Shown here: piece after piece, positions 1 through 64,000 of the stretch
How the letters are laid out: each line of letters starts with the position of its first letter
Numbering within the stretch: position 1 is the stretch's first letter
Assembly (NCBI GenBank): GCA_964543815.1
Contig: CAZIZG010000001.1
Coordinates: 116,265 to 180,264, forward strand
DNA from: an uncultured Bdellovibrionales bacterium
GTDB taxonomy: Bacteria; Patescibacteriota; Minisyncoccia; Moranbacterales; UBA1568
DNA: 64,000 nt
Direction: 5' to 3'
Program-made: the position numbers and the translations under genes
Notes under the pieces: generated by a model
Databases searched by the model: none
The model's input: only the letters and a program-made list of their open reading frames with translations
What the model was told of the DNA's origin: nothing

Positions 1-190
1 GGGCTCCTTGCCAAAATTCCTCGAAAAATCTATCCCCTTGATACGTTGATCATTTTTACTGAGACGAAGTATCTCAAGCAGGCTATTATCCCGACTTCCA
101 TCGTTCACAAAGATAATCTCATACGAAAAAGGAAGCGAGGCAAAAACTCGCTCAATCTCTTTGGCGAGGATAGGAATATTTTTTTCCTCG

Positions 191-1498
191 TTATAAACTG
201 GAACGACTATCGAGATGAGATTGGACATACCGATGAGATTGGATAATGTAAAAAATCCCAAGAAAAAGCGCCCCTAATTGAGTCAAGATTGTTATTCCAA
301 TTATAGCATAGAGTGACACTCCAAAAAAGGCGAGAGCTCCAATTTCAAGGCTTGACAAAGCCAATAAATACCATACTATCTTGGTTTCATGAAGCGAAAG
401 CAGATACTGCATACACAAACTCGCCAATGAATACAACCCTGCCGCCAAAGCAAACCACCCGAGGAGTCGGCTGACAGCAAGATACTTTTCTCCAAAAAGA
501 AGTCCCACGATTGCCTCAGGAAACAGTGAAAAAATAAGGACGGACGAACCAGAAACCAGCGTCGTCAACCAGACGGCAAAGCGAAAGGTCTCAGCTGACT
601 TGCTCCGATTGGTAGTACTCACCTCTGACGACATAGCAAACAGCACTGTTGTCACTACCCCCGTCACAAAAAATATGGTCTTTGCCACCACGGACAACGC
701 TCCATATTCACCAGTAACTTCCCCTGTAAGGTGGTGTTTTGCAAAAATCATGTCAGCATTTCCGAAAATCGCCACCGCAAGTGTTCCGAAAAATGCCGGG
801 GCAAGATATTCCTTAACTGATCGAGCTATGGCATCAGGCGTTTCGGAAAAAGCCGAACTTTCCGCTCCCTCTCTACTCGTGAGACGTCTCAGTAGACACC
901 AAGAAACCAGGTATCCGATGCCAGCAGCGACAAGCAATCCCAAGACAACTCCACTTGACCCGAGGCCCATATATATAAACCCTACTGCTCCAAAAAATTT
1001 TATTACGGTTGAGGTAATATTAACAGTATTTACCTCAGAAAATTTTTGCCAACCAGTAAGCACCCCTATAATAACCGCACTCAAAAAGGAAATGAGCATT
1101 GTTCCCCACAAAAGGATAATTCCCGTACTCGTTTCGATATTCAGAAACTCCTTAACGAGCGGCGTAAAGAGAATCATCACAACAAACAACGGCAGACCGA
1201 ATCGAACAATCTGTTTGTTGAGATAGGTAGCCAAATTCCGCGTTCCCACCACGTCATGCCCACCCTTCATCCGAGCAGCATGCTTCGTAGCAATAAGCGT
1301 AAGCGTCCCCGCTCCCACCGAAATAATAGTGAGGAGAGAAATAAGAGATTCGATTTCGCCATATTCAATTGGCGAAACCATCCGACCAATAACAAGATGA
1401 AAGAGGTAGTTCAGCACATTAACCAGCATAGTGCCAGCAAAAAGAACGGTGCTGTTGCGTAAAAAGGGGTTCTTCGTGATTTGAGAAATAATTTTCAT
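191..1498 (-). CDS. polysaccharide biosynthesis protein, Wzx-like multi-TM flippase (MOP/PST family)
   Basis: ORF 191..1522 (-), about 12 hydrophobic helices, N-terminus MKIISQITKNPFLRNSTVLFAGTMLVNVLNYLF typical of PST/Wzx; start trimmed to internal Met. Confidence 0.6.
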   Translation of the reverse strand: MKIISQITKNPFLRNSTVLFAGTMLVNVLNYLFHLVIGRMVSPIEYGEIESLISLLTIISVGAGTLTLIATKHAARMKGGHDVVGTRNLATYLNKQIVRFGLPLFVVMILFTPLVKEFLNIETSTGIILLWGTMLISFLSAVIIGVLTGWQKFSEVNTVNITSTVIKFFGAVGFIYMGLGSSGVVLGLLVAAGIGYLVSWCLLRRLTSREGAESSAFSETPDAIARSVKEYLAPAFFGTLAVAIFGNADMIFAKHHLTGEVTGEYGALSVVAKTIFFVTGVVTTVLFAMSSEVSTTNRSKSAETFRFAVWLTTLVSGSSVLIFSLFPEAIVGLLFGEKYLAVSRLLGWFALAAGLYSLASLCMQYLLSLHETKIVWYLLALSSLEIGALAFFGVSLYAIIGITILTQLGALFLGIFYIIQSHRYVQSHLDSRSSL

Positions 1499-1552
1499 GG
1501 AAAAATATCTTACTGAAACCAATCCCAGTAAGCAACAGGAATTTAGCAGTAT

Positions 1553-1921
1553 CTATTCTTCTTCGGTTTGTCGCAATGCCCAGTGAGAAATTGCATTCAC
1601 CGCCGACAAGAAAAGCGCCCCTAAAACAGCCATGAGAAATCCATGAACTTCAAACCCCTTTATCACACCACCGAGAATCCAGAGCAGAAACCCATTGATG
1701 ATGAAAGTAAACAGACCGAAAGTCAGAAGATTAAACGGGAGGGTTAAAATAAGCAAAATTGGTTTGATGGTAATGTTGACTACCCCCCACAAAAATGCCA
1801 AGAGAAGCGCTGTTCCAAAGCCTTTCACGGAAATACCCGAAAAAAGATGAGACAGAGCCAAAAAAGCGAGGGCACTCGTGAGCCAACGAAGCAGAATCAT
1901 CATAGTGGAAAGAGTTAGCAA
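1553..1921 (-). CDS. DUF360 (YvlD-like, Phage_holin_4_2 family) small 4-TM membrane protein
   Basis: 122 aa; segment KPILLILTLPFNLLTFGLFTFIINGFLLWI closely resembles the B. subtilis YvlD family as I recall it. Confidence 0.7.
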   Translation of the reverse strand: MLTLSTMMILLRWLTSALAFLALSHLFSGISVKGFGTALLLAFLWGVVNITIKPILLILTLPFNLLTFGLFTFIINGFLLWILGGVIKGFEVHGFLMAVLGALFLSAVNAISHWALRQTEEE

Positions 1922-2021
1922 GTTACACTTATATTATAGCACCCTCCTTCTCGAATACTAGCCTCCATCGAGGATACAAAAAAAACCACCCATCTGGATG
2001 GTTTTTTTAAGACTCTTCATA

Positions 2022-3446
2022 TTACTTCGTATTCTTTCGGCGTCTGAGTAGTGCTCCAGCTGTTTTGAAACAAATGATAATATCAAGCCACAATGACCAA
2101 TTCTCAATATAAAATACATCGAGAAGATACTCATCTTCAAAGGCCAAATCCGAACGACCTGATACCTGAGCCATACCCGTCACACCTGGCCGCATCGTAA
2201 GCAATCGGCGATGATATTCAGAATAACGCTCCACCTCACGTTCTTGATGTGGCCGTGGACCCACCAAACTCATCGTTCCTTCGAGAACATTGAAAAATTG
2301 TGGGAGCTCGTCGAGAGAAAAACGCTCGATAAAGGCCCCAACTTTCATTTTTCGAGGATCATCTTTGATTTTATAGAGGATACCCCCCTTGCGAACGTTC
2401 CGTTCGGCAATAAGCTCCTTCTCAAAGGCCATGGCTTCGGCCATGTGAGGGTTATCCTTGGTAACACAGTATTTCCAAAGCATGTAGCGAAATTTATACA
2501 CAAAGAACTTCGTTCCGTTCTCTCCGATACGTTCATTTTTATAAATAATCGGGCCATCCGGATCCTCAAGCTTGATCAGAATCGCCACAATGAGCATAAT
2601 GGGCGAAAAGAGCACCGTCAAAATGAAGCCGGCCACGATATCGTAAGCACGTTTGATAATACGGCCCCAGCCATCAAGCGGCGTATGCTGAAATTCGATA
2701 ATCGGCTCACCATTAAATATCTTCATCGAATAATTCTGGGTCTGAAAGGTGGTTGGAAAATATTTGTAAGTAATATTATTAATCTGGCAATAATCGAACA
2801 ATTTTTCCTGTTCATCATCCGTCAACGTTGAGTCACCAACGATAATTTCATCAACTCCTTTCGCTGCTCGGATTTCCTTGACCTGGACCACGCTCGCAGT
2901 ATCAATCTGATCAACAACGCGATAACCAAGCTCCCGATGTTTGGATAAATATTTAGCCAAGGCATACATTTTTTTATTGGTCCCAATAAGGAGGATGCGG
3001 TGAATACCAACACCGCGGTTAACCAGAAACCACTTCTGAACTCGTTGGATAATATAACGTGCAAGTACCACGTAAACGATGGCAATCGCCCACCCAACAA
3101 GAATAACAAACCGTGAGGAAAACCATTCTCGATTCAAAAAGACAGCAATAACCAATATAATCAATCCAAACGTAATAGCCTTAACCACACTGTACACTTC
3201 CTGAGAAAAGCGACGCGTCGCACGCATGGTATACAATCCCTCAAACGCAATAGTGAGCAGAAAAAATGGCGCCACTGTTGCCGCAAATATCAGATAGTCT
3301 TCAAAACTGAGATTAAAAACACGAGAAACATATCCCTCGAATATCGGGAGGCCGCGCAAAAAATACGCCGAAGCAGCCGCGAAGACAATCATGAGAAAGT
3401 CTACGGGCACTTGAACGGCACTAAAGTAGATTTCTGAACGTTTCAT
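2022..3446 (-). CDS. initiating polyprenyl-phosphate sugar phosphotransferase (WbaP-type bacterial sugar transferase)
   Basis: 474 aa; N-terminal TM block; catalytic-domain motifs [28 protein letters not shown] and [22 protein letters not shown]. Confidence 0.85.
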
Positions 3447-3483
3447 ATAGTCACACTTCTCTCAAAAGTTCTTAATCATACTT

Positions 3484-3856
3484 TTCCAAAACAGATCTAT
3501 AAGCCGGATTCTGTTCCGCCGAGGAGGCGGAGATTACCATTTATCTTGTCTATCCGTTACCGGATAACTCTTTGCAGTTCTCCACATCTTTCTTGAGCTC
3601 CAAGAAAAACTTGGCACGACCTTGCACCGAGGTAAGGATTTAGCCGTTTCACTCTCCGCATTACTGTGGAGACTCAACCCTTGCGGGTTGCCGAGCGTCT
3701 TTCGTACTCGGCGTCTCTGCTCGCACCTCGCGCCTCACGGCGTATGGGGGTTACCCATTACCCTTGCCACTCTTGCGAGTAGCTCGGTGTCCGGACTTTC
3801 CTCACTCCAGCCCTTTGCAGAGCCAGCCGCGCGATAATCCAATCTGTTCTGGAAAA
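3484..3856 (-). ncRNA. rnpB: RNase P RNA, bacterial type
   Basis: minus strand carries GAGGAAAGTCCGGAC (P4 5-prime half; plus-strand rc at 3789-3803) and ACAGAATCCGGCTTATAGATCTGTT (3-prime P4 half/P1, rc of about 3490-3515); P1 pairing CCAGAACAGAT/ATCTGTTTTGG; ends approximate (+/-5 nt). Confidence 0.85.
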
Positions 3857-3872
3857 GAACTTTTAACATTCT

Positions 3873-3901
3873 ATTTTAGCACAAAATTGACACTTTGTCA
3901 A
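3873..3901 (-). promoter_or_regulatory. sigma70-type promoter for rnpB (TTGACA-17-TAAAAT); the -35 lies inside the palindrome CATTGACActtTGTCAATG
   Basis: minus-strand TTGACA (plus 3896-3901), 17-nt spacer, TAAAAT (plus 3873-3878), about 20 nt upstream of P1. Confidence 0.5.
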
Positions 3902-4071
3902 TGACGCACTCTCAGCTCTCATCCTCCCTTATTCTACTCGAAAACCCCACTTTCTGACAGTCTCACTCTTTACAAAAACTACAATCTGTGGGAAGATATA
4001 TTGTCATCTCAGGAATTCATCCGAAATGTTTTCGATGAACACTCCTGTAGACGGCTAGAAGAAGGAGCGAA

Positions 4072-4377
4072 ATGACAGGAGTCATTGAAATGCTGCGTAT
4101 TCGCGTCGAAACCACACCAGAGTTCATCTGCCTTGCGCGGCATGAACATCACGCCGAATTCCTTGGAGCCTTTGTTGGGTTCGAACTCGACGCGGTTCCA
4201 GATCCCGAAAATGAGACGCTCTATCGCGTCTCGGTTGGAGAGGTAGAAAAAGCCCTCCGCCAAAAAACAGGCGGCACCATGGCTGTGGTCTACTGGACGG
4301 GCCACTGGCATCGTACCCAGCACCTGCTGGACGATCCCGTCTACTTCCCCAAGAGTTGCTGCGTCATCGTCACGTAG
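4072..4377 (+). CDS. hypothetical protein (101 aa) in a locally GC-rich islet
   Basis: AAGGAG 7 nt upstream of ATG; followed by terminator 4386-4418; overlapping minus ORF 4009..4323 rejected. Confidence 0.45.
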   Translation: MTGVIEMLRIRVETTPEFICLARHEHHAEFLGAFVGFELDAVPDPENETLYRVSVGEVEKALRQKTGGTMAVVYWTGHWHRTQHLLDDPVYFPKSCCVIVT

Positions 4378-4385
4378 CGCCTACA

Positions 4386-4418
4386 GGCGACCGGAACCCG
4401 GCCGCCTTCTTTTTTTTC
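4386..4418 (+). terminator. Rho-independent terminator
   Basis: GGCGaCCGG-aac-CCGGcCGCC stem followed by TTCTTTTTTTTC. Confidence 0.6.
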
Positions 4419-4421
4419 TAC

Positions 4422-5378
4422 CTACACTTTGAAGTAGTCTCGATACCAGTCAACAAAATTCTTAATACCTTTGTCGATACGTGTCGTCGGCTTCCAGCCC
4501 AGTTTACGCAGACGCTTGATATCAGCTACGGTTGACGGGACATCACCCGGCTGTATAGGAAGGAGTTCCTTCTTAGCCACTTTGCCAACATTCTTCTCAA
4601 TCACCTCAATAAAGCGGGTAAGCTTCTCCTCCCTGTCTCCGCCGATGTTCATCACCGCATACGAGAGGTCAGCATCGAGGCATGTCAGGATACCAGAAAC
4701 AATATCATCAATATACGTGAAATTTCGAGTCATATTGCCGTGATTGTAAACCTTGATGGTTTCATCTGCAAAAATAGCTCGAGTAAAATCAAACAAGGCC
4801 ATATCCGGCCGACCCCATGGACCATATACGGTAAAAAATCGTAGCCCCGTCGTCGGTAGACCATGAATATGACTGTAAACATGAGCGAGGAGCTCAGTGG
4901 CTTTTTTGGTAGCCGCATACGGCGAAATAGGGGTATCCACTGGGTCCGTCTCTGAGAAAGGTAGCTTTTTATTGTTGCCGTATACCGAGGAGGAAGACGC
5001 GTACAAAAAATTCTTCATCCCATACTTCACTGATAAATCAAGCAGATGGGTCGTTCCCATGATATTGACATCAGCATAAAGTGCTGGATTTTTGAGCGAG
5101 TTCCGAACTCCAGCCATAGCAGCAAGATGAATTACTTTTTCTGGCCGCTCTTTCTTAAATACTCGTTCTAAAAACTTCTCATCACGTATATCACCACGAT
5201 ACAGTTTAAATTTTCCTTTATAGGCCTTGAGAAATTTCTTGATACGATCTTCCTTGATTCGAGGATCGTAGTAGTCGTTAAAATTATCAATGAGCACTGG
5301 TGTGTCGCCCCGCTCCATCAGCGCCTTAGCCGTTGCCGACCCAATAAACCCCGCCCCGCCGGTAATCAATACTTTCAT
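4422..5378 (-). CDS. NAD-dependent epimerase/dehydratase (UDP-sugar 4-epimerase-like)
   Basis: N-terminal Rossmann VLITGGAGFIGS; short-chain dehydrogenase/reductase fold, about 320 aa. Confidence 0.8.
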   Translation of the reverse strand: MKVLITGGAGFIGSATAKALMERGDTPVLIDNFNDYYDPRIKEDRIKKFLKAYKGKFKLYRGDIRDEKFLERVFKKERPEKVIHLAAMAGVRNSLKNPALYADVNIMGTTHLLDLSVKYGMKNFLYASSSSVYGNNKKLPFSETDPVDTPISPYAATKKATELLAHVYSHIHGLPTTGLRFFTVYGPWGRPDMALFDFTRAIFADETIKVYNHGNMTRNFTYIDDIVSGILTCLDADLSYAVMNIGGDREEKLTRFIEVIEKNVGKVAKKELLPIQPGDVPSTVADIKRLRKLGWKPTTRIDKGIKNFVDWYRDYFKV

Positions 5379-6541
5379 ATACACTGCTTTAAGAAATTAT
5401 TATAGGCCTCATCGCAATACTTGGTAGTATAGCGCGCCAGAACCGTCTGTCGAGCCCGTTCCCCCATTCGCTGTCGATCCTCAGGAGAAACAATCAGGTG
5501 CTCCAATTTTTCCTGCCATTCCGAAGGCGTGGCTGCCACAAAGCCATCCACCCCATCGACGATCGCCTCACGAAAAGTCTGAGTCGCCGCAGCTACCGTC
5601 GGTACCGCTATCAATCCCGCTTCAAACCATTTGAGCTCTGATTTTGATTCACAAAAGGGATTTCCGATTTCAAGTGGCGCCAAATTAATATCCATCTGCC
5701 TGATATGTTCGAAAAGTTCCTCGCGGGTAAGAAATGGCACTCGTTCTATTTGTGATATATAAGGTGTCAGTAACTCATCGATGTCGAGCGGGCCAACTAA
5801 TACCAAGCGGAGATGAGAATACTTACCAAGAAGCGTTGCGAGTACCGGCGCAATGGTAGCAAAGTCTTTGTTGTGACTCGGGGTACCCGAAAGGTACGTC
5901 ATCCGAATCAATCCATCCGAATGAACTAGTTTGCCGATCACTCTCTCAGCAAGAGCGACATCCGCCTGAGACAGTTTGTTCCGTACCACAAAAACATGCT
6001 TTCCTCGTTCGCGGAGCTTGTCAGCTAAAAAAGTGGTGGTTGTGGTCGCCACCTTCACTGCCTCATCCGCAACAATCTCACCTCCCAGGCCATGCTCATA
6101 GAGCTTTTTTTCCCACGCATTCATCTTGGTATAGTAGTCCATGTGCTTAAGAAAGACTGGGTCGTATACGAGATCGTCCGTTTCAAAAATAATGGTCTTT
6201 CCCTGTGCTTTGAGGCCAGTAACAAACTGCGCAATCCGATCCGTATAGAGTACCCGATGAAAGACGAAAACGGAAAACTTTTCCGTATACGACAAGAGAA
6301 AAGGATTATCCTGAACCGTAATCGCTGTCCGGATATTTTGAAACCGCAACTCCTCGGCGACATTGGCGGTACGATACCGAGCACTGTCCCCTACGCCGTT
6401 TGAAATAAACAGTACGTCTCCTGGTTTCACCGAACGAAAAAGCCCCACGAAGGCCTTCGCGATACGCTCTCCGCCTCGCCAGAGACCATCCCGTTTGAGT
6501 ACCTGCCACGCCTTGCCAAATTTTATAAGGAGTAACTTCAT
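5375..6541 (-). CDS. glycosyltransferase family 4 (GT-B, GT1-type)
   Basis: 389-407 aa; C-terminal GT1 motifs; start trimmed to avoid overlap with upstream gene. Confidence 0.7.
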   Translation of the reverse strand: MKLLLIKFGKAWQVLKRDGLWRGGERIAKAFVGLFRSVKPGDVLFISNGVGDSARYRTANVAEELRFQNIRTAITVQDNPFLLSYTEKFSVFVFHRVLYTDRIAQFVTGLKAQGKTIIFETDDLVYDPVFLKHMDYYTKMNAWEKKLYEHGLGGEIVADEAVKVATTTTTFLADKLRERGKHVFVVRNKLSQADVALAERVIGKLVHSDGLIRMTYLSGTPSHNKDFATIAPVLATLLGKYSHLRLVLVGPLDIDELLTPYISQIERVPFLTREELFEHIRQMDINLAPLEIGNPFCESKSELKWFEAGLIAVPTVAAATQTFREAIVDGVDGFVAATPSEWQEKLEHLIVSPEDRQRMGERARQTVLARYTTKYCDEAYNNFLKQCI

Positions 6542-7728
6542 ACTGATTGAAGTAGTGTTCGATAAATACCCTCTACGTGTTCGGCGCTTTTTTCCCAACT
6601 AAACTCCCGTGCCCGTTCTCGATTTACCGCTCCTTTTCGCTTCCGCAGTGATTCATCGGCTATGAGGAGAGCGATGGCTTGGGCCAAAGCGTCACTCGTA
6701 CAGGCAGTAGCATACGTTCCGCCCTCACCGAGATACTCACGATTATTACCCGTATCAAAACATGCTACTGGCAATCCCGCTCCCATATACTGAAGCGTCT
6801 TGCCACTTGCCTCACGTGTTGCCTCATCCTTGGGGTCAACACCAATATCGCTCATCCAGAGAATACCCGGCAAATCAAAGTACGGGGACGGACTAATAAG
6901 AGTCACTTTTTCAGCCAAAGCACTCGGGATATCTGAAGCAATCAGATCCAGCGGGAAACCAGCCAAAACAAAGTGAACGGATGGAAACTGATTTGCTAAA
7001 ATAGGCATGGCTTCCAGGAAAAAATGGATTCCCTTATTGCGAATAAACGCTCCAGTGTAAGTCACCACGACGGCACTTTCCGATATGCCATACTTTGTTC
7101 GAATATCCCGCTTTTGAGGTAAGCTATCAAACATAGAAAGGCGCGTCCCATCAAGGAGTACCGGTACCGTTTCTTTGCGATAGAGCGCAATTTCCTTGGC
7201 GTTATTCCAAGAACTTGTTACGGCTGTATCACCCATTTGATCAATCACTTGCTCAATAAAACGAAAGAGTCGTTTGAGACCCGAGGCCCGCAGATAACTG
7301 TGCGAAACCATCTCTTTGGTCAGGCTGCCATGAAAGTCCGCTACCACTTTGATCCCTCGCCAAAAAAGCAACTTCTGAACAATCCACGCAATAAGAACGC
7401 CCTCGTGCAGGTGAGCATGAATGATATCGGGTCGTTTCGTCCGGGCCAGGAAAAAAACTTTTTTAATCAATAAGAGATCAAGAATAATCTTCTGCCAATC
7501 TGGTCCCGCTTCCAATTTGTGATACCAAAAAAGCAGTCGTCTGATACGTCTCACATCGATATGACTCCCCAGCATCACGGGAAGATCCTGCCCGATATGA
7601 TACGTGGCAATCGTAACCTGATGTCCACGCTGCTCAAGCGCCAAGGCCTCTTCCAAAATACGAATATGCGTTCCCCGATCTGAGAAAAATGGTGTTGGCG
7701 CGACCACAAGAATATTGAGAGGAGACAT
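6538..7728 (-). CDS. glycosyltransferase family 4 (GT-B)
   Basis: N-terminus NILVVAPTPFFSDRGTHIRILEEALALEQRGHQV; start moved to internal MSPLNIL so it abuts the stop of the upstream ATPase gene. Confidence 0.7.
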   Translation of the reverse strand: MSPLNILVVAPTPFFSDRGTHIRILEEALALEQRGHQVTIATYHIGQDLPVMLGSHIDVRRIRRLLFWYHKLEAGPDWQKIILDLLLIKKVFFLARTKRPDIIHAHLHEGVLIAWIVQKLLFWRGIKVVADFHGSLTKEMVSHSYLRASGLKRLFRFIEQVIDQMGDTAVTSSWNNAKEIALYRKETVPVLLDGTRLSMFDSLPQKRDIRTKYGISESAVVVTYTGAFIRNKGIHFFLEAMPILANQFPSVHFVLAGFPLDLIASDIPSALAEKVTLISPSPYFDLPGILWMSDIGVDPKDEATREASGKTLQYMGAGLPVACFDTGNNREYLGEGGTYATACTSDALAQAIALLIADESLRKRKGAVNRERAREFSWEKSAEHVEGIYRTLLQSV

Positions 7729-7732
7729 ATCG

Positions 7733-10186
7733 TTAGAGATCATCAGCCGAAACAGAGAGTGTTCCACCAGGCGCCACCGTGCCGGCAATAATTTGATTGA
7801 CCACCGCATCCTCAATCGTATCTTCGATGTAGCGATTGATAGAACGAGCTCCAAACTCCGGTTCATACCCGGTTGCCACAATCTTTTCTGCTACTCCAGG
7901 AGCGAACTCAATAGCAATATTCTTTTCTGCTTTGAGTCTGTTGGCAAAATCTCTCAGTTTCAATTCCGTCACCCGAAGGAGCTCGGTATCACTCAGTGGT
8001 TCAAAGAAAATCACTCCATCAAAACGGTTAAGAAACTCTGGTCGATAAATATTGTTCTCTACAATGGAATCCATGACTTGCTTTCGTATTTCGCTAATAT
8101 CTAGACCCGCTGCCATACCCTCACGAATGATGGTGGCCCCAGCATTGGAGGTGGCGATAATAATCGTATTCCGAAAACTCACTTTACTGCCATGAGCATC
8201 CGTAATGAAGCCCTCATCGAGTACCTGAAGAAACAAATCCAGCGCCTGAGGATAAGCCTTCTCAAGCTCATCGAGAAGAAGAATGGAGAACGGATGCTCT
8301 TTTATGAGGTCTGTCAGCTGACCAGGCATGTTCATCGCCTCTGACCCAATGAGGCGCGCCACCGCTTCTGGAGTTTGAAACTCACTCATATCAAGCCGAA
8401 TCATGTGTTCCTCACTGCCAAAATAACTCTCAGCAAAGGCCTTAACCGTTTCTGTTTTTCCTACCCCTGTTGGCCCCAAAAAGATGAAGCTCCCTAGTGG
8501 CCGTTTAGCATCACCAAAACCTGCTCGAGCTTTGCGCATCGCCTCTGCCACTTGCCGAACTGCTTCATCTTGTCCGATGACTCGCTCATGGAGGTATTCC
8601 TCCAGCCTCAGGAGCTTATCCTTTTCATCAGAACCAATAGCACCAGTAGGCATACCAGTTTTCAGCGAAACAAACGCTTCCACCGTCTTGGGTCCGATGA
8701 TGCTTTCTTCGCCATTTCCTTGCCAATAGATAAGCACCTCCTGGGCTAAGTCAAGCGCACGCTCCGGAAAGGCTACCTCCCACTTGTAACGACTGGACTG
8801 AACAATAACCGAAAGAAGTCCTGGCAAACTAAAAATGACATCTTTCCCTTCCACCGAACGAGCATAGGCGAGCAGGATCTGAAGCGTTTCCTCTTCATTA
8901 GTTTCCCGTAGATAAATAGTTTCAAAAAACTTGAACAATTGTCCGTTTGTACTAGACAGAGCATGATAACGACCAGTCGTCGTCGTAGCAATCAGTCGAA
9001 AATTTGGCAAAGAAAGAAATTCACCCAATACTGGTGCCAAATTTTGATGAGACTGCCCCTCACCGAGATACGTATCAATATTTTCAATTACAAGCACCAC
9101 ATTGCCGGCATAATAGCCCTCCGCCAATAAGTCACGAATTGCCCCATCAACATCTATGCCCTGATTGGCCGCATCGGATGCGGCTCGTCCGATATCAAAA
9201 AGGAGAACCCGCGTATCACCCAAAGCCGTCCCCATAAAAAAATTCTCTCGTATCAAACGAGCGACATGGTGAATGAGGGTCATTTTTCCAATACCGGGAT
9301 CACTCACCAACAAAACACTGTTCTGCGATGGGCGCTCCAAAGTCAGTATCATCAACTTCAGTTCCTCCCCTCTTCCGATAAACTTCAATTTGGCATACTG
9401 GGTCGGATCAAACTCAGAGAGGTCAAGCGCATAGCGATCAAGGTGCGAAGTATAGGCATAACGCCAGCCTTTCCCGATCGGTGTCTGCTTAACTAAACGC
9501 TCCCACGAAAATAATTGGTCTTGACGATCACGTTCAGCCGCCGCCTCATATTCCACGCGCACCGCTTGCTGATAGGTTTCTTCCCGAACCCCCAACGTCG
9601 AAAGGTGCGCGACAAATGACTCTGTATCCTTAAGAATGACTGAATCAAGCTCCTTCTTTTCCAACCCTAACCGGCCAAGCAATTTACCAAACCACCGGCG
9701 TTTGGCGAGGCTGGTTATATCATACGTTAGTGGTTCTTCACGATCACGATGCGTATAACCGATGAAAGCACTTCCCGCCCCCGTAAAGCCCGCAAGCAGC
9801 AACGCGCCACTAAAAATGGGATTAATGAACAAAAAGACTGCGCCACCCACCATGAAGAGTGGCGAGAGGAGATAGATGAAAAATCCCACTATACCAAAAA
9901 GAATCGTGAGCACGAGCATAGCGCAGCCCAGAGCAATCACCATAAGACGAACAATCATGCCCAAAAAACGTGAGATGAAATTTTCAAAAATGGTCTGGAG
10001 GGCCAATATGGGATGGAGGCCTGTCCAATTCCTGGATGACACATCTCGCTTCCATGGAGAAAAAAGAGAGAGGATATGCCCACTCGTATGAAATCGATGC
10101 AACACCGATCGAATCAGATTGCCAAAAAGGATGATGCAGGATTGAAGACCCCGAGTATAGTACCAAAGAAAATAATTTTGATTCAT
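7733..10186 (-). CDS. Hsp100/Clp-family double-AAA+ ATPase with N-terminal transmembrane anchor instead of a Clp-N domain
   Basis: 817 aa; residues about 75-145 strongly hydrophobic (2-3 TM); D1 Walker A DPGIGKMT; D2 FLGPTGVGKTE and Walker B ILLLDELEKAYPQ, matching ClpA/B/C D2 (FLGPTGVGKTE...DEVEKAHPD). Confidence 0.7.
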   Translation of the reverse strand: MNQNYFLWYYTRGLQSCIILFGNLIRSVLHRFHTSGHILSLFSPWKRDVSSRNWTGLHPILALQTIFENFISRFLGMIVRLMVIALGCAMLVLTILFGIVGFFIYLLSPLFMVGGAVFLFINPIFSGALLLAGFTGAGSAFIGYTHRDREEPLTYDITSLAKRRWFGKLLGRLGLEKKELDSVILKDTESFVAHLSTLGVREETYQQAVRVEYEAAAERDRQDQLFSWERLVKQTPIGKGWRYAYTSHLDRYALDLSEFDPTQYAKLKFIGRGEELKLMILTLERPSQNSVLLVSDPGIGKMTLIHHVARLIRENFFMGTALGDTRVLLFDIGRAASDAANQGIDVDGAIRDLLAEGYYAGNVVLVIENIDTYLGEGQSHQNLAPVLGEFLSLPNFRLIATTTTGRYHALSSTNGQLFKFFETIYLRETNEEETLQILLAYARSVEGKDVIFSLPGLLSVIVQSSRYKWEVAFPERALDLAQEVLIYWQGNGEESIIGPKTVEAFVSLKTGMPTGAIGSDEKDKLLRLEEYLHERVIGQDEAVRQVAEAMRKARAGFGDAKRPLGSFIFLGPTGVGKTETVKAFAESYFGSEEHMIRLDMSEFQTPEAVARLIGSEAMNMPGQLTDLIKEHPFSILLLDELEKAYPQALDLFLQVLDEGFITDAHGSKVSFRNTIIIATSNAGATIIREGMAAGLDISEIRKQVMDSIVENNIYRPEFLNRFDGVIFFEPLSDTELLRVTELKLRDFANRLKAEKNIAIEFAPGVAEKIVATGYEPEFGARSINRYIEDTIEDAVVNQIIAGTVAPGGTLSVSADDL

Positions 10187-10255
10187 GTCAAAAGGAAATT
10201 GAATCTTTCTTCCCTATTGTAGCTTTCTCTTTAGCCCTTGGCAAACATTTTTGAA

Positions 10256-10284
10256 TTGAAATATACCTCCAACTTCGCTATACT
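10256..10284 (+). promoter_or_regulatory. candidate promoter TTGAAA-17-TATACT
   Basis: upstream of the 10294 start codon. Confidence 0.3.
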
Positions 10285-10293
10285 AGAAATACC

Positions 10294-12081
10294 ATGAAGC
10301 TCCCCAAACTGACCGAAACAACCGATATTCTTCTCACCCTTTTTGGACTAACTTTTATTGTCTTCGGGTGGTTCGCACTCTCACTAGCCCTGGGGGGGCT
10401 TTTTCTCTTTCCACTGCTCGCTCTTGGATTTACCCTTTCAGCAACTCTAGCCCTTTTTATCCTGGCACGCCTCGTCAAACGATCCCCCCTTGAATTGAAA
10501 GCCGTATTTTTAGTTGCTTTTCTCTACGCTGCCATTATCGGTACTATTGCTGAACCAACTCTCTTTTCCGGACGGGATCAGGGCTCTATCGCAGAAGCCG
10601 CGTACCGCTTAGCTCAAAACACAGAATTAGCATTTTCAACCCCTGGAAGTAATGCTTTCTATCAAATCTACGGCGAAGGAGCCGCTCTCAACTTTCCTGG
10701 TTTCGCCTATACGAAAGGCGGCTACCTCCTCACCCAATTCCCTCTCGGCTACACTGCTTGGCTCGCTAGTTTTGTTTCCCTCTTTGGTCTCAATGGCTAT
10801 GCTATCGCCAATAGTGTCCTTCTCTTCCTCTTTCTTGTTTTTCTCTATCAACTCATCCGTTTGTTTGCAGCTCCGGCCTATGCCAGTGTCGGTCTTTTGC
10901 TCGCCCTCACTTCATTCCTCCCAGGCTGGTTCACCAAACTAACCCTCACAGAAAACCTGGCAGTCTTTCTTTTCGTTTTCCTGACATACAACCTTATTCT
11001 TTTTTTTCGAGAAAAGAAATTTATCTTTTACGCTGGCATCCTCCTTTCAAGCGGACTCTTTGCCTTTACCCGGATTGAGGGGTTTTTGTTTCTCCTGATA
11101 ACACTTTCACTCATAGCCTTTCACCAACATACTCGCTCACTCATTCGGACCTATCCCTGGAAAAGTATCGTTCTTCCCGCCCTTCTTTTCACGTTCTTTT
11201 TCTTTCGTGATTTTTTTATCAACCTCCCCTACTACAAAGTTATCGGGAAGGCATTATTGAAGTTTTTTGGTCGACTAAGCGACGGCACCCTGACCGCTGT
11301 ACCCGCCCAGTCCGGAAGCCTTGGTTCAGTGCTCTTTCTCTATGGTTTTCTTCCTCTTGCATTGCTTGGCTTCTTTGGTTTTCTTCTCTTTCTCAAACGC
11401 AAGCAATACATTCTACTCCTTCCGGCTCTCATAGTCTTCCCGACATTGCTCTATTTTTTCATGCCCAATGTCACTCCGGATTACCCCTGGATGCTCCGTC
11501 GCTACCTCTTTACGCTGTTCCCGCTCTTTGTATTCGCTGCCACGCTATGCATCGCTCTCCTGTTCTCCAAAAAACAACCAGTCTATCCGTTAACCATGCC
11601 ACGCGGCCGGCATCTCATTCTTCCCTCGCTTTTATTTCTTGGTCTCATTATCCTCCAGCTGCCTGCCTGGTGGTCACAACTCACCTACGCAGAAAATCGC
11701 GGACTCCGTGAACAAATTGCCTCGTTCAGTCAGTTTTTTTCAGACCGTGACCTCATTCTCGTTGATCAAAATGCGACCGGCAATGGCTTCGCCATGCTCA
11801 CTGGTCCTGGTCAGTACCTTTTTGGGAAAAACACTGTCTATTTCTTCAATCCTTACGATTTAGCAGCCCTTGATACTTCACCCTTTGACCACGTGTACCT
11901 ACTGACTCCCGAAGAAAGTCAGGGGCGATATATTGCTGCCTTTGGCAATCGACTCGCCTTTAAGAAATCAGTCACTTTCACGCTCAATCAATACGAAAAC
12001 ATCTCTCTCTCTCGAAGCGCCAATCGTTTGCCTCAACAAGAAACGCTCAGCACGACCAATATTCTCTTCCAAGTTTACTAA
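10294..12081 (+). CDS. polytopic membrane protein, GT-C-fold (ArnT/PMT-like) glycosyltransferase candidate
   Basis: 595 aa, more than 10 TM helices; acidic first-loop segment RDQGSIAEAAYRL in the position of the ArnT/PMT DExxY motif. Confidence 0.5.
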   Translation: MKLPKLTETTDILLTLFGLTFIVFGWFALSLALGGLFLFPLLALGFTLSATLALFILARLVKRSPLELKAVFLVAFLYAAIIGTIAEPTLFSGRDQGSIAEAAYRLAQNTELAFSTPGSNAFYQIYGEGAALNFPGFAYTKGGYLLTQFPLGYTAWLASFVSLFGLNGYAIANSVLLFLFLVFLYQLIRLFAAPAYASVGLLLALTSFLPGWFTKLTLTENLAVFLFVFLTYNLILFFREKKFIFYAGILLSSGLFAFTRIEGFLFLLITLSLIAFHQHTRSLIRTYPWKSIVLPALLFTFFFFRDFFINLPYYKVIGKALLKFFGRLSDGTLTAVPAQSGSLGSVLFLYGFLPLALLGFFGFLLFLKRKQYILLLPALIVFPTLLYFFMPNVTPDYPWMLRRYLFTLFPLFVFAATLCIALLFSKKQPVYPLTMPRGRHLILPSLLFLGLIILQLPAWWSQLTYAENRGLREQIASFSQFFSDRDLILVDQNATGNGFAMLTGPGQYLFGKNTVYFFNPYDLAALDTSPFDHVYLLTPEESQGRYIAAFGNRLAFKKSVTFTLNQYENISLSRSANRLPQQETLSTTNILFQVY

Positions 12082-12085
12082 CAGT

Positions 12086-13231
12086 ATGTCTCCCTTCCTC
12101 TCTCTCGTTCCATCACACCTCCATAAGAAATACCGGGTGCTCCGAGTTCTTTTATGGTTTAGCATTGTATCCGTGGTCACACTTTTTGCCTTACGGGTTC
12201 TTTTTCCTACGCTACAACAGAGTTTTGATTTCCGTACTCCTGGTTCGAGTCGCAATGCTATCATGAACCCTCGATCACCAGAACTCGCCCCACGAACCAA
12301 TGGTAAGATTGAGTCAGGTGGTACCCTCATCGCCGATACGGCTGTTATTGGCGATTTCTCACTCCTTCAAGTGGCGGTAGTTCTAGAAAAAAAATCTGCC
12401 CTACCAGCATCGCTGCTGTTTTCTCTTCGCCGCTCCTATCAAAGTTTTTTCTATCCCACCGGAGAGGCTGTAACAGCATTTCCAGCAGAATCAAACTATG
12501 CTATTAATGGCCAGTATTATGCCCTCCGGAACGGCACGCTCTACCCCTACGTCAGCGAAGCCGCTTTCCTCTCGCGTTTTCCTCATGACCAGGCTCAAAT
12601 TGAAGATTCTTCATTCCTCAATGAACACCCCATTTCGGATACCTGGCTAGGATTCCGCGTTGGAACCCTTCTCTCTAATGCTACCGGCGTCTTTATTGTC
12701 ACCAACGAAACAGAAGTACGGCCCGTAGGAAGCGCGGAAATTTTTCTCGCCTTGGGGTATAATTTTTCTGATGTCATACCCGCCAGTGAGGAAGAGCTCG
12801 GGGTATACAAACGAGGTCGAATCGTTCTTCTCGGCTTCGCTCATCCAGACGGCACCGTATTATACGACCAGGAAAATAATACTCACTATCTCATAGACCA
12901 GGGCACGAAGCGGCCACTTTTGGGCGTCTATCGTGATTTTCTGCGAGAAAAAACCCATCCTATTCTCGTATCGACAAGAGCGAGCGAACGAAGCATTAGC
13001 TGTACCCTCCTCCCTAATTTTTTTGGAACAAATCTGACCTGTGCCGCACCGCTTGTCTCGCTCACACCCGGCTTTGGCAATGATTTTCAGCTCCAACTCA
13101 ATAGCCCTGAAACCACTATCGATATCAACAACCTGACGCTCTCATTTGAGACTGCCAAAAACAAGCAGAACTTCCTCTCACTTCTCTCCCAAATCAAGCA
13201 GCGCCTCCTTGCTCGCCTTGGCGGCGTCTAA
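12086..13231 (+). CDS. hypothetical N-terminally anchored/secreted protein (382 aa)
   Basis: ATG at 12086 five nt after the previous stop; one N-terminal TM helix then a soluble domain; no recognizable motif. Confidence 0.5.
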   Translation: MSPFLSLVPSHLHKKYRVLRVLLWFSIVSVVTLFALRVLFPTLQQSFDFRTPGSSRNAIMNPRSPELAPRTNGKIESGGTLIADTAVIGDFSLLQVAVVLEKKSALPASLLFSLRRSYQSFFYPTGEAVTAFPAESNYAINGQYYALRNGTLYPYVSEAAFLSRFPHDQAQIEDSSFLNEHPISDTWLGFRVGTLLSNATGVFIVTNETEVRPVGSAEIFLALGYNFSDVIPASEEELGVYKRGRIVLLGFAHPDGTVLYDQENNTHYLIDQGTKRPLLGVYRDFLREKTHPILVSTRASERSISCTLLPNFFGTNLTCAAPLVSLTPGFGNDFQLQLNSPETTIDINNLTLSFETAKNKQNFLSLLSQIKQRLLARLGGV

Positions 13232-13240
13232 CGACACTGT

Positions 13241-13663
13241 ATGACTCCTCTTCTCCAAAAAATTACGACCTTATTCAGGACTACCCATACTAGCGGCTGG
13301 CTCTCCGTGATACACGCCCTTGCTCTCGAAACGCTCGTTGTTGGCTATATGATTTTCATCAGTCTCTTCACCATCGAAACTCTCCTCCCCACATTTATTA
13401 CCGTTCGTTTCAGTCTGACGAAGTTTTTCTTTCTACTCATTGCGGCGACGATGCTCACCTCGCTTCTCAGTCATCTTCTCTCCGTCAGTTTCCGCATCTC
13501 TTGGAATCTAAAGAATCCCCTCCTCTGGCTTGGGTTACTCTGGGGTATCGGCATTCTCATCATTTCACTCATCAAATTTCCTGTGGTACTCATTCTGATT
13601 CTTACCACTCTCTTCCTCGCTGTTGGCTATCTTTTTTGGCGCATATTTCTTGAGGAAAATTAG
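13241..13663 (+). CDS. small integral membrane protein (140 aa)
   Basis: 4 hydrophobic helices; followed by the bidirectional terminator. Confidence 0.5.
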   Translation: MTPLLQKITTLFRTTHTSGWLSVIHALALETLVVGYMIFISLFTIETLLPTFITVRFSLTKFFFLLIAATMLTSLLSHLLSVSFRISWNLKNPLLWLGLLWGIGILIISLIKFPVVLILILTTLFLAVGYLFWRIFLEEN

Positions 13664-13680
13664 TCCGCAGAAAAAAAAGA

Positions 13681-13705
13681 GGAAGCCGAATTTCGACTTC
13701 CTTTT
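13681..13705. terminator. bidirectional Rho-independent terminator
   Basis: AAAAAAAAGA-GGAAGCCGaatttCGACTTCC-TTTTG; A-run upstream and T-run downstream serve the convergent genes on both strands. Confidence 0.6.
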
Positions 13706-13723
13706 GTGCGTGCCGCGCTCTGT

Positions 13724-14212
13724 TCAGTGCGGCTGACTGCGGCGATCGCGCGAGGCGAACAGATTCATCAGGTCGGACAGACTGCCCAGGCCGAGCTCCT
13801 GCTGCTCGATCTGCTTGAGTTGATCGAGGTCGAGCACCGACCAATGCGGACCGATGCCGAAGCCCAGCTTGCCACTGAGGCCGGGGAACTCCTGGAGCAC
13901 CGCCTCGTGAAACGTGGCTTCGAGCCACTTGGACCGGCGCGCCAGCGAAAGCGCCTTGGTCTTCGCGTCATCCTTGACACGAACCGGCGCGAGCGCGATG
14001 TCGAGCACGGCCACCTGGGCGTCGCGCGCTGCCTTCTGCTTGAGGTAGAACAGCGCACGGAGCGGATGTGACAGGGTGCCGAGCACGAAACGCCGGAGCT
14101 CCGAAGGCACGCCACCTGCCGGAACGACGGCCTCCATCTGCAACGCAGTGACCACCTCCAACTGACCCGTCAGGTCAGCGAAGAAAGGGATCTTGCCGAT
14201 TCTCTCGTCCAT
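13724..14212 (-). CDS. hypothetical protein (163 aa) in high-GC islet
   Basis: GGAG 8 nt upstream of the MDERIGKIP start; visibly GC-rich with several overlapping stop-free frames; no motif recognized. Confidence 0.45.
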   Translation of the reverse strand: MDERIGKIPFFADLTGQLEVVTALQMEAVVPAGGVPSELRRFVLGTLSHPLRALFYLKQKAARDAQVAVLDIALAPVRVKDDAKTKALSLARRSKWLEATFHEAVLQEFPGLSGKLGFGIGPHWSVLDLDQLKQIEQQELGLGSLSDLMNLFASRDRRSQPH

Positions 14213-14313
14213 GAATTCTCCATCTGTCAAACTTCGCCTACAGAAACAAGCCCTTGGCCTATTCCCAGGCGAAAGAATACTGTACCTCTTTTTGAGAATT
14301 TCGTCAAGTATTA

Positions 14314-15771
14314 TCAACTTAACGATTCGAGATCGAGCACCTCATCGATACGAATCTGGGCGACGAAATCAGGCACGTGGCTGACCAAAATCATGGCCCC
14401 CTGGTATTGATCGAGCGCCTCAGCAATCACCGGTAAGTGCCGGAAATTGATATGGTTGGTCGGCTCATCAAGAATGAGCAGGTCAGGCTTTTGCGCATAA
14501 AGACAAGCAAACATGAGTAGTCCCTTCTGTCCTTCGGAAAGGCTCTCTACTTTGTTCTGCATCAATTCTGCCGGCACCAGAAATTTCGTTGCTACCTTAT
14601 AGGCCAGTTCAATATTTTTTTCTGGTAATACTTCAAGTAATGTCTCAGCTACTGTTTTTTCAAAATCAAGCGTCGAAAAGTCCTGACGATAATAACCAAC
14701 CGTCACACCCGGAGTAATTTCAGCCCGCTCCGTATTGCCCGTCGCTAACTCCTCCAAAAACGTACTCTTACCAATACCATTCGGACCCGAAACGACGAGG
14801 TGAGTATTTTTCTTGAGGATCATGTCCACTCGCTTTATATTAGGACCAAACTCCCCGAGAACAGATACGGTCTTGATATTGACAATCGGTCCAACGATAC
14901 CATGGGTAGGGATTTCAAACGCCGGCAAAGTTTTATCCTCCTGACGCACATCAACTTTATTTTCCTCAAGCTCCTCGGCTAAAGTACGCATTCTTTTTGC
15001 CACGGCTCGAAGCTTTCCTCCTTTATTCGCAAAGACGTTGGCTTGGTCCTTTTTCTCCTGAATAGTCCGTTCCAAACGCACGTTCTCGCTCTGGGCTTTG
15101 GCAATACGTCGAGCAATCTCCTCCACCACATCATAATAATTCCCGGTGTACTGCTCAATCTGATGAGTAAAGATATCAAGATAGAACACTCCTTCCGTAA
15201 AAGCGTTCAAAAACTCAGCATCGTGCGAAATAACGATAACCGTTTTTTTATAATCGATGAGGAACCGTGTGAGATGCTCAATACCGGCATAATCGAGGTT
15301 ATTGGTCGGCTCATCAAGCAGCAGAATATCTGGATCCTGAATAAGGGCCGAAGCAAGAAGGAGACGCGCCTGCTGACCACCGGAAAACTGTCGGATTTTC
15401 TTATCAAGTGGCGGTACCGGTAAGTTCACCACTTCCAAAACATCTTTGATAAGCGCCGGTAAGTTCCATTTTTTTTCCTGAAAAAACTGTTCAAAAAATT
15501 CTTCAACGGTAAAATCGAGCTGCTCTCGCGGAATCGTCTGGCGCCCAATCGCCACCACAGCGTCTCGGTCGATGGAAATACGGCCGCCCTGTGGCTGCTC
15601 TTCCCGCGTGATGAGTTTAAAAAGCGAGCTCTTGCCAGCGCCGTTTTGGCCCATGAGCGTAATCTTGGAGCCAGCACGTAAACTAAAACTCACCTCATCG
15701 AGGATGGGTTTCTTATGCCCGTATTCAAACAATACCTTATCAAATCGGAGTACGACGTTATCTTTGGCCAT
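14314..15771 (-). CDS. ABC-F family ATPase (tandem ABC domains, no TM domain)
   Basis: two Walker A (GQNGAGKSS, GPNGIGKST), two signature motifs (FSGGQQARL, LSEGQKGLL), two Walker B (ILLLDEPTNNLD, LLILDEPTNHIN). Confidence 0.85.
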   Translation of the reverse strand: MAKDNVVLRFDKVLFEYGHKKPILDEVSFSLRAGSKITLMGQNGAGKSSLFKLITREEQPQGGRISIDRDAVVAIGRQTIPREQLDFTVEEFFEQFFQEKKWNLPALIKDVLEVVNLPVPPLDKKIRQFSGGQQARLLLASALIQDPDILLLDEPTNNLDYAGIEHLTRFLIDYKKTVIVISHDAEFLNAFTEGVFYLDIFTHQIEQYTGNYYDVVEEIARRIAKAQSENVRLERTIQEKKDQANVFANKGGKLRAVAKRMRTLAEELEENKVDVRQEDKTLPAFEIPTHGIVGPIVNIKTVSVLGEFGPNIKRVDMILKKNTHLVVSGPNGIGKSTFLEELATGNTERAEITPGVTVGYYRQDFSTLDFEKTVAETLLEVLPEKNIELAYKVATKFLVPAELMQNKVESLSEGQKGLLMFACLYAQKPDLLILDEPTNHINFRHLPVIAEALDQYQGAMILVSHVPDFVAQIRIDEVLDLESLS

Positions 15772-15894
15772 AAATACTTTTCAGTAAAGGAGATTCTTGA
15801 AAAACACACCCTCGCTCTTGGATTACGCAGGGTAAATAAAAACGCCGTTTTCGGCAAAAGCATTCTGACACAGAATTTTGAAATACGCAAGGCA

Positions 15895-15927
15895 TGAAAA
15901 AAGCGACGAGACATTCCCTCGTCGCTT
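15895..15927 (-). terminator. Rho-independent terminator for gene 15942..16268
   Basis: perfect 10-bp stem AAGCGACGAG/CTCGTCGCTT with 7-nt loop; U-tract on the minus strand. Confidence 0.7.
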
Positions 15928-15941
15928 ATCTGGTATTGGCC

Positions 15942-16268
15942 TCAGGCGATGGCGGCGGCACCGTTGCGCGGCAAGGTCGTCGCCAGGTAGATGCCCGCCA
16001 GTACCCCGAGCGACTGCCTGCCGCGTCCAATCATGCACTCGTCCATGACGGTGTGGAGTTCCTCGACAAACCGCCCGAGGACGATGAGGGCCACGTTTCC
16101 GCGCTTCGCATCGGCCCGATGGAGACGATAGCGTCCTTTGAGGAGGTCCACCGTGGCCAGGAGATCCTGCGGCACGATGAGTGCGAGCAAATGCTTGGCC
16201 TCACTCACACCACGAAGCGCGACGGCACATTCTTGGGCCTCTTGAAAAAGACTGGTCACATCATTCAT
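15942..16268 (-). CDS. hypothetical protein (108 aa) in high-GC islet; possibly a distant paralog of 13724..14212
   Basis: GGAGAGAG upstream of start; terminator downstream; weak by-eye similarity to 13724..14212 (LLKGRYRLHRADAKRGNVALIVLGRFV vs YLKQKAARDAQVAVLDIALAPV). Confidence 0.45.
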   Translation of the reverse strand: MNDVTSLFQEAQECAVALRGVSEAKHLLALIVPQDLLATVDLLKGRYRLHRADAKRGNVALIVLGRFVEELHTVMDECMIGRGRQSLGVLAGIYLATTLPRNGAAAIA

Positions 16269-16398
16269 GTCTTACTCTCTCCGGTGAAATTGCCGCTAAA
16301 CGGCGAAAAAAGAACCAAATCTGTCATAACATTTTAGTACAGATTTGTATTTTTGTCAACCCCCATTATTTTGCCTTCTCACCTCTACTCTGAGACAG

Positions 16399-16438
16399 AA
16401 TTCCTCACTTTCTCACGACCGTGAGAAAGTGAGGAATT
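16399..16438. repeat. perfect 18-bp inverted repeat with 4-nt loop
   Basis: AATTCCTCACTTTCTCAC-gacc-GTGAGAAAGTGAGGAATT, 6 nt beyond the GT4 stop codon; no U-tract. Confidence 0.8.
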
Positions 16439-16443
16439 GAAAT

Positions 16444-17559
16444 TTAACGAAAAATTACATCAAGAGTCTGTTTGGCACAAGTATCCCAGGAAAAATTCTT
16501 TAATCGTTCATTACCTTTCTGAACAAGCTCCATCCGGAGCATCTCATCTCCCCATAAGCGCTGCATTTTTTCCGCCATATCAGCCGCATCCTCAGCTTGG
16601 CAAAAAAGTGCTCCGTCCCCTGCTACTTCGATCAAACTAGAGTTCCCGGCTGTGAGGACCGGGATACCTGCGGCAAAAGCTTCAAGGAGAGGGAGACCAA
16701 ATCCCTCGTAGAGCGACGGGAAGACAAAAAACCGAGCGCCCTGATACAAAATACGCAGATCTTCAAACGACACCCTCCCTGGTAATACGATATCATCTCG
16801 AACCGAACTCCTTTTCCAAGCCTCTAGAATTCCTTGTGACAACCAGGCTGGTTCACCGGCGAGGACCAATTTCACCTCTGGAACAGAGCGTTTCAGTATC
16901 TGGAAAGCCTCAATCAAGCGAATAAGATTTTTTCTCGGCTGTAACGCTCCAACATAGAGGATATAATTTCGAGACTTGAGAAGATACTTTTGAAGCGTAT
17001 CAGCCACGATGACTTCCGACACCCTCTCACCAAAAAATTCTCCGTCAAAACCATGATGAATAACTGTTATACGCTCTTCAGGTACTACAGGAAAAAATTC
17101 AAGCAAGTCCCGCTTGGTTGATTCTGATACCGCAATCAACTTATGAGCTCGCTGCACCGCTGTCTCAAGCATAAAATTAAGTTTCAATCGGTGTGAGAGC
17201 GGAAAGGTTTCCGGATAACGACGGAAAGCTAAGTCATGAATCGTAGTTGTCACATCAACAGAACTCGGCATGACAAGTGGAGCCGCCTGAATAGGCAGAA
17301 AAAGCTTATCGGGTGTCTCACGAAAAAGCTCCCAAGCAAAACGTGTCTGCATCCAGGCTCGTGGAAACGACACCGATTGCTCGTGATAGTTTGGTAATTT
17401 CGGTGGCGCTAAAACAGGATTAAAAATTCCCTTATGATAGAGAGTGAACTCTGTCTTTGGTGAAAGGTCTCCAAAACGCTTAAGTATTTCTCGTAGATAG
17501 ACGCGCGTCCCATCGATGCGTGCATGATCGAGATCCGAAGCTTGGATGGCAACTCGCAT
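16444..17559 (-). CDS. glycosyltransferase family 4 (GT-B)
   Basis: start MRVAIQASDLDHARIDGTRVYLREIL; C-terminal GT1 motifs (FVFPSLYEGFGLPLLEA). Confidence 0.75.
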   Translation of the reverse strand: MRVAIQASDLDHARIDGTRVYLREILKRFGDLSPKTEFTLYHKGIFNPVLAPPKLPNYHEQSVSFPRAWMQTRFAWELFRETPDKLFLPIQAAPLVMPSSVDVTTTIHDLAFRRYPETFPLSHRLKLNFMLETAVQRAHKLIAVSESTKRDLLEFFPVVPEERITVIHHGFDGEFFGERVSEVIVADTLQKYLLKSRNYILYVGALQPRKNLIRLIEAFQILKRSVPEVKLVLAGEPAWLSQGILEAWKRSSVRDDIVLPGRVSFEDLRILYQGARFFVFPSLYEGFGLPLLEAFAAGIPVLTAGNSSLIEVAGDGALFCQAEDAADMAEKMQRLWGDEMLRMELVQKGNERLKNFSWDTCAKQTLDVIFR

Positions 17560-17566
17560 AAAAAAT

Positions 17567-18526
17567 TTATGATTTGTTTTTGGCGGCGCGAATATGCATG
17601 AGTTCAAGTGGTTCAGCAAATTTCATGGTCTCTGGCTTCACAACGAAATCTTCTACCGTCGCCCCAGAGGAAGACAGGTGAGCGACGAGCTCTGCCACGA
17701 GATGCTCCGGAGCACTAGCACCAGCACTCACCCCAACAGTTTCGACACCGTCTAACCAACGAGAATCGAGTTCCCGTACATCATCTACCAGGTATGCGAC
17801 TGTCCCACAGGCATTGGCCGTCTCCATGAGGCGCGTCGAGTTCGATGAGGAACGCGAACCCACGATAAGAACCAGGTCGCATTCTTTCGCGAGTGCTTTG
17901 ACTGTCTCCTGACGATTCGTCGTAGCATAACAAATATCCTCCAGTGGTGGCGCGATAATCTGCGGGTATTTCTGTTTTAATGCCTCAATCACCTGCTTGG
18001 TATCATCAATCGAAAGGGTTGTTTGAGTGAGATATACTAATTTTTCCGGCTGACCAATATCGAGACAGGCTACGTCTTCGACTGTCTCAATAAGTGGAAT
18101 TGATGCCTCGGGCACCTCCCCAAGTACTCCTACTCCCTCGATGTGTCCTTTGTGACCAATATAGATGATATGGTAACCATCCTTGATAAAGCGTTGGACC
18201 TCAAGATGAACCTTGGTAACCAATGGGCAGGTAGCATCAATCAACCGAATGCCTCTCACTCGTGCCTCATCATAGTGACTCTTCGGTGAGCCGTGAGCAG
18301 AGAAAACGACTACGGATCCTTCTGGTGCTTCCGTGAGCGATTCGATAGTCACCGCCCCTTTCTTCTCGAGAGCTTCTACGACATGTTTGTTATGAACGAT
18401 TTCATGCTTCACATACACTGGTGCCCCAAAAATCTCGAGGGTATCCTCCACCGCCTTCACTGCCCGAGCCACACCAGCACAAAACCCCCGGGGACTGGCC
18501 AATAATACTTTCTTGACTGATTCCAT
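17567..18526 (-). CDS. ispH: 4-hydroxy-3-methylbut-2-enyl diphosphate reductase
   Basis: 319 aa; RGFCAGVARAV, ...ATCPLVTKVH, three conserved Cys segments typical of IspH/LytB. Confidence 0.85.
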   Translation of the reverse strand: MESVKKVLLASPRGFCAGVARAVKAVEDTLEIFGAPVYVKHEIVHNKHVVEALEKKGAVTIESLTEAPEGSVVVFSAHGSPKSHYDEARVRGIRLIDATCPLVTKVHLEVQRFIKDGYHIIYIGHKGHIEGVGVLGEVPEASIPLIETVEDVACLDIGQPEKLVYLTQTTLSIDDTKQVIEALKQKYPQIIAPPLEDICYATTNRQETVKALAKECDLVLIVGSRSSSNSTRLMETANACGTVAYLVDDVRELDSRWLDGVETVGVSAGASAPEHLVAELVAHLSSSGATVEDFVVKPETMKFAEPLELMHIRAAKNKS

Positions 18527-18553
18527 ATCACCATCATTACTGTATTACCCCCT

Positions 18554-19279
18554 CTAATCCTTGATCAGGGTACCTACGAACTTTTTACCCGCTACGTAAT
18601 TTGAAACATTCTGAAGGTCGCCACCATTCATGATAGCCACTTCCATCCCCTCTTTTTCAGCCATTTCTGAAGCGATAGGATCAAACGGTACGTTCATCCC
18701 GGGATTCCATTTCTTTCCCACAATCTTACGAAAATTCTTCCAGGTGATACTATCATACGGAGTAGCATCAGCGTGAGTGCGTGGGTCCTTATCATAGACA
18801 CGCTCGACATTGGATAAGTTGATAATCTTCTTCGCATCCAAGTACTTCCCAATCACGACGGCATCGAAATCTGTTGAGAATCCAGGACGCCAACCAGCCG
18901 CCACAAGAATTGGTTCTGGAGCGGAATAGAAATCCTCAAGATCGTGAGGATTGGTATTGATACGGGGATGAGCGTACTCACGAAAAATCGTACGAACGAG
19001 ATGAGCGTTCATACGAGTGGCATGAATGCCGAGCCAGTCACGATCTTCATCAGTAATCTTGGTAATCTGACCGGCCGCTTCAATATATCGACGCGCTGTT
19101 TTTCCGCCACCTGTCACCAGAATAAAGCGATATCCCTTTTTGATATGGGAGACGATAAATTTCTTGAAATTTGCCACGAACTCCGCATCGATATTCTCCG
19201 GCACCAAAAGTGATCCACCGAGCGAAATAATGATTCGTTCCTTCTGGTTTTTTGTGGCCATAAAAGTATCAAAGCTCAA
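18554..19279 (-). CDS. pyrH: UMP kinase-like amino-acid-kinase family protein (resembles archaeal-type PyrH)
   Basis: ISLGGSLLVPENIDAEFV ... VTGGGKTARRYIEAA ... GIHATRMNAHLV; about 240 aa. Confidence 0.65.
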   Translation of the reverse strand: MSFDTFMATKNQKERIIISLGGSLLVPENIDAEFVANFKKFIVSHIKKGYRFILVTGGGKTARRYIEAAGQITKITDEDRDWLGIHATRMNAHLVRTIFREYAHPRINTNPHDLEDFYSAPEPILVAAGWRPGFSTDFDAVVIGKYLDAKKIINLSNVERVYDKDPRTHADATPYDSITWKNFRKIVGKKWNPGMNVPFDPIASEMAEKEGMEVAIMNGGDLQNVSNYVAGKKFVGTLIKD

Positions 19280-19296
19280 ATTACAATATCAAAAGG

Positions 19297-20535
19297 CTAC
19301 TTCTTGAAAAAAGAAACGAGATCACCAAACGATACTTCCTCAGCCTCTGTGGCAGTACGTTTCTTCACCTCGGCCTTGCCAGATTCGAGCGACCGTTTAC
19401 CAATCACCACTCGGTACGGCATCCCGAGGAGGTCACTTTCCGCAAACTTGGCACCCGCTGCTATATCTCGATCATCATAGAGTACTTCAATACCAGCCCG
19501 AATCAACGCTTCATAGACTTCACTTGCTCTCTCATCAGCCCCAAGCGACAAGAGATGAACCTGAAACGGTGCCACTACCTCCGGCCATACCAGACCCTTA
19601 CCATCAGAAAGTATCTCCGCGATTGTCCCCATGACTCGAGCTGGCCCAATCCCGTAACTTCCCATCACCACAGGAGTACTGTTTCCTGTCTCATCTTTGT
19701 ATGTCAGTCCTAACGGCTGAGAAAACTTGGTCCCGAGACTGAAAATATTTCCCACTTCGATTGATTTTTTCTCTTTCAAATTCTCCCGTTGTAGTCCGAG
19801 ATCAGCTAGCACTTCATCGTTCAGTACTTCAACATTGAGTGCCATACCACTCGTCTCGTCCACATAAATCACATCCTCACCCGCATCACTCACCGTTTGA
19901 AATTCTTCGGAGTATTTACTAAAAATTCCTCCGGAAGCAAAAGCTTTATAGGTCACTTCACCGAGTCCAACCCTCTTGAAAATAGTGATGTACGCCTCTC
20001 TCACTGAAGCGTATAGTCTCTCGTGCTCTTCTTGGTTGCGCGCAAACGAGTAAAGGTCCTTCATGATGAACTCCCGTGTGCGCATGATACCACTCTTGGC
20101 TCGAGTTTCATTTCGAAACTTCGTCTGAAATTGGTAGGCTAAAAATGGCAGATCACGATACGAGCTCACATGCTGGGTCATGATATTGGTAATTGGCTCT
20201 TCATGAGTCACTGCTAAACCAAGTTCGCTCCCATTCTTCAGTTTCGTTTTAAACCACACATCAACCTTACTATCATCCCAACGATCAGTCTTTTCCCAGA
20301 GCGTCTTCTCCTGAAGCGAAGCCATGTCCATTTCCTGGCCTCCGATAGCATCCATTTCTTCTCGGATCACCTGCATCACCTTGTTTAGGGTACGTAAACC
20401 AAGGGGCAGATAAGAATACACTCCAGCCATGTCCTTGTGAATGAAGCCAGCCCGAAGCAACAACTGAGCATTCTTACTCACCTCATCACGCGGCGCTTCT
20501 TTTTTCGTCTTAGAAAACAGGTGTGATTGTTTCAT
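19297..20535 (-). CDS. proS: prolyl-tRNA synthetase (short form without editing insertion)
   Basis: MKQSHLFSKTKKEAP...AQLLLRAGFI...YSYLPLGLRTLNKVMQVIREEM class II aaRS core; C-terminal anticodon-binding domain. Confidence 0.85.
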   Translation of the reverse strand: MKQSHLFSKTKKEAPRDEVSKNAQLLLRAGFIHKDMAGVYSYLPLGLRTLNKVMQVIREEMDAIGGQEMDMASLQEKTLWEKTDRWDDSKVDVWFKTKLKNGSELGLAVTHEEPITNIMTQHVSSYRDLPFLAYQFQTKFRNETRAKSGIMRTREFIMKDLYSFARNQEEHERLYASVREAYITIFKRVGLGEVTYKAFASGGIFSKYSEEFQTVSDAGEDVIYVDETSGMALNVEVLNDEVLADLGLQRENLKEKKSIEVGNIFSLGTKFSQPLGLTYKDETGNSTPVVMGSYGIGPARVMGTIAEILSDGKGLVWPEVVAPFQVHLLSLGADERASEVYEALIRAGIEVLYDDRDIAAGAKFAESDLLGMPYRVVIGKRSLESGKAEVKKRTATEAEEVSFGDLVSFFKK

Positions 20536-20607
20536 ACTATAAGCCTAATTTTCTTTTATAATAGCCGAAAAATGGCTTTCCGTCAAAGTAAAGAGTCCTT
20601 TTTATTA

Positions 20608-20636
20608 TTGACAAAAATCTATTTTAGGTGTATAAT
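20608..20636 (+). promoter_or_regulatory. consensus sigma70 promoter TTGACA-17-TATAAT
   Basis: exact consensus hexamers with 17-nt spacer, about 85 nt upstream of ATG 20722. Confidence 0.6.
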
Positions 20637-20643
20637 ACTATTT

Positions 20644-20658
20644 CTATCATAGTGATAG
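20644..20658. promoter_or_regulatory. palindromic operator candidate CTATCA-tag-TGATAG
   Basis: perfect 6-3-6 inverted repeat starting 8 nt after the -10 hexamer. Confidence 0.4.
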
Positions 20659-20721
20659 AACTGTTGGTAGCGCAGGTATGCTACTTAGCCTATTCTTTGG
20701 GCTATAGAGCTTGGAGCAGTC

Positions 20722-21423
20722 ATGAACCTTAACATCAGCGTCACGTCAGCAAGAACCCAAAAAGAAGCTTCAGTCAAGTGGATTCAGCCCACAGGGCCGG
20801 AGCTCAAGCAGGGTTCAAAGCAACGTCATCGCGCCACCTGGTCAGTCACGCTCGACAAACTCGAGAGTGAGATCATACGTATTTGGGGCGCCCCCCTGTT
20901 CCATGGCGAAATCGAAAATCCCCACGCCGAGGAAATAGGCGTAGAGTTCAACGACGTTCTCTGCAAGAGTGTCTGCGGTATCGGTATGGGAGCCGCCTAT
21001 AGGGTCATAATGACTCAGCCAGACAATCCCATCCACAGCGACCTCTTTCAGTTCCGTCTCAATGCCAATCTGATGAACGGTCGCCGTTCAATCATGGTGA
21101 GCATCGACAAGCCCCACATCAATGAGCAGAACCTGGAATTCTTCCTGCGACTCCTCAAGATCTGCATGAAGGAATTCTATCGAAAGGGCAATAAACAACA
21201 CGTCGGGGCATATTTCAACAGTCGTAAGGGTATCGGACACGCAAAGCGCCGCTACCTGCTCTGGCTGGGAGCTCAGGGACAACTCGATGCCGGCACCAGG
21301 GCGCTCTGGAGCAATTACCACGCTTTAGAGATCAAATACAACCTGACGGCTGGGACGTACAAGGGAGCTAATAGCGCCTGGCAACGTCTAATCGCAGTCG
21401 AACAAGCTTTGCAGAAGATCTGA
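20722..21423 (+). CDS. hypothetical protein (233 aa), moderately GC-rich
   Basis: GGAG 7 nt upstream; own promoter and terminator; no recognized motif. Confidence 0.5.
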   Translation: MNLNISVTSARTQKEASVKWIQPTGPELKQGSKQRHRATWSVTLDKLESEIIRIWGAPLFHGEIENPHAEEIGVEFNDVLCKSVCGIGMGAAYRVIMTQPDNPIHSDLFQFRLNANLMNGRRSIMVSIDKPHINEQNLEFFLRLLKICMKEFYRKGNKQHVGAYFNSRKGIGHAKRRYLLWLGAQGQLDAGTRALWSNYHALEIKYNLTAGTYKGANSAWQRLIAVEQALQKI

Positions 21424-21446
21424 CCCTGGGCGCTTAGCCGCTCATC

Positions 21447-21506
21447 ACCCGCCGCACGGCTTTAGGGAACCCCCTACTTGTTGTACAGGCGGGTTTTCTA
21501 TTTTTC
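21447..21506 (+). terminator. Rho-independent terminator (long-loop hairpin ACCCGCC...GGCGGGT + TTTCTATTTTTC)
   Basis: 7-bp GC stem closing a structured loop, then U-tract. Confidence 0.45.
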
Positions 21507-21548
21507 AAAAACTTTATTTGGAGGTATTATTCGAAATAGCTAATTCTT

Positions 21549-21887
21549 ATGATAATAGTTATGGTCTTTGAACAAGGGGGTTTCGGGAATCAAAAAGAAG
21601 TAGTCGGGGACGAAAAGAACGTTTCTGCTTTTGTTGAAAGAAATGCAGTAGCGATAAAAGAAAGATTATCTGCCATGACCCCCACAGAGCTCACAGCCTT
21701 TTTTGAAGCTATAATGCTCTGTGGATGGGATGCCTCTGGCGAGGGAGGTAATGGCGAAACAAGTGATGAAAAAAGATTTCCTCAAGACGAAAGGAGCGAC
21801 GGCAGTTATGGGGCAACTGGTTTGAAATTTGGCGAAAATCCCCTAGTAGTAGAAAGAATGAAAAAATTACTTGGTCTAGAAAAATAA
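21549..21887 (+). CDS. hypothetical small protein (112 aa)
   Basis: ORF only; acidic, Gly-rich; no support beyond frame. Confidence 0.25.
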   Translation: MIIVMVFEQGGFGNQKEVVGDEKNVSAFVERNAVAIKERLSAMTPTELTAFFEAIMLCGWDASGEGGNGETSDEKRFPQDERSDGSYGATGLKFGENPLVVERMKKLLGLEK

Positions 21888-21905
21888 TAGTTAGTAAGCT
21901 ATTTC

Positions 21906-23351
21906 ATGCCCGAATCAGACAGGCAAACAAACAAAAACCAAGAACACGAGATACTGGCCCGCGAGGCACTCGCACATCCTGAACTCTTTGAGCGTCGGAC
22001 GTATCTCGAAGATGCTTCGCTTCTTCATGAATTCGGCATCAGCATTCCTGGTAAGGAGTCCTTCGCTTCGGGCTATCTCAAACTCTGGCCTGGGGATTTT
22101 ATCGTGGAGGAAGTCAGTCCCGAAGGTGAAATAGCGACGGTCACAAGAGAAAATATCCTCACTCCCGAGACAGAACTCTCCTACGCTCCGACTATCTACG
22201 CCACCCTCGTCAAATGCGGCATCTCTACGATTGAGGCCATCGATGACATGGTGGCACAACTAGGCTGTGAAAGAACCGCTATCGGCTATGCTGGCATCAA
22301 AGATCGTGACGCTCTCACTGCCCAACGCATTTCTTTTCGAAAAGTTACTCCACAAAAGCTTAAGGCTCTTACCTCGCCCTATTTTTTCCTCAAAGATGTC
22401 ACCGAAGGCAAGGGAGCGGTAGCAACTGGCGGACTCAGGGGGAATCGTTTCACGCTTCTCATTCGGACCAATCAACAATTTTTTCAGAAACACACCCTCG
22501 ATGCCTTCGCCCACAATCTCACAACTCTGCGTGATTCTGGATTCACCAATTTCTTTTATCTGCAACGCTTCGGTACTCCCCGTCTCCGAAATTATGTCTG
22601 GGGACTCTCTCTTCTGCGAGGTGCCTATGAAGAAGCCGTGTATGATGTCTTGACGTACCAAGCCCCCCGCGAACTCACCTACTTCAAACAGCTTCGTGAA
22701 AAATGCGGCACCCTCTGGGGTCGCTGGAATGAAATTGAGACACTCATCAGTCCGTTTCCGATTATCTTTCGTCATGAGTTGCGTCTCGTTCGTTACCTCC
22801 AAGTTCATCCCAATGATTACAGCGGGGCACTGGCGGAACTCTCAGACCAAATAGTGCTGTGGGTCTATGCCCTGGCTTCACGCTACTATAACGAAACTCT
22901 CTCCGGATATCTCAAAAGAGGTGAGACGCCTCCAAAAAACCTCCCGCTCTTTCTTGGTTTCAACAAAAAAAGCTGGGGGCCCTATGAGGAGGTACTGCGC
23001 CGCGACGGTATCTTCCCGCCACCCTTTGATAATCTAAAACCTTTCCCCTTTCTCCAAATTCGTGAACGTACCCTTCCCTGTACTGACCGTCCAAATCTCT
23101 CTGGTATACAGGTATGTGACCAGGGCGTCATCCTGTCGTTTGAACTCGGCAAAGGTCAGTACGCCACCACTTTCCTCTCGCATCTCATCAATCTCCTCAC
23201 TGGCAAACCACCGGAAACCCTTCGAACGGAACAAGTTGATACCCGCGCTCTCCTCGGTGAACCCGGCAATGCCGAAACCATCGCCTATTTCGCCCCCATC
23301 ATTCGTTCCAAACTGGAAACCGAACAAGAATTCGGGGAAATCAAGGAATAG
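21906..23351 (+). CDS. truD: tRNA pseudouridine(13) synthase TruD-like
   Basis: LKLWPGDFIVEEVSPEG, GYAGIKDRDALTAQRISF, NFFYLQRFG match TruD signature blocks (PEDFVVVE, FAGQKDKHAVT, NYFGAQRFG). Confidence 0.65.
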   Translation: MPESDRQTNKNQEHEILAREALAHPELFERRTYLEDASLLHEFGISIPGKESFASGYLKLWPGDFIVEEVSPEGEIATVTRENILTPETELSYAPTIYATLVKCGISTIEAIDDMVAQLGCERTAIGYAGIKDRDALTAQRISFRKVTPQKLKALTSPYFFLKDVTEGKGAVATGGLRGNRFTLLIRTNQQFFQKHTLDAFAHNLTTLRDSGFTNFFYLQRFGTPRLRNYVWGLSLLRGAYEEAVYDVLTYQAPRELTYFKQLREKCGTLWGRWNEIETLISPFPIIFRHELRLVRYLQVHPNDYSGALAELSDQIVLWVYALASRYYNETLSGYLKRGETPPKNLPLFLGFNKKSWGPYEEVLRRDGIFPPPFDNLKPFPFLQIRERTLPCTDRPNLSGIQVCDQGVILSFELGKGQYATTFLSHLINLLTGKPPETLRTEQVDTRALLGEPGNAETIAYFAPIIRSKLETEQEFGEIKE

Positions 23352-23369
23352 TATCTTCAGACAAATTTA

Positions 23370-23402
23370 AACGGGTACCACTCTATTGGAGTGATACCCG
23401 TT
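23370..23402. terminator. 14-bp hairpin (one mismatch), probable bidirectional terminator
   Basis: AACGGGTAcCACTC-tattg-GAGTGaTACCCGTT between the convergent truD and 23435..24004. Confidence 0.5.
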
Positions 23403-23434
23403 CGTTTGGCCCCGCACTGCGGGACGTTCGTTCC

Positions 23435-24004
23435 TCAGGCCGCCTTGGGTTCAGCCTCGATGAGGACGAAAGTGCCTTCACGTACCACGGCCAGATACTT
23501 CGGCGGGTCTTCACTCGGCGAAGTAAAGTTGACTGTGATGGGACCATCCTGGTTCCACCACGTGCTGTCGTTCCAGCTGAAGCGGTTCGACAGAACAACG
23601 ATGGCGTCCCGCACTGGCCGCGAAAGCTCCAAGATTTCCTCCGGGTTGGGAGCGGCCTTGTAGACGAGTTGGACCACGTTTTGCGTGTCCCTTCCGATGA
23701 GCTTGGCCATGTGCTTGTCCGTGATTTCCTGTTCCCACTGGCCGATGTCCACCAGTTTCCACTGGTGGCCTTCGGCATTGGCGATGCCGAGACGGAGCAG
23801 CTTGGGGCTGACACCGCTCTGCCTGATGAGGCATTCTCCGGTGTCCTGTCTCTTCCCACGGACAGTCTTGAATTTGCCGCGGTAACCGAGGTCAGGGATA
23901 CCGCTAGGCACCGAATTACCCTGAAAGAAGAACTTGACGATCACGATACCGTTTGACTCATCGAGCCCCAGCGGAGACTTATCGTTCGCGTAGCTTGTTG
24001 CCAT
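23435..24004 (-). CDS. hypothetical protein (189 aa) in high-GC islet
   Basis: AAGGAGG upstream of the MATSYAND start; region has at least 5 overlapping stop-free frames (GC-rich); no motif. Confidence 0.45.
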   Translation of the reverse strand: MATSYANDKSPLGLDESNGIVIVKFFFQGNSVPSGIPDLGYRGKFKTVRGKRQDTGECLIRQSGVSPKLLRLGIANAEGHQWKLVDIGQWEQEITDKHMAKLIGRDTQNVVQLVYKAAPNPEEILELSRPVRDAIVVLSNRFSWNDSTWWNQDGPITVNFTSPSEDPPKYLAVVREGTFVLIEAEPKAA

Positions 24005-24155
24005 GATGCCTCCTTGGCGTTAGGCGTTGTGGATTGTGAAGGAAAGCTGTGACACTATCCCTCGTGGATGATGCCGTCGGAATTTCATTCCAACGTATCA
24101 GTATAGCACCTTTTGACATAAAAGTCAAGGTAAAGTGCTTAATAATGACTATTTT

Positions 24156-24182
24156 AAAGCAAAAAAGACTCTCTTGAGTCTT
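24156..24182 (-). terminator. Rho-independent terminator after the HtrA-like gene
   Basis: AAGACTC-tctt-GAGTCTT with U-tract on the minus strand. Confidence 0.5.
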
Positions 24183-24219
24183 TACTTTGATAGTATTTTC
24201 AAGAATCGAAAACCCCGAA

Positions 24220-25449
24220 TTACAATTTTACTTCTACAGTACGCTCCTCTCCTCCACGCAAGATGCGGAGATTGAGAGTGTCGCCTTGATTGAAACGACT
24301 GATGAGTTCGGAGAGTGGATTGTCGAGGTTCACCTCACTATCATTGACGGCTGTGATGATATCCCCGGCCAAAATCCCCGCCTTCATGGCTGGAGAATCA
24401 GCGATGAGCGCCAGTCCGGTACTGCCAGAACGAGAGTACACGAGCGCCCCGCGATCACGTGACAGTCCCCGGCCAAGTGCCAGAGCTTTGGTGATAGAGA
24501 GGTAGTAAACTCCAAGCGTTGGACGCTTCTCGAGAGTACCACTCGTCACATGATTAAACGCATCCCGAACGACATTTGAAGGAATGAGGAACGACTGAAG
24601 CGTATTGTTGATAGTGAGGGTACCCACGAGTCCTACCATTTCCCCATTCCATCCTACAACTGGCCCACCTACAAAAGCTTCTGGTTCAGCCAATCCCATT
24701 TCAAAAACACCTTCCCATTTTTCTGAAGAGGCCACCGTCTTACCAGAAAGGTTGAAAATACGGTTAACGTTGGTGAGGATATCGACAGAAAGGCGATTCT
24801 GGTATTCAGCAAAGGTATTACCAATAGCAATGAGCTTCTTTCCCACACGGGCATCATCGGAATTGGCCAGCGCAATAGCTGGAGTATTAGTAGCGTCACT
24901 CACTCGGAAAAAAGACAGATTGGTCAGTACGTCCCGGCCGACAAAGGCAGCCTCATGTATCGATCCATCAAAGAGTAAAATTGAATACCGGGTCTTTTGC
25001 GTATCAAACGGTAACTCACTATAAGTCACGACTAATCCATCATTGGTCATGAGCACTCCCGTAGTAGTTACCACCGTCTCTGCAGCCGCCCCCAGAGTGG
25101 CCGTATTCCCCTTTACATCCTTTGATTCTGATGGCAGGGCTACGATATTGACCACAGCGGTCGCTGGCTGTGAAACAATTTTTTCTACCGTATCGTCTTC
25201 GCGCACCACCACCTGTTCGGTCTTGTTGATAACCGTCACGTGCTCAGCTGCTTGTTTAAAAAAGTCCCACTGCGATAGATGCTTATTGGCTGCCAGGCGA
25301 GGCACAACAGAGCGCTCAAAAAACACTCCGCCCACACCTCCTAAAATGAGGATAATGGCAGCTAAAAAGGTAAAGAGGATGGCCTTTTTGATGAGAAATG
25401 ATGTCATAGAGAGCGCTCTCTTTGTATCACATTTTTCCATTTCTGGCAA
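24220..25449 (-). CDS. HtrA/DegP-like trypsin-fold + PDZ protein, predicted catalytically inactive
   Basis: 409 aa; N-terminal TM; PDZ GILAGDIITAVNDSEV; expected TNxHV His region reads MTNDGLVV and the GNSGGP Ser region reads AFVGGPVVG (catalytic His and Ser absent). Confidence 0.6.
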   Translation of the reverse strand: MPEMEKCDTKRALSMTSFLIKKAILFTFLAAIILILGGVGGVFFERSVVPRLAANKHLSQWDFFKQAAEHVTVINKTEQVVVREDDTVEKIVSQPATAVVNIVALPSESKDVKGNTATLGAAAETVVTTTGVLMTNDGLVVTYSELPFDTQKTRYSILLFDGSIHEAAFVGRDVLTNLSFFRVSDATNTPAIALANSDDARVGKKLIAIGNTFAEYQNRLSVDILTNVNRIFNLSGKTVASSEKWEGVFEMGLAEPEAFVGGPVVGWNGEMVGLVGTLTINNTLQSFLIPSNVVRDAFNHVTSGTLEKRPTLGVYYLSITKALALGRGLSRDRGALVYSRSGSTGLALIADSPAMKAGILAGDIITAVNDSEVNLDNPLSELISRFNQGDTLNLRILRGGEERTVEVKL

Positions 25450-25451
25450 CC

Positions 25452-26207
25452 CTACACCAGAATTCGCCAGGGCGAACTCAGGAGAAGAAGGAAGATAATC
25501 CCCAGAAAAAACAAGATGCGCAGGGCGGCCTTACGTAGCGAAAGCGTCTCACGAAAAGCATCGAATGAGATATCCCAGATGATAAAATAACAAACTATCC
25601 CAAGGGCCCCGGTTGTGAGATAGCCAAAGGGCCAGAGACTCATCACCCACACCATTTCACCCATGATAAGTCCGAGGAGCGCACTGTAAAGTATCACTCG
25701 GCGACGTTGTTTCTCGTCAACACTCATGAACGTCTCATAGCTCGTCAAAGCTGTACCAAGGAAATAGAGAAGCATCAGTCCCCAGAGAGGAAAGGAGAAG
25801 TTAAGATAGAACCCATACAGTCCAGCGTAGTAAAAGAACATAGCGGCCATGGCAGCCGTGTTAAGGAAGGCTTCGGCAGTTTTATCGGTTGGGGCATGAC
25901 GCAGCCGGTAGTTTCCAAGAAGAGCGAAGTAGTACATGGCAGCACAGAGCACCACGAACACCTGCTGTTTGCCGGGACTATCGATGAGTGATAGGAGCGT
26001 CGGAGCTGAGAGTGACAACAAAATAGGGATGAAAGCATCCGCAAAACGCTCCGTCAGGCGCCGACTGGCCACGAGAGAAATGACAACAAGTGGACCAATG
26101 GCAAGCAAATACCAACTCCACGAGGCCAAGATAGAGCTTTGTGACACCAATTCCAAGCCGACACCAAAAACAATACTGAAGAAGAGGACTGTGAAGTGAA
26201 AAATCAT
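25452..26207 (-). CDS. hypothetical polytopic membrane protein (251 aa)
   Basis: about 7 hydrophobic helices; sits between the two HtrA paralogs. Confidence 0.5.
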   Translation of the reverse strand: MIFHFTVLFFSIVFGVGLELVSQSSILASWSWYLLAIGPLVVISLVASRRLTERFADAFIPILLSLSAPTLLSLIDSPGKQQVFVVLCAAMYYFALLGNYRLRHAPTDKTAEAFLNTAAMAAMFFYYAGLYGFYLNFSFPLWGLMLLYFLGTALTSYETFMSVDEKQRRRVILYSALLGLIMGEMVWVMSLWPFGYLTTGALGIVCYFIIWDISFDAFRETLSLRKAALRILFFLGIIFLLLLSSPWRILV

Positions 26208-26238
26208 GATTTCCCTTTTCTTATCGTTACCTTCTCAT

Positions 26239-27567
26239 TTACTGGCGCTCCTCCAAACGAACCCTGACATCCTTAATATCACCTTTATGCCAAAGCTTGA
26301 GAGTAATTTCGTCGCCAACACTGTGTTGACCCATGTAGTACATAAGACCGTGATTCTCATCTACCTGCTTACCATCAATCTCTAAGATAATGTCGTTTTC
26401 AACAATACCCGCCTTGTCGGCCGGTGATCCTGGTACTACCGCAAAATCGGTAAGCGTATCACCCCTTAGCACGAGCGCTCCGTAATTGAATGGCAAACTA
26501 GTTTTTTTCTTCAAATCATCATTGAGCGTAATCGAACGAACCCCGAGATACGGAAAGGAAATTTTACCAGTTGTTTTGACCTGCTCCACGATACGCTTGA
26601 CCTGATTGATTGGAAGTGAAAATCCAATACTTTCTGCGCCTTGGGCCATAGCAACATTTACCCCAATCACCTCACCGGAGAGGTCAAAAAGTGGCCCGCC
26701 CGAATTACCAGGATTAATCGCTGCATCAATCTGAATGATATCAGAGAGGTGCTCCGAATCGCCCGAACCAGAACCCGCATTGAGACTTCGTTTCAGCCCT
26801 GATACAATCCCCCGGCTCACTGAATTTTCAAATTCACCGAGTGGATTCCCGATAGCAATAATCGTTTCTCCTGCCCGCACCTGGTCAGAGTCACCCAGCA
26901 CGAGAGCTGGATATCCACTTCCCTCAATCTTGATGACAGCGATATCATTACTCGGATCACGAGCTAAAACTTTGGCTTGATGTTCAGATTTATCACTCAG
27001 AATAACCGTGTATTCCGCCTGTTCATCAGACACAACGTGTTTATTGGTAACAATAAGACCGTCCGTCGAAACAAAAAACCCCGAACCACTCCCTACTTTC
27101 TGTCTTTCTGTTTCTTGTGGAAGGTTTCGTGATTGATCAGAACCAAACGGACTAAAGAATGGGAAACCAAAAGGGTTATTGAAATAATTTCTCACCTTGG
27201 GAACATCCTTACTGATGACGATACTGACCACGCCCGGTGAGTTTTTTTCTACTAAATCAGCCACCACATTTTCCTCGGCCATGACACGCACCTGCTCTGT
27301 CTTGAGCGAAGAGTCAGTACCCATACCAAGAAAGGTAATTTGCTCAGCAAAAAGACGCTCAATCCGCGGTGCCATAAACCCTCCGAAAAATCCCGTAATG
27401 AGCATGAGACAAAGGAGAGCGAAAGCCCGTACTCGCCCATATCGCCGTTCACCACGACCACAGGCGGCACACTGACACCGTGATACTGTGGGATTCTTCG
27501 TTTGTGTTTCAATAGTTTCTTTTTCCAGTGTATCCATAATTTTGTTGTTAACAATGATACCTCCCAT
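26239..27567 (-). CDS. HtrA/DegP family serine protease with PDZ domain (active-site residues intact)
   Basis: GNSGGPLFDLSGEVIGVN, TNKHVV, DIAVIKI; N-terminal CQCAACG motif then a TM helix. Confidence 0.8.
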   Translation of the reverse strand: MGGIIVNNKIMDTLEKETIETQTKNPTVSRCQCAACGRGERRYGRVRAFALLCLMLITGFFGGFMAPRIERLFAEQITFLGMGTDSSLKTEQVRVMAEENVVADLVEKNSPGVVSIVISKDVPKVRNYFNNPFGFPFFSPFGSDQSRNLPQETERQKVGSGSGFFVSTDGLIVTNKHVVSDEQAEYTVILSDKSEHQAKVLARDPSNDIAVIKIEGSGYPALVLGDSDQVRAGETIIAIGNPLGEFENSVSRGIVSGLKRSLNAGSGSGDSEHLSDIIQIDAAINPGNSGGPLFDLSGEVIGVNVAMAQGAESIGFSLPINQVKRIVEQVKTTGKISFPYLGVRSITLNDDLKKKTSLPFNYGALVLRGDTLTDFAVVPGSPADKAGIVENDIILEIDGKQVDENHGLMYYMGQHSVGDEITLKLWHKGDIKDVRVRLEERQ

Positions 27568-27595
27568 CTTCAGAACAGCAACTGTACCTCACTTC

Positions 27596-28654
27596 CTAAA
27601 AGGAAAATGCCGCATCGCCACCAGTCTTTTTCAAGAGCTCCTCTTCATACTGACGCCATTCCGCCTTCCGAAATTCAGCCCGAGCGCTGGTATTATTCCA
27701 CTGGTAATCTAGGTCAAGCACTTTGATAGAAAGTGTCTTCATCTGATCAGACAGCCAATCAGCAAACGTATTTTTACGGGCAAAAATCTGCTTGATGCGA
27801 TAGAGCTGAGCGCTCTTTTCTTTCTTCACCTCCTGAACCAGAACGATATGAAATCCGAGGCTACTTTCAATCACGCTCCCTGGAGCACCGACTTTTTGCG
27901 CCACCACAGGATTGCGCAATTCCGGGGCAAGATCCTCAATAGAAAACCAGCCTAAATCACCGCCTTTGTCAGCAGTCTGGCCCTCAGAATACTGCTTAAC
28001 GACGGACTCGAAAGCCTCGCCATTCCGTAGGGCCTCAGCCGCTTCTTCGATACGTTTCTTGGCCTTTGTCACGGGGTCCACTTCTTTGAGAAAGGCTTCA
28101 TTTAATTTCTCCTGGTACAAACTTGGGAGTACTACTTTTTCTTCAAAATCGGCCATCTTCCAGCCATACAATCGATCGAGATTACCCTCTACTGTCTTGC
28201 TATCACCATATTCTTCTAGCTTACGCGCGACTCCCTGGCGAGCTGTTTCTGGACTGACAAAAATATCTCGTTTCTTAGCCAGTACGACAATAGCCTCATC
28301 CTCAATCATTTTATTCAAAATCTCCTTCTCCCGTACCTTGAGACGCTTCTGGCCATCCTCAGTAGTAAAGTCTACACGCAGACCAACCTTGGAAAAATCC
28401 TGATTCTCATAAAATCGCTTCACAGACTGCACGTTCTGTGAAAGCTCATGAAAAGAAAACATACCTCGATACCCGACAACTACGGCCGGATACGGGACCC
28501 GATTCACAAACGATTGTACTAAGTGGCTGGTACGCGGAACAAAATAGGTCACAATAAGAGACATTGCTACCACAAGCACTAAGAGAGCAGCGCAACCATA
28601 CAACATGGTAGACCAACGTATTTTTTTAATCGTATCTGTCATAAGCACCATCAA
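27596..28654 (-). CDS. parvulin-type peptidyl-prolyl isomerase (PrsA/SurA-like), membrane-anchored
   Basis: PpiC domain ...DLGWFSIEDLAPELRNPVVAQKVG...SSLGFHIVLV; N-terminal TM helix. Confidence 0.75.
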   Translation of the reverse strand: MMVLMTDTIKKIRWSTMLYGCAALLVLVVAMSLIVTYFVPRTSHLVQSFVNRVPYPAVVVGYRGMFSFHELSQNVQSVKRFYENQDFSKVGLRVDFTTEDGQKRLKVREKEILNKMIEDEAIVVLAKKRDIFVSPETARQGVARKLEEYGDSKTVEGNLDRLYGWKMADFEEKVVLPSLYQEKLNEAFLKEVDPVTKAKKRIEEAAEALRNGEAFESVVKQYSEGQTADKGGDLGWFSIEDLAPELRNPVVAQKVGAPGSVIESSLGFHIVLVQEVKKEKSAQLYRIKQIFARKNTFADWLSDQMKTLSIKVLDLDYQWNNTSARAEFRKAEWRQYEEELLKKTGGDAAFSF

Positions 28655-29052
28655 TTATCATGATTTTCAAAAAAGAGCCTCCACCATTTCTCTCCGTTCG
28701 AAACACTGTCGCGACCACCAACAACCACTGCCGACTTTGGACTCTCAACTACAGACACGTCCGTATTTTCCGGTCGTGGCTTGATAACGACAACCTGCTC
28801 CTCTTTTTTTTTCATTCCAAGTTTCTCTTTTGCCTCCTGCTCACGAAAGTCAACTGACGAGAAATAGCCAATTTTTTCACTCAGGGTTTCGTTTTCTCTT
28901 CGTATCCTTTCGGCCTCCTCTTGAAGTTCCGCCACTTCATTCTGAATCCGTTCATTACGGGTCATTTGTTTGGAGGAGACATATACCGCCCACGAAACCA
29001 GCGCTATAATCCCTACCCCCCCGATGCGAATCCAGTATTTCTGTGCCACCAT
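28651..29052 (-). CDS. FtsB/DivIC-like septum formation initiator
   Basis: 133 aa; N-terminal TM then coiled coil NEVAELQEEAERIRRENETLSEKIGYF. Confidence 0.55.
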   Translation of the reverse strand: MVAQKYWIRIGGVGIIALVSWAVYVSSKQMTRNERIQNEVAELQEEAERIRRENETLSEKIGYFSSVDFREQEAKEKLGMKKKEEQVVVIKPRPENTDVSVVESPKSAVVVGGRDSVSNGEKWWRLFFENHDN

Positions 29053-29228
29053 AGAAATCCACCAAACCTGGTTAGGCTAATACATGAAAAATGGCGCAAA
29101 GAGAAAAGCAATCATCGACACAACTACAAAAACTGAGACCACGACCCAAAGAGCGTAGGCCTTTTTATGCCATCTTCTAAAACTCATAGGCTCTTTTTCA
29201 CAACTTACCTTGCTATGGTAACAAAAAA

Positions 29229-31484
29229 TCACTCTGGCGACAACCGAACTCCCGTCTCATTTGGAGCTGTTTCGGAAGATTTGGCTGTATCAATAAGCGC
29301 CCGGATACCGTTTGTATCCACCACCGGACGACGGCGTAATGCTTTAAATTTTTTTGGTTCTATATGTTTGGCCTGAGCCAAAGAAAGTGGGGCGTCTGTC
29401 GAGGCATATGCTTGATGGCGAACATCTCTTCGTTCGGATACACGAGACGGTCGGGCCGTCCTGCTTTGTTCATCTGGACGAGCCACTGGGGAAACTGTTT
29501 GCTTTCGCTCTATTTCATTGCGAGCCTTAGCAGTCGCCCGTTGATAATCCCGCAGACAGTCTTTACAGAAAGTTGGTCGACTTCCATCAGGTTTGAACGG
29601 CACTTCAATTTCCAGTCCACAGGTAGCACATACGGCCTGATAGAGTATTTTCTCTGGTACTAATGCTTCAGCATGGACCGCCTCCGTCTGCGCCTCCGCG
29701 TCAGACAAAACGGGTTCATGCTGTGATACTTCAAGAGCTTGATTCTTTTTTTCACCCTGCTCAAAGGCATCCAAATCTACCAACGACGCCTTCTTTGGTG
29801 CCAGCGGTGGTTCAAAAGCCGGCTTGGCAGCTGATGACACCACGCCTTTAAGCAAAATAGCCGCCTCATCCGCTGTGTAGATCTCAGGATTGGAGCCAGA
29901 GGGATCGGGGGTTACCGTATCTTTTGGTGCGGGAGTTGGTAAAGTGATTTTCGGAATCGCCGCATACTTCTGGGCCGAGGGCATCATTTTCTTTGGTGGC
30001 TGTGATGGTTGTGCTGAAACAACTGGAGCCGAGAGTGGCTTCTGAGCTGCTCTCCCCTCGCCAAACTGAGCGGTTGGTTGCGGCATCTTCGGTCGGGGTT
30101 GAGACTGGGATGGCACCCCCAAAGGACGCGACGTTTCTTTGGGTCGCACGGAGGCAACTGGTGGTGCGACTGTTTTCACCAAAGCTTGGCGCTCTTCGGC
30201 TGAGAGCATACCACTCCATCGCATAATTTTTTCTTCCACTTCTTCTTTTTTCGATGTATAGCGCTCCCGGGAAGAATTGATAATTTTTTCTTCATTTCCA
30301 GCATCTTCCAACTTGATAGGTGGCAAAGTTGTAGCTGAAAAGGCATCACCAGCAATACCATCAATCATGAGCTTGAGATAAATCTGGTACTTCGGCAAAT
30401 TGACGATATCATTCATCATGAATACCGGCTCAAACTCCTTTTCCAAAAACTCGGCGTCCATAGCCCCTACCCGGAACGAAACGATGCTACCAGCGTTTCC
30501 AAAAATAGCGTCACGCACCTTTTCATCAATCTGGGTCACGTACTGATTGGCCAGGATGAGGTTCAGGTGGTACTTACGCGCCTCAGAAAGAATATTAGCA
30601 AACGACTCCGTAGCAAAATTCTGAAACTCATCAACGTAAAGATAAAAATCCGCTCGAGTATCTTCTGGAATGTCTACTCGACCCATGGCAGCAAGTTGGA
30701 TTTTGGTAATCATCATAGCCCCAAGGAGAGCGCTATTGTCCTCACCGAGACGACCCTTGGAAAGGTTCATGATGAGGATCTTACGCTCATCCATAATCTT
30801 GCGCACATCAAAGGACGAGACGGTCTGACCCACAATATTTCTGATGAGAGCACTCGAAAGGAACTGCCCTACCTTGTTCTGAATCGGAGAAATAACCTCT
30901 TGAAGCACCCGAGGATCCCACTTGGAAAATTCGTCCACCCAAAAGGAACGAACCACTGGATCAGTGATTTTTTCTACTACCCGCTCCCGATAAGATTTAT
31001 CAACCAGGATACGAGTGACACCGAGAAGTGTGCTTCCCGGATATTCAAGCAGACCCAAAATAGCATTACGCAAAATATACTCCAGTCGCGGTCCCCAGGA
31101 ATCAGCCCAGATTTTTTTGAACACTCCCACCAAACCAGAGGCCACCAAGTGACGGTACTCCGGACTGACTTTTTCCATCACATTGAAAGCAATCGGGAAG
31201 TCTTGGTCAGCCGGATTAAAATAGATAACGTCATTAATACGATTTGACGGGATGGCCTTGATGAGTTTTTCAGCCGTATCACCGTGCGGATCAATAAAGG
31301 CGATACCATGACCCTTTTGGATATCCTGAATAGCCAGGTTTTCCAAAAGATTGGTCTTACCCATACCGGTTTTTCCAATCACATACATGTGTCGGCGACG
31401 ATCATCTTGCTTGATACCAAACACACGTTCCTGATTACGGAAGTTCGTCTTGGCAAAAAATGTGACGTCATTCTGTAAAGCCAT
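29229..31484 (-). CDS. TraG/TraD/VirD4-family (type IV coupling-protein-like) ATPase lacking TM anchor, with C-terminal CxxC...CxxC zinc ribbon
   Basis: Walker A VIGKTGMGKT at residues 34-43, Walker B FYLYVDEFQNF, then ARKYHLNLILANQYVTQI (VirD4/TrwB-like); Pro/Ala/Ser-rich linker; CATCGLEIEVPFKPDGSRPTFCKDC. Confidence 0.7.
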   Translation of the reverse strand: MALQNDVTFFAKTNFRNQERVFGIKQDDRRRHMYVIGKTGMGKTNLLENLAIQDIQKGHGIAFIDPHGDTAEKLIKAIPSNRINDVIYFNPADQDFPIAFNVMEKVSPEYRHLVASGLVGVFKKIWADSWGPRLEYILRNAILGLLEYPGSTLLGVTRILVDKSYRERVVEKITDPVVRSFWVDEFSKWDPRVLQEVISPIQNKVGQFLSSALIRNIVGQTVSSFDVRKIMDERKILIMNLSKGRLGEDNSALLGAMMITKIQLAAMGRVDIPEDTRADFYLYVDEFQNFATESFANILSEARKYHLNLILANQYVTQIDEKVRDAIFGNAGSIVSFRVGAMDAEFLEKEFEPVFMMNDIVNLPKYQIYLKLMIDGIAGDAFSATTLPPIKLEDAGNEEKIINSSRERYTSKKEEVEEKIMRWSGMLSAEERQALVKTVAPPVASVRPKETSRPLGVPSQSQPRPKMPQPTAQFGEGRAAQKPLSAPVVSAQPSQPPKKMMPSAQKYAAIPKITLPTPAPKDTVTPDPSGSNPEIYTADEAAILLKGVVSSAAKPAFEPPLAPKKASLVDLDAFEQGEKKNQALEVSQHEPVLSDAEAQTEAVHAEALVPEKILYQAVCATCGLEIEVPFKPDGSRPTFCKDCLRDYQRATAKARNEIERKQTVSPVARPDEQSRTARPSRVSERRDVRHQAYASTDAPLSLAQAKHIEPKKFKALRRRPVVDTNGIRALIDTAKSSETAPNETGVRLSPE

Positions 31485-31486
31485 AG

Positions 31487-32791
31487 TTATTCGAAATCTT
31501 GGATAGGGAGATTAGAGGGGGCACCACCACGCTTGGCCGAAACCCGAGTGAGCGACGGAGCCAATACCGCCATATCCGGAATATGGAATACTGTCGCTAA
31601 CTCTTCCGAACTAAAAAGAAATCGAGTACTCTGCGGATCAGTATCACGCGTAATATAACGACGAAACAGCCGTCGCTGTCGATAACGCAACCGCTCCTCG
31701 GTAAAAATATAGGAGGCGTATGTTTTGGACCCGTCCTCCGGTACCATGCTGTTCAAATTCTGATCATTAAATTGCTTGATACCACCAATAAAAGATGAGA
31801 CGCCAGTCTGCTTACTGAATCCTTCGCGACGACCAACGTAGACCATGCGCATACGTGTTTTATACATCTGTTTAGCCAAATTGGCCTGAAGTGCCTTGAG
31901 CACATCTTTCTCACCAGGCGAAAGACGAAATTCGAGCGGCTGCTCTTCCTTTTTTTCCGGTTTAGCACCAGCCGTATAGACCATCGGACCCCCGATGAGT
32001 CCCCGGCCAATATTAGAAACAAAATCCATAATATGCGCAAAGAACATCCCAAGAAATCCAGATTTCGCCTCCTTAACCCGACCCAAAAACTCATCAACTG
32101 TCTCCTTTCCCGTTGAATACCATTTCTCACTAATGGGAGTAATAATGTACTGAAGCCACAGGTGTTGCCCAGGACCGAGCTTGCCCATAGTTTCAATCAG
32201 GCCGGCAAGTGGATCAATCATTTTGCCAGTTACGGTCTCCTCGAAATTCCTGTATGTTTTAATCGGATAAAGGTCCGGTTTAAACAATTTGAAATCAACT
32301 CCCCATAAATCCCATTCTTTGTTAGGCACGGTCTTCGGTACGAGGTGTACATAATCCTCCACCTCAACTATTTCCACATTGGGATACTGCGCGTAGAAAT
32401 GAGCTTCAACCAGATTACGAAATCCTACCTGGGTACGAATGTACATATGAACCTGCCCCTCGATACTTACCAATTCCAAAGAAAAGGAGGTGGGAAATTC
32501 CCCTTTGATAAATTCTTCAGCAGCCGTCGGAGATTTGATAACTCCAGCAAATGCCGTGAAAATAGATTCCATAGGAAGCGGACTCGCTTCAATGTCACGT
32601 GGTGGAATAATTTCCAAAAGTACCCATTTCAGTCCGCCCGCAAAATGCCCACCGGCATGAAACATCCACAACAGTTTGAAAACAAAATAGAGCAGTGGTG
32701 GGAACAAAATAAACCACACGCTCATAACAGCAGAAAAAACACCTCCCATGACGGAGAAGAGTTCTTGAAAGTTTGGTAAAAGAGTGCCCAT
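31487..32791 (-). CDS. hypothetical membrane protein (2 N-terminal TM + about 370-aa soluble domain), adjacent upstream of the VirD4-like ATPase
   Basis: stop TAA 31487-31489 and downstream ATG 31482-31484 separated by 2 nt. Confidence 0.5.
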   Translation of the reverse strand: MGTLLPNFQELFSVMGGVFSAVMSVWFILFPPLLYFVFKLLWMFHAGGHFAGGLKWVLLEIIPPRDIEASPLPMESIFTAFAGVIKSPTAAEEFIKGEFPTSFSLELVSIEGQVHMYIRTQVGFRNLVEAHFYAQYPNVEIVEVEDYVHLVPKTVPNKEWDLWGVDFKLFKPDLYPIKTYRNFEETVTGKMIDPLAGLIETMGKLGPGQHLWLQYIITPISEKWYSTGKETVDEFLGRVKEAKSGFLGMFFAHIMDFVSNIGRGLIGGPMVYTAGAKPEKKEEQPLEFRLSPGEKDVLKALQANLAKQMYKTRMRMVYVGRREGFSKQTGVSSFIGGIKQFNDQNLNSMVPEDGSKTYASYIFTEERLRYRQRRLFRRYITRDTDPQSTRFLFSSEELATVFHIPDMAVLAPSLTRVSAKRGGAPSNLPIQDFE

Positions 32792-32932
32792 GGTATATGG
32801 GGTGCGTTGACCCCGTTAGAGTCTTGATGACCCTAAGTACTTTACGTTTCAAAGAAATAAAGCTCACCCTCTCCCGACACTGTATCCGAGCAAACACTAA
32901 CAGGAGCCATCTCTCCCCCTTTAGAGGTCTCT

Positions 32933-33991
32933 CTACTTGACAGTATAAGCGTTCTTGCCAATCCGCGCAAAAAAAGTATTCAGATTGATGATAACGGTTG
33001 ATTTTTTGACCTGACGAATTTCAAGTACCTGAGCCAATACCTCTTCACGAGACAGCGGCTTCTCTGCCGCCCGCAAAATATCCGTGATAACTTCTTTAAC
33101 AGTGCCGCGCTTGTATCCCCAATCCGAAAGAGCATAGATACCACGACCAACCAATACAAAGCGCTTGTCTTTAATAAGTTCATTATGCACCGTTTGAGGA
33201 TGACTCTTCTTCTTTTTCTGTAATCCGTAACTATCAATCAAATCAGCAATTTCACGGAAATGTAGTGGCTTGGCTGCTGTTTTCAAAACCAAATAAGCCT
33301 TCTCACGAGTTCCGCGGGGTTTGATATCACTCCAGCCAGAGAGTCCCCATTTTCCAAAAACATTCTGCTTGATTTCTTTGGATACTGCGAGCAGACTAAA
33401 AAGCTCCTGCTCACTGACCTCACTGTGCACTTTTTTAAATCGGACGTACAGTTCCTCAGCCTCAAGAGCATCCCCTGCTGTTTCAAGCAATGCCTTAGTA
33501 TTAGCAAGAATCTTCTTCAAACGAGTCAAGGAGAAGTCCTTCAAGCGATAGAGTCGTTCCAAATCCTTAGTGGCCTTTTCTTCTTTGACAATAGCCAACG
33601 CCTCCAAAAAGGCCAAGAGTGCACCTCGTTCCTTTTTGCTCTGAAATGAAAGCTTCTCAAGCAAGTCCTCGGACTTCATCACGCCAAAATGTTCAGAGAG
33701 TGTGCGCTCAATTGAATCCACCACCTGACCAATGGACGGGTGAGATTGTTCCTGCGAGAGAAATCCCAGGGCACTGCCGATAACCTGACGGACACGTTCG
33801 CGAGTAATTTGATACGACTTTCCAATTTCCTCTAGCGTCTTTGGCGTTTCGCTTCCAATACCAAAACGAGCTTCCACAATACTCCGTGAGCGTACCGGCA
33901 GGTGTTCCAAGAGAGCCTGCAGCGTGGTCGAAAAAAGTTCTTTTGATTCCTCTGTCGTTGTGGAGAGAGAACGAGCTTTCGCAGAAGCCAT
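32933..33991 (-). CDS. sigma-70 region-4-like HTH protein with C-terminal winged-helix (RNAP delta/HARE-HTH-like) domain; not a complete sigma factor
   Basis: LPVRSRSIVEARFGIGSETPKTLEEIGKSYQITRERVRQV (region 4.2-like); C-terminal HFREIADLIDSYG...FVLVGRGIYALSDW; no region 2. Confidence 0.55.
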   Translation of the reverse strand: MASAKARSLSTTTEESKELFSTTLQALLEHLPVRSRSIVEARFGIGSETPKTLEEIGKSYQITRERVRQVIGSALGFLSQEQSHPSIGQVVDSIERTLSEHFGVMKSEDLLEKLSFQSKKERGALLAFLEALAIVKEEKATKDLERLYRLKDFSLTRLKKILANTKALLETAGDALEAEELYVRFKKVHSEVSEQELFSLLAVSKEIKQNVFGKWGLSGWSDIKPRGTREKAYLVLKTAAKPLHFREIADLIDSYGLQKKKKSHPQTVHNELIKDKRFVLVGRGIYALSDWGYKRGTVKEVITDILRAAEKPLSREEVLAQVLEIRQVKKSTVIINLNTFFARIGKNAYTVK

Positions 33992-34273
33992 AAAACATGT
34001 CACTAACAAATAATACCCTTAAAAAATCAGTTTCCCGGTCCGTATTGGATCGCTTTATATTAGCGCATAATCCCATTTTTTGTCAAGAGATTCTCCCTTT
34101 GGTCAATTTTGGTTAAAATTACCACTCCCTACCGACCCATTCTCACGGGCCTTCTTGCAAAGGAACTTGCTTGACAAAAAAGATTCATATATAATAAGGA
34201 CACGATTAAAAACAAAAAGCAAAGGGGGCACTCTTGCTCAAAATTTCTTGAGACTGAGTGAAACACAAAAACT

Positions 34274-35050
34274 ATGGTGAAGCACATTACTCCTCCGGAG
34301 GAGGACAACAAGGACAAGGACGCAGCGGAGCAGGCTATGAAAATTCAGGCGCTTCGTGACATGGTAAGTAATGCCGAAAAGACTATCCAAGGAGCCAAAG
34401 CTATGCTCCTTCAGCTTGAAGGCAAGAAAAAAACTGGTCGACCACGAAAGATTGAAGGTGATCCCACCAATGGCACCATCATTGAAGGGACTTTTGATGG
34501 CCAGGTTATGATTGGTACCGATGGTAAACAATACCCTGTCCCAGCGAATTACGCCTCCAAGTCAAAACTTGTTGAAGGCGACATGCTCAAACTCACCATT
34601 ACCGACAGCGGGACTTTCCTCTACAAGCAAATCGGCCCGATTGAACGACGGCATGCTCTCGGCGTCGTCACTCAGGATGAAGGAGGGAATTACTATGTTC
34701 TCGCCAATGGTAAACCCCATCGTGTCCTTTTGGCTTCGATTACCTATTTCAAAGCGACTCCGGGTGACGAGGTGGCAGTTGTTCTCCCTCGTGACCTCGA
34801 CAGTAATTGGGCCGCCATTGAAAATATCATTCAGAAAGGCGCCCATAAAGACTGGCAGTCAGAAATGAGTAAAGCCAGCGATGAAAACAGTGCTATCAAC
34901 ACCTGGAAGAAAGACCTCAAAAAAGATGATTTCATGAGCGATTCTGATGACACTCATCACATCGCCTCAGCTAAGGCTGAATCCACTCCTCTCGATGCCT
35001 GGGTGCGCGATATGGAGGAGATTGAAAAAGAAATCAACAGTCAAGCATAA
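34274..35050 (+). CDS. hypothetical protein (258 aa), coiled-coil N-terminus, acidic C-terminus
   Basis: ORF with no competing frame; no motif recognized. Confidence 0.45.
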   Translation: MVKHITPPEEDNKDKDAAEQAMKIQALRDMVSNAEKTIQGAKAMLLQLEGKKKTGRPRKIEGDPTNGTIIEGTFDGQVMIGTDGKQYPVPANYASKSKLVEGDMLKLTITDSGTFLYKQIGPIERRHALGVVTQDEGGNYYVLANGKPHRVLLASITYFKATPGDEVAVVLPRDLDSNWAAIENIIQKGAHKDWQSEMSKASDENSAINTWKKDLKKDDFMSDSDDTHHIASAKAESTPLDAWVRDMEEIEKEINSQA

Positions 35051-35062
35051 CATTTACACGCT

Positions 35063-35665
35063 ATGAAACTGACCGCCCGGGACTTAATTTTTGGCGCCAT
35101 TAATGGTGCTTTTATTGGTATCCTCGCTCCGTATATTTTCAGCAACCTCGGAGCGAAGCTCCCTATTCCTGTCAGTCTCTTTGTGCCACTCTTGGCACTT
35201 GCTTCTGCTATGGGTATCGGTTTTGGTTACGTTCTCTCCAAAGTACGTCCATTCTTCTTTCAACTTTCCAAATTTGGTCTCATTGGCGTGGCCAATACCG
35301 TTGTTGATCTCGGTATCTACAACCTTTTCATCTACATGAGTGACGTCTCAAGTGGTTACATGATTGTCGTCTTCAAGTCGTTCTCTGTACTCGCAGCCAT
35401 CATCAATAGCTACGTCTGGAACAAATTTTGGTCCTTTGAGAAAAAAGAAACTCATAGTCTCGGCGAGGAATTTGCTCAGTTTCTCATGGTCAGCCTCGTT
35501 GGCCTCCTCCTCAATGTTGGTATCACCGCATTTGTCGTCAATGTCATTGGCGCTCCAACAGGAATGGCCGAAAAGACCTGGGCCAACATCGGCGGCCTCA
35601 CCGCCTCTATCCTGGTGCTCACTTGGAACTTCGTTGGTTATAAATTCCTCGTCTTCAAGCGCTAG
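35063..35665 (+). CDS. GtrA-family membrane protein
   Basis: 4 TM; FGLIGVANTVVDLGIYNLF...YVWNKFWSF typical of PF04138. Confidence 0.7.
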   Translation: MKLTARDLIFGAINGAFIGILAPYIFSNLGAKLPIPVSLFVPLLALASAMGIGFGYVLSKVRPFFFQLSKFGLIGVANTVVDLGIYNLFIYMSDVSSGYMIVVFKSFSVLAAIINSYVWNKFWSFEKKETHSLGEEFAQFLMVSLVGLLLNVGITAFVVNVIGAPTGMAEKTWANIGGLTASILVLTWNFVGYKFLVFKR

Positions 35666-35674
35666 CCTCGAAAA

Positions 35675-35698
35675 AACTCCCTCACCGGGGAGTTTTTG
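35675..35698 (+). terminator. Rho-independent terminator
   Basis: AACTCCC-tcacc-GGGGAGTT + TTTTT. Confidence 0.6.
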
Positions 35699-35743
35699 GT
35701 ATGTGCTATACTGAAAGTACCAAATCAGTTTTGGTGACTGTTT

Positions 35744-37474
35744 TTGATTATTGATTCTATGCCATCCTCCACCACTTTCTACCGCAAATATCGGCCACAG
35801 AAATTCTCTGACGTTATCGGCCAAAAACACATCGTTACTACTCTCGAAAACGCTCTCAAACTCGGCAAGGTTGGTCAGGCCTACCTCTTTACCGGTCCAC
35901 GTGGTACAGGCAAAACCACTCTCGCTCGACTCTTCGCCAAAGCCATCAACTGCGAGAACCGCAAAGGAGCCGAGGCCTGTGACAAATGCCGTCATTGCCT
36001 CCTCATGCACGAGGGACAGAGTTTCGATATCATTGAAATTGATGCTGCTTCCCATACTGGCGTCGACAATATCCGCGAACTACGGGAGACTGTCAATCTC
36101 CCCCCCAGTCTGGGCTCACATAAGGTCTATATCATCGACGAGGTACACATGCTCTCTATCGGCGCTTTCAATGCGCTCCTTAAGACACTTGAGGAACCAC
36201 CAGCTCACGTCGTTTTTATCCTGGCTACCACAGCCCTTCACAAGGTACCTGACACCATTGTTTCTCGCTGTCAGCGTTTCGACCTTACGCGCTTTCCTGT
36301 AAAGGATATCACTCGAAAGCTTACCTCTATCGCCAAAGAAGAAAAACTCAAAATTACGCCTGAGGCTCTCGCCATGATTGCTTTTTCCGCCGAAGGTGGC
36401 ATGCGTGATGCCGAGTCACTTCTCATGCAGGTTGCTTCCCTCGGACTCTCGCCCATCACCGAAGACATCATCATCGGCGCCCTCGGTACTACCAAGAAAC
36501 AAAACGTAACCACTCTCATTACATTTTTGGCTGATAACGATCTCTACGGGGCGCTTTCCTTTATTCGTGAAGTATCACAGAGTGGTGCTGAGTTATCACT
36601 CTACGCTTCACTCGTTCTTCATTTCTTACGTGATCTCCTTATCGTTAATACCAATGCTGAACGCGGCCTCCTCGTACTTGGCGAATTAACAGAAGAAGAA
36701 CGACGGAGCCTCACAACGCTCGCTCCTCGCTTCACGGCCGGACAAATCGTATTGATGCTCGAGCAATTCCAGATTGCTCAGAGCACAACCAAGAGCGCTG
36801 TCATAACGGAACTCCCCTTAGAGATTGCCGTCGTCAATATCCTGGCGCCCCGAGAGGTCGCGCCCACTCCAAGAGAACCGGGAACACCCACAGTCACCGC
36901 AACCAGCCACGAAAAAAAAGTAGTTCCAAAAATTAACCCCATGAAATCCAGTGATGCTGGTGCAAAGCAATTTCATAGGGCGAACCCTGACCAATCCAAT
37001 GAAGTTGGTCCGCCAGAGGCGGAATTTCACAGGGCAAGCCAAACTGAAATACCAAAAAAAGAATATACAAAAACAGCTACTGAAATAAATACTGATCAAA
37101 CAATCAAAGAAGAAGTAGCTGAGAAAACGGCTCGTTTTGACTTGTCTCACATCAAAGAGCACTGGCTCGCTATCCTCGATACCGCCAAGCGTCTCAACGC
37201 CTCACTCACCCTCGGACTCTCCACTGCCCGCCCCGTGGAAACGACTGGATCCACTATCGTTATCGCGGTCAAATATCCCTTTCACAAAGAGCGCCTCGAA
37301 GAAGCCGCCAATCAATTGACACTCGAAAAGGCCTTTGATACCATCTTAGGGGCCAAAATGAAGCTCGTTATTGTGCTCGATTCAGCCAAAAATGAAGCGG
37401 TAGCCCAGGAAGAAAATCCTCTCATCAGCCAGGCTTTGAGCATGCTCGGCGGCCGAGTGGTGAATGAAGCATAA
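35744..37474 (+). CDS. dnaX: DNA polymerase III subunit gamma/tau
   Basis: FYRKYRPQKFSDVIGQKHIVTTLENALKLGKVGQAYLFTGPRGTGKTTLARLFAKAINC; Zn module CENRKGAEACDKCRHC; true start may be Met at 35759; preceded by extended -10-like TGCTATACT. Confidence 0.9.
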   Translation: MIIDSMPSSTTFYRKYRPQKFSDVIGQKHIVTTLENALKLGKVGQAYLFTGPRGTGKTTLARLFAKAINCENRKGAEACDKCRHCLLMHEGQSFDIIEIDAASHTGVDNIRELRETVNLPPSLGSHKVYIIDEVHMLSIGAFNALLKTLEEPPAHVVFILATTALHKVPDTIVSRCQRFDLTRFPVKDITRKLTSIAKEEKLKITPEALAMIAFSAEGGMRDAESLLMQVASLGLSPITEDIIIGALGTTKKQNVTTLITFLADNDLYGALSFIREVSQSGAELSLYASLVLHFLRDLLIVNTNAERGLLVLGELTEEERRSLTTLAPRFTAGQIVLMLEQFQIAQSTTKSAVITELPLEIAVVNILAPREVAPTPREPGTPTVTATSHEKKVVPKINPMKSSDAGAKQFHRANPDQSNEVGPPEAEFHRASQTEIPKKEYTKTATEINTDQTIKEEVAEKTARFDLSHIKEHWLAILDTAKRLNASLTLGLSTARPVETTGSTIVIAVKYPFHKERLEEAANQLTLEKAFDTILGAKMKLVIVLDSAKNEAVAQEENPLISQALSMLGGRVVNEA

Positions 37475-37481
37475 CGAACAT

Positions 37482-37553
37482 TGGGGAGTAGCCAAGCGGT
37501 AAGGCAGGGGCCTTTGAAGCCTCCATGCGATGGTTCGATCCCATCCTCCCCAG
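37482..37553 (+). tRNA. tRNA-Gln (anticodon TTG); CCA not encoded
   Basis: TGGGGAG-TA-GCC-AAGCGGTAA-GGC-A-GGGGC-CTTTGAA-GCCTC-CATGC-GATGG-TTCGATC-CCATC-CTCCCCA-G; cloverleaf near-identical in plan to E. coli tRNA-Gln. Confidence 0.85.
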
Positions 37554-37559
37554 CAAATT

Positions 37560-38117
37560 ATGTTCACTATTCCGAAACAATACTCTTCCATCACTTTTAT
37601 TCAAGACACTTCTTGGCAGGGGGTTTTTGATACCTGGCGAGATTTAGAAGCCTGGCAAAATTCATGGAAACAACACTGGGAAGAAAGAGGATTTGACTCA
37701 TGGGATGAATGGCGAAAAGCATACATAGAACCGTATCATCCAGAGTCGCTCTCATGGGCATTGTACAAAATTACTGACCCGCTACAAGATGTACCACATT
37801 TTTACGGGACACCCACCAAGGGGTGGATCGAGAAAGTTTACAACGGGGAAACGACTCTACAACTGAAAGATCTTGTTACTCATCCAGTCATTACGAATAA
37901 TGAAAAAATTATAGACATCAAAAAAGACTTTCCTCCTGAGACAATGCTTACGGGTATCATTTTTGAGGATAAAATTGTCTTACTTGAAGGCATGCATCGA
38001 GCAAATGCTATCACTACATGGAATCCCAAAGACGCCTTTACTGGTACAATTACTATAGCTCTTGCTGAGTGGAAGCACCACTTGATAAAAATAGGCGGAA
38101 ACTACAAGTCTAAATAA
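37560..38117 (+). CDS. hypothetical protein (185 aa), first gene of the post-tRNA cassette
   Basis: start moved to MFTIPKQ so it does not overlap the tRNA; Trp/acid-rich N-terminus; no motif. Confidence 0.45.
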   Translation: MFTIPKQYSSITFIQDTSWQGVFDTWRDLEAWQNSWKQHWEERGFDSWDEWRKAYIEPYHPESLSWALYKITDPLQDVPHFYGTPTKGWIEKVYNGETTLQLKDLVTHPVITNNEKIIDIKKDFPPETMLTGIIFEDKIVLLEGMHRANAITTWNPKDAFTGTITIALAEWKHHLIKIGGNYKSK

Positions 38118-38151
38118 GTTCCAACTTCATCCCAAGCCTCAACACTATTTT

Positions 38152-38436
38152 ATGAAAGCAATGAAGGCTAGCGCGGTCATAAATCTACAGGACATCCCAA
38201 ATATTGGCCCGGCAATGATTGAGGATTTTAAAAAACTTGAAATTTACACGCCAGCCGATTTGAAAAAACAAGACGCCTTTGCGCTCTATCAAAAACTCTG
38301 TGCCCTAACTCACACTCGTCATGACCCCTGCGTCCTCGATACATTTATCGCTGCCGTTCAATTTATGAACGGCGCACCAGCTCATCCTTGGTGGCACTAC
38401 ACTGCCGAGCGCAAAAGAAACTACCCGACAATATAG
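38152..38436 (+). CDS. helix-hairpin-helix DNA-binding protein (Cdd1/TfoX-C-like)
   Basis: NLQDIPNIGPAMIEDFKKLEIYTPADLKKQDAFALYQKL. Confidence 0.55.
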   Translation: MKAMKASAVINLQDIPNIGPAMIEDFKKLEIYTPADLKKQDAFALYQKLCALTHTRHDPCVLDTFIAAVQFMNGAPAHPWWHYTAERKRNYPTI

Positions 38437-38485
38437 AAACTCCCCTTTCTTCCTCTAATCTCTTTATCCCATAACTTCAGTATCT

Positions 38486-38971
38486 ATGCTCGTCGAACTT
38501 TCAACCAATCAGATAAAATTTTCCAAAGAACTTCTCGGTGCAGAAACTGCCTGGCTCTGGGTCGGCTCTGGTTATAGTCCGCTTGATAATGACGATAACC
38601 GAGTAAAAGAAACTCGCGAACTCATGGAAAAATACTACCCTTACGTCCCCTATGGAATGTGGGTGGGAAATAAAGCTGGCAATGAAATGAAGCCACTTGA
38701 ACTCAGAGAAGAGGGATATACTCTCGATCTTTCCTGGTGGCCAGTTGGCGTTTACCGTATGAACCTTCACACTGGTGCTGGCATTGAATCACCTTTTGGT
38801 TCAAAACTGCATCCAGAAAAACGTGATCAGGAGTGCTCATGGTCACCACTTGAAACATTTCAGAATGAACTCAAGTCATTCCTTCACAAGGAAGAAAATG
38901 GCGCTGGATATTCCATTCGCTTCCTTATTCGTCCAGATCGTTCTGTGGAACCTTTTGGCGATTACAACTAA
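38486..38971 (+). CDS. hypothetical protein (161 aa)
   Basis: ORF in the operon-like cassette; no motif. Confidence 0.45.
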   Translation: MLVELSTNQIKFSKELLGAETAWLWVGSGYSPLDNDDNRVKETRELMEKYYPYVPYGMWVGNKAGNEMKPLELREEGYTLDLSWWPVGVYRMNLHTGAGIESPFGSKLHPEKRDQECSWSPLETFQNELKSFLHKEENGAGYSIRFLIRPDRSVEPFGDYN

Positions 38972-39003
38972 ACTTTCGCTTCACCCCGCAATCTTAGCCT
39001 TTT

Positions 39004-39879
39004 ATGGTAAATGTCTCAGTTATTACTACTCGATTACGAGATGAGATTAAGCAAAGTCATGCCCCTGTCACTGGCTATTTTATTGCCTGTGCACTCATAA
39101 CAGAGCATGCCATTTACATCGATCATAACTACGAGCACGAAGACTCATTGGTCTTTGAACATGCCGAACAAAGGGCCTTAGCCAAAGCCGTTAAAAACGA
39201 AGTATCGCCAAAAATTAAACAGGTTTTCATGTATGGGGAGGGAAAAGTGAAGAAGTTTAAGCATTATATTCCGTGTGCAGATTGCACTGATACACTCCAA
39301 CCCTACGTTGATTCAGGTACATCGATAACATTGTTGCCAACCCAAGAAACTAAGACTGAACTACATCTAGGCTTTAATGAAGTAAGGAATAGCTACACAT
39401 CGTACGAATACTCGAGTATTACAGATGCCACGAGACTTAAATACGAAACGTTGCTCAATGAAAAAGATCAGCGATTTATCTACGATCTTGTTGCGCTGGG
39501 AAAAGAAAGGGGGGCTACTTTTTTCTTAACTGGAAGCGCATCTCGACGAGGAGGATTCAGCAATCTCCTTCTTTCAAAGCTCAAGAAAACTTATGGTGAT
39601 TTAGATTTATTCTGCATGCTTTCAGATAAAGGGACGCTAAATGGTGTAATCGCATCAGTAGAGAGTCTTATTCAGACATACTATGGAGTCCTAAAAAAGG
39701 TAGTAAGACCTCTCCCCCCTTACCAGAATCGAAAAGACGTAGTCCTCACCAAGATTTACTATCACTTTGATTCTGAGACTGAGCCATTTGTTGACCTCAC
39801 ATTTAGCTTGGCATTAGATGGGTCATTTATCAGAAAAGAATACTTTGACCGAAACTGGTTTCATGAGCTAGCGTGGTAG
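39004..39879 (+). CDS. predicted zinc-dependent (CDA-fold) deaminase fused to a Pol-beta-type minimal nucleotidyltransferase
   Basis: N-terminal half: FEHAEQRAL (H-A-E) and YIPCADC (P-C-x-x-C) 36 residues apart; C-terminal half: FFLTGSASRRGGFSNLLLSKLKKTYGDLDLFCML (G[SG]...DxD). Confidence 0.5.
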   Translation: MVNVSVITTRLRDEIKQSHAPVTGYFIACALITEHAIYIDHNYEHEDSLVFEHAEQRALAKAVKNEVSPKIKQVFMYGEGKVKKFKHYIPCADCTDTLQPYVDSGTSITLLPTQETKTELHLGFNEVRNSYTSYEYSSITDATRLKYETLLNEKDQRFIYDLVALGKERGATFFLTGSASRRGGFSNLLLSKLKKTYGDLDLFCMLSDKGTLNGVIASVESLIQTYYGVLKKVVRPLPPYQNRKDVVLTKIYYHFDSETEPFVDLTFSLALDGSFIRKEYFDRNWFHELAW

Positions 39880-39940
39880 ACAGGGGTTATTCTCTCTTCA
39901 TCCCGCAATCACAGCCCCTAACCTCCTTGTAATCGATGTT

Positions 39941-40186
39941 ATGTCGAAAAAGACATCATTGCTCATCATCTGCATAACCTCCCTCCTCTGCTCGAGGATA
40001 TCGTTTGTATTCTTAAACGATCCTGAAGGCCCAAACCTCCTCATCGTTATCGGACTTGCCACTGTCCTCTCTCTTGTTTCTTGGACAATAGTCTCTCTTC
40101 TGCCCTGGGGCAATTCCAAAAAAGTGTCCGTAGCGATACTCATCCAAATACTCCTTGCCACTAGTTTCATCCTTCTCGGAAGATAG
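39941..40186 (+). CDS. small 3-TM membrane protein (81 aa)
   Basis: last gene of the cassette; hydrophobic. Confidence 0.4.
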   Translation: MSKKTSLLIICITSLLCSRISFVFLNDPEGPNLLIVIGLATVLSLVSWTIVSLLPWGNSKKVSVAILIQILLATSFILLGR

Positions 40187-40213
40187 AAAAACGCCGCACA
40201 GCTTGGTGCGACG
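40187..40213 (-). terminator. Rho-independent terminator for 40228..40596
   Basis: minus strand CGTCGCAC-caagct-GTGCGGCG + TTTTT. Confidence 0.6.
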
Positions 40214-40227
40214 TGAGGAGTGACCCT

Positions 40228-40596
40228 CTAGAGGTCATCGGGTGAGATGACCTGCGTGTGATTCAAGCAGGATCGCAAAAAGACCGTGGCGGCATCCTTT
40301 GGTTTCCTCGGGATATCAAAGACCCGTAACAGTGCTTCCCGGAGGAAGCGCGTCGCTCCTGGACTTCGTACGAACCAACGCTTCTCTGGATCCATTCCAG
40401 ACAGGACAGTGACGTTGTCATCGAACAGGCCAACGATTTTTTTCTTCGAATAGCCATTGTCCCGTGACATGGCGGCATGCTCGATGAAATCACTTCCCTC
40501 GTGACACTCCCGCACCGTTGGCAGGAAGTCTTGAGCAAAGGAACTGGTTGAAATACCAATCCACAGTATCAGTATACAGATACTCCAAACGCGCAT
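40228..40596 (-). CDS. secreted hypothetical protein (122 aa, signal peptide) in high-GC islet
   Basis: AAGGAGA upstream; N-terminus MRVWSICILILWIGISTSSFA-QD; GC-rich. Confidence 0.5.
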   Translation of the reverse strand: MRVWSICILILWIGISTSSFAQDFLPTVRECHEGSDFIEHAAMSRDNGYSKKKIVGLFDDNVTVLSGMDPEKRWFVRSPGATRFLREALLRVFDIPRKPKDAATVFLRSCLNHTQVISPDDL

Positions 40597-40701
40597 GACT
40601 GTCTCCTTGTCGGCACGAGAATTGGAGGAAGAGTCGGGTAGTTACCCTTGCCCATATCTTGTCTCGATTTTTTCCTTTTGTCAAAGAAAAATTCTAAGCT
40701 G

Positions 40702-41295
40702 ATGAGATATTTCTCTCTCAGAATGGTATACTGGATTGCAAGTAAAAGATACTCTATGACAACATACGTCGCCCTCCTCCGGGGCATCAACGTCGGAGGG
40801 AATAACAAAGTAGAGATGAAAAAACTGAGAGCCGTCTTTGAGACGCTCGGATTTTCAAACGTCACCACCTATATCAACTCCGGCAATATCATCTTTACTT
40901 CGGACAGAAAAAATACCAAGAGTCTCGTATCAGACATTGAAACCGCCATCCAGGAATCCTTCGGCTTTGCCGTGAGAGTAATCGTGCGTGATGAAAAAAA
41001 TATTCGGACGATTGAAAAAGCCATTCCGAAAGAGTGGTCAAACGACACCAAACAGCGGACGGATGTCCTCTTCCTCTGGGAGGAATATGCCAAAAAAAGC
41101 ACCCTCAAGCTCATCGTCACCAACCCTGACATAGACACTCTACTCTACACTGGAGGCGCTATTGTCTGGCACATGAGCGACCGGAAGCACTACAGCAAAA
41201 GTGGTCTGCGGAAATTTATCAGCACCGAGATTTACAAGCACATGACCGCTCGCAATGTGAATACCCTCCGCAAACTTACGACTCTTTTTCCTTAA
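40702..41295 (+). CDS. DUF1697 family protein
   Basis: MTTYVALLRGINVGGNNKVEMKKLRAVFETLGF is the family-typical N-terminus. Confidence 0.7.
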   Translation: MRYFSLRMVYWIASKRYSMTTYVALLRGINVGGNNKVEMKKLRAVFETLGFSNVTTYINSGNIIFTSDRKNTKSLVSDIETAIQESFGFAVRVIVRDEKNIRTIEKAIPKEWSNDTKQRTDVLFLWEEYAKKSTLKLIVTNPDIDTLLYTGGAIVWHMSDRKHYSKSGLRKFISTEIYKHMTARNVNTLRKLTTLFP

Positions 41296-41299
41296 ACGT

Positions 41300-41575
41300 A
41301 TGACAGAAATAAAGCGCGATTGGGATATTTTGACGGATGGAGAACGAAAACATGCCATCGATGAAATCATCGGATATTTTGCTACTGAAAGAAACGAGGA
41401 GATGGGTGTCATTGCGGCTAGCGAACTCCTCGATCTGTTTCTCCGAACTACTGGCGGCGCCGTCTACAACCACGCTCTCGATCATATCCGACCGCTCCTC
41501 GAAAAAAATCTCAACACCACTCTCCTCGATATTGATGTAACTCTCCGCAAAGAGATTATCAAGCAACTGTCCTAG
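41300..41575 (+). CDS. DUF2164 family protein
   Basis: 91 aa; IGYFATERNEEMGVIAASELLDLFL family-like. Confidence 0.5.
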   Translation: MTEIKRDWDILTDGERKHAIDEIIGYFATERNEEMGVIAASELLDLFLRTTGGAVYNHALDHIRPLLEKNLNTTLLDIDVTLRKEIIKQLS

Positions 41576-41614
41576 ACACAAAATTACGCCTTAATTTTCT
41601 CAGAAGAAAATACG

Positions 41615-42856
41615 CTATTTAAAAACGATAGAATTGCCAGCGACATACCCGGTGGTCCAGCAGAGCTGGAGACTATAGCCCCCGGATGGACGGTCAATAT
41701 TCAAAACATCACCAACAAAGTGCAGATTGGAAAACTTCCGCGAACGCATATGTTTCCAATCTACTTCTTCCAGGGCTACCCCACCCGAAGTAACAATAGC
41801 TTTATCAGCTCCGAGAAGCCCATCAACCGTCAAGCGGAAATCTTTTGTTTTCCTCGCCAAAGACAAGCGCTCATCACGGGTCACACTGTGTACTGGAGTA
41901 TCTGGATTGATACCAGAGAGACCAAGGAGTGTCGGGATAAGGAGTGGCGTGAGAAATCCATCCAAGCCATTCTTCGCCTGTTTGTTCTTATTCGCTTCAA
42001 AACACGTTTGAATATCATGATCAATTTCGCCAATATTTTTCTCAGGAAAAAAATCTATTGAAACGGGGACGGTACCGTACTGGAGGAACTCAGCGATACT
42101 GCGACTCATATTGAGTACGAGCGGACCTGAGAGTCCCACATGAGTAAATAAAAGTTTGCCCCGTTTGCTTTCTATCTTGCGGCCCTGCTGAAAGTAACTC
42201 AGTTTTACGTCCGGAAAACTCGCTCCAGAAAGCGCATGAGCCCAAGTCTCACGCACGGTGAGTGGCACCAGCGCCGGTCGTGGGGCCACAATCGTATGAC
42301 CAATCTTTTCAAGCCACCGAAAGCCATCCCCTGTTGACCCTGTCTCTGGCCGCGACTGACCACCCGTGGCAAGGATATATGAATGCGCTCGCATGATGCT
42401 CCCATTTTTCATCCGTACCCCACTTATATTGCTCCCTACCACCTCTAGACCCGCCACTTCCATCCCGGTAAGAATCGTCACATTTCCCTCTCGCATATAC
42501 GAAACTAGAGCATCCCAAACTGACTGGGCATTATCAGAAACGGGAAACACTCGCTTCTCCGCCTCTACTTTGGTCGGCATGCCCCTCATATGAAAAAAGT
42601 CGAGAGTGGACTGCACCCCAAACTGAGCCAGAGGTGAATAGAGAAACTTGGCAGCCGTTCCAAACTTTTGAAGAAACAGGTGCTCATCAAATTCAGCATT
42701 CGTGATGTTCGAACGCCCACCACCCGTGATGAGGAGCTTCTGGCCCAAAGACGTGTTTTTCTCCAAGAGCACCACTCGGGCGCCACACTCAGCCGCTCGG
42801 CCAGCCGCCATCATCCCGGCCGGCCCTCCTCCGATAACAATAACATCGTAGTCCAT
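41615..42856 (-). CDS. FAD-dependent flavoprotein, HI0933/BaiN (aminoacetone-oxidase-like) family
   Basis: MDYDVIVIGGGPAGMMAAGRAAECGARVVLLEKN...GGGRSNITN; 413 aa. Confidence 0.8.
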   Translation of the reverse strand: MDYDVIVIGGGPAGMMAAGRAAECGARVVLLEKNTSLGQKLLITGGGRSNITNAEFDEHLFLQKFGTAAKFLYSPLAQFGVQSTLDFFHMRGMPTKVEAEKRVFPVSDNAQSVWDALVSYMREGNVTILTGMEVAGLEVVGSNISGVRMKNGSIMRAHSYILATGGQSRPETGSTGDGFRWLEKIGHTIVAPRPALVPLTVRETWAHALSGASFPDVKLSYFQQGRKIESKRGKLLFTHVGLSGPLVLNMSRSIAEFLQYGTVPVSIDFFPEKNIGEIDHDIQTCFEANKNKQAKNGLDGFLTPLLIPTLLGLSGINPDTPVHSVTRDERLSLARKTKDFRLTVDGLLGADKAIVTSGGVALEEVDWKHMRSRKFSNLHFVGDVLNIDRPSGGYSLQLCWTTGYVAGNSIVFK

Positions 42857-42967
42857 ACTCTCATTGTACCAAGAAAAAGCATCATCACTCAGTTTTTGGT
42901 ATCTGTCAACAAAATTCCTTTTAAAAAACCGAAAAAAACACTATAATACGGGCATAATTCATCGCTT

Positions 42968-43531
42968 TTGACTATGACGATCCAACAATACTCGCTCGTT
43001 CTTTCGGTTCTCGTCCTACTCCTTGGATCAGCCACCCTGCTTTCTATCATCTTATTTTTTTCTTCCGCGGCCTGGCGAGAAAAGATACAAACTGTTGCCT
43101 ATGACACCTGGATGAAACTCATTGGCATTTTCGCTACTATCGCGACACTGGGTGCCCTCACCTATCAGTTTATCTATCTCACTCCTGTTTGCCTCGATTG
43201 TTGGTGGCAACGCATCTTCATGTTTCCGATAGAAATCATCGTTCTTGTCTCGCTTCTCACCAAGAACAGACAGAACCACTTCCTCACCTGGTTTATGGCG
43301 AGCATCGGCATCCTCTTTTCTCTTCATCACTACTCCGAGCACTTCGAACGCTATGTCATGGGAAATGCCACACTTGTTCCCTGCTCCCCCACCCCCAGCG
43401 AACCACTCTGCGGACTTGCACCAACTGTTACCTTTGGTTTCATCACTATCCCATTCATGGCCGTCATCGTCTTTGCTGCTCTCATCTGGCTCTCCTATCT
43501 TGCTTTTCATAAGTCTCGTCAACCCAAATAA
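42968..43531 (+). CDS. DsbB/BdbC-like thiol-disulfide oxidoreductase membrane protein (candidate)
   Basis: 4 TM; CLDCWW (CxxC) in first extracytoplasmic loop and a second Cys pair PCSPTPSEPLC. Confidence 0.5.
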   Translation: MTMTIQQYSLVLSVLVLLLGSATLLSIILFFSSAAWREKIQTVAYDTWMKLIGIFATIATLGALTYQFIYLTPVCLDCWWQRIFMFPIEIIVLVSLLTKNRQNHFLTWFMASIGILFSLHHYSEHFERYVMGNATLVPCSPTPSEPLCGLAPTVTFGFITIPFMAVIVFAALIWLSYLAFHKSRQPK

Positions 43532-43536
43532 GCGCT

Positions 43537-43854
43537 ATGCTTACCTTTAGTGAACGCGTCGTAAAAATCGCTCTCTCCATTCCCGAAGGAAGAGTCACTA
43601 CCTATGGCCGCATCGCAAGAGCAGCCGGCGGTGGCCCCATGGCCTCACAAAGTATTACGGCGATACTCGGAAAGGCCTGGGAACAAGGTGAAAAAAATAT
43701 TCCTTTTCACCGCATCGTGTATGCGGACGGGCACATCTGGGTAGACGAAAAACATCGGACAACTCGGCTCAAACTCTACAAAAAGGAGGGTATCGAACTC
43801 GACCAAAAAAACCGTATCCAGAACTTTCGTTCCATCCTTTGGGAATTAACATAA
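43537..43854 (+). CDS. MGMT-fold DNA-binding protein lacking the catalytic Cys (alkyltransferase-like, ATL)
   Basis: IPFHRIVYADG where O6-alkylguanine transferases have PCHRVV. Confidence 0.65.
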   Translation: MLTFSERVVKIALSIPEGRVTTYGRIARAAGGGPMASQSITAILGKAWEQGEKNIPFHRIVYADGHIWVDEKHRTTRLKLYKKEGIELDQKNRIQNFRSILWELT

Positions 43855-43859
43855 AAAAT

Positions 43860-44669
43860 ATGCACAAGCCATCGAGTTTTCGTGATTATCTCATCGCTAC
43901 CCTCATCGCTACAACCCTCTTTGTTTTTTTTGGGTTCTACCTCTTTATCCGCCACGGCTTTCTCTGGAGCACTCCCACCACCACAGATGCCCTTTTTCTC
44001 CCCAATAAAGCCTTGGCTTCTGTCGCCATGACACTGCTCGCTTTTACCTTTCTCATTGGTCCCATCGTACGTTATTTTGACCGCTATGATACCTGGCTCT
44101 CCTACCGCAAAGAAATTGGTATCCTCGCCGGATTTCTCGCCATCGTTCATGGACTTATTAGCTACTGTCTCCTGCCAATCAAATTTCCCCAAGCCTGGAT
44201 TGACTTTACTGCTACGGAATTTCTTGCCGGACTTGTCGGTGCCATTACTCTCGCCGTCCTCTTCATTCTCTCCTGGAAAAGCATCATTCTCCTCGTTACT
44301 GGTGGCCCCTGGTGGTTCCTTCAACGTTTTGGTCTCCGGCTTGCTATTATCGCCACCCTCATCCATGTCTACGTGATGAAGTGGTCAAGTTGGACGACTT
44401 GGTTTACTCAGGGCAACACCCAGCCAACAGCTGAGCTTATTCGTCCAGAACTCCCAGCACTCGAACTCCTTGTCACTCTCTTTATCACTTGGGTAGTTGT
44501 GATTCGATTCTACGAAACAATTTTTCTATTTCGAGACTGCGGTTTCAAAGCCAAAGAAATCTGCATGGACCTCCAGATTAAGGCGCGAGGGCGACACTTT
44601 TTTATATGGAGTTTTTTGGTTTATCTTGTCCTTACCCTCATTATTCTTGTCCGCTATCTCATCCCCTGA
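43860..44669 (+). CDS. ferric-reductase-like transmembrane domain protein (MsrQ/YedZ-like heme-binding core)
   Basis: 6 TM with His pairs in helices (IVHGLISY, LIHVYVMKW). Confidence 0.45.
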   Translation: MHKPSSFRDYLIATLIATTLFVFFGFYLFIRHGFLWSTPTTTDALFLPNKALASVAMTLLAFTFLIGPIVRYFDRYDTWLSYRKEIGILAGFLAIVHGLISYCLLPIKFPQAWIDFTATEFLAGLVGAITLAVLFILSWKSIILLVTGGPWWFLQRFGLRLAIIATLIHVYVMKWSSWTTWFTQGNTQPTAELIRPELPALELLVTLFITWVVVIRFYETIFLFRDCGFKAKEICMDLQIKARGRHFFIWSFLVYLVLTLIILVRYLIP

Positions 44670-44680
44670 TTGGTACATCT

Positions 44681-45304
44681 ATGAAAAAAACGATTATCTT
44701 TGATCTTGATGGAACACTGGTTGATATTGAGCCAGTTTTTTTCCGTATCTTCAATAATCTTGCTAGAGAGTTTGGCTTCGCCCCCCTAAGAGAGGATGAA
44801 ATTCCGTATCTCAAACAGTTTCATCTCAAAGACCTGGTTTGGCAACGACTCGGGTGGCATGTCATCCTGCTTCCGTTTATTCTTCATCGTGGCCGGGAAA
44901 CATATCATTCGCTTGTTCCAGAAATATCTCTTTTTTCTGGTACTACCAATACGCTTTCCGCCCTCAAATCCAAAGGTTACCGTATTGGTATCGTTTCATC
45001 CAGTCGTAGAGATACTATCGAGGCTATCGTCAAACATTACGCTCTTCCTGTCGATTTCATGTATCATGGACAACTGTTCAATAAAGCACGCTCTCTCAAA
45101 ACCGTCCTCTCAAATGAACACCTTGATGTCTCAGAAACACTCTACGTTGGCGATGAAGTTCGCGACATCGAGGCCTGTCACAAGATTAACCTTGATATCA
45201 TCGCTGTCTCCTGGGGTCTTAATAGTAAGGATTCCCTCAAGAACACGCGTGCTCTAACCGTCGATACCCAAGCAGAACTACTCGCTGCCATCATCGCCGC
45301 CTAA
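44681..45304 (+). CDS. HAD-IA family hydrolase (phosphatase)
   Basis: MKKTIIFDLDGTLVD motif I; GIVSSS motif II; VGDEVRDIEA motif IV. Confidence 0.8.
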   Translation: MKKTIIFDLDGTLVDIEPVFFRIFNNLAREFGFAPLREDEIPYLKQFHLKDLVWQRLGWHVILLPFILHRGRETYHSLVPEISLFSGTTNTLSALKSKGYRIGIVSSSRRDTIEAIVKHYALPVDFMYHGQLFNKARSLKTVLSNEHLDVSETLYVGDEVRDIEACHKINLDIIAVSWGLNSKDSLKNTRALTVDTQAELLAAIIAA

Positions 45305-45311
45305 ACTTAAA

Positions 45312-45338
45312 ACACCCTTCTCGCGAGGGTGTTTTGTT
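45312..45338. terminator. bidirectional terminator ACACCCT-tctcgcg-AGGGTGT
   Basis: flanked by A-run and T-run between convergent genes. Confidence 0.6.
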
Positions 45339-45356
45339 ATTTATCTGTCTGATTTT

Positions 45357-46940
45357 TTAGAGATCGTTTCCGGTGTAGGAAAGATTGAAGCTCTTGTTGA
45401 TAAGTGGAAAATCAGGCACCATGTCCCGCCCAATAACATACGGGAAAAGCTGCCAGTTCAAAAACGAGGGGTCGCGCACTTTGACACGAGAAATAGTTCC
45501 TGTGGCGTCAGTCATCACGAAGTAAGTAATATCTCCACGCCATCCCTCGACCGTTCCTACCGCATGACGATTGGCTAGCAAGGCTGGCATAGCAATACGG
45601 CACTCACTTGTTTCATGAATGAGGAGCGCCAGCACCTGATTGAGCAAGCGAAATGACTGAGTCACCTCACGTGCTCGTACCCGAAAGCGAGCATAGACAT
45701 CACCAGACTTCTCAGTCATCACCCCGAACTGAACCATATCATAGGCCGCATATGGGAAATCCGCCCGAGTATCAATTTCCAGTCCACAGGCCCGAGCAGC
45801 AATACCGACCGCGCCATGATCAGCCGCAACGGCCGAATCGAGAGTCCCTGTCCCTTTAAGACGGTTAAGCATCGAATCACTTTCTTTCGTTACTGCTACA
45901 ACCTCCATATAGTCCTTCTCTAGAAGTTCCAAATCATCATGTAGTTCTTTGACAAGAGCCGTTTCAATATCACGGGTCACACCCCCATAAGCAACGACGC
46001 CACGCAAAAATCGGCTGCCCGTCAAGCGTTCGTTCCATTGCATGACGCGTTCACGAAGCCGGGATCCGTGGCTGCCGCCAAAGGAAAATCCGGTATCCAG
46101 CATAATAAATGCTAAGTCATTGAAATGATTAGCGAGCCGCTCCAACTCACCATAAACTACCCGAAGCAGTTTAGCACGCGTTGGCACCGAAACATCAGCC
46201 ATATCTTCAACCGCCTGAGCAAAAGCCAAAGCATGATGATACGAACTGTCCCCCGAAATACGCTCTGCAAGGGTCAGTTTCTTATCCAAAGCCAAGTGCT
46301 CAAAAAGTTTTTCAGTCCCCTTGTGTACATAACCCAAACGAGGCTCGAGACGCAAAATTTCCTCACCCAAAACACTAAATCGAAAGTGGCCCGGTTCAAT
46401 GATACCGGCATGGACTGGTCCTACTGGAATTTCATAGACGCCTTCACCTTCGTACTTCTGAAATGTCGGATACGCTTTATGCTCTGGTGGTGTCACCACA
46501 GCGTTCCAAGCAAATTCCTTGCGAAGCGGATAAGTATTATCAGGATAATTTTCTTGGTGGAGATTGATACGGTTGGCCTGTGGATGACCAGCTGGAGTCA
46601 AACCGAAGAAAGTCTTGATTTCTTGTTCGTACACCGCAAACTCATGATCAATTGGGGTTAGCGAAGGGAAAGTCTCACTTCCACCCAAAGAAAGAAAAGG
46701 GATAAGAAAAATATTATCTTTCGGTACACCAAAAACATAATATACCCGAAAGGCACCCTGTTCGGCACGCTCATCGGTCGCCGTAACGGTTTTGAGTGGC
46801 AAAGCATGATCATGTTTCAGTGATATCACTAACGATTTCAAATCATGCTCGGATACTTGAAAAAGAAAGCTTCGTCCCTCTTGTTTCAGCTGATAGTTCT
46901 CAAGTCCGAACCGAGTAATCAGGGTATTCTGATCAGTCAT
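45357..46940 (-). CDS. fused NuoC-NuoD / HycE-like large subunit with all four NiFe-ligand cysteines substituted (Ehr-type)
   Basis: GPVHAGIIEPGHFRF, LGYVHKGTEKL (NuoD/HycE blocks); L1 position reads ERISGDSSYHH (RxCGxCxxxH expected); L2 position reads DPSFLN (DPCxxC expected). Confidence 0.75.
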   Translation of the reverse strand: MTDQNTLITRFGLENYQLKQEGRSFLFQVSEHDLKSLVISLKHDHALPLKTVTATDERAEQGAFRVYYVFGVPKDNIFLIPFLSLGGSETFPSLTPIDHEFAVYEQEIKTFFGLTPAGHPQANRINLHQENYPDNTYPLRKEFAWNAVVTPPEHKAYPTFQKYEGEGVYEIPVGPVHAGIIEPGHFRFSVLGEEILRLEPRLGYVHKGTEKLFEHLALDKKLTLAERISGDSSYHHALAFAQAVEDMADVSVPTRAKLLRVVYGELERLANHFNDLAFIMLDTGFSFGGSHGSRLRERVMQWNERLTGSRFLRGVVAYGGVTRDIETALVKELHDDLELLEKDYMEVVAVTKESDSMLNRLKGTGTLDSAVAADHGAVGIAARACGLEIDTRADFPYAAYDMVQFGVMTEKSGDVYARFRVRAREVTQSFRLLNQVLALLIHETSECRIAMPALLANRHAVGTVEGWRGDITYFVMTDATGTISRVKVRDPSFLNWQLFPYVIGRDMVPDFPLINKSFNLSYTGNDL

Positions 46941-46949
46941 AAGCGTACG

Positions 46950-48425
46950 TTAGTGGAGTTGAATCATTGAGAGGCTTGCCGCTGCCTGTTGAATAAGCAT
47001 AGAGAGAGTCTCGGGAACATACCAGCTCAGTACCACAAGGAGAGCTAGCAAAAAAATGAGTGGTACTTGGGTCAACTGGTTGGATTCACCTGATGTTATC
47101 CCTTCCGGCACCTTACCATACAGCATAGTCATCAAATGCTTCAGAAACCCAAAGAACACGATGCCGAGTGCCAAAATCACTACCGCTACCACATACGGGT
47201 AATGCTCCATGCCCGCCGACAAAAGCAAAAGCTCCGTCGTAAACATTCCGAATGGTGGCAATCCAAGAAGAGCAATAAAGGCCACAAAAAAAAGTGGGCC
47301 AGTAACTGGTAGCGTTCGCATCATACCACTGATATGACGCATCTTGGTCGAGCTGTATTTGAGAAAAATATTACCCGCAACAAAGAAAATAAGAGCCTTG
47401 CCAAGAGCATGGTAGAACATATGGAGCAGCGCCGCAAATGTCCCCACACCACCGAAGCCAAAACCAAGTACCAAGAGTCCTGCATGTTCAATACTCGAAT
47501 AAGCCAATAATCGTTTATAGTTTTTCTGAATGAAAATAATGAGCGCAGCGAAAACAATCGAAAGTACTCCAAAGAACAAAAAGAGTTCCGCAGTAAAAGA
47601 AGATTGTAGTGCCGTATCCGTAAGCGCCTTAAAACGAAGTACCGCTACAATCGCCACATTAAGCAGCACACTAGAAAGAAGTGCCGCAATAGGAGTTGGG
47701 GCCTTGGAGTAAGTATCCGGCTTCCAGGTATGCATCGGGACGAGTCCAACCTTGGTGCCATAGCCCACCAAAACAAAGATAAATGCAATCTTGACAATGA
47801 GTGGCTCCATTGAAGTAGCGCTGTCACGAAGCAATTCCCAGGTAATAGACCCTTCTCTCATTTGTGGCAGAGCCAGAAAAAGGAGTGTTCCGAGAAGCGA
47901 CAGAAGTAACCCCAAGGAATTAATAATGAGATACTTCCAAGCAGCTTCCGTAGCAGACTGTTTGTTGTAAAAACTAATGAGAAAAGCAGTCGAAAGTGTG
48001 GTTGCCTCGATAGCAATCCACATCACCACCGGACTCATAGTAGCCACGGCCAGAAACATGGCGAAAAAGAATAATTTGAGTAACAGAAAATATTGGCGCA
48101 CACGACTCGGTCCAATAATCCTCTTCTCTACTTCTGCTCGCAAATACCCAATTGAATACAGACTAGCAAAGAGACCCACCAAAGCAATAATGAAAGAAAC
48201 ATACACTCCAAGCGCATCAAGAGAAAAGAGCTGAGAGGCCTCTACTGCGCCACGATCCACAACTCCGGGGATAAGCGCCAATACAAGGCCAAGCTCAATG
48301 ATACTCGATAAGAGCACTGTCTTTTCGATAAGACGCGTGTGTTTCGATTGAAGGAGCGCAATGAAAAATGCGGCAAGAAACGGAACAGCAATGAGATAAG
48401 TAAGCAGCATAAAATTATTCTTCAA
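46950..48425 (-). CDS. NuoN/HyfF/MrpD-like proton-translocating antiporter subunit
   Basis: 491 aa, about 14 TM, Mrp-antiporter fold motifs. Confidence 0.75.
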   Translation of the reverse strand: MKNNFMLLTYLIAVPFLAAFFIALLQSKHTRLIEKTVLLSSIIELGLVLALIPGVVDRGAVEASQLFSLDALGVYVSFIIALVGLFASLYSIGYLRAEVEKRIIGPSRVRQYFLLLKLFFFAMFLAVATMSPVVMWIAIEATTLSTAFLISFYNKQSATEAAWKYLIINSLGLLLSLLGTLLFLALPQMREGSITWELLRDSATSMEPLIVKIAFIFVLVGYGTKVGLVPMHTWKPDTYSKAPTPIAALLSSVLLNVAIVAVLRFKALTDTALQSSFTAELFLFFGVLSIVFAALIIFIQKNYKRLLAYSSIEHAGLLVLGFGFGGVGTFAALLHMFYHALGKALIFFVAGNIFLKYSSTKMRHISGMMRTLPVTGPLFFVAFIALLGLPPFGMFTTELLLLSAGMEHYPYVVAVVILALGIVFFGFLKHLMTMLYGKVPEGITSGESNQLTQVPLIFLLALLVVLSWYVPETLSMLIQQAAASLSMIQLH

Positions 48426-49074
48426 TGAGACGTTTCATCTTATCAACGTTGAGCGATCCAAACTGACGGTAAATCATTGAGATAAAGATTTGAGCAATAA
48501 TCATCCAGATCACGATATCAAAAATAATGCCCATCTCGAGAGCGGCTGGTTGCCTGATACCAATAAAGGAACCTAAAAGCAATATACTATTCTCGAGAGA
48601 AAGAATTCCTATCACTTGTGAAAACGCCCCTCGTCGATTAATCAGAATGAATATAGAAACAAGAATGATAGCCAAATTGAGTGGCAACACGCCGAACGCC
48701 TCAGGAACCAAAATACCGAGAGGTAAAAATACTTGCGAGTATGAAAAGAGTACCAGTCCCATCAGGACGACGAGCGTCATTGGCGTCGAAAGATAGTTAT
48801 TAGCCGTAAAACGTGTGCCATATCGCCGAATGAGTCGGCTAAAGAAAATAGGTGCCACCCCGGCCTTAATAAAGAGAGTCAGTGCGGCAACCAATACCAA
48901 TCCACGATCTCCTTCCGAAAGACCAATCCAAAAGAGAAACGAAGTCACTACAAGTGACTGGACAAAATACAGCCGGATAAGACTGCGATGGGTCTTGACC
49001 AGATGCATGGCCATGGTAGCAAGAAAAGCAATCAAATCGAGAGAGAAGTACAATTCGTGAGAGTGTTCAATCAT
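48415..49074 (-). CDS. HyfE-like / NuoK-like small membrane subunit
   Basis: 219 aa, 6-7 TM; C-terminal LENSILLLG NuoK-like helix. Confidence 0.55.
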   Translation of the reverse strand: MIEHSHELYFSLDLIAFLATMAMHLVKTHRSLIRLYFVQSLVVTSFLFWIGLSEGDRGLVLVAALTLFIKAGVAPIFFSRLIRRYGTRFTANNYLSTPMTLVVLMGLVLFSYSQVFLPLGILVPEAFGVLPLNLAIILVSIFILINRRGAFSQVIGILSLENSILLLGSFIGIRQPAALEMGIIFDIVIWMIIAQIFISMIYRQFGSLNVDKMKRLIEE

Positions 49075-49084
49075 AACAATCGCA

Positions 49085-50050
49085 TTAAAAGGTAATCGTC
49101 ACTGAGAGAGCGATGACGGAAAGAACAAAGGAGGTAAACAGCAAGTCTGGAACGCGAAAAATACGGAACTTGGCCATGGTTGACTCAATAAAGGCAACAC
49201 TGAAAAGAAGTAGTAACGCCTTCACGGTAAACCACAGCCCAGATGTAAGGAGGAGAGAAGGAAGGAGTGATGTGGCAATACCCCACGGGAAAAACACGTT
49301 TGCCCCCAGAGCAACAAAGATAAGTAGTTTGCTCCAACTCGCCCACTCGATAAGCGCTAAGCGTTTACCGGAGTACTCCAGTATCATGGCTTCATGAATC
49401 ATGGTCAGCTCCAGATGTGTAGCGGGATTATCGACCGGGAAACGGCCGTTTTCTGCTAAGAGAGCAATAAAGAAAGCAAGGAAGGCAATCACGAGTGGGA
49501 GATAGGACTGAAATGGTAAAGACCCCAGACTTTCTGCCATCGTCATCACATTTCCCGTCTGGGCAATAACAGAAGCCACTAAAAGTGAAAAGAAAAGACC
49601 CCCTTCAGCTAAAGCAGCCATTGTCATTTCACGACTTGAGCCAAAACCACCAAACCCACTTCCGATATCCATCCCGGCCAACGCCAGGAAGAATGTCCCG
49701 AGCGCAAAAAGATAAATAAGTGTAATAAAATCACCGCTCGCCAAAAACGACAACGCGTACGGTGTACCCTCAAAGAGAGAAGGTGCAACGGTTGAAAATA
49801 CCGGGACACTCGCCCCAATGAGCAAGGTCACGGCAAAAATGAGAAAAGGAGCAAACCGGAAGACCCAAGAAGCATCCTCAGAAATGACTTCGTCTTTATG
49901 AAATAACTTCCACAAATCACGGTATGGCTGAAACACACTCGCTCCCTCTCGATTCTGCATACGAGCCTTAATCTTGCGAATAATCCCTACCGAAAGTGGC
50001 GAAAGCGCCGGGATGAGTAGGAGTTGGAAAATAAAAATGAGAATATCCAT
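49085..50050 (-). CDS. NuoH/HycD-like membrane subunit
   Basis: 321 aa; 8 TM; N-terminus LSPLSVGIIRKIKARMQNREGASVFQPYRDLWKLF matches NuoH/HycD. Confidence 0.75.
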   Translation of the reverse strand: MDILIFIFQLLLIPALSPLSVGIIRKIKARMQNREGASVFQPYRDLWKLFHKDEVISEDASWVFRFAPFLIFAVTLLIGASVPVFSTVAPSLFEGTPYALSFLASGDFITLIYLFALGTFFLALAGMDIGSGFGGFGSSREMTMAALAEGGLFFSLLVASVIAQTGNVMTMAESLGSLPFQSYLPLVIAFLAFFIALLAENGRFPVDNPATHLELTMIHEAMILEYSGKRLALIEWASWSKLLIFVALGANVFFPWGIATSLLPSLLLTSGLWFTVKALLLLFSVAFIESTMAKFRIFRVPDLLFTSFVLSVIALSVTITF

Positions 50051-50060
50051 ACGTAAAAAA

Positions 50061-52121
50061 TTATGAGCGGGTCGTCCAATACAATAACACTACGAGTGTT
50101 ACAAACACGTAAAGAATATAGGCGTTGACATTGCCACCATGAATCCGTCGCATCTTAGAAGCAGCAAAATGGAGCACAGTATGGAGCGGACCATAAATCA
50201 TTTGATGATATGGGTCAGCAAGAGATGTCTTTACTTCTTGTGACTTGATGAAGTACCGCATATTTTCATCATGATACTCGACCTCTGTCTGCTTGGTTGG
50301 CCGAAGAATACCCCGAAAAATAGTCACGAGTGCCCGTGAAAAACTCGTGGCGGTTATTTCTGTTCTTGACGTAAGGGGTGTCCCGCAATCCCACGTTCGG
50401 CTTAGGGTAACGGTGCGCTTACGAGTAAACCAAACAACGAGACCACTTACAAAAGCGAAGACCAAAACGAGAGCAATGGCGACGGCATCAAGTGGTAAAA
50501 CATTGGCAAACTGTTCACGAGCAGCAACAAATTGAGCAAAAGGAAATTCGTAGGTCGCCTGATTTATCAAACCTATACTCGCTATGATGGCCACGAGCGA
50601 GGCAATCACTATTCCCGAGAACAAACCTAAAACAAGAGTGAGAAGAGCCAGCAAGCTCATACTCGCTATCATTGTGGCACCGCTTTCAGACACCACGCGC
50701 GGCTCAGCCTGTCGGGAACGAGCCAAAAAGGTGGTTCCGAAAGCCTTTACAAAACAAGCAGCCGCTAGTCCCCCGGTAAATGCCAGGCTAGCAATCGCAA
50801 AAATAAACACTGCCTTAACAGCAACACTGGTTGAGCCAATACCAACAAAAAGCGCCTGAAAAGTAAGCCACTCACTCGCAAAACCATTAAAAGGCGGGAA
50901 GGCAGAGATAGCAAGCGATCCAATAAGAAATAGAAAGGCAGTGTACGGCATAAAACGAATCAGTCCTCCATAGGCCTCCATATTTCGTGTGCCCGTACTC
51001 GCTACTACCGATCCAGCACCTAAAAACAAAAGGGCCTTAAAAATGGCGTGGTTCATGGTGTGATAGAGTGCTGCCGCCAGCGCAAAGAGAGCAAACGTTT
51101 CCAATCCAAGAGCAAAGAACGTAATCCCTGCACCAAAACCAAGAAGGATAATCCCAATATTTTCGATACTATGGTACGCTAATAATCGCTTAATATCATG
51201 CTCCGAAAGAGCATAGAGCACACCCAAAAGAGAAGAAAGGCTACCCAAAATCAGGAAGACGAGACCCCACTCAAGAGTTGCGCCTGGAAAAAAATCAAAG
51301 AAAAAACGAATGAACATGTAGATGGCTGTCTTGATCATTACACCAGAGAGCAGGGCCGATACATGCGTCGGAGCCGCAGAATGAGCGCCTGGTAGCCAAA
51401 TATGCACTGGGATGATACCCGCTTTAATACCAAACCCAAGCAACGCCGCTAAAAGAATGAGGTTGTGCATGAGCGGAGCAATCGTTCCTGCTACGGACCG
51501 CCAGTCATCAAAGTCAAAGGACCCTGTCACCCGATAGGCAAGAAAAAATGAAAGCGCTATCGCCAGAGTCCCAAAATGAGTCATGAGGAAATACAAGAAT
51601 CCAGCCCTGATACTCTCTTGTTTTTTATACTCATAGATAACCAAGAAATACGAGGCAAGAGACATGCACTCCCAAACCAGAAGAAAGAACAAGGCTTGAT
51701 TAGCCATAGTCACAAGCATCATGCTCGCGATGAAGGTATTGTAGAAAAAACCAAAGGTACCCAAATTATACTTACCATAAAAATGCTTCTGATAAGAGAA
51801 GCCATAGAGCGCTGAGGCAGCAGCGATGAGTGATACTAGACCGAGAAAAAATGCCGAAAGGCCATCCAACCGAAAGGAAAAATCAAATATACCTGGCAAT
51901 ACCCCCGGAAAGGAAAAAGCTATCCCCTGGCCAGCAATCAACACCTGAGCCGAAAGGACCAGTCCGAAGAGAGAGCCAATAAGCGCCACGCCGTGTGAGA
52001 AATACCCTGCTGTCTTGCCCTGATCAGCTACCGCCCGAGACAGCAAAAGCGCCCCTAAAGCACCCACAGAAAAAATGGAAAGCAACGCCATGATACTCGT
52101 AGATGCAAAAAGAGAATCCAT
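50061..52121 (-). CDS. NuoL/HyfB/MrpA-like large antiporter subunit
   Basis: 686 aa, about 16 TM plus C-terminal extension. Confidence 0.75.
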   Translation of the reverse strand: MDSLFASTSIMALLSIFSVGALGALLLSRAVADQGKTAGYFSHGVALIGSLFGLVLSAQVLIAGQGIAFSFPGVLPGIFDFSFRLDGLSAFFLGLVSLIAAASALYGFSYQKHFYGKYNLGTFGFFYNTFIASMMLVTMANQALFFLLVWECMSLASYFLVIYEYKKQESIRAGFLYFLMTHFGTLAIALSFFLAYRVTGSFDFDDWRSVAGTIAPLMHNLILLAALLGFGIKAGIIPVHIWLPGAHSAAPTHVSALLSGVMIKTAIYMFIRFFFDFFPGATLEWGLVFLILGSLSSLLGVLYALSEHDIKRLLAYHSIENIGIILLGFGAGITFFALGLETFALFALAAALYHTMNHAIFKALLFLGAGSVVASTGTRNMEAYGGLIRFMPYTAFLFLIGSLAISAFPPFNGFASEWLTFQALFVGIGSTSVAVKAVFIFAIASLAFTGGLAAACFVKAFGTTFLARSRQAEPRVVSESGATMIASMSLLALLTLVLGLFSGIVIASLVAIIASIGLINQATYEFPFAQFVAAREQFANVLPLDAVAIALVLVFAFVSGLVVWFTRKRTVTLSRTWDCGTPLTSRTEITATSFSRALVTIFRGILRPTKQTEVEYHDENMRYFIKSQEVKTSLADPYHQMIYGPLHTVLHFAASKMRRIHGGNVNAYILYVFVTLVVLLYWTTRS

Positions 52122-52124
52122 AGA

Positions 52125-52664
52125 TTAGGAATTAACGGAAGTATTTTCAACTTCAATATCCTCAAAAATTTGAAGCAGTGCCGCTAATACGGCTTTGGGT
52201 GATGGTGGATCACCAGGAATTTTGAAGTCTACAGGAATAACGTCTTCGACACTATTGTGAATACCATACGAATCACGATAAATCCCTCCATCGATAGCCC
52301 CATCCCCAACCGCCACTACAAAACGCGGGGTTGGCATCGCTTCATACGTGTGACGAAGTCCCTGTGCCATATTCCGAGAAACAGGACCCGTGACAAAGAG
52401 CATATCCGCATGACGTGGCGAGGCAACAAAGTGGATACCAAAGCGTTCTACATCATAATAAACATTCCCAAGAGCAGTTAACTCTTGTTCTTCGGCATTG
52501 CTTGATCCGGCCGCTACCTCACGAATAGCCAGTGATCCCTTAAAAAGCTTTTTGACCGATGCTTCAATTTTTTCTCCCAAAACCTCAGCGCTAAGATTCA
52601 GTAGCTCTGAGTGTGGCACCACTAATTTTGGCGTGGCGGCAATTTTACGTAACAGTCGGTACAT
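52125..52664 (-). CDS. NuoB/HycG-like small subunit with all four Fe-S (N2-type) cysteine ligands replaced
   Basis: ASPRHADMLFVTGP (NuoB SPRQADxMxVAG block); expected CC, C in GSCAxxGG and C in PGCPP read SS, GDGAIDGG and PGDPP. Confidence 0.7.
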   Translation of the reverse strand: MYRLLRKIAATPKLVVPHSELLNLSAEVLGEKIEASVKKLFKGSLAIREVAAGSSNAEEQELTALGNVYYDVERFGIHFVASPRHADMLFVTGPVSRNMAQGLRHTYEAMPTPRFVVAVGDGAIDGGIYRDSYGIHNSVEDVIPVDFKIPGDPPSPKAVLAALLQIFEDIEVENTSVNS

Positions 52665-52775
52665 ACAAACGGCATGGTCACTTCGTGACCAGAATTACAG
52701 AAAAACACAGCCGAAACCCTCTTTTCGGAAACACTCCCATTCTACTCTTTTCGAACTTTTTGTCCAGTCCTAGCC

Positions 52776-53393
52776 CTAAAGCGATTTTTTTTCGTACGTT
52801 TCACGGAGAAACCCAATAATCGCTGGGGCAAAAGAAATAATCACGATAACAAGGATAATAGGAAGGAGGTATCGGTCTACATCAATGACACTCCCGAGCG
52901 AATATCCCATCAGCACCAAACCAAGAGTCCATGCGAGCGATCCAATAAGGTTATAGATAAAAAACGTTCGATAACGCATATTGGCTACCCCGGCCACGAT
53001 AGGAGCGAAGGTACGGACAATGGGCATAAAACGAGCCAAGACAATCGTTTTGGGTCCGTGTTTGTCGTAAAAAGCCTGTGCTTTCAAAACGTGGGCTTTT
53101 TTAAAAATGAGCGAATCCTCACGGCTGAAAATTTTTGGACCAACCCTTCTTCCAAATTCATATCCAAAAGCATTTCCCAGTACCCCGGCCAGAAAGATAC
53201 CCCCGAGCAGCAATGGGAGAGAAAACAGGTTTTGGGAAGCCAAAAAACCTGCCACGAACAGAAGACTGTCTCCTGGGAAAAAAAACCCGAGAAAAAGCCC
53301 AGTCTCAGCAAAAACAATAGCAAATACCCCAATATACCCGATAGTTTCAATGAGCGAAACCAAATTTACACCAAAAAATTCCATATATATCAA
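52776..53393 (-). CDS. DedA/VTT-domain membrane protein
   Basis: ETGLFLGFFFPGDSLLFVAGFLAS ... LARFMPIVRTFAPIVAGV. Confidence 0.8.
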   Translation of the reverse strand: MIYMEFFGVNLVSLIETIGYIGVFAIVFAETGLFLGFFFPGDSLLFVAGFLASQNLFSLPLLLGGIFLAGVLGNAFGYEFGRRVGPKIFSREDSLIFKKAHVLKAQAFYDKHGPKTIVLARFMPIVRTFAPIVAGVANMRYRTFFIYNLIGSLAWTLGLVLMGYSLGSVIDVDRYLLPIILVIVIISFAPAIIGFLRETYEKKSL

Positions 53394-53449
53394 CCATGAA
53401 TTACCTCTTCAGTATACCCGAGGCACAAAGAATCAGGAAGCCCTGCTCA

Positions 53450-55540
53450 CTAACGTGAGAAGTCCGCGTCAAGAAGTATGGCCAGCTTACTCGGTAGCAT
53501 ATTTTTCCGAGTAAGCTCTCTTAGACCTTCTCCAAAGGCCTTGCGAAGACTCTCATTTCCAAAATCAATGTCTAATGACTCTACGATTGCCCCTGATTCT
53601 TGAACCAGCTGTACTTTACGAGCAGCAGCATCATCATGGAATATCTGATAATCCGCCATTACTTTTTCCAAAAGAACATCATACGCCGGTGAATCAAAGG
53701 ATGGATGAGCTTTTAATTTAGCAAACTCCTTCAAGACTTTACGGGTAATAATTTCCTGCGCCCGATAATAGCGATATCGGTCTCTCAAAATATCATCAGG
53801 CGCCTGACTGAGGCTCAAAAGTCGGCGCATGCCACGTGCGATTTGCTCAAACCAGTCAGGCTGAAAATCTTCATCAAGCGATTGAATCTGCGCTACACCC
53901 CCCTCTACTCGCTCAAGCTGCACATCGAGCTTGGTAAGTATACGCTTGTAGACCGACTCACTTACTTCACGGTACTGAAATAACAGTCCGAGGAAGTGTT
54001 TCTCAATGCCAAGGGCATACACTCGAAGCGCCTCCTCAAAATCATTCGGTGATTGATCAATAAGCCGTTCACACTCCGCTCGTTCCTTTTGCTGTCGATC
54101 CCGAATAGCTTCGGAGAGCTGATTATACGTTTGATCATTCATGTAGTTCTTATCGAAAAAATCATCCACTTTGGTTTGTCCGTAAGAAACAATATACGAT
54201 CGTGCCTGCCGATAACCAGCCTCCTCTACCGGCGATAAAGCATCTAATCGAAACCTACGAATCATCGTTCCAATCGTCAACGCCTTAACGAAAAGAGTGA
54301 AATAGATACAACCAATAGTAAGAGCGGTTATGAACTCTTTGAGACTAAATGCAAATTGCCAATGAGGCAGTGTCAAATCATCAGGAATAAGAAGCACCAT
54401 CACAACTGCCAAAGCCCCCCGCAGGCTCCCCCAAGAGAGTAGGTGTTGCCAAGTTAAAGGGATGGTAGCCTCCTTCTTACCTACGTTGAGCCACCAAGCA
54501 ATTGGATAGATAGACACCGCACGAGCGAGAGCTACCACCATCACGGTCAAAATAATTGGGACAATAAAATCCTTCAATTCAATTGGAAGGCTCGCAAAAA
54601 GAAAACCCATGGTGATAAAAACAAGTGAATTCACCAAAAATGCAAAGTACCCCCAAAAACTTTCCATGAAATGATGGCTCGAAAGCGAAAGCTTGGAACG
54701 GCCATAATTTCCGATGACCATGGCCGCCATAACAGTGGCAATAATGGAAGAAAAATGAATCTCCTGACCGAAAAGAACCAAGTGATGAGAAATAACTTCT
54801 GATAAAATGAAGGTCAGGTGTGCCACAAGCATGGTCAGAGTAATTTCAATATGTTCGTTATCATCAACCCGCTCGATAATCTTGGCAAAAAGAAAACCCA
54901 TAAGGATACCGAAGGCTACGCCTCCAAATACCATGGTGACGAACATAAAAATACCTTCGATAATCGTCCCTACGCCGGTAAACCCATGAAGAATCACCTC
55001 CAGAACCACCAGAAAAGCAGCGAGTGATGTTCCGTCATTAAAGAGACTCTCTCCCTCAAACAGAAACGCTAGGCGTCGTGGCACACCAAATTCCTTGAAA
55101 AGCGCCAGAACGGCTACTGGGTCCGTGGCTGAAATGAGGGCTCCAAAAAGAAGCGTCCCGAGAAATGGCACTTCCATCCCGATAACTTTCAATACAAAGA
55201 AAAGTACAGCCGCAATAAAAAACATTGAAACAACGAGACTCCCCACAGAAAACCATGAGACAGCCCGAATATTGGTCATCAAGTCGCGAACCCGCATATT
55301 ATACGCCGACTCAAAAATAAGAACGGGTAAAAACAGATAAAACAACAGGTCGGGCGTCAATCGAAAGGCCTGAAGAAATGAAAAAAATGAGAGCTGTGTC
55401 AGTGGCACAAGAAGCGATCCTACCAATACCAAAAGCACCGTATACGGCATACGAATGCGACGAGAAATAAAATAAGTACCCAGTGAAATAAGCATGAGCA
55501 CAAAAAACGACAGTACCATTTCGAGCGACATAGTATGCAT
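53450..55540 (-). CDS. cation:proton antiporter, CPA1 (NhaP-type) with large cytoplasmic C-terminal domain
   Basis: LFEGESLFNDGTSLAAFLVV, 12-13 TM, about 270-aa soluble tail. Confidence 0.8.
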   Translation of the reverse strand: MHTMSLEMVLSFFVLMLISLGTYFISRRIRMPYTVLLVLVGSLLVPLTQLSFFSFLQAFRLTPDLLFYLFLPVLIFESAYNMRVRDLMTNIRAVSWFSVGSLVVSMFFIAAVLFFVLKVIGMEVPFLGTLLFGALISATDPVAVLALFKEFGVPRRLAFLFEGESLFNDGTSLAAFLVVLEVILHGFTGVGTIIEGIFMFVTMVFGGVAFGILMGFLFAKIIERVDDNEHIEITLTMLVAHLTFILSEVISHHLVLFGQEIHFSSIIATVMAAMVIGNYGRSKLSLSSHHFMESFWGYFAFLVNSLVFITMGFLFASLPIELKDFIVPIILTVMVVALARAVSIYPIAWWLNVGKKEATIPLTWQHLLSWGSLRGALAVVMVLLIPDDLTLPHWQFAFSLKEFITALTIGCIYFTLFVKALTIGTMIRRFRLDALSPVEEAGYRQARSYIVSYGQTKVDDFFDKNYMNDQTYNQLSEAIRDRQQKERAECERLIDQSPNDFEEALRVYALGIEKHFLGLLFQYREVSESVYKRILTKLDVQLERVEGGVAQIQSLDEDFQPDWFEQIARGMRRLLSLSQAPDDILRDRYRYYRAQEIITRKVLKEFAKLKAHPSFDSPAYDVLLEKVMADYQIFHDDAAARKVQLVQESGAIVESLDIDFGNESLRKAFGEGLRELTRKNMLPSKLAILLDADFSR

Positions 55541-55590
55541 TTTAAAAATGAGAAAACATTTCCCATGGTACTCCTCTCTTTTGTTTTGTC

Positions 55591-55625
55591 AAAACAAAAA
55601 CCCTCTCCTTACGGAGAGGGTTTTT
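55591..55625. terminator. bidirectional terminator CCCTCTCC-ttac-GGAGAGGG
   Basis: A-run before and T-run after; 17 nt past the rplL stop. Confidence 0.7.
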
Positions 55626-55641
55626 GAAACCGAAACGGTAC

Positions 55642-56043
55642 TTATTTGGCAACGGCAGTAGCACCAGCCTCTACAAGCTTTTTGACGATAGCTTCGGCAT
55701 CGGCCTTAGCAATCTTCTCCTTGATAACCTTTGGGGCGGCATCTACCATATCCTTAGCCTCCTTGAGACCAAGACCAGTCACTTCACGCACTACCTTGAT
55801 GACGTTAATCTTTTGAGCACCAGCAGCAGAGAGCTCAACATCAAACTCTGTCTTCTCTTCAGCAGCTTCGGCAGCAGCGGCTGGAGCAGCACCCATCATA
55901 ACAGGAGCAGCGGCAGAAACACCAAACTTGTCCTCAAGTACGTGGACGAGCTCAGAAAGATCAAGCACGCTCATCTTTTCAATCTCAGCAACGAGCTTCT
56001 CAAACTTCTCTGGCACTACGACGTCCTTCTTTTCTTCTGACAT
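55642..56043 (-). CDS. rplL: 50S ribosomal protein L7/L12
   Basis: 133 aa; Ala-rich hinge; C-terminal [32 protein letters not shown]. Confidence 0.95.
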
Positions 56044-56082
56044 ATCGTTAAAATTATGGTTACTTAGTTGATGACAAATAAA

Positions 56083-56607
56083 TTAGGCTTTCTTTTCTTC
56101 TATAGCTTTCAATACCTGAACCAATCCACTCAAATTACCATTGAGAACTCGAACAAAACTGGTAATGGGTGCCTGGAGTGTTCCGACGAGCTTCGCCCGA
56201 AGTTCATCCTGGCTTGGCAATTTGGCAAGCGCCTTCACTTCGTTAGCAGTAAGCGACTTGCTCCCAAGTGCACCACCCTCGATTGAAAGCGAAACCTCCT
56301 TATTGGCTTTCTGAAAATCGGCAATTACCTTGGCGGCAGCAACTTCATCCTGAGAAAAAGCCACTCCGACCTGGCCATCGAGCGCCCGAGCGTCAACAGC
56401 GACACCTGCATCTTTCAGGGCAATATTGAGCAAGGTCTTCTTTAAAACCTGCCAGCTTGAACCGCTCTTCCGGAGCTCACGACGAATAGCCGTAATGTCC
56501 TTCACGGACACGCCCTTAAAGTTGGCAAAGACAAGAGCCTTGGACTCCTTGATTTTCTTCGCCACCTCAGAAACGAGAGCTTCCTTCTGTTGTTTCGTCT
56601 GTTGCAT
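56083..56607 (-). CDS. rplJ: 50S ribosomal protein L10
   Basis: MQQTKQQKEALVSEVAKKIKESKALVFANFKGVSVKDITAIRRELR; start at ATG 56605-56607. Confidence 0.9.
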   Translation of the reverse strand: MQQTKQQKEALVSEVAKKIKESKALVFANFKGVSVKDITAIRRELRKSGSSWQVLKKTLLNIALKDAGVAVDARALDGQVGVAFSQDEVAAAKVIADFQKANKEVSLSIEGGALGSKSLTANEVKALAKLPSQDELRAKLVGTLQAPITSFVRVLNGNLSGLVQVLKAIEEKKA

Positions 56608-56623
56608 AGCGGTATATTTAAAC

Positions 56624-56647
56624 AAAAATCTGCGGGAAAACCGCAGA
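56624..56647 (-). promoter_or_regulatory. rplJ leader attenuator/terminator hairpin (TCTGCGG-ttttc-CCGCAGA + UUUUUGUUU) 17 nt upstream of the start codon
   Basis: intrinsic-terminator-like structure inside the roughly 180-nt leader between rpsP and rplJ. Confidence 0.5.
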
Positions 56648-56940
56648 CTTGAGAATTCTTTCAAAGGCTTCTGATACTATCTTTTCGACTGTTATCAGAA
56701 ATCTATTCCTCGTGAGGGACTTACTTCGCTACCACTGCTACCAATCCGGCGCAGGCAGCTCATGCCTCAGGTCTACGGATATTTGATTGTGTATCTAGGG
56801 TACCAAAGGAATATTCCTTTGTCAATCCCACACTATTTCCTTGGAAAATTTCAGCGAGCAGATGCCTTGAGGCGTAGCCGCCTATCGGCTCATATCAGAG
56901 AGTATCCACACGTCTATATAGAAATTGTGCGGGATCAATG

Positions 56941-57339
56941 CTACGCTTTGGACTCTTCGACCGGTGCTGCCTCTGTCGTCTCCTCTCCTTTGGGAGCTTC
57001 GGTCTCCGCTGCCACCTCTTCTGCTTTTGCTTCTTCAGAAGCTTCATCCACTACTGGCTCTTCCTTGGCTACTGGACGTGGCATTTTCTTGGCAACCTTC
57101 TTGCCAGTCACGATACCCTCACGAACAAGCATATTATGAACGGCATCAGACACCTGAGCACCCTGGGAAACCCAGTACAAGATACGATTCTTATTCAAGA
57201 GAGTTGTCTTTTTGTGTGGATCATAGCTCCCAAGAATCTCAACATGACGCTTACCTGGAGCTTTAGTATGTTCCTGAACAACAACACGAAAATGAGCACG
57301 ATTTCGTTTCCCTGTACGATTGAGACGGATAGCCAGCAT
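56941..57339 (-). CDS. rpsP: 30S ribosomal protein S16 with acidic/Ala-rich C-terminal extension
   Basis: MLAIRLNRTGKRNRAHFRVVVQEHTKAPGKRHVEILGSYDP. Confidence 0.9.
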   Translation of the reverse strand: MLAIRLNRTGKRNRAHFRVVVQEHTKAPGKRHVEILGSYDPHKKTTLLNKNRILYWVSQGAQVSDAVHNMLVREGIVTGKKVAKKMPRPVAKEEPVVDEASEEAKAEEVAAETEAPKGEETTEAAPVEESKA

Positions 57340-57498
57340 AGCAATAAACAGTATTAAGATAAACTTGTCCGTCCGAAGGCTTTTTCACGCCATAGGAGGA
57401 TACAAGCGCCATTCTAGCCTATTTCTCTGTCTCTGTCAATTCCCCTTACAAGTAATCAAAAAAAATATTAATATTCTGTCACATGCCGAGGAAATACC

Positions 57499-58156
57499 CT
57501 AATTTTCGACAGCAACCTTTTCAAGCACAACACGAAAGATAGGAAAACGACATTTCATATCATTCTCATCGTACAAAGATTTAAACTGCCCTGTTTCCTC
57601 CATTGTAAGTACGACCCCCTTCGGAAGAACCTTCTCAAGACTTTCCTGTAGGTTATGTCCAATCTCACCAAAAAATGGTGAGATACGAGCTTTTCCTCCA
57701 ATTCTCAGTACTCGAGCAGCCTCCTCAACCATCTTAATTCTAGCCTCAAATCCCAAATGCTCTACCAAGATGATTACTTAAAATCCAATCAAATGATTCA
57801 TTAGCAAATGGAAGCTGTTGAGCTAAGCCAGCAATCGGTTGAGCACCAGGGACCACATAGCCTTCAGATTCATCTTTGCCATTCTTAAAAAGTTTCTTCC
57901 GGTGCTTCTCATCCGCAAAATCAATACTCAATGAAACAATGTCACAATCTATACCTGCCTCCTGAGTTTCTCGTTCAAAGGTGAGTCGCTCACCAGCTCC
58001 CAAATTCAAAACTCGTTTTCCCTCAAGTTCATTCACTTTAAAGTTAAGTTGTTCCTCATACATCCTTACCCCCCTATCCAAAACATCGGCATACCTACTC
58101 CTATCTATTGTGTTCCTCTGATAAGACATATCGCCCGCCATTGGTTTTTCCATCAT
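57499..58156 (-). pseudogene. class I SAM-dependent methyltransferase interrupted by a frameshift (or sequencing error)
   Basis: ORF 57746..58156 carries motif I VLNLGAGERL and FDWILSNHL; ORF 57499..57768 in another frame continues EHLGFEARIKMVEEAARVLRIGGKA; the two overlap by 23 nt. Confidence 0.5.
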
Positions 58157-58172
58157 AGTTCGTAAAAATTAT

Positions 58173-60473
58173 CTAATGAGACTGAAATTTTCCTCCTTCA
58201 CCAATCTGATCCAGGCGAATAGAAAGTAGCTGAGAGACACCATCGGCGCCCATAGCCACTCCATAGAGGAGGGCTGCCTGTTCCATCGTCTGGCGGTTAT
58301 GAGTAATAGCAATGAATTGAGTATGGTCAGAAAGCTCTTGAAGCATCTTGGAGAACCGACGGGAGTTGGCCTCATCGAGCGCCGCTTCCACTTCATCGAG
58401 CACCGCAAACGGAGGTGGGTTATGAGAAATAATCGCAAAAAGAAGTGCCAACGACGTCAGTGACCGCTCACCACCGGAAAGCATCGACAAATTGGTAATC
58501 TTTTTTCCGGGTGGACAGGCAAAAATATCAATCCCGATCTCTTCTGGTTCTAAACTATCCTCATCATTCTCTGTACCATCATCATTCTCCTCGGTAATTT
58601 TACGTCGCTTGATTTTTACCATGTTTAATTCAGCTTTTCCACCACCGAAAATAATTTTAAAGTAAGCTTCAAACTTCTTACGAATCTGATCAAAGGCCTG
58701 TTCAAAAACCCCGTCAATTTTTTGATCCATTTCTTTCACCACAACGCGTAGCGATTCAATCGCTTGCTTCAGGTCAGCCGACTCGTGAGTGAGAAACTGA
58801 TAACGCCGCTCTGTTTCCTCAAACTCCTCCACCACCATTGGATCTATGGTTCCGATATGTTCCACCTCCACCTTGAGCCTTTGCACTTCCCGCTCCAGCC
58901 TCTCCCGATCCACTTCAGTACCATCATAGCGTAAATCAGCTACCTTCATATGAAGCTCTTCCTGCACTAGGTTAACCAGGTCCTCCTCACGTACCTCCAC
59001 CCGAGCTAGTCGGACCTTTACCTCGTTTAAGTTATCCTTGAGCACTGTGAGCTGACGCTCACGCTCACGCCAGAGTTTTTCTTTTACAAAAAACGTTTCA
59101 CGACTGGTACGACTCGTTTCACGATAAGAAGAGAGTTCTGCTTCTTTCGTCACAATGAGTTTCTGTAACTGCTCCAACTTTTTATTGAGAACCTCCTTCT
59201 CCTTGAGATACGTCGCCAGGCGCTCATCACTTGCCCGCTTTTCATCATCAGGCAAAGCGATGATTTTCTTCTCTTTGACACTCCCTTCACCAGCTTTGAC
59301 ATCTAAGTCATGCATTTTTTGCTTGATGACTTGGGCAAACTCCCGAATATCTTGTAAATCCTCAAGACGCTCAACGTTCTGAATCCGCTCAATGAGCTCC
59401 GCCTGATGGGTTCGAATTTCATCAAGCGCGCGCCGGACATAGTTCAAATCAACCGGGATAATCCGAATTACCTCTTCCGTCTTCTGCTTCTCACGTTCTA
59501 TTTCCATCTTACCCTCAAGAACGCTCCGATCACGAAGAAGAACATTCCCCTCTTCTCGTAAACGCGAAAGCTCCTGACTAAGCGCTTCCTCCTGACCCTG
59601 ATCTTCCATGCTCGCTGATGCCTCCGATACCTCCCGTTCGAGGGTATTAGTCTCTACTCCAATATCAAATACAGATTTTTCCAACACATCACGCTCAGCC
59701 ACCAACTTACCACGCTCTCCCTGAAAGTTGTCCCAAAGGTAGCTATACAAGAGCACCTGTTTCTCTTTTAATTTTTGCGCAATATCTTTTCCCTGCGAAG
59801 CCTTCTCTGCCTGACGCCTCAGGTTTTTCAAGTGCGGTTCAATCTCAAGACACAAGGCATCGACACGCACCAGATTCTCTCGAGTACTTTCTAACTTTCG
59901 AAGAGCCCGCTCTTTTTCTATTTGATACTGTTTGACACCTGCTGCGTCCTCAAAAATAGAACGTCGCTCCACTGCCGTAGCATTCAAAATAGCATCAGAC
60001 ATACCCTGGGTAATAACAGAGTAGCTGTCCTTGCCAATACCGGCCTTAGCGAGCAAATCAACCACATCCAAGAGACGTACCCGTGAACCATTAATCAGAT
60101 ATTCGCTTTCACCGCTACGATAAATCTTACGAGCAATAGACACCTCGGCAAACTCAATAGGAATTCGTTTGTCAGAATTATCAAAATAAAGCGTCACTGA
60201 AGCGGTCCCCAGGCGAGTCTTTTGATCAGTGCCAGCAAAAATAACGTCCTCAGATTTTTTCCCACGTAGGTTTTTGGATGACTGCTCACCAATAGCCCAG
60301 CGAATTGCATCGGCCACATTGGATTTCCCAGAACCATTAGGACCAACGATAGCCGTGATGCCACACTTACCACCATCGGCAATAGTGCATTCCGGCAAAA
60401 AATCCAGCGTCGTTTTATTCGCAAACGACTTAAAACCACTAATTTCGAGTTTCTTGAGATACATGGAAAACAA
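58173..60473 (-). CDS. smc: SMC-family chromosome segregation ATPase, unusually short (766 aa), no recognizable hinge
   Basis: N-terminal head LEISGFKSFANKTTLDF...ITAIVGPNGSGKSNVADAIRWAIGEQS; C-terminal head LSGGERSLTSLALLFAI...FAVLDEVEAALD; only about 450 aa of coiled coil between. Confidence 0.8.
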   Translation of the reverse strand: MFSMYLKKLEISGFKSFANKTTLDFLPECTIADGGKCGITAIVGPNGSGKSNVADAIRWAIGEQSSKNLRGKKSEDVIFAGTDQKTRLGTASVTLYFDNSDKRIPIEFAEVSIARKIYRSGESEYLINGSRVRLLDVVDLLAKAGIGKDSYSVITQGMSDAILNATAVERRSIFEDAAGVKQYQIEKERALRKLESTRENLVRVDALCLEIEPHLKNLRRQAEKASQGKDIAQKLKEKQVLLYSYLWDNFQGERGKLVAERDVLEKSVFDIGVETNTLEREVSEASASMEDQGQEEALSQELSRLREEGNVLLRDRSVLEGKMEIEREKQKTEEVIRIIPVDLNYVRRALDEIRTHQAELIERIQNVERLEDLQDIREFAQVIKQKMHDLDVKAGEGSVKEKKIIALPDDEKRASDERLATYLKEKEVLNKKLEQLQKLIVTKEAELSSYRETSRTSRETFFVKEKLWRERERQLTVLKDNLNEVKVRLARVEVREEDLVNLVQEELHMKVADLRYDGTEVDRERLEREVQRLKVEVEHIGTIDPMVVEEFEETERRYQFLTHESADLKQAIESLRVVVKEMDQKIDGVFEQAFDQIRKKFEAYFKIIFGGGKAELNMVKIKRRKITEENDDGTENDEDSLEPEEIGIDIFACPPGKKITNLSMLSGGERSLTSLALLFAIISHNPPPFAVLDEVEAALDEANSRRFSKMLQELSDHTQFIAITHNRQTMEQAALLYGVAMGADGVSQLLSIRLDQIGEGGKFQSH

Positions 60474-60589
60474 ATTTCAAAGCTCAAACAGCCATCAAAC
60501 ACAAACTACCAAAAATGGCCCTGTTTAAAAAAGCATCTGATTCGTCAACTGGCGAATTGATATCACCTAGAGTATATCGCATTTCAGGA

Positions 60590-60617
60590 TAAAAGAAAAA
60601 ACGCGCTCGCGCGCGCC
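60590..60617 (-). terminator. Rho-independent terminator after rnc (alternating-GC stem + U-tract)
   Basis: minus strand GGCGCGCGCGAGCGCG + TTTTTT. Confidence 0.5.
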
Positions 60618-60642
60618 TATCCCTCACATACTCATTAAAACT

Positions 60643-61341
60643 CTACTGCCAACCCTTGGCCAGAAGTGCCTGTTTGGCTGCCTCACGCTGGGCTTCCTGC
60701 TTAGATGAACCAGTCCCCTCGGCCACTTTTTCTTCGCCCAGATATACTCCGGCAATAAAGTTCCGATCATGGTCAGGCCCCCATTCCTTAAGGACCCGAT
60801 ATCCTGGTGTTACCCCCATTTTTTCCTGAGCCAACTCCTGAAAACGACTCTTGGCGTCAGTATGCAAACCCTGCTCAAACACCTCTGGCAAATGACTAAT
60901 AACCGTCTCCAAAATAAAATGTTTTGCCGCATCATACCCCTGATCGAGATAGAGCGCCCCAATGACAGCCTCCATAGCATTGGCGACGAGGTATCCACGT
61001 GCTCGGCCAGTATCCTTCGCTTCACCACGGCTCATAAGGAGATGGTGCTGCAACCCAAGATCGCTTCCGATTTTGGCCAGCATATCACCATTGACGAGTG
61101 CCGCTCGAAAACTGGTCAGTTCCCCTTCCGGATTTTCATAATTATGAAAAAGATTCTCAGTTACCACGAGCTCGAGAACGGCGTCGCCCAAAAATTCCAA
61201 ACGCTCATTGTGAGGATAACCATAGCCCTTATGTTCGTTTAAATACGAACGATGTGTTAAAGCCTCCTGAAAAAGCGCTATTTGTCGTACATCAATGTTC
61301 AGTTCCTGCTTCAGTTTTTCTATATCGATTTCTCTACTCAT
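60643..61341 (-). CDS. rnc: ribonuclease III
   Basis: HRSYLNEHKGYGYPHNERLEFLGDAVLELVV signature; C-terminal dsRBD. Confidence 0.95.
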   Translation of the reverse strand: MSREIDIEKLKQELNIDVRQIALFQEALTHRSYLNEHKGYGYPHNERLEFLGDAVLELVVTENLFHNYENPEGELTSFRAALVNGDMLAKIGSDLGLQHHLLMSRGEAKDTGRARGYLVANAMEAVIGALYLDQGYDAAKHFILETVISHLPEVFEQGLHTDAKSRFQELAQEKMGVTPGYRVLKEWGPDHDRNFIAGVYLGEEKVAEGTGSSKQEAQREAAKQALLAKGWQ

Positions 61342-61387
61342 AGTAGTGGCTCAATCTTTAAGAAAAAAGCGTCAATGAATGAACGCT

Positions 61388-61960
61388 TTACTCTCCTGTC
61401 TTCTTTTTCTTGGAAGAAGTCTTTTTCGTTTTCTTTGGTGGAGCTGACAAATTATTAGTTTCTTCTTCTACTGAAACATTCTCTTTCACTTCATCCTTAC
61501 TATGATTTTTGTGATTTTCAGAGGTATCATCCTTCATCGGCTCACCCATTTCCCGATAGATAGTACCAAGTACTCCGTTCACAAAACGCGGGCTTGCCTC
61601 GCTTCCAAAAGTTTTGGCGAGCTCGATAGCCTCATTGATAGCTACCTTGGGCGGCACCTCATCATAATTGCCAAACATGAGCTCGTAGATACCGAGACGG
61701 AGAACATTACGATCCACCACTGTCACCTGTTCAAGAGGCCACTCTGGCGCACACTTTTCAATGAGCTTGTCGATAGTGGAACGTTCACGGAGCGTCCCCT
61801 CCATCAGGTGTTCAGCAAATATCGTGTCTTCCAGTCCAGGAGCGAATTCGGCAATATTATGCCTCAGAATATCACGAGCGTGTTCATCGTGTTTACCCAA
61901 AAAATCCCATTCGAAGAGGGACTGCATTGCTACTGATCTTTGAAGATGCCGATTTGCCAT
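61388..61960 (-). CDS. nusB: transcription antitermination factor NusB with Lys-rich C-terminal tail
   Basis: NusB core [17 protein letters not shown]...[11 protein letters not shown]; 190 aa. Confidence 0.85.
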
Positions 61961-62037
61961 TTTTATTTTACTGCCTGAAACACATACATTGTTACTCCTC
62001 TCATTCTACAACGAAAGGAGCAAAGATCTAGGAGTTT

Positions 62038-62244
62038 CTAAGCAGACTTTTTGGTTGCCTCCAACTTGGGAGCCATTTTAACGACTTCGCGTCCTTTATA
62101 AAAACCACAGGCCGGACAGGCGCGGTGTGACAAAACTCGGGCTTTGCACTTTGGACATTCCTGAGTATTTACCAACTGCACATCATATTGCTTGCGAGCA
62201 CGATCGCGACGATGTCTGGTGTGTCTTTGCTTTGGTAGAGCCAT
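62038..62244 (-). CDS. rpmF: 50S ribosomal protein L32 (zinc-ribbon form)
   Basis: MALPKQRHTRHRRDRARKQ...CPKCKARVLSHRACPACG. Confidence 0.9.
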   Translation of the reverse strand: MALPKQRHTRHRRDRARKQYDVQLVNTQECPKCKARVLSHRACPACGFYKGREVVKMAPKLEATKKSA

Positions 62245-62314
62245 AACAGTAGCTACTGCACTTGAAAATTTACGTTGTCCTCAATCTAACACGCCTTTCC
62301 TGTTTTGGCAAGAT

Positions 62315-63025
62315 TTAGCCCCTCCTTGGCTTCAAAACACTTGAAAAACGCTTATTGACATTCTCCGGAAGCGACAACTGGACTGGCTTAAACGACAGAC
62401 GATGAATGGGGGTGGGGCCATATTTCCGAAGGGCCTCCATATGCATCTTGGTGCCATAGCCCTTGTGCTTGGCAAAGCCATATTCCGGATAATGCTTATC
62501 ATATTCCATAATCATATGATCCCGGGTCACTTTAGCGATGATGGAAGCGGCAGCGATGGATTTGACGCTTCCATCCCCGCCAACTATCGTTTCCTGTCTC
62601 AGGGAAAGATTGGGTATCATCTGATTACCATCAACGAGCAGCACGAGCTCTTCTTTTTTCTGGACATTATATATTTTTCGCTCGAGATCCGACACTGCTG
62701 ACTTCATCGCTAGAAATGTGGCCTCCAAAATATTAATCCGATCAATGGTATCAGCATGTGCCATCCCAATTCCAACAAAAAAATGTTCTTGAATGAAGTT
62801 ATGAATTTTTTCTCGTTGTTTCTCTGAAAGCTTTTTTGAGTCTCGGATAAGGGAAAATTCCTTTTCCAATCCTGGAGGAATAATAAAGTCTCCGTGTTTG
62901 TAACACACAGCAGCAGCCACCACTGGACCACAAAGTGGCCCCCTACCCGCTTCGTCCACCCCCACGACCAAAACACCGCCTTTCGTGGTAATTTCTCGTT
63001 CCTTTTCGAAGGTTGTTTCTTGCAT
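62315..63025 (-). CDS. rnhB: ribonuclease HII
   Basis: VVGVDEAGRGPLCGPVVAAAV ... DSKKLSEKQRE; start chosen at internal Met. Confidence 0.9.
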   Translation of the reverse strand: MQETTFEKEREITTKGGVLVVGVDEAGRGPLCGPVVAAAVCYKHGDFIIPPGLEKEFSLIRDSKKLSEKQREKIHNFIQEHFFVGIGMAHADTIDRINILEATFLAMKSAVSDLERKIYNVQKKEELVLLVDGNQMIPNLSLRQETIVGGDGSVKSIAAASIIAKVTRDHMIMEYDKHYPEYGFAKHKGYGTKMHMEALRKYGPTPIHRLSFKPVQLSLPENVNKRFSSVLKPRRG

Positions 63026-63211
63026 AAAATCATTATATACTATTAATAGGTAACTTCCCTGCAACGTCCAAGGAGCAATCCGGGCAATGAGGGAATTCAC
63101 AACCATGTCAAAATTTAAACTCCAAATTTCAAATCCCGCTTATTCTGCGGTTTTTATTTTGGTTTTTTAACCCTATACTTGTATATTTGAATTTTGAAAT
63201 TTAGATTTACT

Positions 63212-64000
63212 ATGTCATTTACCCACCTCCACGTCCATTCACACTACTCACTCCTCACGGCGCTTCCAAAAGTAGACGATCTCCTGAAGCGCGCTCAGGA
63301 ACTCGGAATGACTTCCTTGGCTCTCACCGATACTTCAGCCCTGTACGGAGCTGTTGAATTTTATATGCACGCCAAAGACTATGGTATCAAGCCAATCATC
63401 GGCGCCGAAGTCTTTGTTTGCAAAGATCTCTATAGCAAAAACAATACTTCTGAGGATCGGCGACGCACCCAGCTCGTACTTCTTGCTAAAAACAACGTGG
63501 GATACAAAAATCTCATGAAAATTATCTCTGTAGCGCAACTTGATGGTTTCTACTATAAAGCCCGCACCGATAAAAAACTCTTGAAACAATACAGCGAAGG
63601 ACTCATCGCCCTCTCGGGATCTCTTCAGGGTGAAGTGCCATCAGAAATTATTTACGGCAACTACGAGCGAGCTAAGCTTGCCGCTCTCGAATACCAGGAA
63701 ATTTTCGGTCAAGATAATTTCTATCTTGAACTCGGACCACATACTGATATAGAAAATCAGGTAGCTGCCAATCAAGGACTGGTCCAAATAAGTCAGGAAA
63801 CCGGTATTCCAGTAGTGGCCGCAGTTGATGTTCATTATGTAAAACGAGAAGATGCCTCCACTCAGGATATTCTCCTCGCTATCCGAGATAACAAAAAAGT
63901 CACCGATACGGAACGTTTTAGCATGATGTCGCTCGACTTGTCGCTACGCTCGACAGAGGAAATGACAGAAATTTTTCATGACATCCCTGAGGCCATCCTG
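63212..64000 (+). CDS. dnaE: DNA polymerase III alpha subunit, N-terminal PHP domain (partial, continues beyond the window)
   Basis: MSFTHLHVHSHYSLLTALPKVDDLLKRAQELGMTSLALTDTSALYGAVEFY; no stop before the window end. Confidence 0.9.
   Translation, partial: MSFTHLHVHSHYSLLTALPKVDDLLKRAQELGMTSLALTDTSALYGAVEFYMHAKDYGIKPIIGAEVFVCKDLYSKNNTSEDRRRTQLVLLAKNNVGYKNLMKIISVAQLDGFYYKARTDKKLLKQYSEGLIALSGSLQGEVPSEIIYGNYERAKLAALEYQEIFGQDNFYLELGPHTDIENQVAANQGLVQISQETGIPVVAAVDVHYVKREDASTQDILLAIRDNKKVTDTERFSMMSLDLSLRSTEEMTEIFHDIPEAIL

What the first reader, a model, noticed from the sequence alone, without database searches (positions are those of the whole stretch)
13724..16268. Two short high-GC genes, possibly distant paralogs, flanking the ABC-F ATPase, each with SD and private terminator
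ORFs 13724..14212 (163 aa) and 15942..16268 (108 aa) are visibly GC-richer than their neighbours, with CTG/GCC/CGC-rich codons and several overlapping stop-free frames. This is by eye; I did not compute exact GC. Both have GGAG-type ribosome-binding sites and clean intrinsic terminators (13681-13705 and 15895-15927). Both lie on the same strand as the normal-GC ABC-F gene, which they bracket. By eye the two proteins share a weak motif (L-[LF]-[YD]-L-L-K-x-[KR]...[RK]-x-D-A-[KQ]...V-A-[VL]-[LI]). The compositional contrast suggests horizontal acquisition from a high-GC donor. Function is unknown: candidate toxin/immunity or ABC-F-associated factors.
Basis: partly seen in the sequence, partly recalled or inferred. 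Interest (0 to 1): 0.55.

Follow-up and report, generated by a model that had tools for sequence, protein, structure and literature searches.

The report
Two unrelated GC-rich orphan gene cassettes
Two small, GC-rich genes flanking a conserved translation-factor gene in an uncultured Moranbacteria (candidate phyla radiation) genome are real. They are unrelated, fast-evolving orphan genes sitting in two insertion hot spots, their function is unknown, and they are neither paralogs nor partners of the neighbouring gene.

Summary
ORFs 13724-14212 (162 aa, "A") and 15942-16268 (108 aa, "B") are the two strongest GC outliers of the window: GC 0.64 and 0.62 against 0.466, and GC3 0.82 and 0.73 against 0.48±0.07. 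Each has a Shine-Dalgarno site, a sigma-70-like promoter and a strong terminator.

- **Real genes.** Substitutions follow codon positions 3>1>2 and dN/dS is 0.23-0.46. There is no Rfam hit and no excess RNA folding.
- **Not a chimera.** The 3.3-kb region recurs at 99.95-100% identity in 10 public contigs fetched from several samples.
- **Not paralogs.** BLASTP gives E=16 and hhalign probability is ≤0.11%.
- **A** belongs to a nine-member orphan family. It is an insertion between ABC-F and a membrane-protein gene, a slot that is empty in most relatives. Four distant members lie in contigs with no ABC-F gene.
- **B** is a divergent allele of a mosaic, Moranbacteria-only family. That family occupies a conserved promoter/terminator platform upstream of ABC-F and alternates with a second ORF type.

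No homology to any Pfam, NCBIfam, PADLOC, PHROG, PDB, phage or plasmid entry was found. Both proteins are predicted to be small soluble helical proteins. Their codon usage fits GC-richer genomes, including GC-richer Moranbacteria, better than the host. Import by recombination is therefore the best reading, but no donor was found. Function is only guessed (conflict or immunity-like binder). This is an ordinary kind of feature with one compositional oddity.

The parts
13724..14212 (-). Gene A: 162-aa soluble helical orphan protein (pI 8.1, no transmembrane segment), GC 0.64, GC3 0.82
   Evidence: ORF. GC by codon position is 0.71/0.41/0.82. Substitutions between orthologs follow 3>1>2 and dN/dS is 0.26-0.46. 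Orthologs are P0002/P0005 (about 71%) and P0003 (62%) in the same slot. Only nine family members were recovered in total. The HMMER scan of 1.84 billion representatives gave six hits. The AF2 model has pLDDT 52.7 with a helical hairpin at residues 49-108. No Pfam, NCBIfam, PADLOC, PHROG or PDB match.
13680..13702 (-). Terminator of gene A. It sits between the convergent genes A and M140, so it is probably bidirectional.
   Evidence: 10-bp stem followed by T8. It is conserved in L002, and the stem start GGAAGTC is shared with L091.
14279..14307 (-). Promoter-like site of gene A (TTGACG-17-TACAGT), directly after the ABC-F stop codon
   Evidence: Consensus scan, 9 of 12 matches. The -35 TTGAC and the -10 TACAGT are conserved in L001 and L002.
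14233..14273 (-). Conserved 5' leader hairpin of the A mRNA
   Evidence: RNAalifold on four cassettes (window, L001, L002, L091) predicts 18 pairs, 3 of them with changes on both sides.
14314..15771 (-). ABC-F family ATPase, 485 aa. This is conserved context, not part of either cassette.
   Evidence: Two ABC_tran domains plus ABC_tran_Xtn. NCBIfam ribosomal-protection-like ABC-F at 311 bits, below its cutoff of 380. It is 91-97% identical in the closest relatives and dN/dS is about 0.01.
15843..15891 (-). ABC-F promoter (-35 CTTGCG at 15891-15886, extended -10 TGTGTCAGAAT) and a short leader hairpin plus T-run (15856-15843)
   Evidence: The element recurs with the same layout in more than 20 related loci. 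The hairpin was picked up as terminator-like.
15901..15927 (-). Terminator of gene B. Its T-run abuts the ABC-F -35 box.
   Evidence: 11-bp stem followed by T6. The equivalent terminator is conserved behind B-type and C-type ORFs in L013, L015 and L016.
15942..16268 (-). Gene B: 108-aa soluble helical-bundle orphan protein (pI 7.9), GC 0.62, GC3 0.73
16309..16359 (-). Promoter of gene B (TTGACA-17-TAAAAT, 16359-16331), with a dyad (16309-16354) straddling the -10
   Evidence: 11 of 12 consensus matches. Inverted repeat I3. The promoter and dyad are conserved in front of both B-type and C-type ORFs in L001, L013, L015 and L016.

Best explanation
A and B are two unrelated, autonomous single-gene transcription units (promoter, leader hairpin, Shine-Dalgarno site, ORF, terminator). 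Each encodes a small soluble alpha-helical orphan protein.

They occupy the two variable intergenic slots on either side of a highly conserved ABC-F gene. The host is an uncultured Moranbacteria (Patescibacteria, candidate phyla radiation) genome.

A is a cassette inserted between ABC-F and a convergent membrane-protein gene (M140). It is present in a few close lineages and absent from most.

B is a divergent allele of a mosaic, fast-evolving gene. That gene sits on a conserved expression platform between a GT4 glycosyltransferase gene and the ABC-F promoter. In relatives the platform is empty or carries a second ORF type (C).

Inferred: the GC-rich, non-host codon usage reflects import of these alleles by recombination from GC-richer relatives, probably within the same phylum, followed by slow or incomplete amelioration.

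Guess only: presence/absence polymorphism, allele mosaicism and high dN next to an almost invariant neighbour suggest that the proteins act as binders in some conflict or interaction system. That system could be orphan-immunity, antitoxin-like or anti-defence-like. They do not look like housekeeping partners of ABC-F.
For: - **Composition.** Searches show the GC and GC3 outliers.
- **Coding status.** Substitutions follow codon positions 3>1>2, and the sense ORF is intact in all family members while the antisense frame is broken in half of them. dN/dS is 0.23-0.46.
- **Autonomous units.** Promoters and terminators are. They are conserved in orthologous cassettes.
- **Not an artefact.** The 3.3-kb region is 99.95-100% identical in 10 public contigs from ENA and Logan samples, built with different assemblers judging by the contig names.
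- **Unrelated to each other.**
- **A is an insertion.** GT4-ABC-F-M140 synteny is conserved in about 40 loci. The downstream spacer is 3-250 bp in the nearest relatives and about 640 bp where A is present.
- **Hot spot.** The same slot holds a T4 gp30.3/NADAR-like gene in L033 and small membrane ORFs in other relatives.
- **A also occurs away from ABC-F.** Four members lie in contigs with no ABC-F gene, one beside a 324-aa HTH_38 protein.
- **B is fast and mosaic.** L015 and L016 have ABC-F 99.8% identical (dS 0.29), but their B proteins are only 65% identical (dN 0.25, dS 1.07). P0009 joins the N-terminal half of P0008 to a C-terminal half like P0012/P0014.
- **Codon usage.** A and B fit GC-rich Moranbacteria codon models better than the host model. 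Moranbacteria with ABC-F GC3 of 0.73-0.86 exist.
- **Not expression-linked codon bias.** Ribosomal-protein genes in the window have GC3 of 0.43-0.51.
Against: - No donor or GC-rich native host of either family was found. The searches covered 5.8 billion and 1.84 billion protein sets, GTDB representative genomes, and IMG/VR, JGI, INPHARED and PLSDB records.
- All eight A-family genes with DNA in hand are GC-richer than their flanks.
- Synonymous codons among the three closest orthologs are already 78-88% as different as full randomisation would make them, yet GC3 stays near 0.8. That fits active maintenance at least as well as a fading import.
- B homologs in L015 and L016 are not GC3-enriched (0.62-0.63 against 0.65-0.66).
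- The functional guess has no direct support. The fold matches are generic helical bundles, and the model of A has low confidence.
- There are no expression data.
Confidence: 0.55

Rival explanations
1. These are native, hypervariable slot genes whose GC-richness is actively maintained. The cause would be GC-biased gene conversion at recombination hot spots, or selection on synonymous sites. It would not be a relic of transfer from a GC-rich donor.
For: - All 8 A-family genes are GC-richer than their hosts, across five kinds of genomic context.
- Synonymous sites are close to randomised while GC3 stays at 0.78-0.83.
- B alleles are mosaic, which indicates frequent recombination.
- No GC-rich source was found anywhere.
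- Other GC-rich orphan units with their own promoter and terminator exist in the window.
Against: - The adjacent ends of ABC-F show no GC rise.
- B homologs in L015 and L016 are not GC3-enriched.
- Three-taxon polarisation at third positions gives 31 S->W against 11 W->S changes in A. That implies an equilibrium GC3 near 0.59, which is decay rather than maintenance. Parsimony is biased at this divergence.
- mRNA folding z-scores are about 0, so there is no sign of selection for RNA structure.
Confidence: 0.25
2. A and/or B are functional partners or regulators of the adjacent ABC-F translation factor. They could be ribosome or ABC-F binding factors, or part of its regulation.
For: B-family and C-family ORFs are always found directly upstream of ABC-F. 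The B terminator abuts the ABC-F promoter. A lies directly downstream in four lineages.
Against: - Each gene has its own promoter and terminator.
- ABC-F is almost invariant (dN/dS about 0.01), while A and B diverge to 41-71% and 28-50% identity.
- Many relatives with the same ABC-F have empty slots.
- Four A-family members lie in contigs without any ABC-F gene.
Confidence: 0.07
3. The GC-rich islets are not protein genes. They would be structured non-coding RNAs or spurious ORFs in GC-rich DNA.
For: High GC makes long ORFs likely by chance. The antisense-aligned frame is also open. There are no protein-family hits.
Against: - There are no Rfam hits, even at E<=1.
- Folding z-scores are +0.19 and -0.13.
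- Substitutions follow 3>1>2 and dN/dS is below 0.5.
- Sense ORF length and start are conserved, while the antisense frame is broken in 4 of 8 members.
- Protein-level homologs are detectable down to 24-30% identity.
- The Shine-Dalgarno sites and terminators fit the sense strand.
Confidence: 0.03
4. This is an assembly chimera, or contaminant fragments were spliced into the contig.
For: The composition switches sharply at both islets.
Against: - The whole 13400-16700 region, including all four junctions, is reproduced at 99.95-100% identity. It occurs in 10 public contigs from ENA and Logan samples, built with different assemblers judging by the contig names.
- Diverged orthologous cassettes occupy the same slots in other species.
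Confidence: 0.01

Closest known systems
A moron is an autonomous promoter-gene-terminator unit of deviant base composition, inserted between two genes that are adjacent in related genomes.
   Same: The anatomy matches. Each unit has its own sigma-70-like promoter, a single small ORF and its own terminator, and its composition deviates. Each is inserted between genes that are adjacent in relatives.
   Different: They lie in a bacterial chromosome among housekeeping genes. There are no phage genes nearby and no match in phage collections. They are GC-richer than the host, not AT-richer.
Species- or lineage-specific orphan genes (ORFans) of prokaryotes, as surveyed in PMC11293555
   Same: They are short and rare, show purifying but relaxed selection, and lack homologs outside a narrow lineage.
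   Different: In that survey the GC and GC3 of orphans closely track their genome, and phage-like orphans are lower in GC (PMC11293555). Here the genes are 15-18 GC points above the genome.
Orphan immunity or antitoxin genes of polymorphic-toxin and toxin-antitoxin systems
Idiomorph-like allelic replacement at a conserved locus, where unrelated or hyper-divergent ORFs sit between conserved flanks
   Same: The B-type and C-type ORFs share a promoter, operator-like dyad, leader hairpin and terminator, but are barely alignable. hhalign probability is 11% and E is 0.0027.
   Different: No function or phenotype is linked to the alternative alleles. It is unresolved whether B and C are homologous.

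Membership tests
Paralogous pair (A and B in one protein family) | Significant sequence or profile similarity | tested here: not met
   BLASTP E=16. hhalign probability is 0.05% for 3 against 5 sequences and 0.11% for 9 against 12 sequences.
Moron-like autonomous cassette | Own promoter and own terminator around a single ORF | tested here: met
   The promoter-like sites score 11 of 12 (B) and 9 of 12 (A). The terminators have 10-11 bp stems followed by T-runs. All are conserved in orthologous cassettes. Transcription itself was not measured.
Moron-like autonomous cassette | Inserted between genes that are adjacent in related genomes | tested here: met
   The ABC-F|M140 spacer is 3-250 bp in the nearest relatives and about 640 bp with A. 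The GT4|ABC-F spacer is 68-130 bp in compact relatives and about 670 bp with B.
Moron-like autonomous cassette | Base composition differs from the neighbours | tested here: met
   GC z-scores are 6.0 and 5.2, and GC3 z-scores are 5.0 and 3.7. Codon usage is not host-like.
Moron-like autonomous cassette | Resides in a phage or prophage genome | tested here: not met
   The neighbours are housekeeping genes: ABC-F, GT4, IspH, UMP kinase and an aminoacyl-tRNA synthetase. There are no PHROG hits and no matches in IMG/VR or INPHARED.
Type II toxin-antitoxin or toxin-immunity pair | Two adjacent co-transcribed small genes | tested here: not met
   A and B are 1.7 kb apart with ABC-F between them. Each has its own promoter and terminator. 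Neither has a small partner ORF.
Type II toxin-antitoxin or toxin-immunity pair | Homology to a known toxin, antitoxin, immunity or defence family | tested here: not met
   There are no Pfam, NCBIfam or PADLOC hits. Fold matches are generic.
ABC-F-associated factor | Conserved co-occurrence with ABC-F across genomes | tested here: not met
   Four A-family members lie in contigs without ABC-F. Many genomes with a near-identical ABC-F lack A and/or B.
Known structured RNA (Rfam) | Covariance-model match or excess folding stability | tested here: not met
   There is no hit at gathering threshold or at E<=1 within either ORF. Folding z-scores are +0.19 and -0.13.
Horizontally acquired islet from a high-GC donor | Atypical composition plus patchy distribution among close relatives | tested here: met
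Horizontally acquired islet from a high-GC donor | Identifiable donor lineage in which the gene matches the local composition | tested here: not met
   No homolog was found in any GC-rich context. All 8 A-family genes exceed their flanks in GC.

The most novel reading that the evidence does not exclude
These candidate-phyla-radiation genomes may carry a class of hypervariable slot genes. Such genes would be single-gene units on conserved expression platforms next to core genes. Their alleles would be swapped by recombination, and their GC-rich codon usage would be actively maintained by a gene-specific process. Candidate processes are GC-biased conversion at recombination hot spots, or selection on synonymous sites. 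Under this reading the GC-richness is not a fading trace of horizontal transfer. A, B/C and the other GC-rich orphan units in this window (23435-24004 and 20722-21423) would all be examples.
Probability: 0.2. Interest if true: 0.6.

Novelty: new member of a known kind. Interest (0 to 1): 0.3.

Why it matters
As it stands the result is mostly a clean-up. It shows that the pair is not a paralogous or ABC-F-linked system, and that the islets are genuine accessory genes rather than assembly artefacts.

The modest wider value has three parts.
- It defines two new orphan protein families that appear confined to Moranbacteria-type genomes.
- It maps two insertion or allele-exchange hot spots around a conserved ABC-F gene, which could serve as markers of strain-level variation in Moranbacteria.
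- It documents orphans that are much GC-richer than their genome. This runs against the usual pattern of matching or lower GC reported in PMC11293555.

If the GC-richness proves to be maintained rather than imported, it would be a compact natural test case. It would bear on local GC-raising forces in small bacterial genomes.

Tried and rejected
- **Structured-RNA idea.** High-GC islets in a mid-GC genome often are RNAs. There was no Rfam hit and no excess folding, while the coding signatures are clear. Rejected.
- **Paralogy.** Rejected. A against C also failed, with probability 0.28%.
- **Protein-family libraries.** Pfam, NCBIfam, PADLOC and PHROGs were scanned, including every family member separately. 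Only scattered sub-threshold noise appeared.
- **PDB sequence profiles.** Nothing.
- **Donor hunt.** I searched GTDB representative genomes with A and IMG/VR with A and B. I also searched JGI metagenomes with A, and INPHARED phages and PLSDB plasmids with both. All were negative. An attempt with the nine-sequence alignment failed for lack of conserved blocks.
- **Expression-driven codon bias.** Rejected, because the L10 and L32 ribosomal-protein genes have GC3 of 0.51 and 0.43.
- **Shared operator.** The TCTGT-N-ACAGA dyad occurs at the B promoter and in the A leader. That is 2 hits against 0.57 expected, and 12% of shuffles do as well. It is not conserved in the A leaders of L001 and L002, so I treat it as chance.
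- **Three-taxon polarisation of third-position changes**. It points to net GC loss, but parsimony is unreliable at this divergence. Inconclusive.
- **Integron-cassette reading.** I did not scan for attC sites. No integrase is nearby and both genes carry their own promoters, so I did not pursue it.
Full report
**1. What is there**

The window has 46.6% GC. In 200-nt windows the mean is 0.466 and the sd 0.047. The two highest peaks are at 13659-14262 (maximum 0.685) and 15863-16275 (maximum 0.665).

Each peak coincides with one minus-strand ORF. A is 13724-14212 (162 aa). B is 15942-16268 (108 aa).

| Gene | GC | GC by codon position (1/2/3) |
|---|---|---|
| A | 0.642 | 0.71 / 0.41 / 0.82 |
| B | 0.618 | 0.71 / 0.42 / 0.73 |
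| ABC-F (between them) | 0.466 | 0.59 / 0.31 / 0.50 |

Against 44 ORFs of >=150 aa in the window (GC3 0.479±0.067), A and B lie 5.0 and 3.7 sd out in GC3. They lie 6.0 and 5.2 sd out in total GC.

Both genes have GGAG-type Shine-Dalgarno sites (read). Both have strong minus-strand terminators directly after their stop codons: 13702->13680 (10-bp stem, T8) and 15927->15901 (11-bp stem, T6). Both have sigma-70-like promoters: TTGACA-17-TAAAAT at 16359->16331 for B, and TTGACG-17-TACAGT at 14307->14279 for A.

The remark about several stop-free frames is only partly right. Only the codon-aligned antisense frame is open, and the other frames hold 2-5 stops.

**2. Real genes, not RNA and not an artefact**

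- No Rfam family matches either islet, at gathering threshold or at E<=1.
- The coding regions fold no better than dinucleotide shuffles, with z of +0.19 and -0.13.
- Between orthologs, differences follow codon positions 3>1>2. For A they are 0.41/0.21/0.14 at positions 3/1/2. For B they are 0.68/0.38/0.27.
- dN/dS is 0.26-0.46 for A and 0.23 for B.
- The sense ORF is intact in every family member, whereas the antisense frame is broken in 4 of 8 A-family genes.
- The entire 13400-16700 stretch, with all junctions, recurs at 99.95-100% identity. It occurs in 10 public contigs from ENA and Logan samples, built with different assemblers judging by the contig names. This excludes a chimera more firmly than one coverage plot could.

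**3. Organism and synteny**

A scan of GTDB representative genomes with the ABC-F protein returned 78 loci. The nearest have 88-96% protein identity. They are MAGs titled either Candidatus Moraniibacteriota/Moranbacteria or, for one TPA series, "uncultured Bdellovibrionales".

Because the two labels share near-identical loci, I take the lineage to be Moranbacteria (Patescibacteria). The second label is probably a naming problem, which I could not verify.

The order GT4 glycosyltransferase - ABC-F - convergent 140-aa membrane-protein gene (M140) is conserved in about 40 of these loci. Both spacers vary: 68-1244 bp upstream of ABC-F and 3-958 bp downstream.

**4. Gene A**

*Family size.* Only two close relatives exist among 5.8 billion clustered proteins, at 71% and 62% identity. 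A profile search of 1.84 billion representatives found six hits. Together with cluster members, this gives nine distinct proteins.

*Same-slot copies.*
- The two close relatives lie in the same ABC-F|M140 slot (L001, L002).
- They have the same promoter, a conserved 5' leader hairpin (18 pairs, 3 with compensatory changes) and the same terminator.
- A fourth, 41%-identical member (L091) is also in this slot. Its 3' flank matches the M140 end of L014-L016, and it shares the leader hairpin and the terminator stem.
- In the other near relatives (L013-L025) the slot is 19-302 bp and has no trace of A. A is therefore an accessory insertion.

*The slot is a hot spot.* In L033 it holds a T4 gp30.3/NADAR-like gene (PF08010, E=5e-56). 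Elsewhere it holds small membrane ORFs.

*Copies elsewhere.* Four more distant A-family genes (24-30% identity) lie in contigs with no ABC-F gene. One is beside a 324-aa HTH_38 protein and nusA. The others are near a pyrophosphatase gene, membrane-protein genes, or TspO and arginase genes. This rules out an obligatory ABC-F link.

**5. Gene B**

*Family size and mosaicism.* A single-sequence search found only B itself. tblastn on the related loci found homologs at 37-50% identity in the same GT4|ABC-F slot in L015, L016 and L025, and a weaker one in L022. A profile search then gave 12 proteins. The alleles are mosaic. P0009 joins the N-terminal half of P0008 to a C-terminal half like that of P0012/P0014.

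*Rate.* L015 and L016 have ABC-F proteins 99.8% identical (dS 0.29), yet their B proteins are 65% identical (dN 0.25, dS 1.07). This indicates allele exchange or very fast evolution.

*A second ORF type in the same slot.*
- In L001, L013, L017 and L019 the slot holds a second ORF type, C.
- The same promoter, the same dyad straddling the -10 and a similar leader hairpin precede both ORF types. A similar terminator, whose T-run abuts the ABC-F -35 box, follows them.
- B and C align colinearly but weakly, with hhalign probability 11% and E=0.0027. They may be hyper-divergent alleles of one gene or unrelated replacements.
- Compact relatives such as L020 and L042 have no cassette at all.

**6. 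A and B are not paralogs**

BLASTP gives E=16. Profile-profile probabilities are 0.05% and 0.11%. The motif seen by eye falls, on the B side, in the least conserved part of the family alignment.

**7. The compositional anomaly**

*Codon usage.* It is not host-like. Mean log2-likelihood per codon is shown below.

| Gene | Host model | GC-rich Moranbacteria model |
|---|---|---|
| A | -1.81 | -1.44 |
| B | -1.73 | -1.53 |
| ABC-F | -1.54 (its best fit) | -1.81 |

A fits the actinobacterial and acidobacterial models about equally well (-1.37 and -1.42).

*Possible donors.* GC-rich relatives exist. ABC-F GC3 ranges from 0.50 to 0.86 among the loci, so a donor within the phylum is plausible. The anomaly is not expression-linked, because the L10 and L32 ribosomal-protein genes have GC3 of 0.51 and 0.43.

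*Three facts complicate a simple recent-transfer reading.*
- All eight A-family genes are GC-richer than their flanks, by 0.06 to 0.23. No GC-rich native context was found in any database.
- Among the three close orthologs, synonymous codons at conserved residues differ at 78-88% of the level expected under full randomisation. This is similar to the flanking ABC-F, yet GC3 is still 0.78-0.83.
- B homologs in L015 and L016 are not GC3-enriched relative to their ABC-F. Only the window's allele is anomalous.

A three-taxon polarisation gives 31 S->W against 11 W->S changes at third positions in A. That implies an equilibrium GC3 near 0.59 and hence slow decay, but the method is biased at this divergence.

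I therefore favour import of alleles from GC-richer relatives by recombination in conserved flanks, with incomplete amelioration. Active local maintenance remains a serious rival.

For comparison, a large survey found that prokaryotic orphan genes match their genome's GC and GC3, and that phage-like orphans are lower (PMC11293555). These genes are atypical in that respect.

**8. How it most likely works**

*Shown:* two independent promoter-to-terminator units, each with one small ORF under purifying but relaxed selection, in two variable slots.

*Inferred:* the units are monocistronic, their expression is independent of ABC-F, and the alleles were acquired or exchanged by recombination.

*Guessed:* the products are binder-type helical proteins in a conflict or interaction system. 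The grounds are hypervariability, mosaicism and patchy presence next to an invariant core gene. The ABC-F|M140 slot also collects a phage-type NADAR/gp30.3 gene in a relative.

No toxin partner, defence gene or mobile-element gene is adjacent in the window.

**9. Verdict**

It is wrong on paralogy, on the ABC-F association and on a toxin/immunity pair.

This is a known kind of feature: lineage-specific orphan cassettes with moron-like anatomy in integration or exchange hot spots. It involves two new families and one unexplained property, persistent GC-richness.

Interest is low to moderate.

Noticed in passing
window 15843-15891 (-); also more than 20 related loci, e.g. L016 3928-4002 and L020 739-813: The ABC-F gene has a conserved promoter and leader across Moranbacteria. 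The layout is CTTGCA, 17-18 nt, TGTGTCA[C/G]AAT, about 8 nt, a short hairpin (GCCG-N4-CGGC, with variant stems such as GCTC...GAGC), then T5-6. The ATG follows 5-326 nt later. It could be a very early attenuator or a 5'-end stabiliser of a translation-factor gene.
   Followed up: partly
window 16309-16354; L001 1116-1160, L013 3476-3520, L015 3282-3326, L016 3434-3478: A dyad (AAATCTGTNC ... GNACAGATTT) straddles the -10 box of the B/C-slot promoter. It is conserved whichever ORF type follows, so it looks like a repressor operator.
   Followed up: partly
window 23435-24004 (-), 20722-21423 (+) and 4009-4323 (-): These are further GC-rich ORFs (GC3 0.73, 0.65 and 0.62) with no Pfam or PHROG match. 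The first has its own promoter (24128->24100) and a 15-bp-stem terminator (23403->23369). The second has a perfect TTGACA-17-TATAAT promoter at 20608-20636. GC-rich orphan units may be a recurrent feature of this genome.
   Followed up: partly
L033 about 5455-6414 (ABC-F|M140 slot): In this relative the slot that holds gene A carries a 153-aa T4 gp30.3/NADAR-like gene instead (PF08010, E=5e-56). Other relatives hold small membrane ORFs there. The slot is a general landing site for accessory genes.
   Followed up: partly
L033 and L047, GT4|ABC-F slot: The upstream slot holds a gene of about 205-210 aa, on opposite strands in the two loci. It contains the stretch 'WDGKWR.(L/F)MFDIP...LGFYQIQKSVW.YP', which looks Cas2/PaaX-like by eye. 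It was not tested against any library.
   Followed up: no
L092 535-2065: A distant A-family gene (P0021) sits next to a divergently oriented 324-aa HTH_38/HTH_23 protein. That protein resembles an IS30-type transposase in size and N-terminus, but no catalytic domain was detected by Pfam.
   Followed up: partly
window 16399-16438: A perfect 19-nt inverted repeat with a 2-nt loop lies directly after the GT4 stop codon and has no T-run. It is conserved with changes in L001 and is probably the GT4 terminator or processing hairpin.
   Followed up: no
window 3484-3850 (-) and 37482-37554 (+): There is a bacterial class A RNase P RNA (108.5 bits, just above the gathering score of 100). tRNA-Gln(TTG) is the only tRNA in 64 kb.
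   Followed up: no
record titles of L013-L018 and others: Many of the closest MAGs are titled 'uncultured Bdellovibrionales', although their loci are 88-96% identical in ABC-F to Moraniibacteriota MAGs and share the same synteny. This is probably a taxonomy-label problem in that TPA series.
   Followed up: no

Follow-up and report, generated by a model that had tools for sequence, protein, structure and literature searches.

Among described genetic systems, the one nearest in kind to the locus analysed here is the minimal mobile element of Neisseria (Saunders & Snyder 2002; Snyder 2007), which, as described in PMC3787668, comprises variable genes lying between conserved flanks and exchanged by homologous recombination. 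Islets acquired by horizontal transfer and phage morons, as well as integron cassettes, offer further points of comparison. A further parallel is selection acting on the secondary structure of mRNA within coding sequences, which has reportedly been described (Katz & Burge 2003; Mauger et al. 2019).

The gene under study, here called X, lies in a stretch of DNA of 64,000 nucleotides which was analysed as a whole (the window). As in minimal mobile elements, whole-gene content at this site varies between specific conserved flanks (promoter/leader, 3' hairpins, truD and htrA), and the closest relatives differ in it while agreeing with more distant ones (as judged from one contig pair and small trees). 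A scan of part of the window genes found no mobility genes belonging to X. The locus differs from that concept in that its arms are its own promoter/leader and 3' hairpins, with only the segment from SD to stop codon replaced, in that the alternatives at the site are deeply diverged homologues (a dimorphism), in that the cassettes share a maintained excess of GC at third codon positions (GC3) instead of being compositionally arbitrary, and in that the host is a CPR bacterium. X resembles transfer islets and morons as a one-gene promoter-terminator unit with deviant GC and an ORFan product, but it has neither a prophage or mobile context nor a donor, its position is conserved over deep divergence and its composition is stationary without amelioration. 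Unlike integron cassettes, the islets of the window bring their own promoters, no attC-like motif common to them was found, and the 3' hairpins of X do not recur at any of the others. The reading we prefer, to which we assign a probability of roughly 0.65, is that X has long been resident in a Moraniibacteriota-like CPR bacterium as a native, monocistronic gene, with a swappable CDS in a conserved socket at the side of truD and a GC3 that is held gene-specifically.

A GC-rich single-gene unit beside truD

X has a GC content of 0.574 and a GC3 of 0.732, compared with a GC of 0.466 for the window and a GC3 of 0.465 ± 0.050 (maximum 0.574) for 50 core genes, which places it at z = 5.3; its GC1 and GC2 are near normal. 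The neighbouring genes encode TruD (PF01142) and two HtrA-like Trypsin_2/PDZ proteins, and these values and Pfam matches bear out the GC-rich islet between truD and HtrA-like genes that a preliminary description had recognized. Its other observations on the gene were likewise recovered, namely a strong AAGGAGG SD, terminators on either side, at least five spurious frames overlapping the gene (a count of ORFs of 50 aa or more gave five besides X, on both strands) and the lack of a recognizable motif, as X gave no significant match in Pfam, NCBIfam, PHROG or PADLOC. The further islets named there are also deviant, with GC3 z values of 7.0 (islet 13724), 5.2 (15942), 3.6 (20722), 3.2 (4072) and 2.5 (40228). 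X and the other islets are real single-gene, self-contained transcription units of deviant composition; their features are collected in Table 1.

Table 1. Coordinates of X, its neighbours, its predicted regulatory elements and selected other islets, as positions in the window.
Feature	Position	Strand	Details
X CDS, allele class A	23435-24004	-	189 aa, ATG start, GC3 0.73
truD (PF01142)	21906-23351	+	481 aa; always convergent with X-family genes
htrA-like gene upstream of X	24220-25449		terminator 24164-24183 (-)
Predicted X promoter	24100-24128	-	TTGACT-17-TGcTATACT, 10/12 matches, extended -10
X -35 box	24123-24128	-	TTGACT
X extended -10	24100-24108	-	TGcTATACT, 17-nt spacer from -35
X 5' leader	24005-24094	-	~90 nt, structured and conserved, from folding and leader identities
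Leader hairpin P1	24076-24094	-	at predicted transcript 5' end, GUUGG..CCGAC
Leader hairpin P2	24038-24063	-	SD-like GAGGGA paired with anti-SD-like UUCCUUC
Leader hairpin P3	24025 to 24000	-	extends just beyond ATG, SD displayed in loop
SD	24009-24015	-	AAGGAGG, 4 nt ahead of ATG
First 3'-UTR hairpin	23411-23423	-	CCCGC-AGU-GCGGG; compensatory changes, class A and B loci
Second 3' hairpin, intrinsic terminator of X	23369-23403	-	15-bp stem, compensatory stem changes
Terminator of htrA-like gene	24164-24183	-	upstream edge of X socket
Islet 13724	13724-14212	-	162-aa ORFan, GC3 0.82, own conserved promoter/leader/terminator socket
Islet 15942	15942-16268	-	108 aa, GC3 0.73
Islet 15942 promoter	16359..16331	-	TTGACA-17-TAAAAT
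Islet 15942 terminator	15927..15901	-	
Islet 20722	20722-21423	+	233 aa, GC3 0.65, perfect 12/12 promoter at 20608-20636

An artefact, in the form of a mis-binned or chimeric contig or of a spurious ORF within GC-rich non-coding DNA, might be suspected from the five alternative ORFs over X and from the metagenomic source. However, the window is 99.92-100% identical over X and both flanks to ten independent assemblies from different samples, the matching contigs reach 276 kb and duplicate contigs of the region differ by at most 16 nt per pair. The islet is therefore neither a chimera nor the binning error that had been named beforehand as an alternative. In addition, the protein is kept in more than 50 sequences and has a confident predicted fold, and the antisense ORFs are the expected by-product of an avoidance of TTA, CTA and TCA and are not conserved in the window. 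The assemblies, together with the AlphaFold model, have already refuted this explanation. The idea that an overlapping or antisense gene accounts for the high GC was rejected too: the long antisense ORFs at three related loci (L015, L016 and L018) sit in the codon-complement frame, follow from the same avoidance and are broken in the window, and the two allele classes described below, A and B, are without any nucleotide similarity.

An X-family gene lies tail-to-tail with truD in all 14 loci recovered (the window, L011, L012, L014, L015, L016, L018, L019, L021, L023, L025, L028, L029 and L032). It is placed between htrA and truD in every Moraniibacteriota-type locus among them (12 of the 14) and adjoins truD in the more distant lineages, the contexts on the opposite side being of five kinds: htrA, a DUF4012 gene, the rpsN/rpsH operon, a gene for a 421-aa hypothetical protein and a partial 48-aa ORF (L023). 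The TruD of the window shares 70-78% identity with its counterparts in Moraniibacteriota MAGs, and between X-bearing lineages TruD identity drops to 33-35%. Since the two genes are convergent in every locus over this range, the X-truD pair is ancient and maintained.

Probable exchange of coding segments within a conserved socket

The predicted promoter of X is kept in both class A and class B loci, and the leader hairpins P1 to P3 form in all four lineages that were folded (z -2.7 to -4.4). Between lineages, leader identity is mostly 0.69-0.88, as against 0.31-0.46 at four-fold sites, and the 3'-UTR is 0.54-0.81 identical, with compensatory changes in its stems; conservation of the untranslated regions is equal across the two allele classes. 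The terminator hairpin lies 18 nt past the stop codon of truD, and the two tail-to-tail genes have it in common. A search of Rfam gave no match to the leader, either at the gathering threshold or at E values up to 1, and the UTR motifs of X are unique within the window, its neighbours being housekeeping genes.

At four loci (L015, L016, L018 and L019) a gene encoding some 196-218 aa, here class B, occupies the same place and strand as X. While tblastn found no link between the two, a profile-profile comparison (hhalign, E = 1e-5 over 173 columns) identifies classes A and B as remote homologues, with 21-32% (about 25%) identity. Two loci of opposite class, L032 (A) and L019 (B), have a 100% identical promoter and leader to within a few bases of the SD and show 97% identity over the stretch that begins at the stop codon and takes in truD; between SD and stop codon they are near-random, at 0.30-0.50 per 60 nt. 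This swap is seen in a single pair of short metagenomic contigs, and conserved UTRs could seed a template switch by an assembler. In neighbour-joining trees of seven taxa, the flanking genes (two genes, TruD and HtrA) place the window beside L015 (88-96% bootstrap) and L011 beside L016 (94%), whereas the X tree separates the window, L011 and L025 from L015, L016, L018 and L019 at 100%.

From these comparisons, the class distribution of X appears not to follow the flanking genes, and the only part that seems to vary within the conserved socket is the stretch from SD to stop codon, in the form of deeply diverged allele classes. We infer that this segment has been replaced by homologous recombination, or that it represents a long-lived dimorphism with exchange. 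In the mechanism proposed, the conserved untranslated flanks would serve as arms for a homologous recombination that exchanges the coding cassette, in the manner of the Neisseria minimal mobile elements.

Sockets of similar design occur at islets 13724 and 15942. Islet 13724 behaves like X in having same-site homologues and a persistent GC3 excess. Its only two homologues (62-71% identity) hold the same position beside an ABC-F gene, the GC3 of the islet and its homologues is 0.78-0.83 versus 0.48-0.62 in the flanks, and promoter, leader and terminator are conserved in three lineages, the islet being missing in two others. Homology between X and islet 13724 was considered and none was found, the proteins being unrelated. 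At islet 15942, the window and L031 have a common promoter, leader start and terminator region, with 72-90% identity upstream of the CDS and about 50-90% downstream, and this socket holds a CDS of 108 aa in the former and a non-homologous one of 98 aa in the latter. L011, L015, L016 and L018 lack islet 20722 at the corresponding site. Between positions 3400 and 22000, the best promoter matches precede islets 20722 (12/12) and 15942 (11/12) and the RNase P RNA.

Origin and maintenance of the GC3 excess

In 11 lineages with a genome GC of 0.43-0.52, the GC3 of X is 0.64-0.80 versus 0.44-0.60 in its neighbours, and the difference from the flanks (+0.226 ± 0.068) is positive in all 11. In two genomes of 65% GC, X is close to the genomic GC3 (+0.08 and -0.05 relative to neighbours). 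At the four-fold sites of conserved residues, class A sequences are 0.31-0.46 identical (saturation expectation 0.30-0.35) and class B sequences 0.29-0.54 (0.29-0.35), comparable with the 0.36-0.45 of truD, htrA and the ABC-F gene (expected 0.25-0.36); despite these near-saturated sites, the GC4 of X stays at 0.63-0.83 in each lineage. The GC3 excess of X is stationary, persisting through a large or complete turnover of synonymous sites, and because it is kept although four-fold sites are near saturation, the high GC3 is an equilibrium property and not a foreign relic. Adjacent genes thus differ in equilibrium GC3, which un-ameliorated foreign DNA cannot explain.

The preliminary description had proposed the capture of such islets from a high-GC source, for instance the host of an episymbiont. 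In the case of X this would be a recent acquisition from a high-GC, perhaps actinobacterial, donor whose composition has yet to ameliorate, as its strong compositional deviation (GC3 z = 5.3), its ORFan product with its own promoter and terminators, and the lack of islets 13724 and 20722 at the same site in some relatives might suggest. However, no labelled or context-resolved homologue was found outside Parcubacteria in collections of 5.8 billion and 1.84 billion proteins or among phages, plasmids and IMG/VR, every relative examined has an orthologue at this site, GC4 is unchanged in each lineage although four-fold sites have reached or nearly reached saturation, the truD linkage spans lineages at only 33% TruD identity, and a scan covering part of the window genes found neither mobility genes nor repeats around X. 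A phage, plasmid or defence origin was rejected, as there was no match in PHROG, PADLOC, INPHARED, PLSDB or IMG/VR.

Best-hit taxonomy and synteny had been put forward as checks on capture. The former gave X no match in any labelled source other than Parcubacteria, and the latter places its orthologues at the same site in relatives, with the same GC3 excess, so that the outcome named in advance as speaking against capture is the one observed: homologues, where labelled or resolved by context, occur only in CPR relatives of similar composition. The donor reading is close to refuted, and we consider it very unlikely. What stands of the earlier view of the islets is that they are single-gene, self-contained and deviant units, with coding parts that are replaced between lineages; a high-GC donor or host as their source does not. 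Taken as a whole, the comparisons support cassette replacement and do not support the donor hypothesis.

The GC excess is confined to the X CDS, the adjacent ends of truD and htrA being without a GC3 gradient, and the codon shift affects both C- and G-ending codons in nearly all amino acids. Third-position GC would accordingly have to be seen in terms of a force specific to the gene, and the most likely candidate, which we hold only tentatively, is selection on the transcript, keeping third positions GC-rich in favour of a densely base-paired, nuclease-resistant, high-output mRNA. The CDSs of X fold below their synonymous-codon shuffles in all ten lineages, which include three allele classes (z -1.5 to -6.7, mean -3.51), compared with z = -0.06 ± 1.13 in 28 control segments of equal length from truD and htrA (Mann-Whitney p = 3.5e-6). 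The MFE density is -0.41 for X versus -0.28 kcal/mol/nt, and a dinucleotide shuffle of the window X gives z = -1.96. The shuffle test is not GC-biased, since the GC-rich islets 13724 and 15942 give a folding z near 0. A conserved specific RNA structure in the class A CDS was rejected (RNAalifold covariation term +5.08, with many broken pairs), and only a global foldedness of the X mRNA is therefore supported. The predicted transcript combines a near-consensus extended -10 promoter, a 5' hairpin, an SD in a hairpin loop and a double 3' hairpin, and would have the hallmarks of a stable, high-output mRNA.

The likeness to the selection on coding mRNA structure mentioned at the outset is that the native CDS is predicted to fold more stably than its synonymous shuffles, with GC-rich third positions supplying the pairing. 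It differs in that the effect falls mostly on a few small cassette genes and is not genome-wide, and in that X adds a GC3 shift of about 0.25 and cassette exchange. Islets 13724 and 15942, which have the highest GC3, show no excess folding, and selection on mRNA structure cannot be the whole story behind the islet pattern.

GC-biased gene conversion (gBGC) is the second candidate after transcript selection and, in our estimate, somewhat unlikely. The sockets would then be recombination hot spots, at which the repair of heteroduplexes drives third, and partly first, positions to G or C without any benefit. This agrees with the recombination or replacement documented at these very loci, with a shift to G- as well as C-ending codons where ribosomal-protein genes favour T-ending ones, with a raised GC1 in islets 13724 and 15942 (z = 3.2) and with the same trait in unrelated cassettes; such conversion has been proposed in Lassalle et al. 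2015 (PMC4450053) to be able to interfere with selection for AU-ending optimal codons. It does not predict the excess folding of the X mRNA over synonymous shuffles, and exchange between allele classes would leave no heteroduplex inside the CDS. Broad conversion tracts were rejected, as the expected GC3 gradient into the truD and htrA flanks is absent. Furthermore, the effects of gBGC within bacterial genomes are modest, against which an excess of 0.23 is large.

Less probable still is ordinary translational selection, in which X would be very highly expressed and use optimal C-ending codons. The strong promoter, the canonical SD in a hairpin loop and the strong terminators would fit such a gene, as would the preference for NNC over NNT codons (ATC in 12 of 12 Ile codons, AAC in 8 of 10 Asn and GAC in 8 of 11 Asp). 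However, the genes for L7/L12 and L10 in the same window prefer T-ending codons (TTT, GAT, ATT, GCT, GGT and GTT), so that strong expression is in itself no predictor of GC3 in this genome, and a codon bias of the ribosomal-protein kind is contradicted as the cause. G-ending codons (CTG, CCG, AAG and GAG) are raised in X too, which marks a compositional and not a tRNA-matched shift. Transcript selection is hence retained as the leading, though tentative, candidate for what maintains the composition of X.

Protein family, possible function and significance

Three orthologues of X share 49-54% identity with it and are alignable over their full length. Searches of 5.8 billion proteins yielded 4 + 24 matches, of which the 24 came from a word-indexed search and include two labelled Moraniibacteriota/Moranbacteria, and a profile search of 1.84 billion representatives returned 34 proteins only, several of them short fragments; one of 3051 aa (P0014) is a cadherin/RTX adhesin whose match is probably spurious. 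Within the broad subfamily, one protein carries the label "Parcubacteria group bacterium", and each homologue that has a source label or whose genomic context was recovered belongs to Parcubacteria/Moraniibacteriota, none being found in the phage, plasmid and viral collections INPHARED, PLSDB and IMG/VR. Full-length members of the family, which totals more than 50 sequences, are mostly about 175-240 aa long and share the blocks VKFxF..P.GIP, (R)xDTG, VW.N and TINF. The protein is small and without an obvious signal peptide or membrane segment, and no RNA-binding or enzyme domain was detectable. Its AlphaFold2 model (pLDDT 90.8, pTM 0.86) matched nothing in the PDB or in a viral structure library. 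By these searches, X appears to be a member of a previously undescribed Parcubacteria protein family for which no match in sequence or structure was found.

The linkage to truD, a single zinc-ribbon fusion (in L025, where the first of two tandem X paralogues is fused to a zf_Tbcl_2 domain), fast evolution (about 50% identity where the flanks are at 70-80%) and the dimorphism point weakly to a function linked to RNA or tRNA and under diversifying selection, which we consider quite unlikely on present indications. X would resemble an accessory factor of TruD/Pus7 in being invariably adjacent to truD (14/14 loci), but the convergent orientation means that the two genes are not co-transcribed, and X is without a detectable domain of the kinds named above. 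To our knowledge no accessory protein of TruD has been described, and such a role is a lead only.

A wider scenario, speculative and in our view unlikely, is that Parcubacteria possess a set of 'expression sockets' at fixed sites between housekeeping genes, in which a strong promoter is combined with a structured leader and terminator hairpins, and into which small, GC-rich and over-folded cassettes are exchanged with CDS-precise boundaries. The truD-linked X family would in that case be a dimorphic, conflict-driven module whose action is on tRNA/RNA modification or in concert with it, and its GC-rich coding would be required for function, for instance as resistance to AU-directed RNases.

Genes of outlying composition are routinely taken for recent horizontal acquisitions, and at X that inference fails. 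Different equilibrium GC3 in adjacent genes instead calls for a gene-specific force, be it RNA-level selection or gBGC. Little is known about the population genetics and gene exchange of CPR bacteria, for which the locus would provide a case of CDS-precise allele replacement inside a conserved transcription unit, and it reveals a previously unannotated conserved leader RNA. A new family with a confident, unmatched predicted fold and an invariant link to truD also gives experiments a concrete handle. If the wider scenario is true, sockets and cassettes would constitute a previously undescribed gene-exchange and expression system of ultra-small bacteria.

Gene X and its leader in near and distant relatives

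The GC3-rich 189-aa gene X is preceded by a structured, conserved 5' leader (see the table), which had no match in Rfam and in which an SD-like GAGGGA pairs with an anti-SD-like UUCCUUC. UUCCUUC could instead pair with the real SD, and the leader may act as a translational switch or thermometer.

Two of the relatives compared, L015 (CAZCNN010000001.1) and L018 (CAZATJ010000011.1), are MAG records titled 'uncultured Bdellovibrionales bacterium'. Both are collinear with the Moraniibacteriota-like window, with protein identities of 70-95%, and judged by these sequences the Bdellovibrionales label is probably wrong. The more distant locus L021 carries an X of class B (6001-6579), one of the two deeply diverged allele classes, which is 45-48% identical to the class B proteins of Moraniibacteriota (L015, L016, L018 and L019), whereas its TruD is only 33-35% identical to that of the same loci. 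Between the X genes of L015 and L021, identity at four-fold sites is 0.54, against an expected 0.35 (n=39). One possible cause of the mismatch between X and TruD is that the CDS was laterally transferred; another is that the truD is not orthologous. In another relative, L025, a tandem pair of X paralogues is found (6001-7425), the first of which has a zf_Tbcl_2 zinc ribbon at its N-terminus; the same domain forms the C-terminus of a TrwB-like ATPase in the window (29229-31484).

Folding and neighbourhood of the islets

Compared with synonymous shuffles, the native CDSs of three of the single-gene GC3-outlier islets form more stable folds (z of -3.3 for 4072-4377, -2.8 for 20722-21423 and -4.0 for 40228-40596), the native value being reached by none of 30 shuffles in each case. 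The comparison genes fall short of this level (L7/L12, z +0.5; L10, -1.4; the DUF5656 gene, +1.3; the 112-aa ORF, -0.4). Islet 4072 comprises two competing, overlapping ORFs, 4072-4377 (+) and 4009-4323 (-). It adjoins the RNase P RNA gene, and the rise in GC at 3500-4500 is partly due to the latter. The Oxidored_q6 protein is unusual for a CPR genome; such genomes are generally regarded as encoding no respiratory chain.

Features located in the window
Feature	Position	Strand	Remarks
Structured 5' leader of X	24005-24094	-	conserved
RNase P RNA class A gene (bacterial)	3484-3850	-	108.5 bits
Promoter-like site for RNase P RNA gene	3901..3873	-	
tRNA-Gln (UUG)	37482-37554	+	sole tRNA gene in the 64-kb window
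Oxidored_q6 protein	52125-52664	-	resembles NADH-quinone oxidoreductase 20-kDa subunit or hydrogenase small subunit

Other sockets and variable sites

At islet 15942 (window 15772-16443), the promoter, the start of the leader and the terminator of the socket are retained in L031 (1035-1729), where the enclosed CDS is unrelated (98 aa, GC3 0.64). The leader and terminator of islet 13724 (window 13664-14313) are likewise conserved, in three lineages (the window, L030 and L031), the leader containing a long-range stem (UUUCGyCUGGGAAUAGGCC...AGGCGAA); in L015 and L018 the entire unit is missing from the corresponding site. Between hisS and truD, the window carries islet 20722 (233 aa) and a low-GC3 112-aa ORF (21549-21887), both of which are absent from that interval in L011, L015, L016 and L018, and L019 and L025 have a different gene of 157-162 aa in it. 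By this comparison of loci, the hisS-truD interval (20722-21887) looks like another variable site.

Follow-up and report, generated by a model that had tools for sequence, protein, structure and literature searches.

A large part of bacterial diversity belongs to the Patescibacteria, and the orphan coupling protein (T4CP) genes found in these bacteria lack an explanation. According to published tables, VirD4-type T4CPs of the gene type considered here are present as orphan T4CPs in 2,918 of 3,035 Patescibacteria genomes, and the published counts amount to about two orphan T4CP genes per genome. One such gene lies in a Candidatus Moranbacteria genome, within the stretch of 64,000 nucleotides analysed here (the window), where it is located directly 3' of a gene for a 434-aa membrane protein, the partner. 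The locus raises the question of what an ATPase of this type does together with its neighbour: an earlier note, made from the sequence of the window, had described the ATPase as an orphan without a membrane anchor and suggested either a split coupling protein or a non-conjugative translocase. The partner and the split are undescribed in the published work in which these orphan T4CPs were counted.

The ATPase and its family placement

The ATPase is encoded by an ORF of 751 aa on the minus strand (29229..31484), and the junction with the partner gene, TAA-ct-ATG, leaves 2 nt between both ORFs, as the earlier note had read it. The nucleotide-binding domain of the VirD4/TrwB type covers residues about 1-430 and contains the Walker A motif GKTGMGKT (residues 37-44; 31353..31376, minus strand), the Walker B motif YLYVDEFQ (residues 281-288; 30621..30644, minus strand) and, 3' of Walker B, the ARKY and ANQ motifs. 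These motifs, which had all been proposed before, are confirmed by an alignment of 18 orthologues (A4), in which G37, G40, G42 and K43 of Walker A, D285 and E286 of Walker B, R303 of ARKY and Q314 of ANQ are invariant. A hydropathy scan of the ATPase revealed no segment with a 19-residue Kyte-Doolittle mean of at least 1.6, in agreement with the proposed absence of a membrane anchor. Judged by its motifs and hydropathy, the ATPase is a soluble, catalytically intact VirD4/TrwB-like protein.

The nucleotide-binding domain is followed by a linker (residues 431-610) consisting of 16% proline, 15% alanine and 8% serine, and the C-terminal part comprises a zinc ribbon and then a basic tail. The treble-clef zinc ribbon CxxC-x17-CxxC (residues 614-645; 29550..29645, minus strand) with the cysteines C619-x2-C622-x17-C640-x2-C643 scores above the curated cut-offs of PF23477 (E 6.6e-12, 45.4 bits, cut-off 27) and TIGR04272 (E 3.9e-13, 48.9 bits, cut-off 36); composition and model matches therefore bear out the spacer and ribbon proposed earlier. 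The claim that this C-terminal end is unusual for a coupling protein holds for the zinc ribbon, but not for the flexible extension: T4CPs, TraD and DotL among them, normally have one, and in these two it binds adaptors. A flexible C-terminal extension is thus a feature that the window ATPase and the T4CPs have in common. A CxxC...CxxC/H motif is found in 51 of 68 orthologous ATPase tails, the zinc ribbon being missing from about one quarter of the orthologues. For this type of zinc ribbon, zinc binding has been shown in small proteins of Methanosarcina (PMC12704099).

Pfam matches of the ATPase comprise TrwB_AAD_bind, TraG-D_C and DUF87; with 31.6 bits, it passes the gathering score of 20.5 of PF10412 (TrwB_AAD_bind), and it reaches 24.3 bits compared to 22 for PF12696. 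The nearest solved structures identified in a PDB profile search are TrwB (E 5.6e-8) and DotL (E 5.7e-7). All 18 of the diverse orthologues match PF10412 and PF12696 (TraG-D_C), and 16 match T4SS-DNA_transf. The VirB4-type family AAA_10 is matched by nine of them, ranking below the T4CP families with E values of 4.6e-4 or weaker, compared to a best E value of 6e-17 for the VirD4/TrwB families. The ATPase falls below all NCBIfam equivalog cut-offs for T4CPs (TraD, VirD4) by hundreds of bits, with 47.5 bits vs 366 for SXT_TraD, 37.6 vs 647 for TOL TraD and 32.2 vs 250 for the CD1115 VirD4-like model. VirB4_plasma is matched with an E value of 0.006, and no VirB4 model of Pfam or NCBIfam is passed by either protein of the pair. 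When the ATPase profile was aligned to single pSK41 sequences using hhalign, the VirB4 protein TrsE (probability 87%) outscored the T4CP TrsK (21%); it is thus the profile hits in Pfam, NCBIfam and the PDB that decide between a VirD4 and a VirB4 label, and according to them the ATPase domain is VirD4/TrwB-like in sequence. An FtsK/SpoIIIE translocase, which would combine the motor with a gamma domain and an N-terminus of four TM helices, was considered as well and rejected: the window ATPase has no match to an FtsK Pfam family, and the FtsK_SpoIIIE family is matched by 8 of the 18 orthologues with E values of 2e-3 or weaker.

The partner protein and its fused homologues

The partner (434 aa; 31487..32791, minus strand) consists of an N-terminal membrane helix and a domain with the fold of the VirB4 N-terminal domain. 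It is a probable member of PF26449; a precomputed PF26449.1 domain is present on every listed partner homologue, including a cluster of 100% identity (P0001). The hydrophobic membrane segment comprises residues about 11-47 (32651..32761, minus strand), of which W26 and P31-P32 are invariant. Instead of the two N-terminal TM helices that had been assigned to this region, the hydropathy profile contains one hydrophobic stretch of ~40 residues (about 10-45) with the invariant Pro31-Pro32 mid-way, and the AlphaFold2 model contains one long helix (residues 4-53); the segment may be either a single span or a helical hairpin. A comparable hydrophobic segment is located within the first 80 residues of 114 of 138 partner-family representatives.

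The earlier note had proposed to look for a relationship between the soluble domain and the TM stem or the all-alpha domain of VirD4, but the partner is neither of these missing parts: the structural model identifies its soluble domain as a VirB4 N-terminal-domain fold. This similarity is one of fold: even with the E value relaxed to 10, none of 32 partner-family members matched a Pfam family of the VirB4 N-terminal region, and there is no detectable sequence similarity between the partner and TrsD. EccE of the ESX type VII system, which likewise combines N-terminal membrane helices with a domain in the cytoplasm, accompanies the FtsK-like ATPase EccC; its score with the partner is much lower than that of VirB4, sequence similarity is absent, and no other ESX components were found.

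The partner ends with a conserved C-terminal tail (EELATVFHIPDM...AKRGGAPSNLP; 31487..31606, minus strand), in which E397, A399, H403, P405, P425 and P429 are invariant across two alignments (A2 and A3) and residues 409-434 have a pLDDT below 50 in the AlphaFold2 model. In fused homologues, this tail corresponds to the linker into the ATPase. PHROG 5156 contains both modules: its profile is matched by the partner at positions 29-357 (E 2.9e-7) and by the ATPase at positions 407-815 (E 1.4e-62). Gp156 of Bacillus phage G, a single polypeptide of 825 aa, was found by tblastn with the ATPase (E 2e-43); the partner profile aligns to it over 314 columns (hhalign probability 98.2%, E 3e-14), and the partner tail aligns to QEMSQFIHLPGKGV. 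On an IMG/VR contig (L087), the tail motif runs in frame into ...RHMYIIGKTGTGKS, which likewise represents a fusion. SEML1_0293 of the cultivated Saccharibacterium Ca. Southlakia has 921 aa with PF10412 at 402-719 and adjoins a Sigma70_r4/HARE-HTH gene; its domain coordinates, rather than its sequence, suggest that it is a partner-ATPase fusion. Gp156, PHROG 5156 and SEML1_0293 have the two modules in the same order as the pair, with 825-921 aa when fused. Gp156 lacks the N-terminal membrane helix of the partner, and its hydrophobic segment at 182-207 corresponds to the low-confidence helix 246-266 of the partner; unlike the window ATPase, it contains no zinc-ribbon family found by Pfam.

A split arrangement as in the window is present on the B. 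subtilis plasmid CP121709, which encodes a 272-aa homologue of the partner (hhalign probability 98.1%, E 9.5e-14) and, downstream of it, a 412-aa DUF87 ATPase homologous to the window ATPase (tblastn E 1e-34). The 863-aa ATPase of S. aureus pSA737 has an N-terminal domain with weak similarity to the partner (probability 34%). Both systems are plasmid-borne and part of conjugation-type modules, in which a Replic_Relax relaxase, a TcpC-like protein and a VirB4-like ATPase are also encoded, with the CP121709 split pair adjoining the relaxase; their proteins have neither a TM helix nor a zinc ribbon tail. The same two modules form one polypeptide in other lineages, where the partner tail is a covalent linker. 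Since single-polypeptide forms exist elsewhere, partner and ATPase can be regarded as functionally linked, and the pair represents the split form of a protein which is fused in phages, plasmids and probably Saccharibacteria.

The pair shares its domain order with VirB4 (TrwK of R388; CagE_TrbE_VirB), in which an N-terminal domain of ~350-400 residues precedes an FtsK-HerA-type ATPase, and membrane association occurs at the N-terminal end in both. In the case of VirB4, it is mediated by VirB3, and VirB3-VirB4 fusions exist in some systems (PMC12102498). In contrast to VirB4, the ATPase of the pair is closer to the VirD4/TrwB families and continues into a long, zinc-ribbon-bearing C-terminal tail, the N-terminal domain is encoded by a gene of its own, and the pair is encoded apart from VirB3, VirB6 and VirB8. 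A precedent for the split layout is provided by TrsD and TrsE of pSK41/pGO1, where the VirB4 N-terminal region is a separate small protein encoded directly upstream of the ATPase (PMC12102498); however, TrsE is a VirB4-type ATPase inside a T4SS operon. The T4CPs TrwB, TraD, VirD4 and DotL have the type of nucleotide-binding domain found in the window ATPase, but the latter lacks their N-terminal two-TM domain, and anchoring would be accomplished by a separate protein resembling the VirB4 N-terminal domain. Unlike T4CPs, the pair is also chromosomal, near-universal in the phylum and without relaxase linkage. The proposed split coupling protein therefore stands as far as the split is concerned; with a partner of the VirB4 N-terminal-domain fold, however, the thing that is split is a VirB4-like architecture with a VirD4-like ATPase and not a canonical T4CP.

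The pair in the genomes of Patescibacteria

In the window, the pair is surrounded by housekeeping genes and no mobile element, and the GC content of 0.42-0.52 has no local break at the pair. No VirB4, VirB6, relaxase or pilin gene had been noticed in the window before; consistent with this, a Pfam scan of ~30 of the larger window ORFs identified neither T4SS families nor a relaxase, and a BLASTP search with reference Gram-positive T4SS proteins, an insensitive test, gave no match among window ORFs of at least 90 aa. Upstream of the partner lies a conserved neighbour, the gene for a protein of 358 aa that combines Sigma70 region 4 with a HARE-HTH domain (32933..34009, minus strand), as identified by Pfam and NCBIfam. 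In most of 80 loci, this gene immediately precedes that of the partner, and distant classes of Patescibacteria have the three genes in the same order. No VirB3, VirB6 or VirB8 was found in the flanks of the 80 loci; the pair is syntenic with the Sigma70_r4/HARE-HTH gene and not with T4SS genes. Downstream, DivIC is found in Moranbacteria only.

Of the Patescibacteria loci with room downstream of the partner, 66 of 72 have an ATPase start within 400 nt of it (estimated median intergenic gap 21 nt), so that the co-occurrence of both genes in relatives, one of the checks suggested earlier, is confirmed. Identity across loci is 56-96% for the ATPase domain (74 loci) and 31-82% for the partner. The two genes belong to the chromosomal core of Patescibacteria and lie outside any mobile element. 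By published counts, 2,417 of the 3,035 genomes, among them both Moranbacteria assemblies that were looked at, encode VirB4 and 103 encode relaxases, and only 148 of 5,713 VirD4-type T4CPs are located near virB4. The ATPase is therefore an orphan locally, but the term is overstated, since a T4SS based on VirB4 is encoded at another genomic site in most Patescibacteria. PF26449 proteins beside such ATPases need not stay "hypothetical" in annotation.

Possible functions of the pair

We consider it rather probable that the two proteins make up a single membrane-tethered motor ATPase of the VirB4/VirD4 (FtsK-HerA) superfamily, each being one of its subunits. The helix would anchor the partner in the cytoplasmic membrane and leave the VirB4-like domain on the cytoplasmic side; this domain and the C-terminal tail would dock the ATPase, which may form a ring by analogy with TrwB and VirB4. 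ATP would then drive the movement of a polymer at the membrane, for which DNA is the most likely candidate, ahead of protein, and the flexible tail, the zinc ribbon and the basic end might recruit a substrate or an adaptor, much like the C-terminal extension in TraD and DotL. The function would be that of a membrane-tethered polymer translocase, probably for DNA, and the non-conjugative translocase suggested earlier remains plausible. The saccharibacterial orthologue SEML1_0293 is non-essential in co-culture, which counts against such a motor; as Ca. Southlakia is genetically tractable, this also makes deletions and point mutants feasible. One T4CP-like gene of the phylum thus has an obligate partner with a VirB4 N-terminal-domain fold, which provides it with an architecture, a putative membrane anchor and a testable complex. 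The hybrid layout links the VirB4 and VirD4 families and bears on the divergence of these two T4SS ATPases.

It is possible, although we would put this forward only tentatively, that the Patescibacteria T4SS (VirB4, VirB3, VirB6, VirB8, pilins), which is encoded elsewhere, has its true coupling protein in this pair, acting in trans, so that protein or DNA substrates would be delivered to the T4SS channel in the epibiotic interaction. This proposal overlaps with the two-subunit motor and adds a downstream machine to it. It agrees with the T4CP type of the ATPase, with the wide distribution of VirB4 in the phylum, with the relaxases next to homologues in Gram-positive conjugation modules and with the finding that T4CP genes are often far from virB4 (PMC12102498). 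However, the T4SS genes of Ca. Southlakia are essential and SEML1_0293 is not, the T4SS locus of this organism contains no recognisable coupling protein (Wang et al.), and there is a second, essential paralogue, SEML1_0142, that may be the real T4CP. Furthermore, the gene type occurs in more genomes than VirB4 does and is only rarely located near virB4.

A T4SS-independent housekeeping DNA motor, which might take up or export DNA or serve a process linked to the nucleoid or to transcription together with the Sigma70_r4/HARE-HTH neighbour, is likewise a tentative alternative. The synteny of the three genes across classes, the very high conservation of the ATPase and the housekeeping neighbours, including DivIC downstream in Moranbacteria, fit such a role; the zinc ribbon and the basic tail suggest nucleic-acid binding, and fused homologues are carried by phages without conjugation function. 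In Ca. Southlakia, however, a canonical FtsK is present and essential, hence the pair is not an FtsK replacement, and SEML1_0294, the orthologue of the Sigma70_r4/HARE-HTH gene by architecture and position, is essential, whereas the ATPase is not, which argues against both genes acting strictly in one pathway. The adjacency of DivIC, moreover, is limited to Moranbacteria.

Somewhat unlikely is a more far-reaching reading, in which the pair represents a third, previously unrecognised branch of VirB4/VirD4 proteins, a phylum-wide chromosomal machine apart from conjugation and perhaps also from the T4SS. The VirB4-type N-terminal domain beside a VirD4-type motor could be a relic of the state before both families diverged, and such a machine might, for example, move DNA or nucleoprotein at the membrane, directed by the Sigma70_r4/HARE-HTH protein. 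If true, Patescibacteria would have fixed a motor working outside conjugation.

That the ATPase is an ordinary conjugative TraD/VirD4 of an integrated mobile element, with the other genes just outside the window, is very improbable: it would account for the matches to T4CP Pfam families and for the relaxases next to plasmid relatives, but not for the missing N-terminal TM domain, the housekeeping flanks, the gene order common to distant classes, the even GC content, the missed equivalog cut-offs or the gene's presence in 2,918 genomes vs relaxases in 103, and the earlier expectation that it is not a standard TraD is thereby upheld. A part in anti-phage defence is just as hard to credit, as the PADLOC matches of the ATPase to mad8 (E 2.4e-16) and HerA and of the protein upstream of the pair to MzaA via sigma region 4 are domain-level only (P-loop, sigma region 4), no PADLOC model matches the partner, no nuclease or methyltransferase adjoins the pair and, unlike defence islands, the gene set is near-universal, syntenic and embedded among core genes.

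Domain organisation of the ATPase and its partner

The ATPase and its partner are a real feature, a split and chromosomally fixed ATPase of Patescibacteria composed of a VirB4-type N-terminal domain and a VirD4-type motor. Both ORFs are encoded in the same direction on the minus strand: the partner of 434 amino acids (31487-32791, assigned to family PF26449 through its homologues) is followed by the ATPase of 751 amino acids (29229-31484), and the junction between the partner stop and the ATPase start reads TAA-ct-ATG, which agrees with the spacing for translational coupling claimed in the earlier note. The catalytic site of the ATPase is intact, with a Walker A (GKTGMGKT, residues 37-44), a Walker B (YVDEF) and an ARKY...LANQ block, and the catalytic residues are invariant among the orthologues aligned. 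Hydropathy analysis revealed no hydrophobic segment anywhere in the protein. The gathering score of the Pfam model TrwB_AAD_bind is exceeded, with residues 26-321 aligning to model positions 11-288 of 387, and the score falls hundreds of bits short of every NCBIfam model of coupling proteins (T4CPs). In profile searches, the nearest solved structures are the T4CPs TrwB (5.6e-8) and DotL (5.7e-7), followed by HerA (0.007); VirB4 and FtsK are not among the PDB profile matches. TrwB_AAD_bind and TraG-D_C match 18 of 18 diverse orthologues and T4SS-DNA_transf matches 16 (best E 6e-17, 3.5e-10), while the VirB4-type AAA_10 model and FtsK match nine (4.6e-4) and eight (2e-3) of them, respectively. 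When compared with single pSK41 sequences by hhalign, TrsE, a VirB4 protein, outscored the T4CP TrsK, which is a caveat on the VirD4-type label of the ATPase.

The C-terminal region begins with a stretch containing 16% Pro and 15% Ala (residues 431-610), and the motif C619-x2-C622-x17-C640-x2-C643 scores above the cut-offs of PF23477 and TIGR04272. Of 68 orthologues, 51 have a CxxC...CxxC/H ribbon. The median distance from the ATPase domain to the ribbon is 42 residues, and the Lys-, Glu-, Pro- and Ser-rich segment that follows the ribbon has a median length of 96 residues; orthologues lacking the ribbon retain a disordered basic tail. Such ribbon domains bind zinc in small proteins of Methanosarcina (PMC12704099).

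The partner matched no family in local Pfam and NCBIfam searches, and profile searches of the PDB gave nothing but apolipoprotein noise. It possesses a single hydrophobic stretch (about residues 10-45) with an invariant Pro-Pro at its centre, and its N-terminus is devoid of positive charges. The hydrophobic N-terminus described earlier is present, but its two transmembrane helices are no more than one possible reading of this stretch. An AlphaFold2 model based on a 60-sequence alignment (pLDDT 80.5, pTM 0.76) consists of a single long helix at the N-terminus, an alpha/beta core (residues 56-405) with a low-confidence insert at residues 240-290, and a C-terminal tail, which is disordered in the model, yet invariant in sequence. 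Walker motifs are absent from the partner and no P-loop NTPase besides the VirB4 protein TrwK is found among its matches, which suggests that the matched portion of TrwK is its N-terminal domain. Similarity to pSK41 TrsD or to the N-terminal region of a Rhodococcus 738-aa DUF87 protein was not detected. The VirB4-type fold of the partner and the T4CP profile matches of the ATPase make the pair a hybrid module. The former proposal of a split coupling protein was right in spirit, as the two parts are fused elsewhere, but not as to what the partner corresponds to, namely a VirB4 N-terminal-domain fold.

Fused and split homologues

A single-ORF fusion was found neither in the 150 best representatives of the partner family nor in 74 loci with both genes. 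Elsewhere, the two modules occur in one protein. In the 824-position profile of PHROG 5156, positions 29-357 match the partner and positions 407-815 the ATPase. The C-terminal half of gp156 (825 aa) of Bacillus phage G matches the ATPase (tblastn E 2e-43), and residues 8-323 match the partner profile (probability 98.2%, E 3e-14), including the EELATxYHFP motif; the latter relationship shows at profile level only, and tblastn of the partner against phage genomes gave no match. The gene directly before fused gp156 in this jumbo phage, gp155, encodes an ATPase of the VirB4/TraG P-loop type with 549 amino acids, which results in two neighbouring T4SS-family ATPases (gp155 and gp156 together at 1220-5362 of the phage locus). 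Homologues of the ATPase are likewise present in SPO1-like Bacillus phages. On the IMG/VR contig IMGVR_UViG_3300009537_000513 (3-470), the partner tail reads in frame into the ATPase N-terminus within a continuous ORF (...EELATIYHFP...AKRAPAPAQIP...RMRHMYIIGKTGTGKS...). This ORF breaks after approximately residue 93 of the ATPase, beyond which the sequence is unrelated and looks GC-rich; this may be due to a chimeric contig or a disrupted gene.

In the cultivated Saccharibacterium Ca. Southlakia epibionticum, SEML1_0293 has 921 amino acids with PF10412 at residues 402-719, and SEML1_0294, located directly upstream, carries Sigma70_r4 (27-72) and HARE-HTH (225-283) domains (PMC10633639). This gene order agrees with that in the window and, together with the domain coordinates, suggests that SEML1_0293 is a partner-ATPase fusion. 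A B. subtilis plasmid has the same split as the window, with a 272-aa partner homologue (probability 98.1%, E 9.5e-14) and a 412-aa DUF87 ATPase, followed by a Replic_Relax relaxase, a TcpC-like protein and an "ATP-binding protein". S. aureus pSA737 encodes a fused form of 863 amino acids adjoining a relaxase, and the N-terminal domain of this form is only weakly similar to the partner. The closest ATPase relative found beyond Patescibacteria is a stand-alone 395-aa protein (42% identity, E 2e-99) on the proteobacterial Sulfitobacter mediterraneus plasmid NZ_CP081110 (6983-8170 of the locus), where a transposase is adjacent and the partner gene is absent; it may be a horizontally acquired, truncated copy.

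Conservation and genomic context

The partner family comprises 1,768 clusters at 50% identity with relatives in at least 580 species genomes, and the 80 best loci belong to many lineages of Patescibacteria. The co-occurrence of the pair across relatives, which the earlier note proposed to check, was confirmed as tight linkage: 72 loci offer 1.5 kb or more of downstream sequence, and in 66 of these no more than 400 nt separate the partner from the ATPase start. The median gap is estimated at 21 nt; in two further loci, the genes are 414 nt apart or overlap by 19 nt. Identity across loci is 56-96% for the ATPase domain and only 31-82% for the partner.

The source names of near-identical homologues assign the window to Candidatus Moranbacteria (Patescibacteria/CPR). 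Immediately upstream of the pair, most loci compared carry a Sigma70_r4/HARE-HTH gene, which encodes 358 amino acids in the window (32933-34009, minus strand; Sigma70 region 4 at residues 33-81, HARE-HTH at 236-297). The protein lacks sigma region 2 and was ruled out as RpoD, which is encoded separately (e.g., after dnaG in the Patescibacteria locus L040). The pair is followed by genes for DivIC, a PpiC-type isomerase, two HtrA-like proteases and a DUF5656 protein, and TruD, DnaX, tRNA-Gln and RNase P RNA are encoded at a greater distance; the neighbours are housekeeping genes. Downstream DivIC and PpiC are confined to Moranbacteria loci. No T4SS families were found in about 30 window ORFs scanned, and BLASTP for T4SS proteins against the window ORFs, an insensitive control, gave none. 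No GC island was seen in the window, and promoter and terminator scans gave no signal above shuffled expectation.

Between the ATPase stop and DivIC lies a 36-aa ORF (MSFRRWHKKAYALWVVVSVFVVVSMIAFLFAPFFMY; 29077-29187, minus strand) with one hydrophobic helix. Counterparts with 66-86% identity occupy the equivalent position in the Moranbacteria loci L001, L002, L004, L007 and L008, so that it is probably a real gene for a small membrane protein. The DUF5656 protein, whose family is typical of candidate-phyla bacteria, is encoded between the two HtrA-like trypsin/PDZ proteases, all three genes having the orientation of the pair (24220-27567, minus strand).

Possible role of the pair and further observations

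The partner would anchor the complex in the membrane with its VirB4-like domain in the cytoplasm, a placement compatible with both a single N-out span and a hairpin. Tail and domain of the partner would hold a ring of ATPase subunits, whose motor would translocate a polymer, with DNA as the likeliest candidate; it may serve the T4SS in trans or act alone. By analogy with TraD and DotL, the ATPase tail with its zinc ribbon could be an arm that brings in a substrate or an adaptor.

Quinonero-Coronel et al. (2025) surveyed 3,035 Patescibacteria genomes and identified 5,713 VirD4-type T4CP homologues in 2,918 of them; only 148 of these homologues are near virB4. VirB4 was present in 2,417 genomes and relaxases in 103 (PMC12102498). 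Wang et al. (2023) found that SEML1_0293 is non-essential, with Tn-seq read counts of 5,817, 2,939 and 1,372 from T0 to T2. Essential genes in the same study include SEML1_0294, SEML1_0096 (canonical FtsK) and SEML1_0142, a second paralogue (PMC10633639). In a limited literature search, the partner, its fold and the split/fused relationship were described neither in these papers nor in a 2025 T4SS review. Homologues beside relaxases argue for a coupling ancestry; however, SEML1_0293 is non-essential while the T4SS is essential, which argues against a strict T4SS role. A role as a replacement of FtsK was discarded, as Ca. Southlakia already has a canonical FtsK, which is essential. A defence system and an integrated conjugative element were both rejected on the basis of context and distribution.

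Elsewhere in the window, a membrane-complex cluster (45357-52664, minus strand) encodes a fused Complex1_30kDa/49kDa protein, a NuoH-like NADHdh, two Proton_antipo_M subunits and an Oxidored_q2-like subunit, and resembles a group-4 [NiFe]-hydrogenase or Mrp-type complex; it is an unusual find in a lineage that reportedly has no respiratory chain. A strong AT skew (about 0.3) is seen on the plus strand at 48-52 kb. Two large plus-strand ORFs of 595 (10294-12081) and 432 amino acids (11933-13231) match no Pfam family, the former also lacks a PDB sequence match, and nowhere in the window are GC and AT skew more strongly negative than in their region. Several MAG records (L002, L006, L008, L013, L038, L048, L070 and others) are titled Bdellovibrionales, Gammaproteobacteria, Bathyarchaeia, Pacearchaeota, Binatia or Acutalibacteraceae and carry the Patescibacteria-type cluster; given the 44-74% partner identity (L002, L006, L008, L013) and identical synteny, these taxon labels look wrong.
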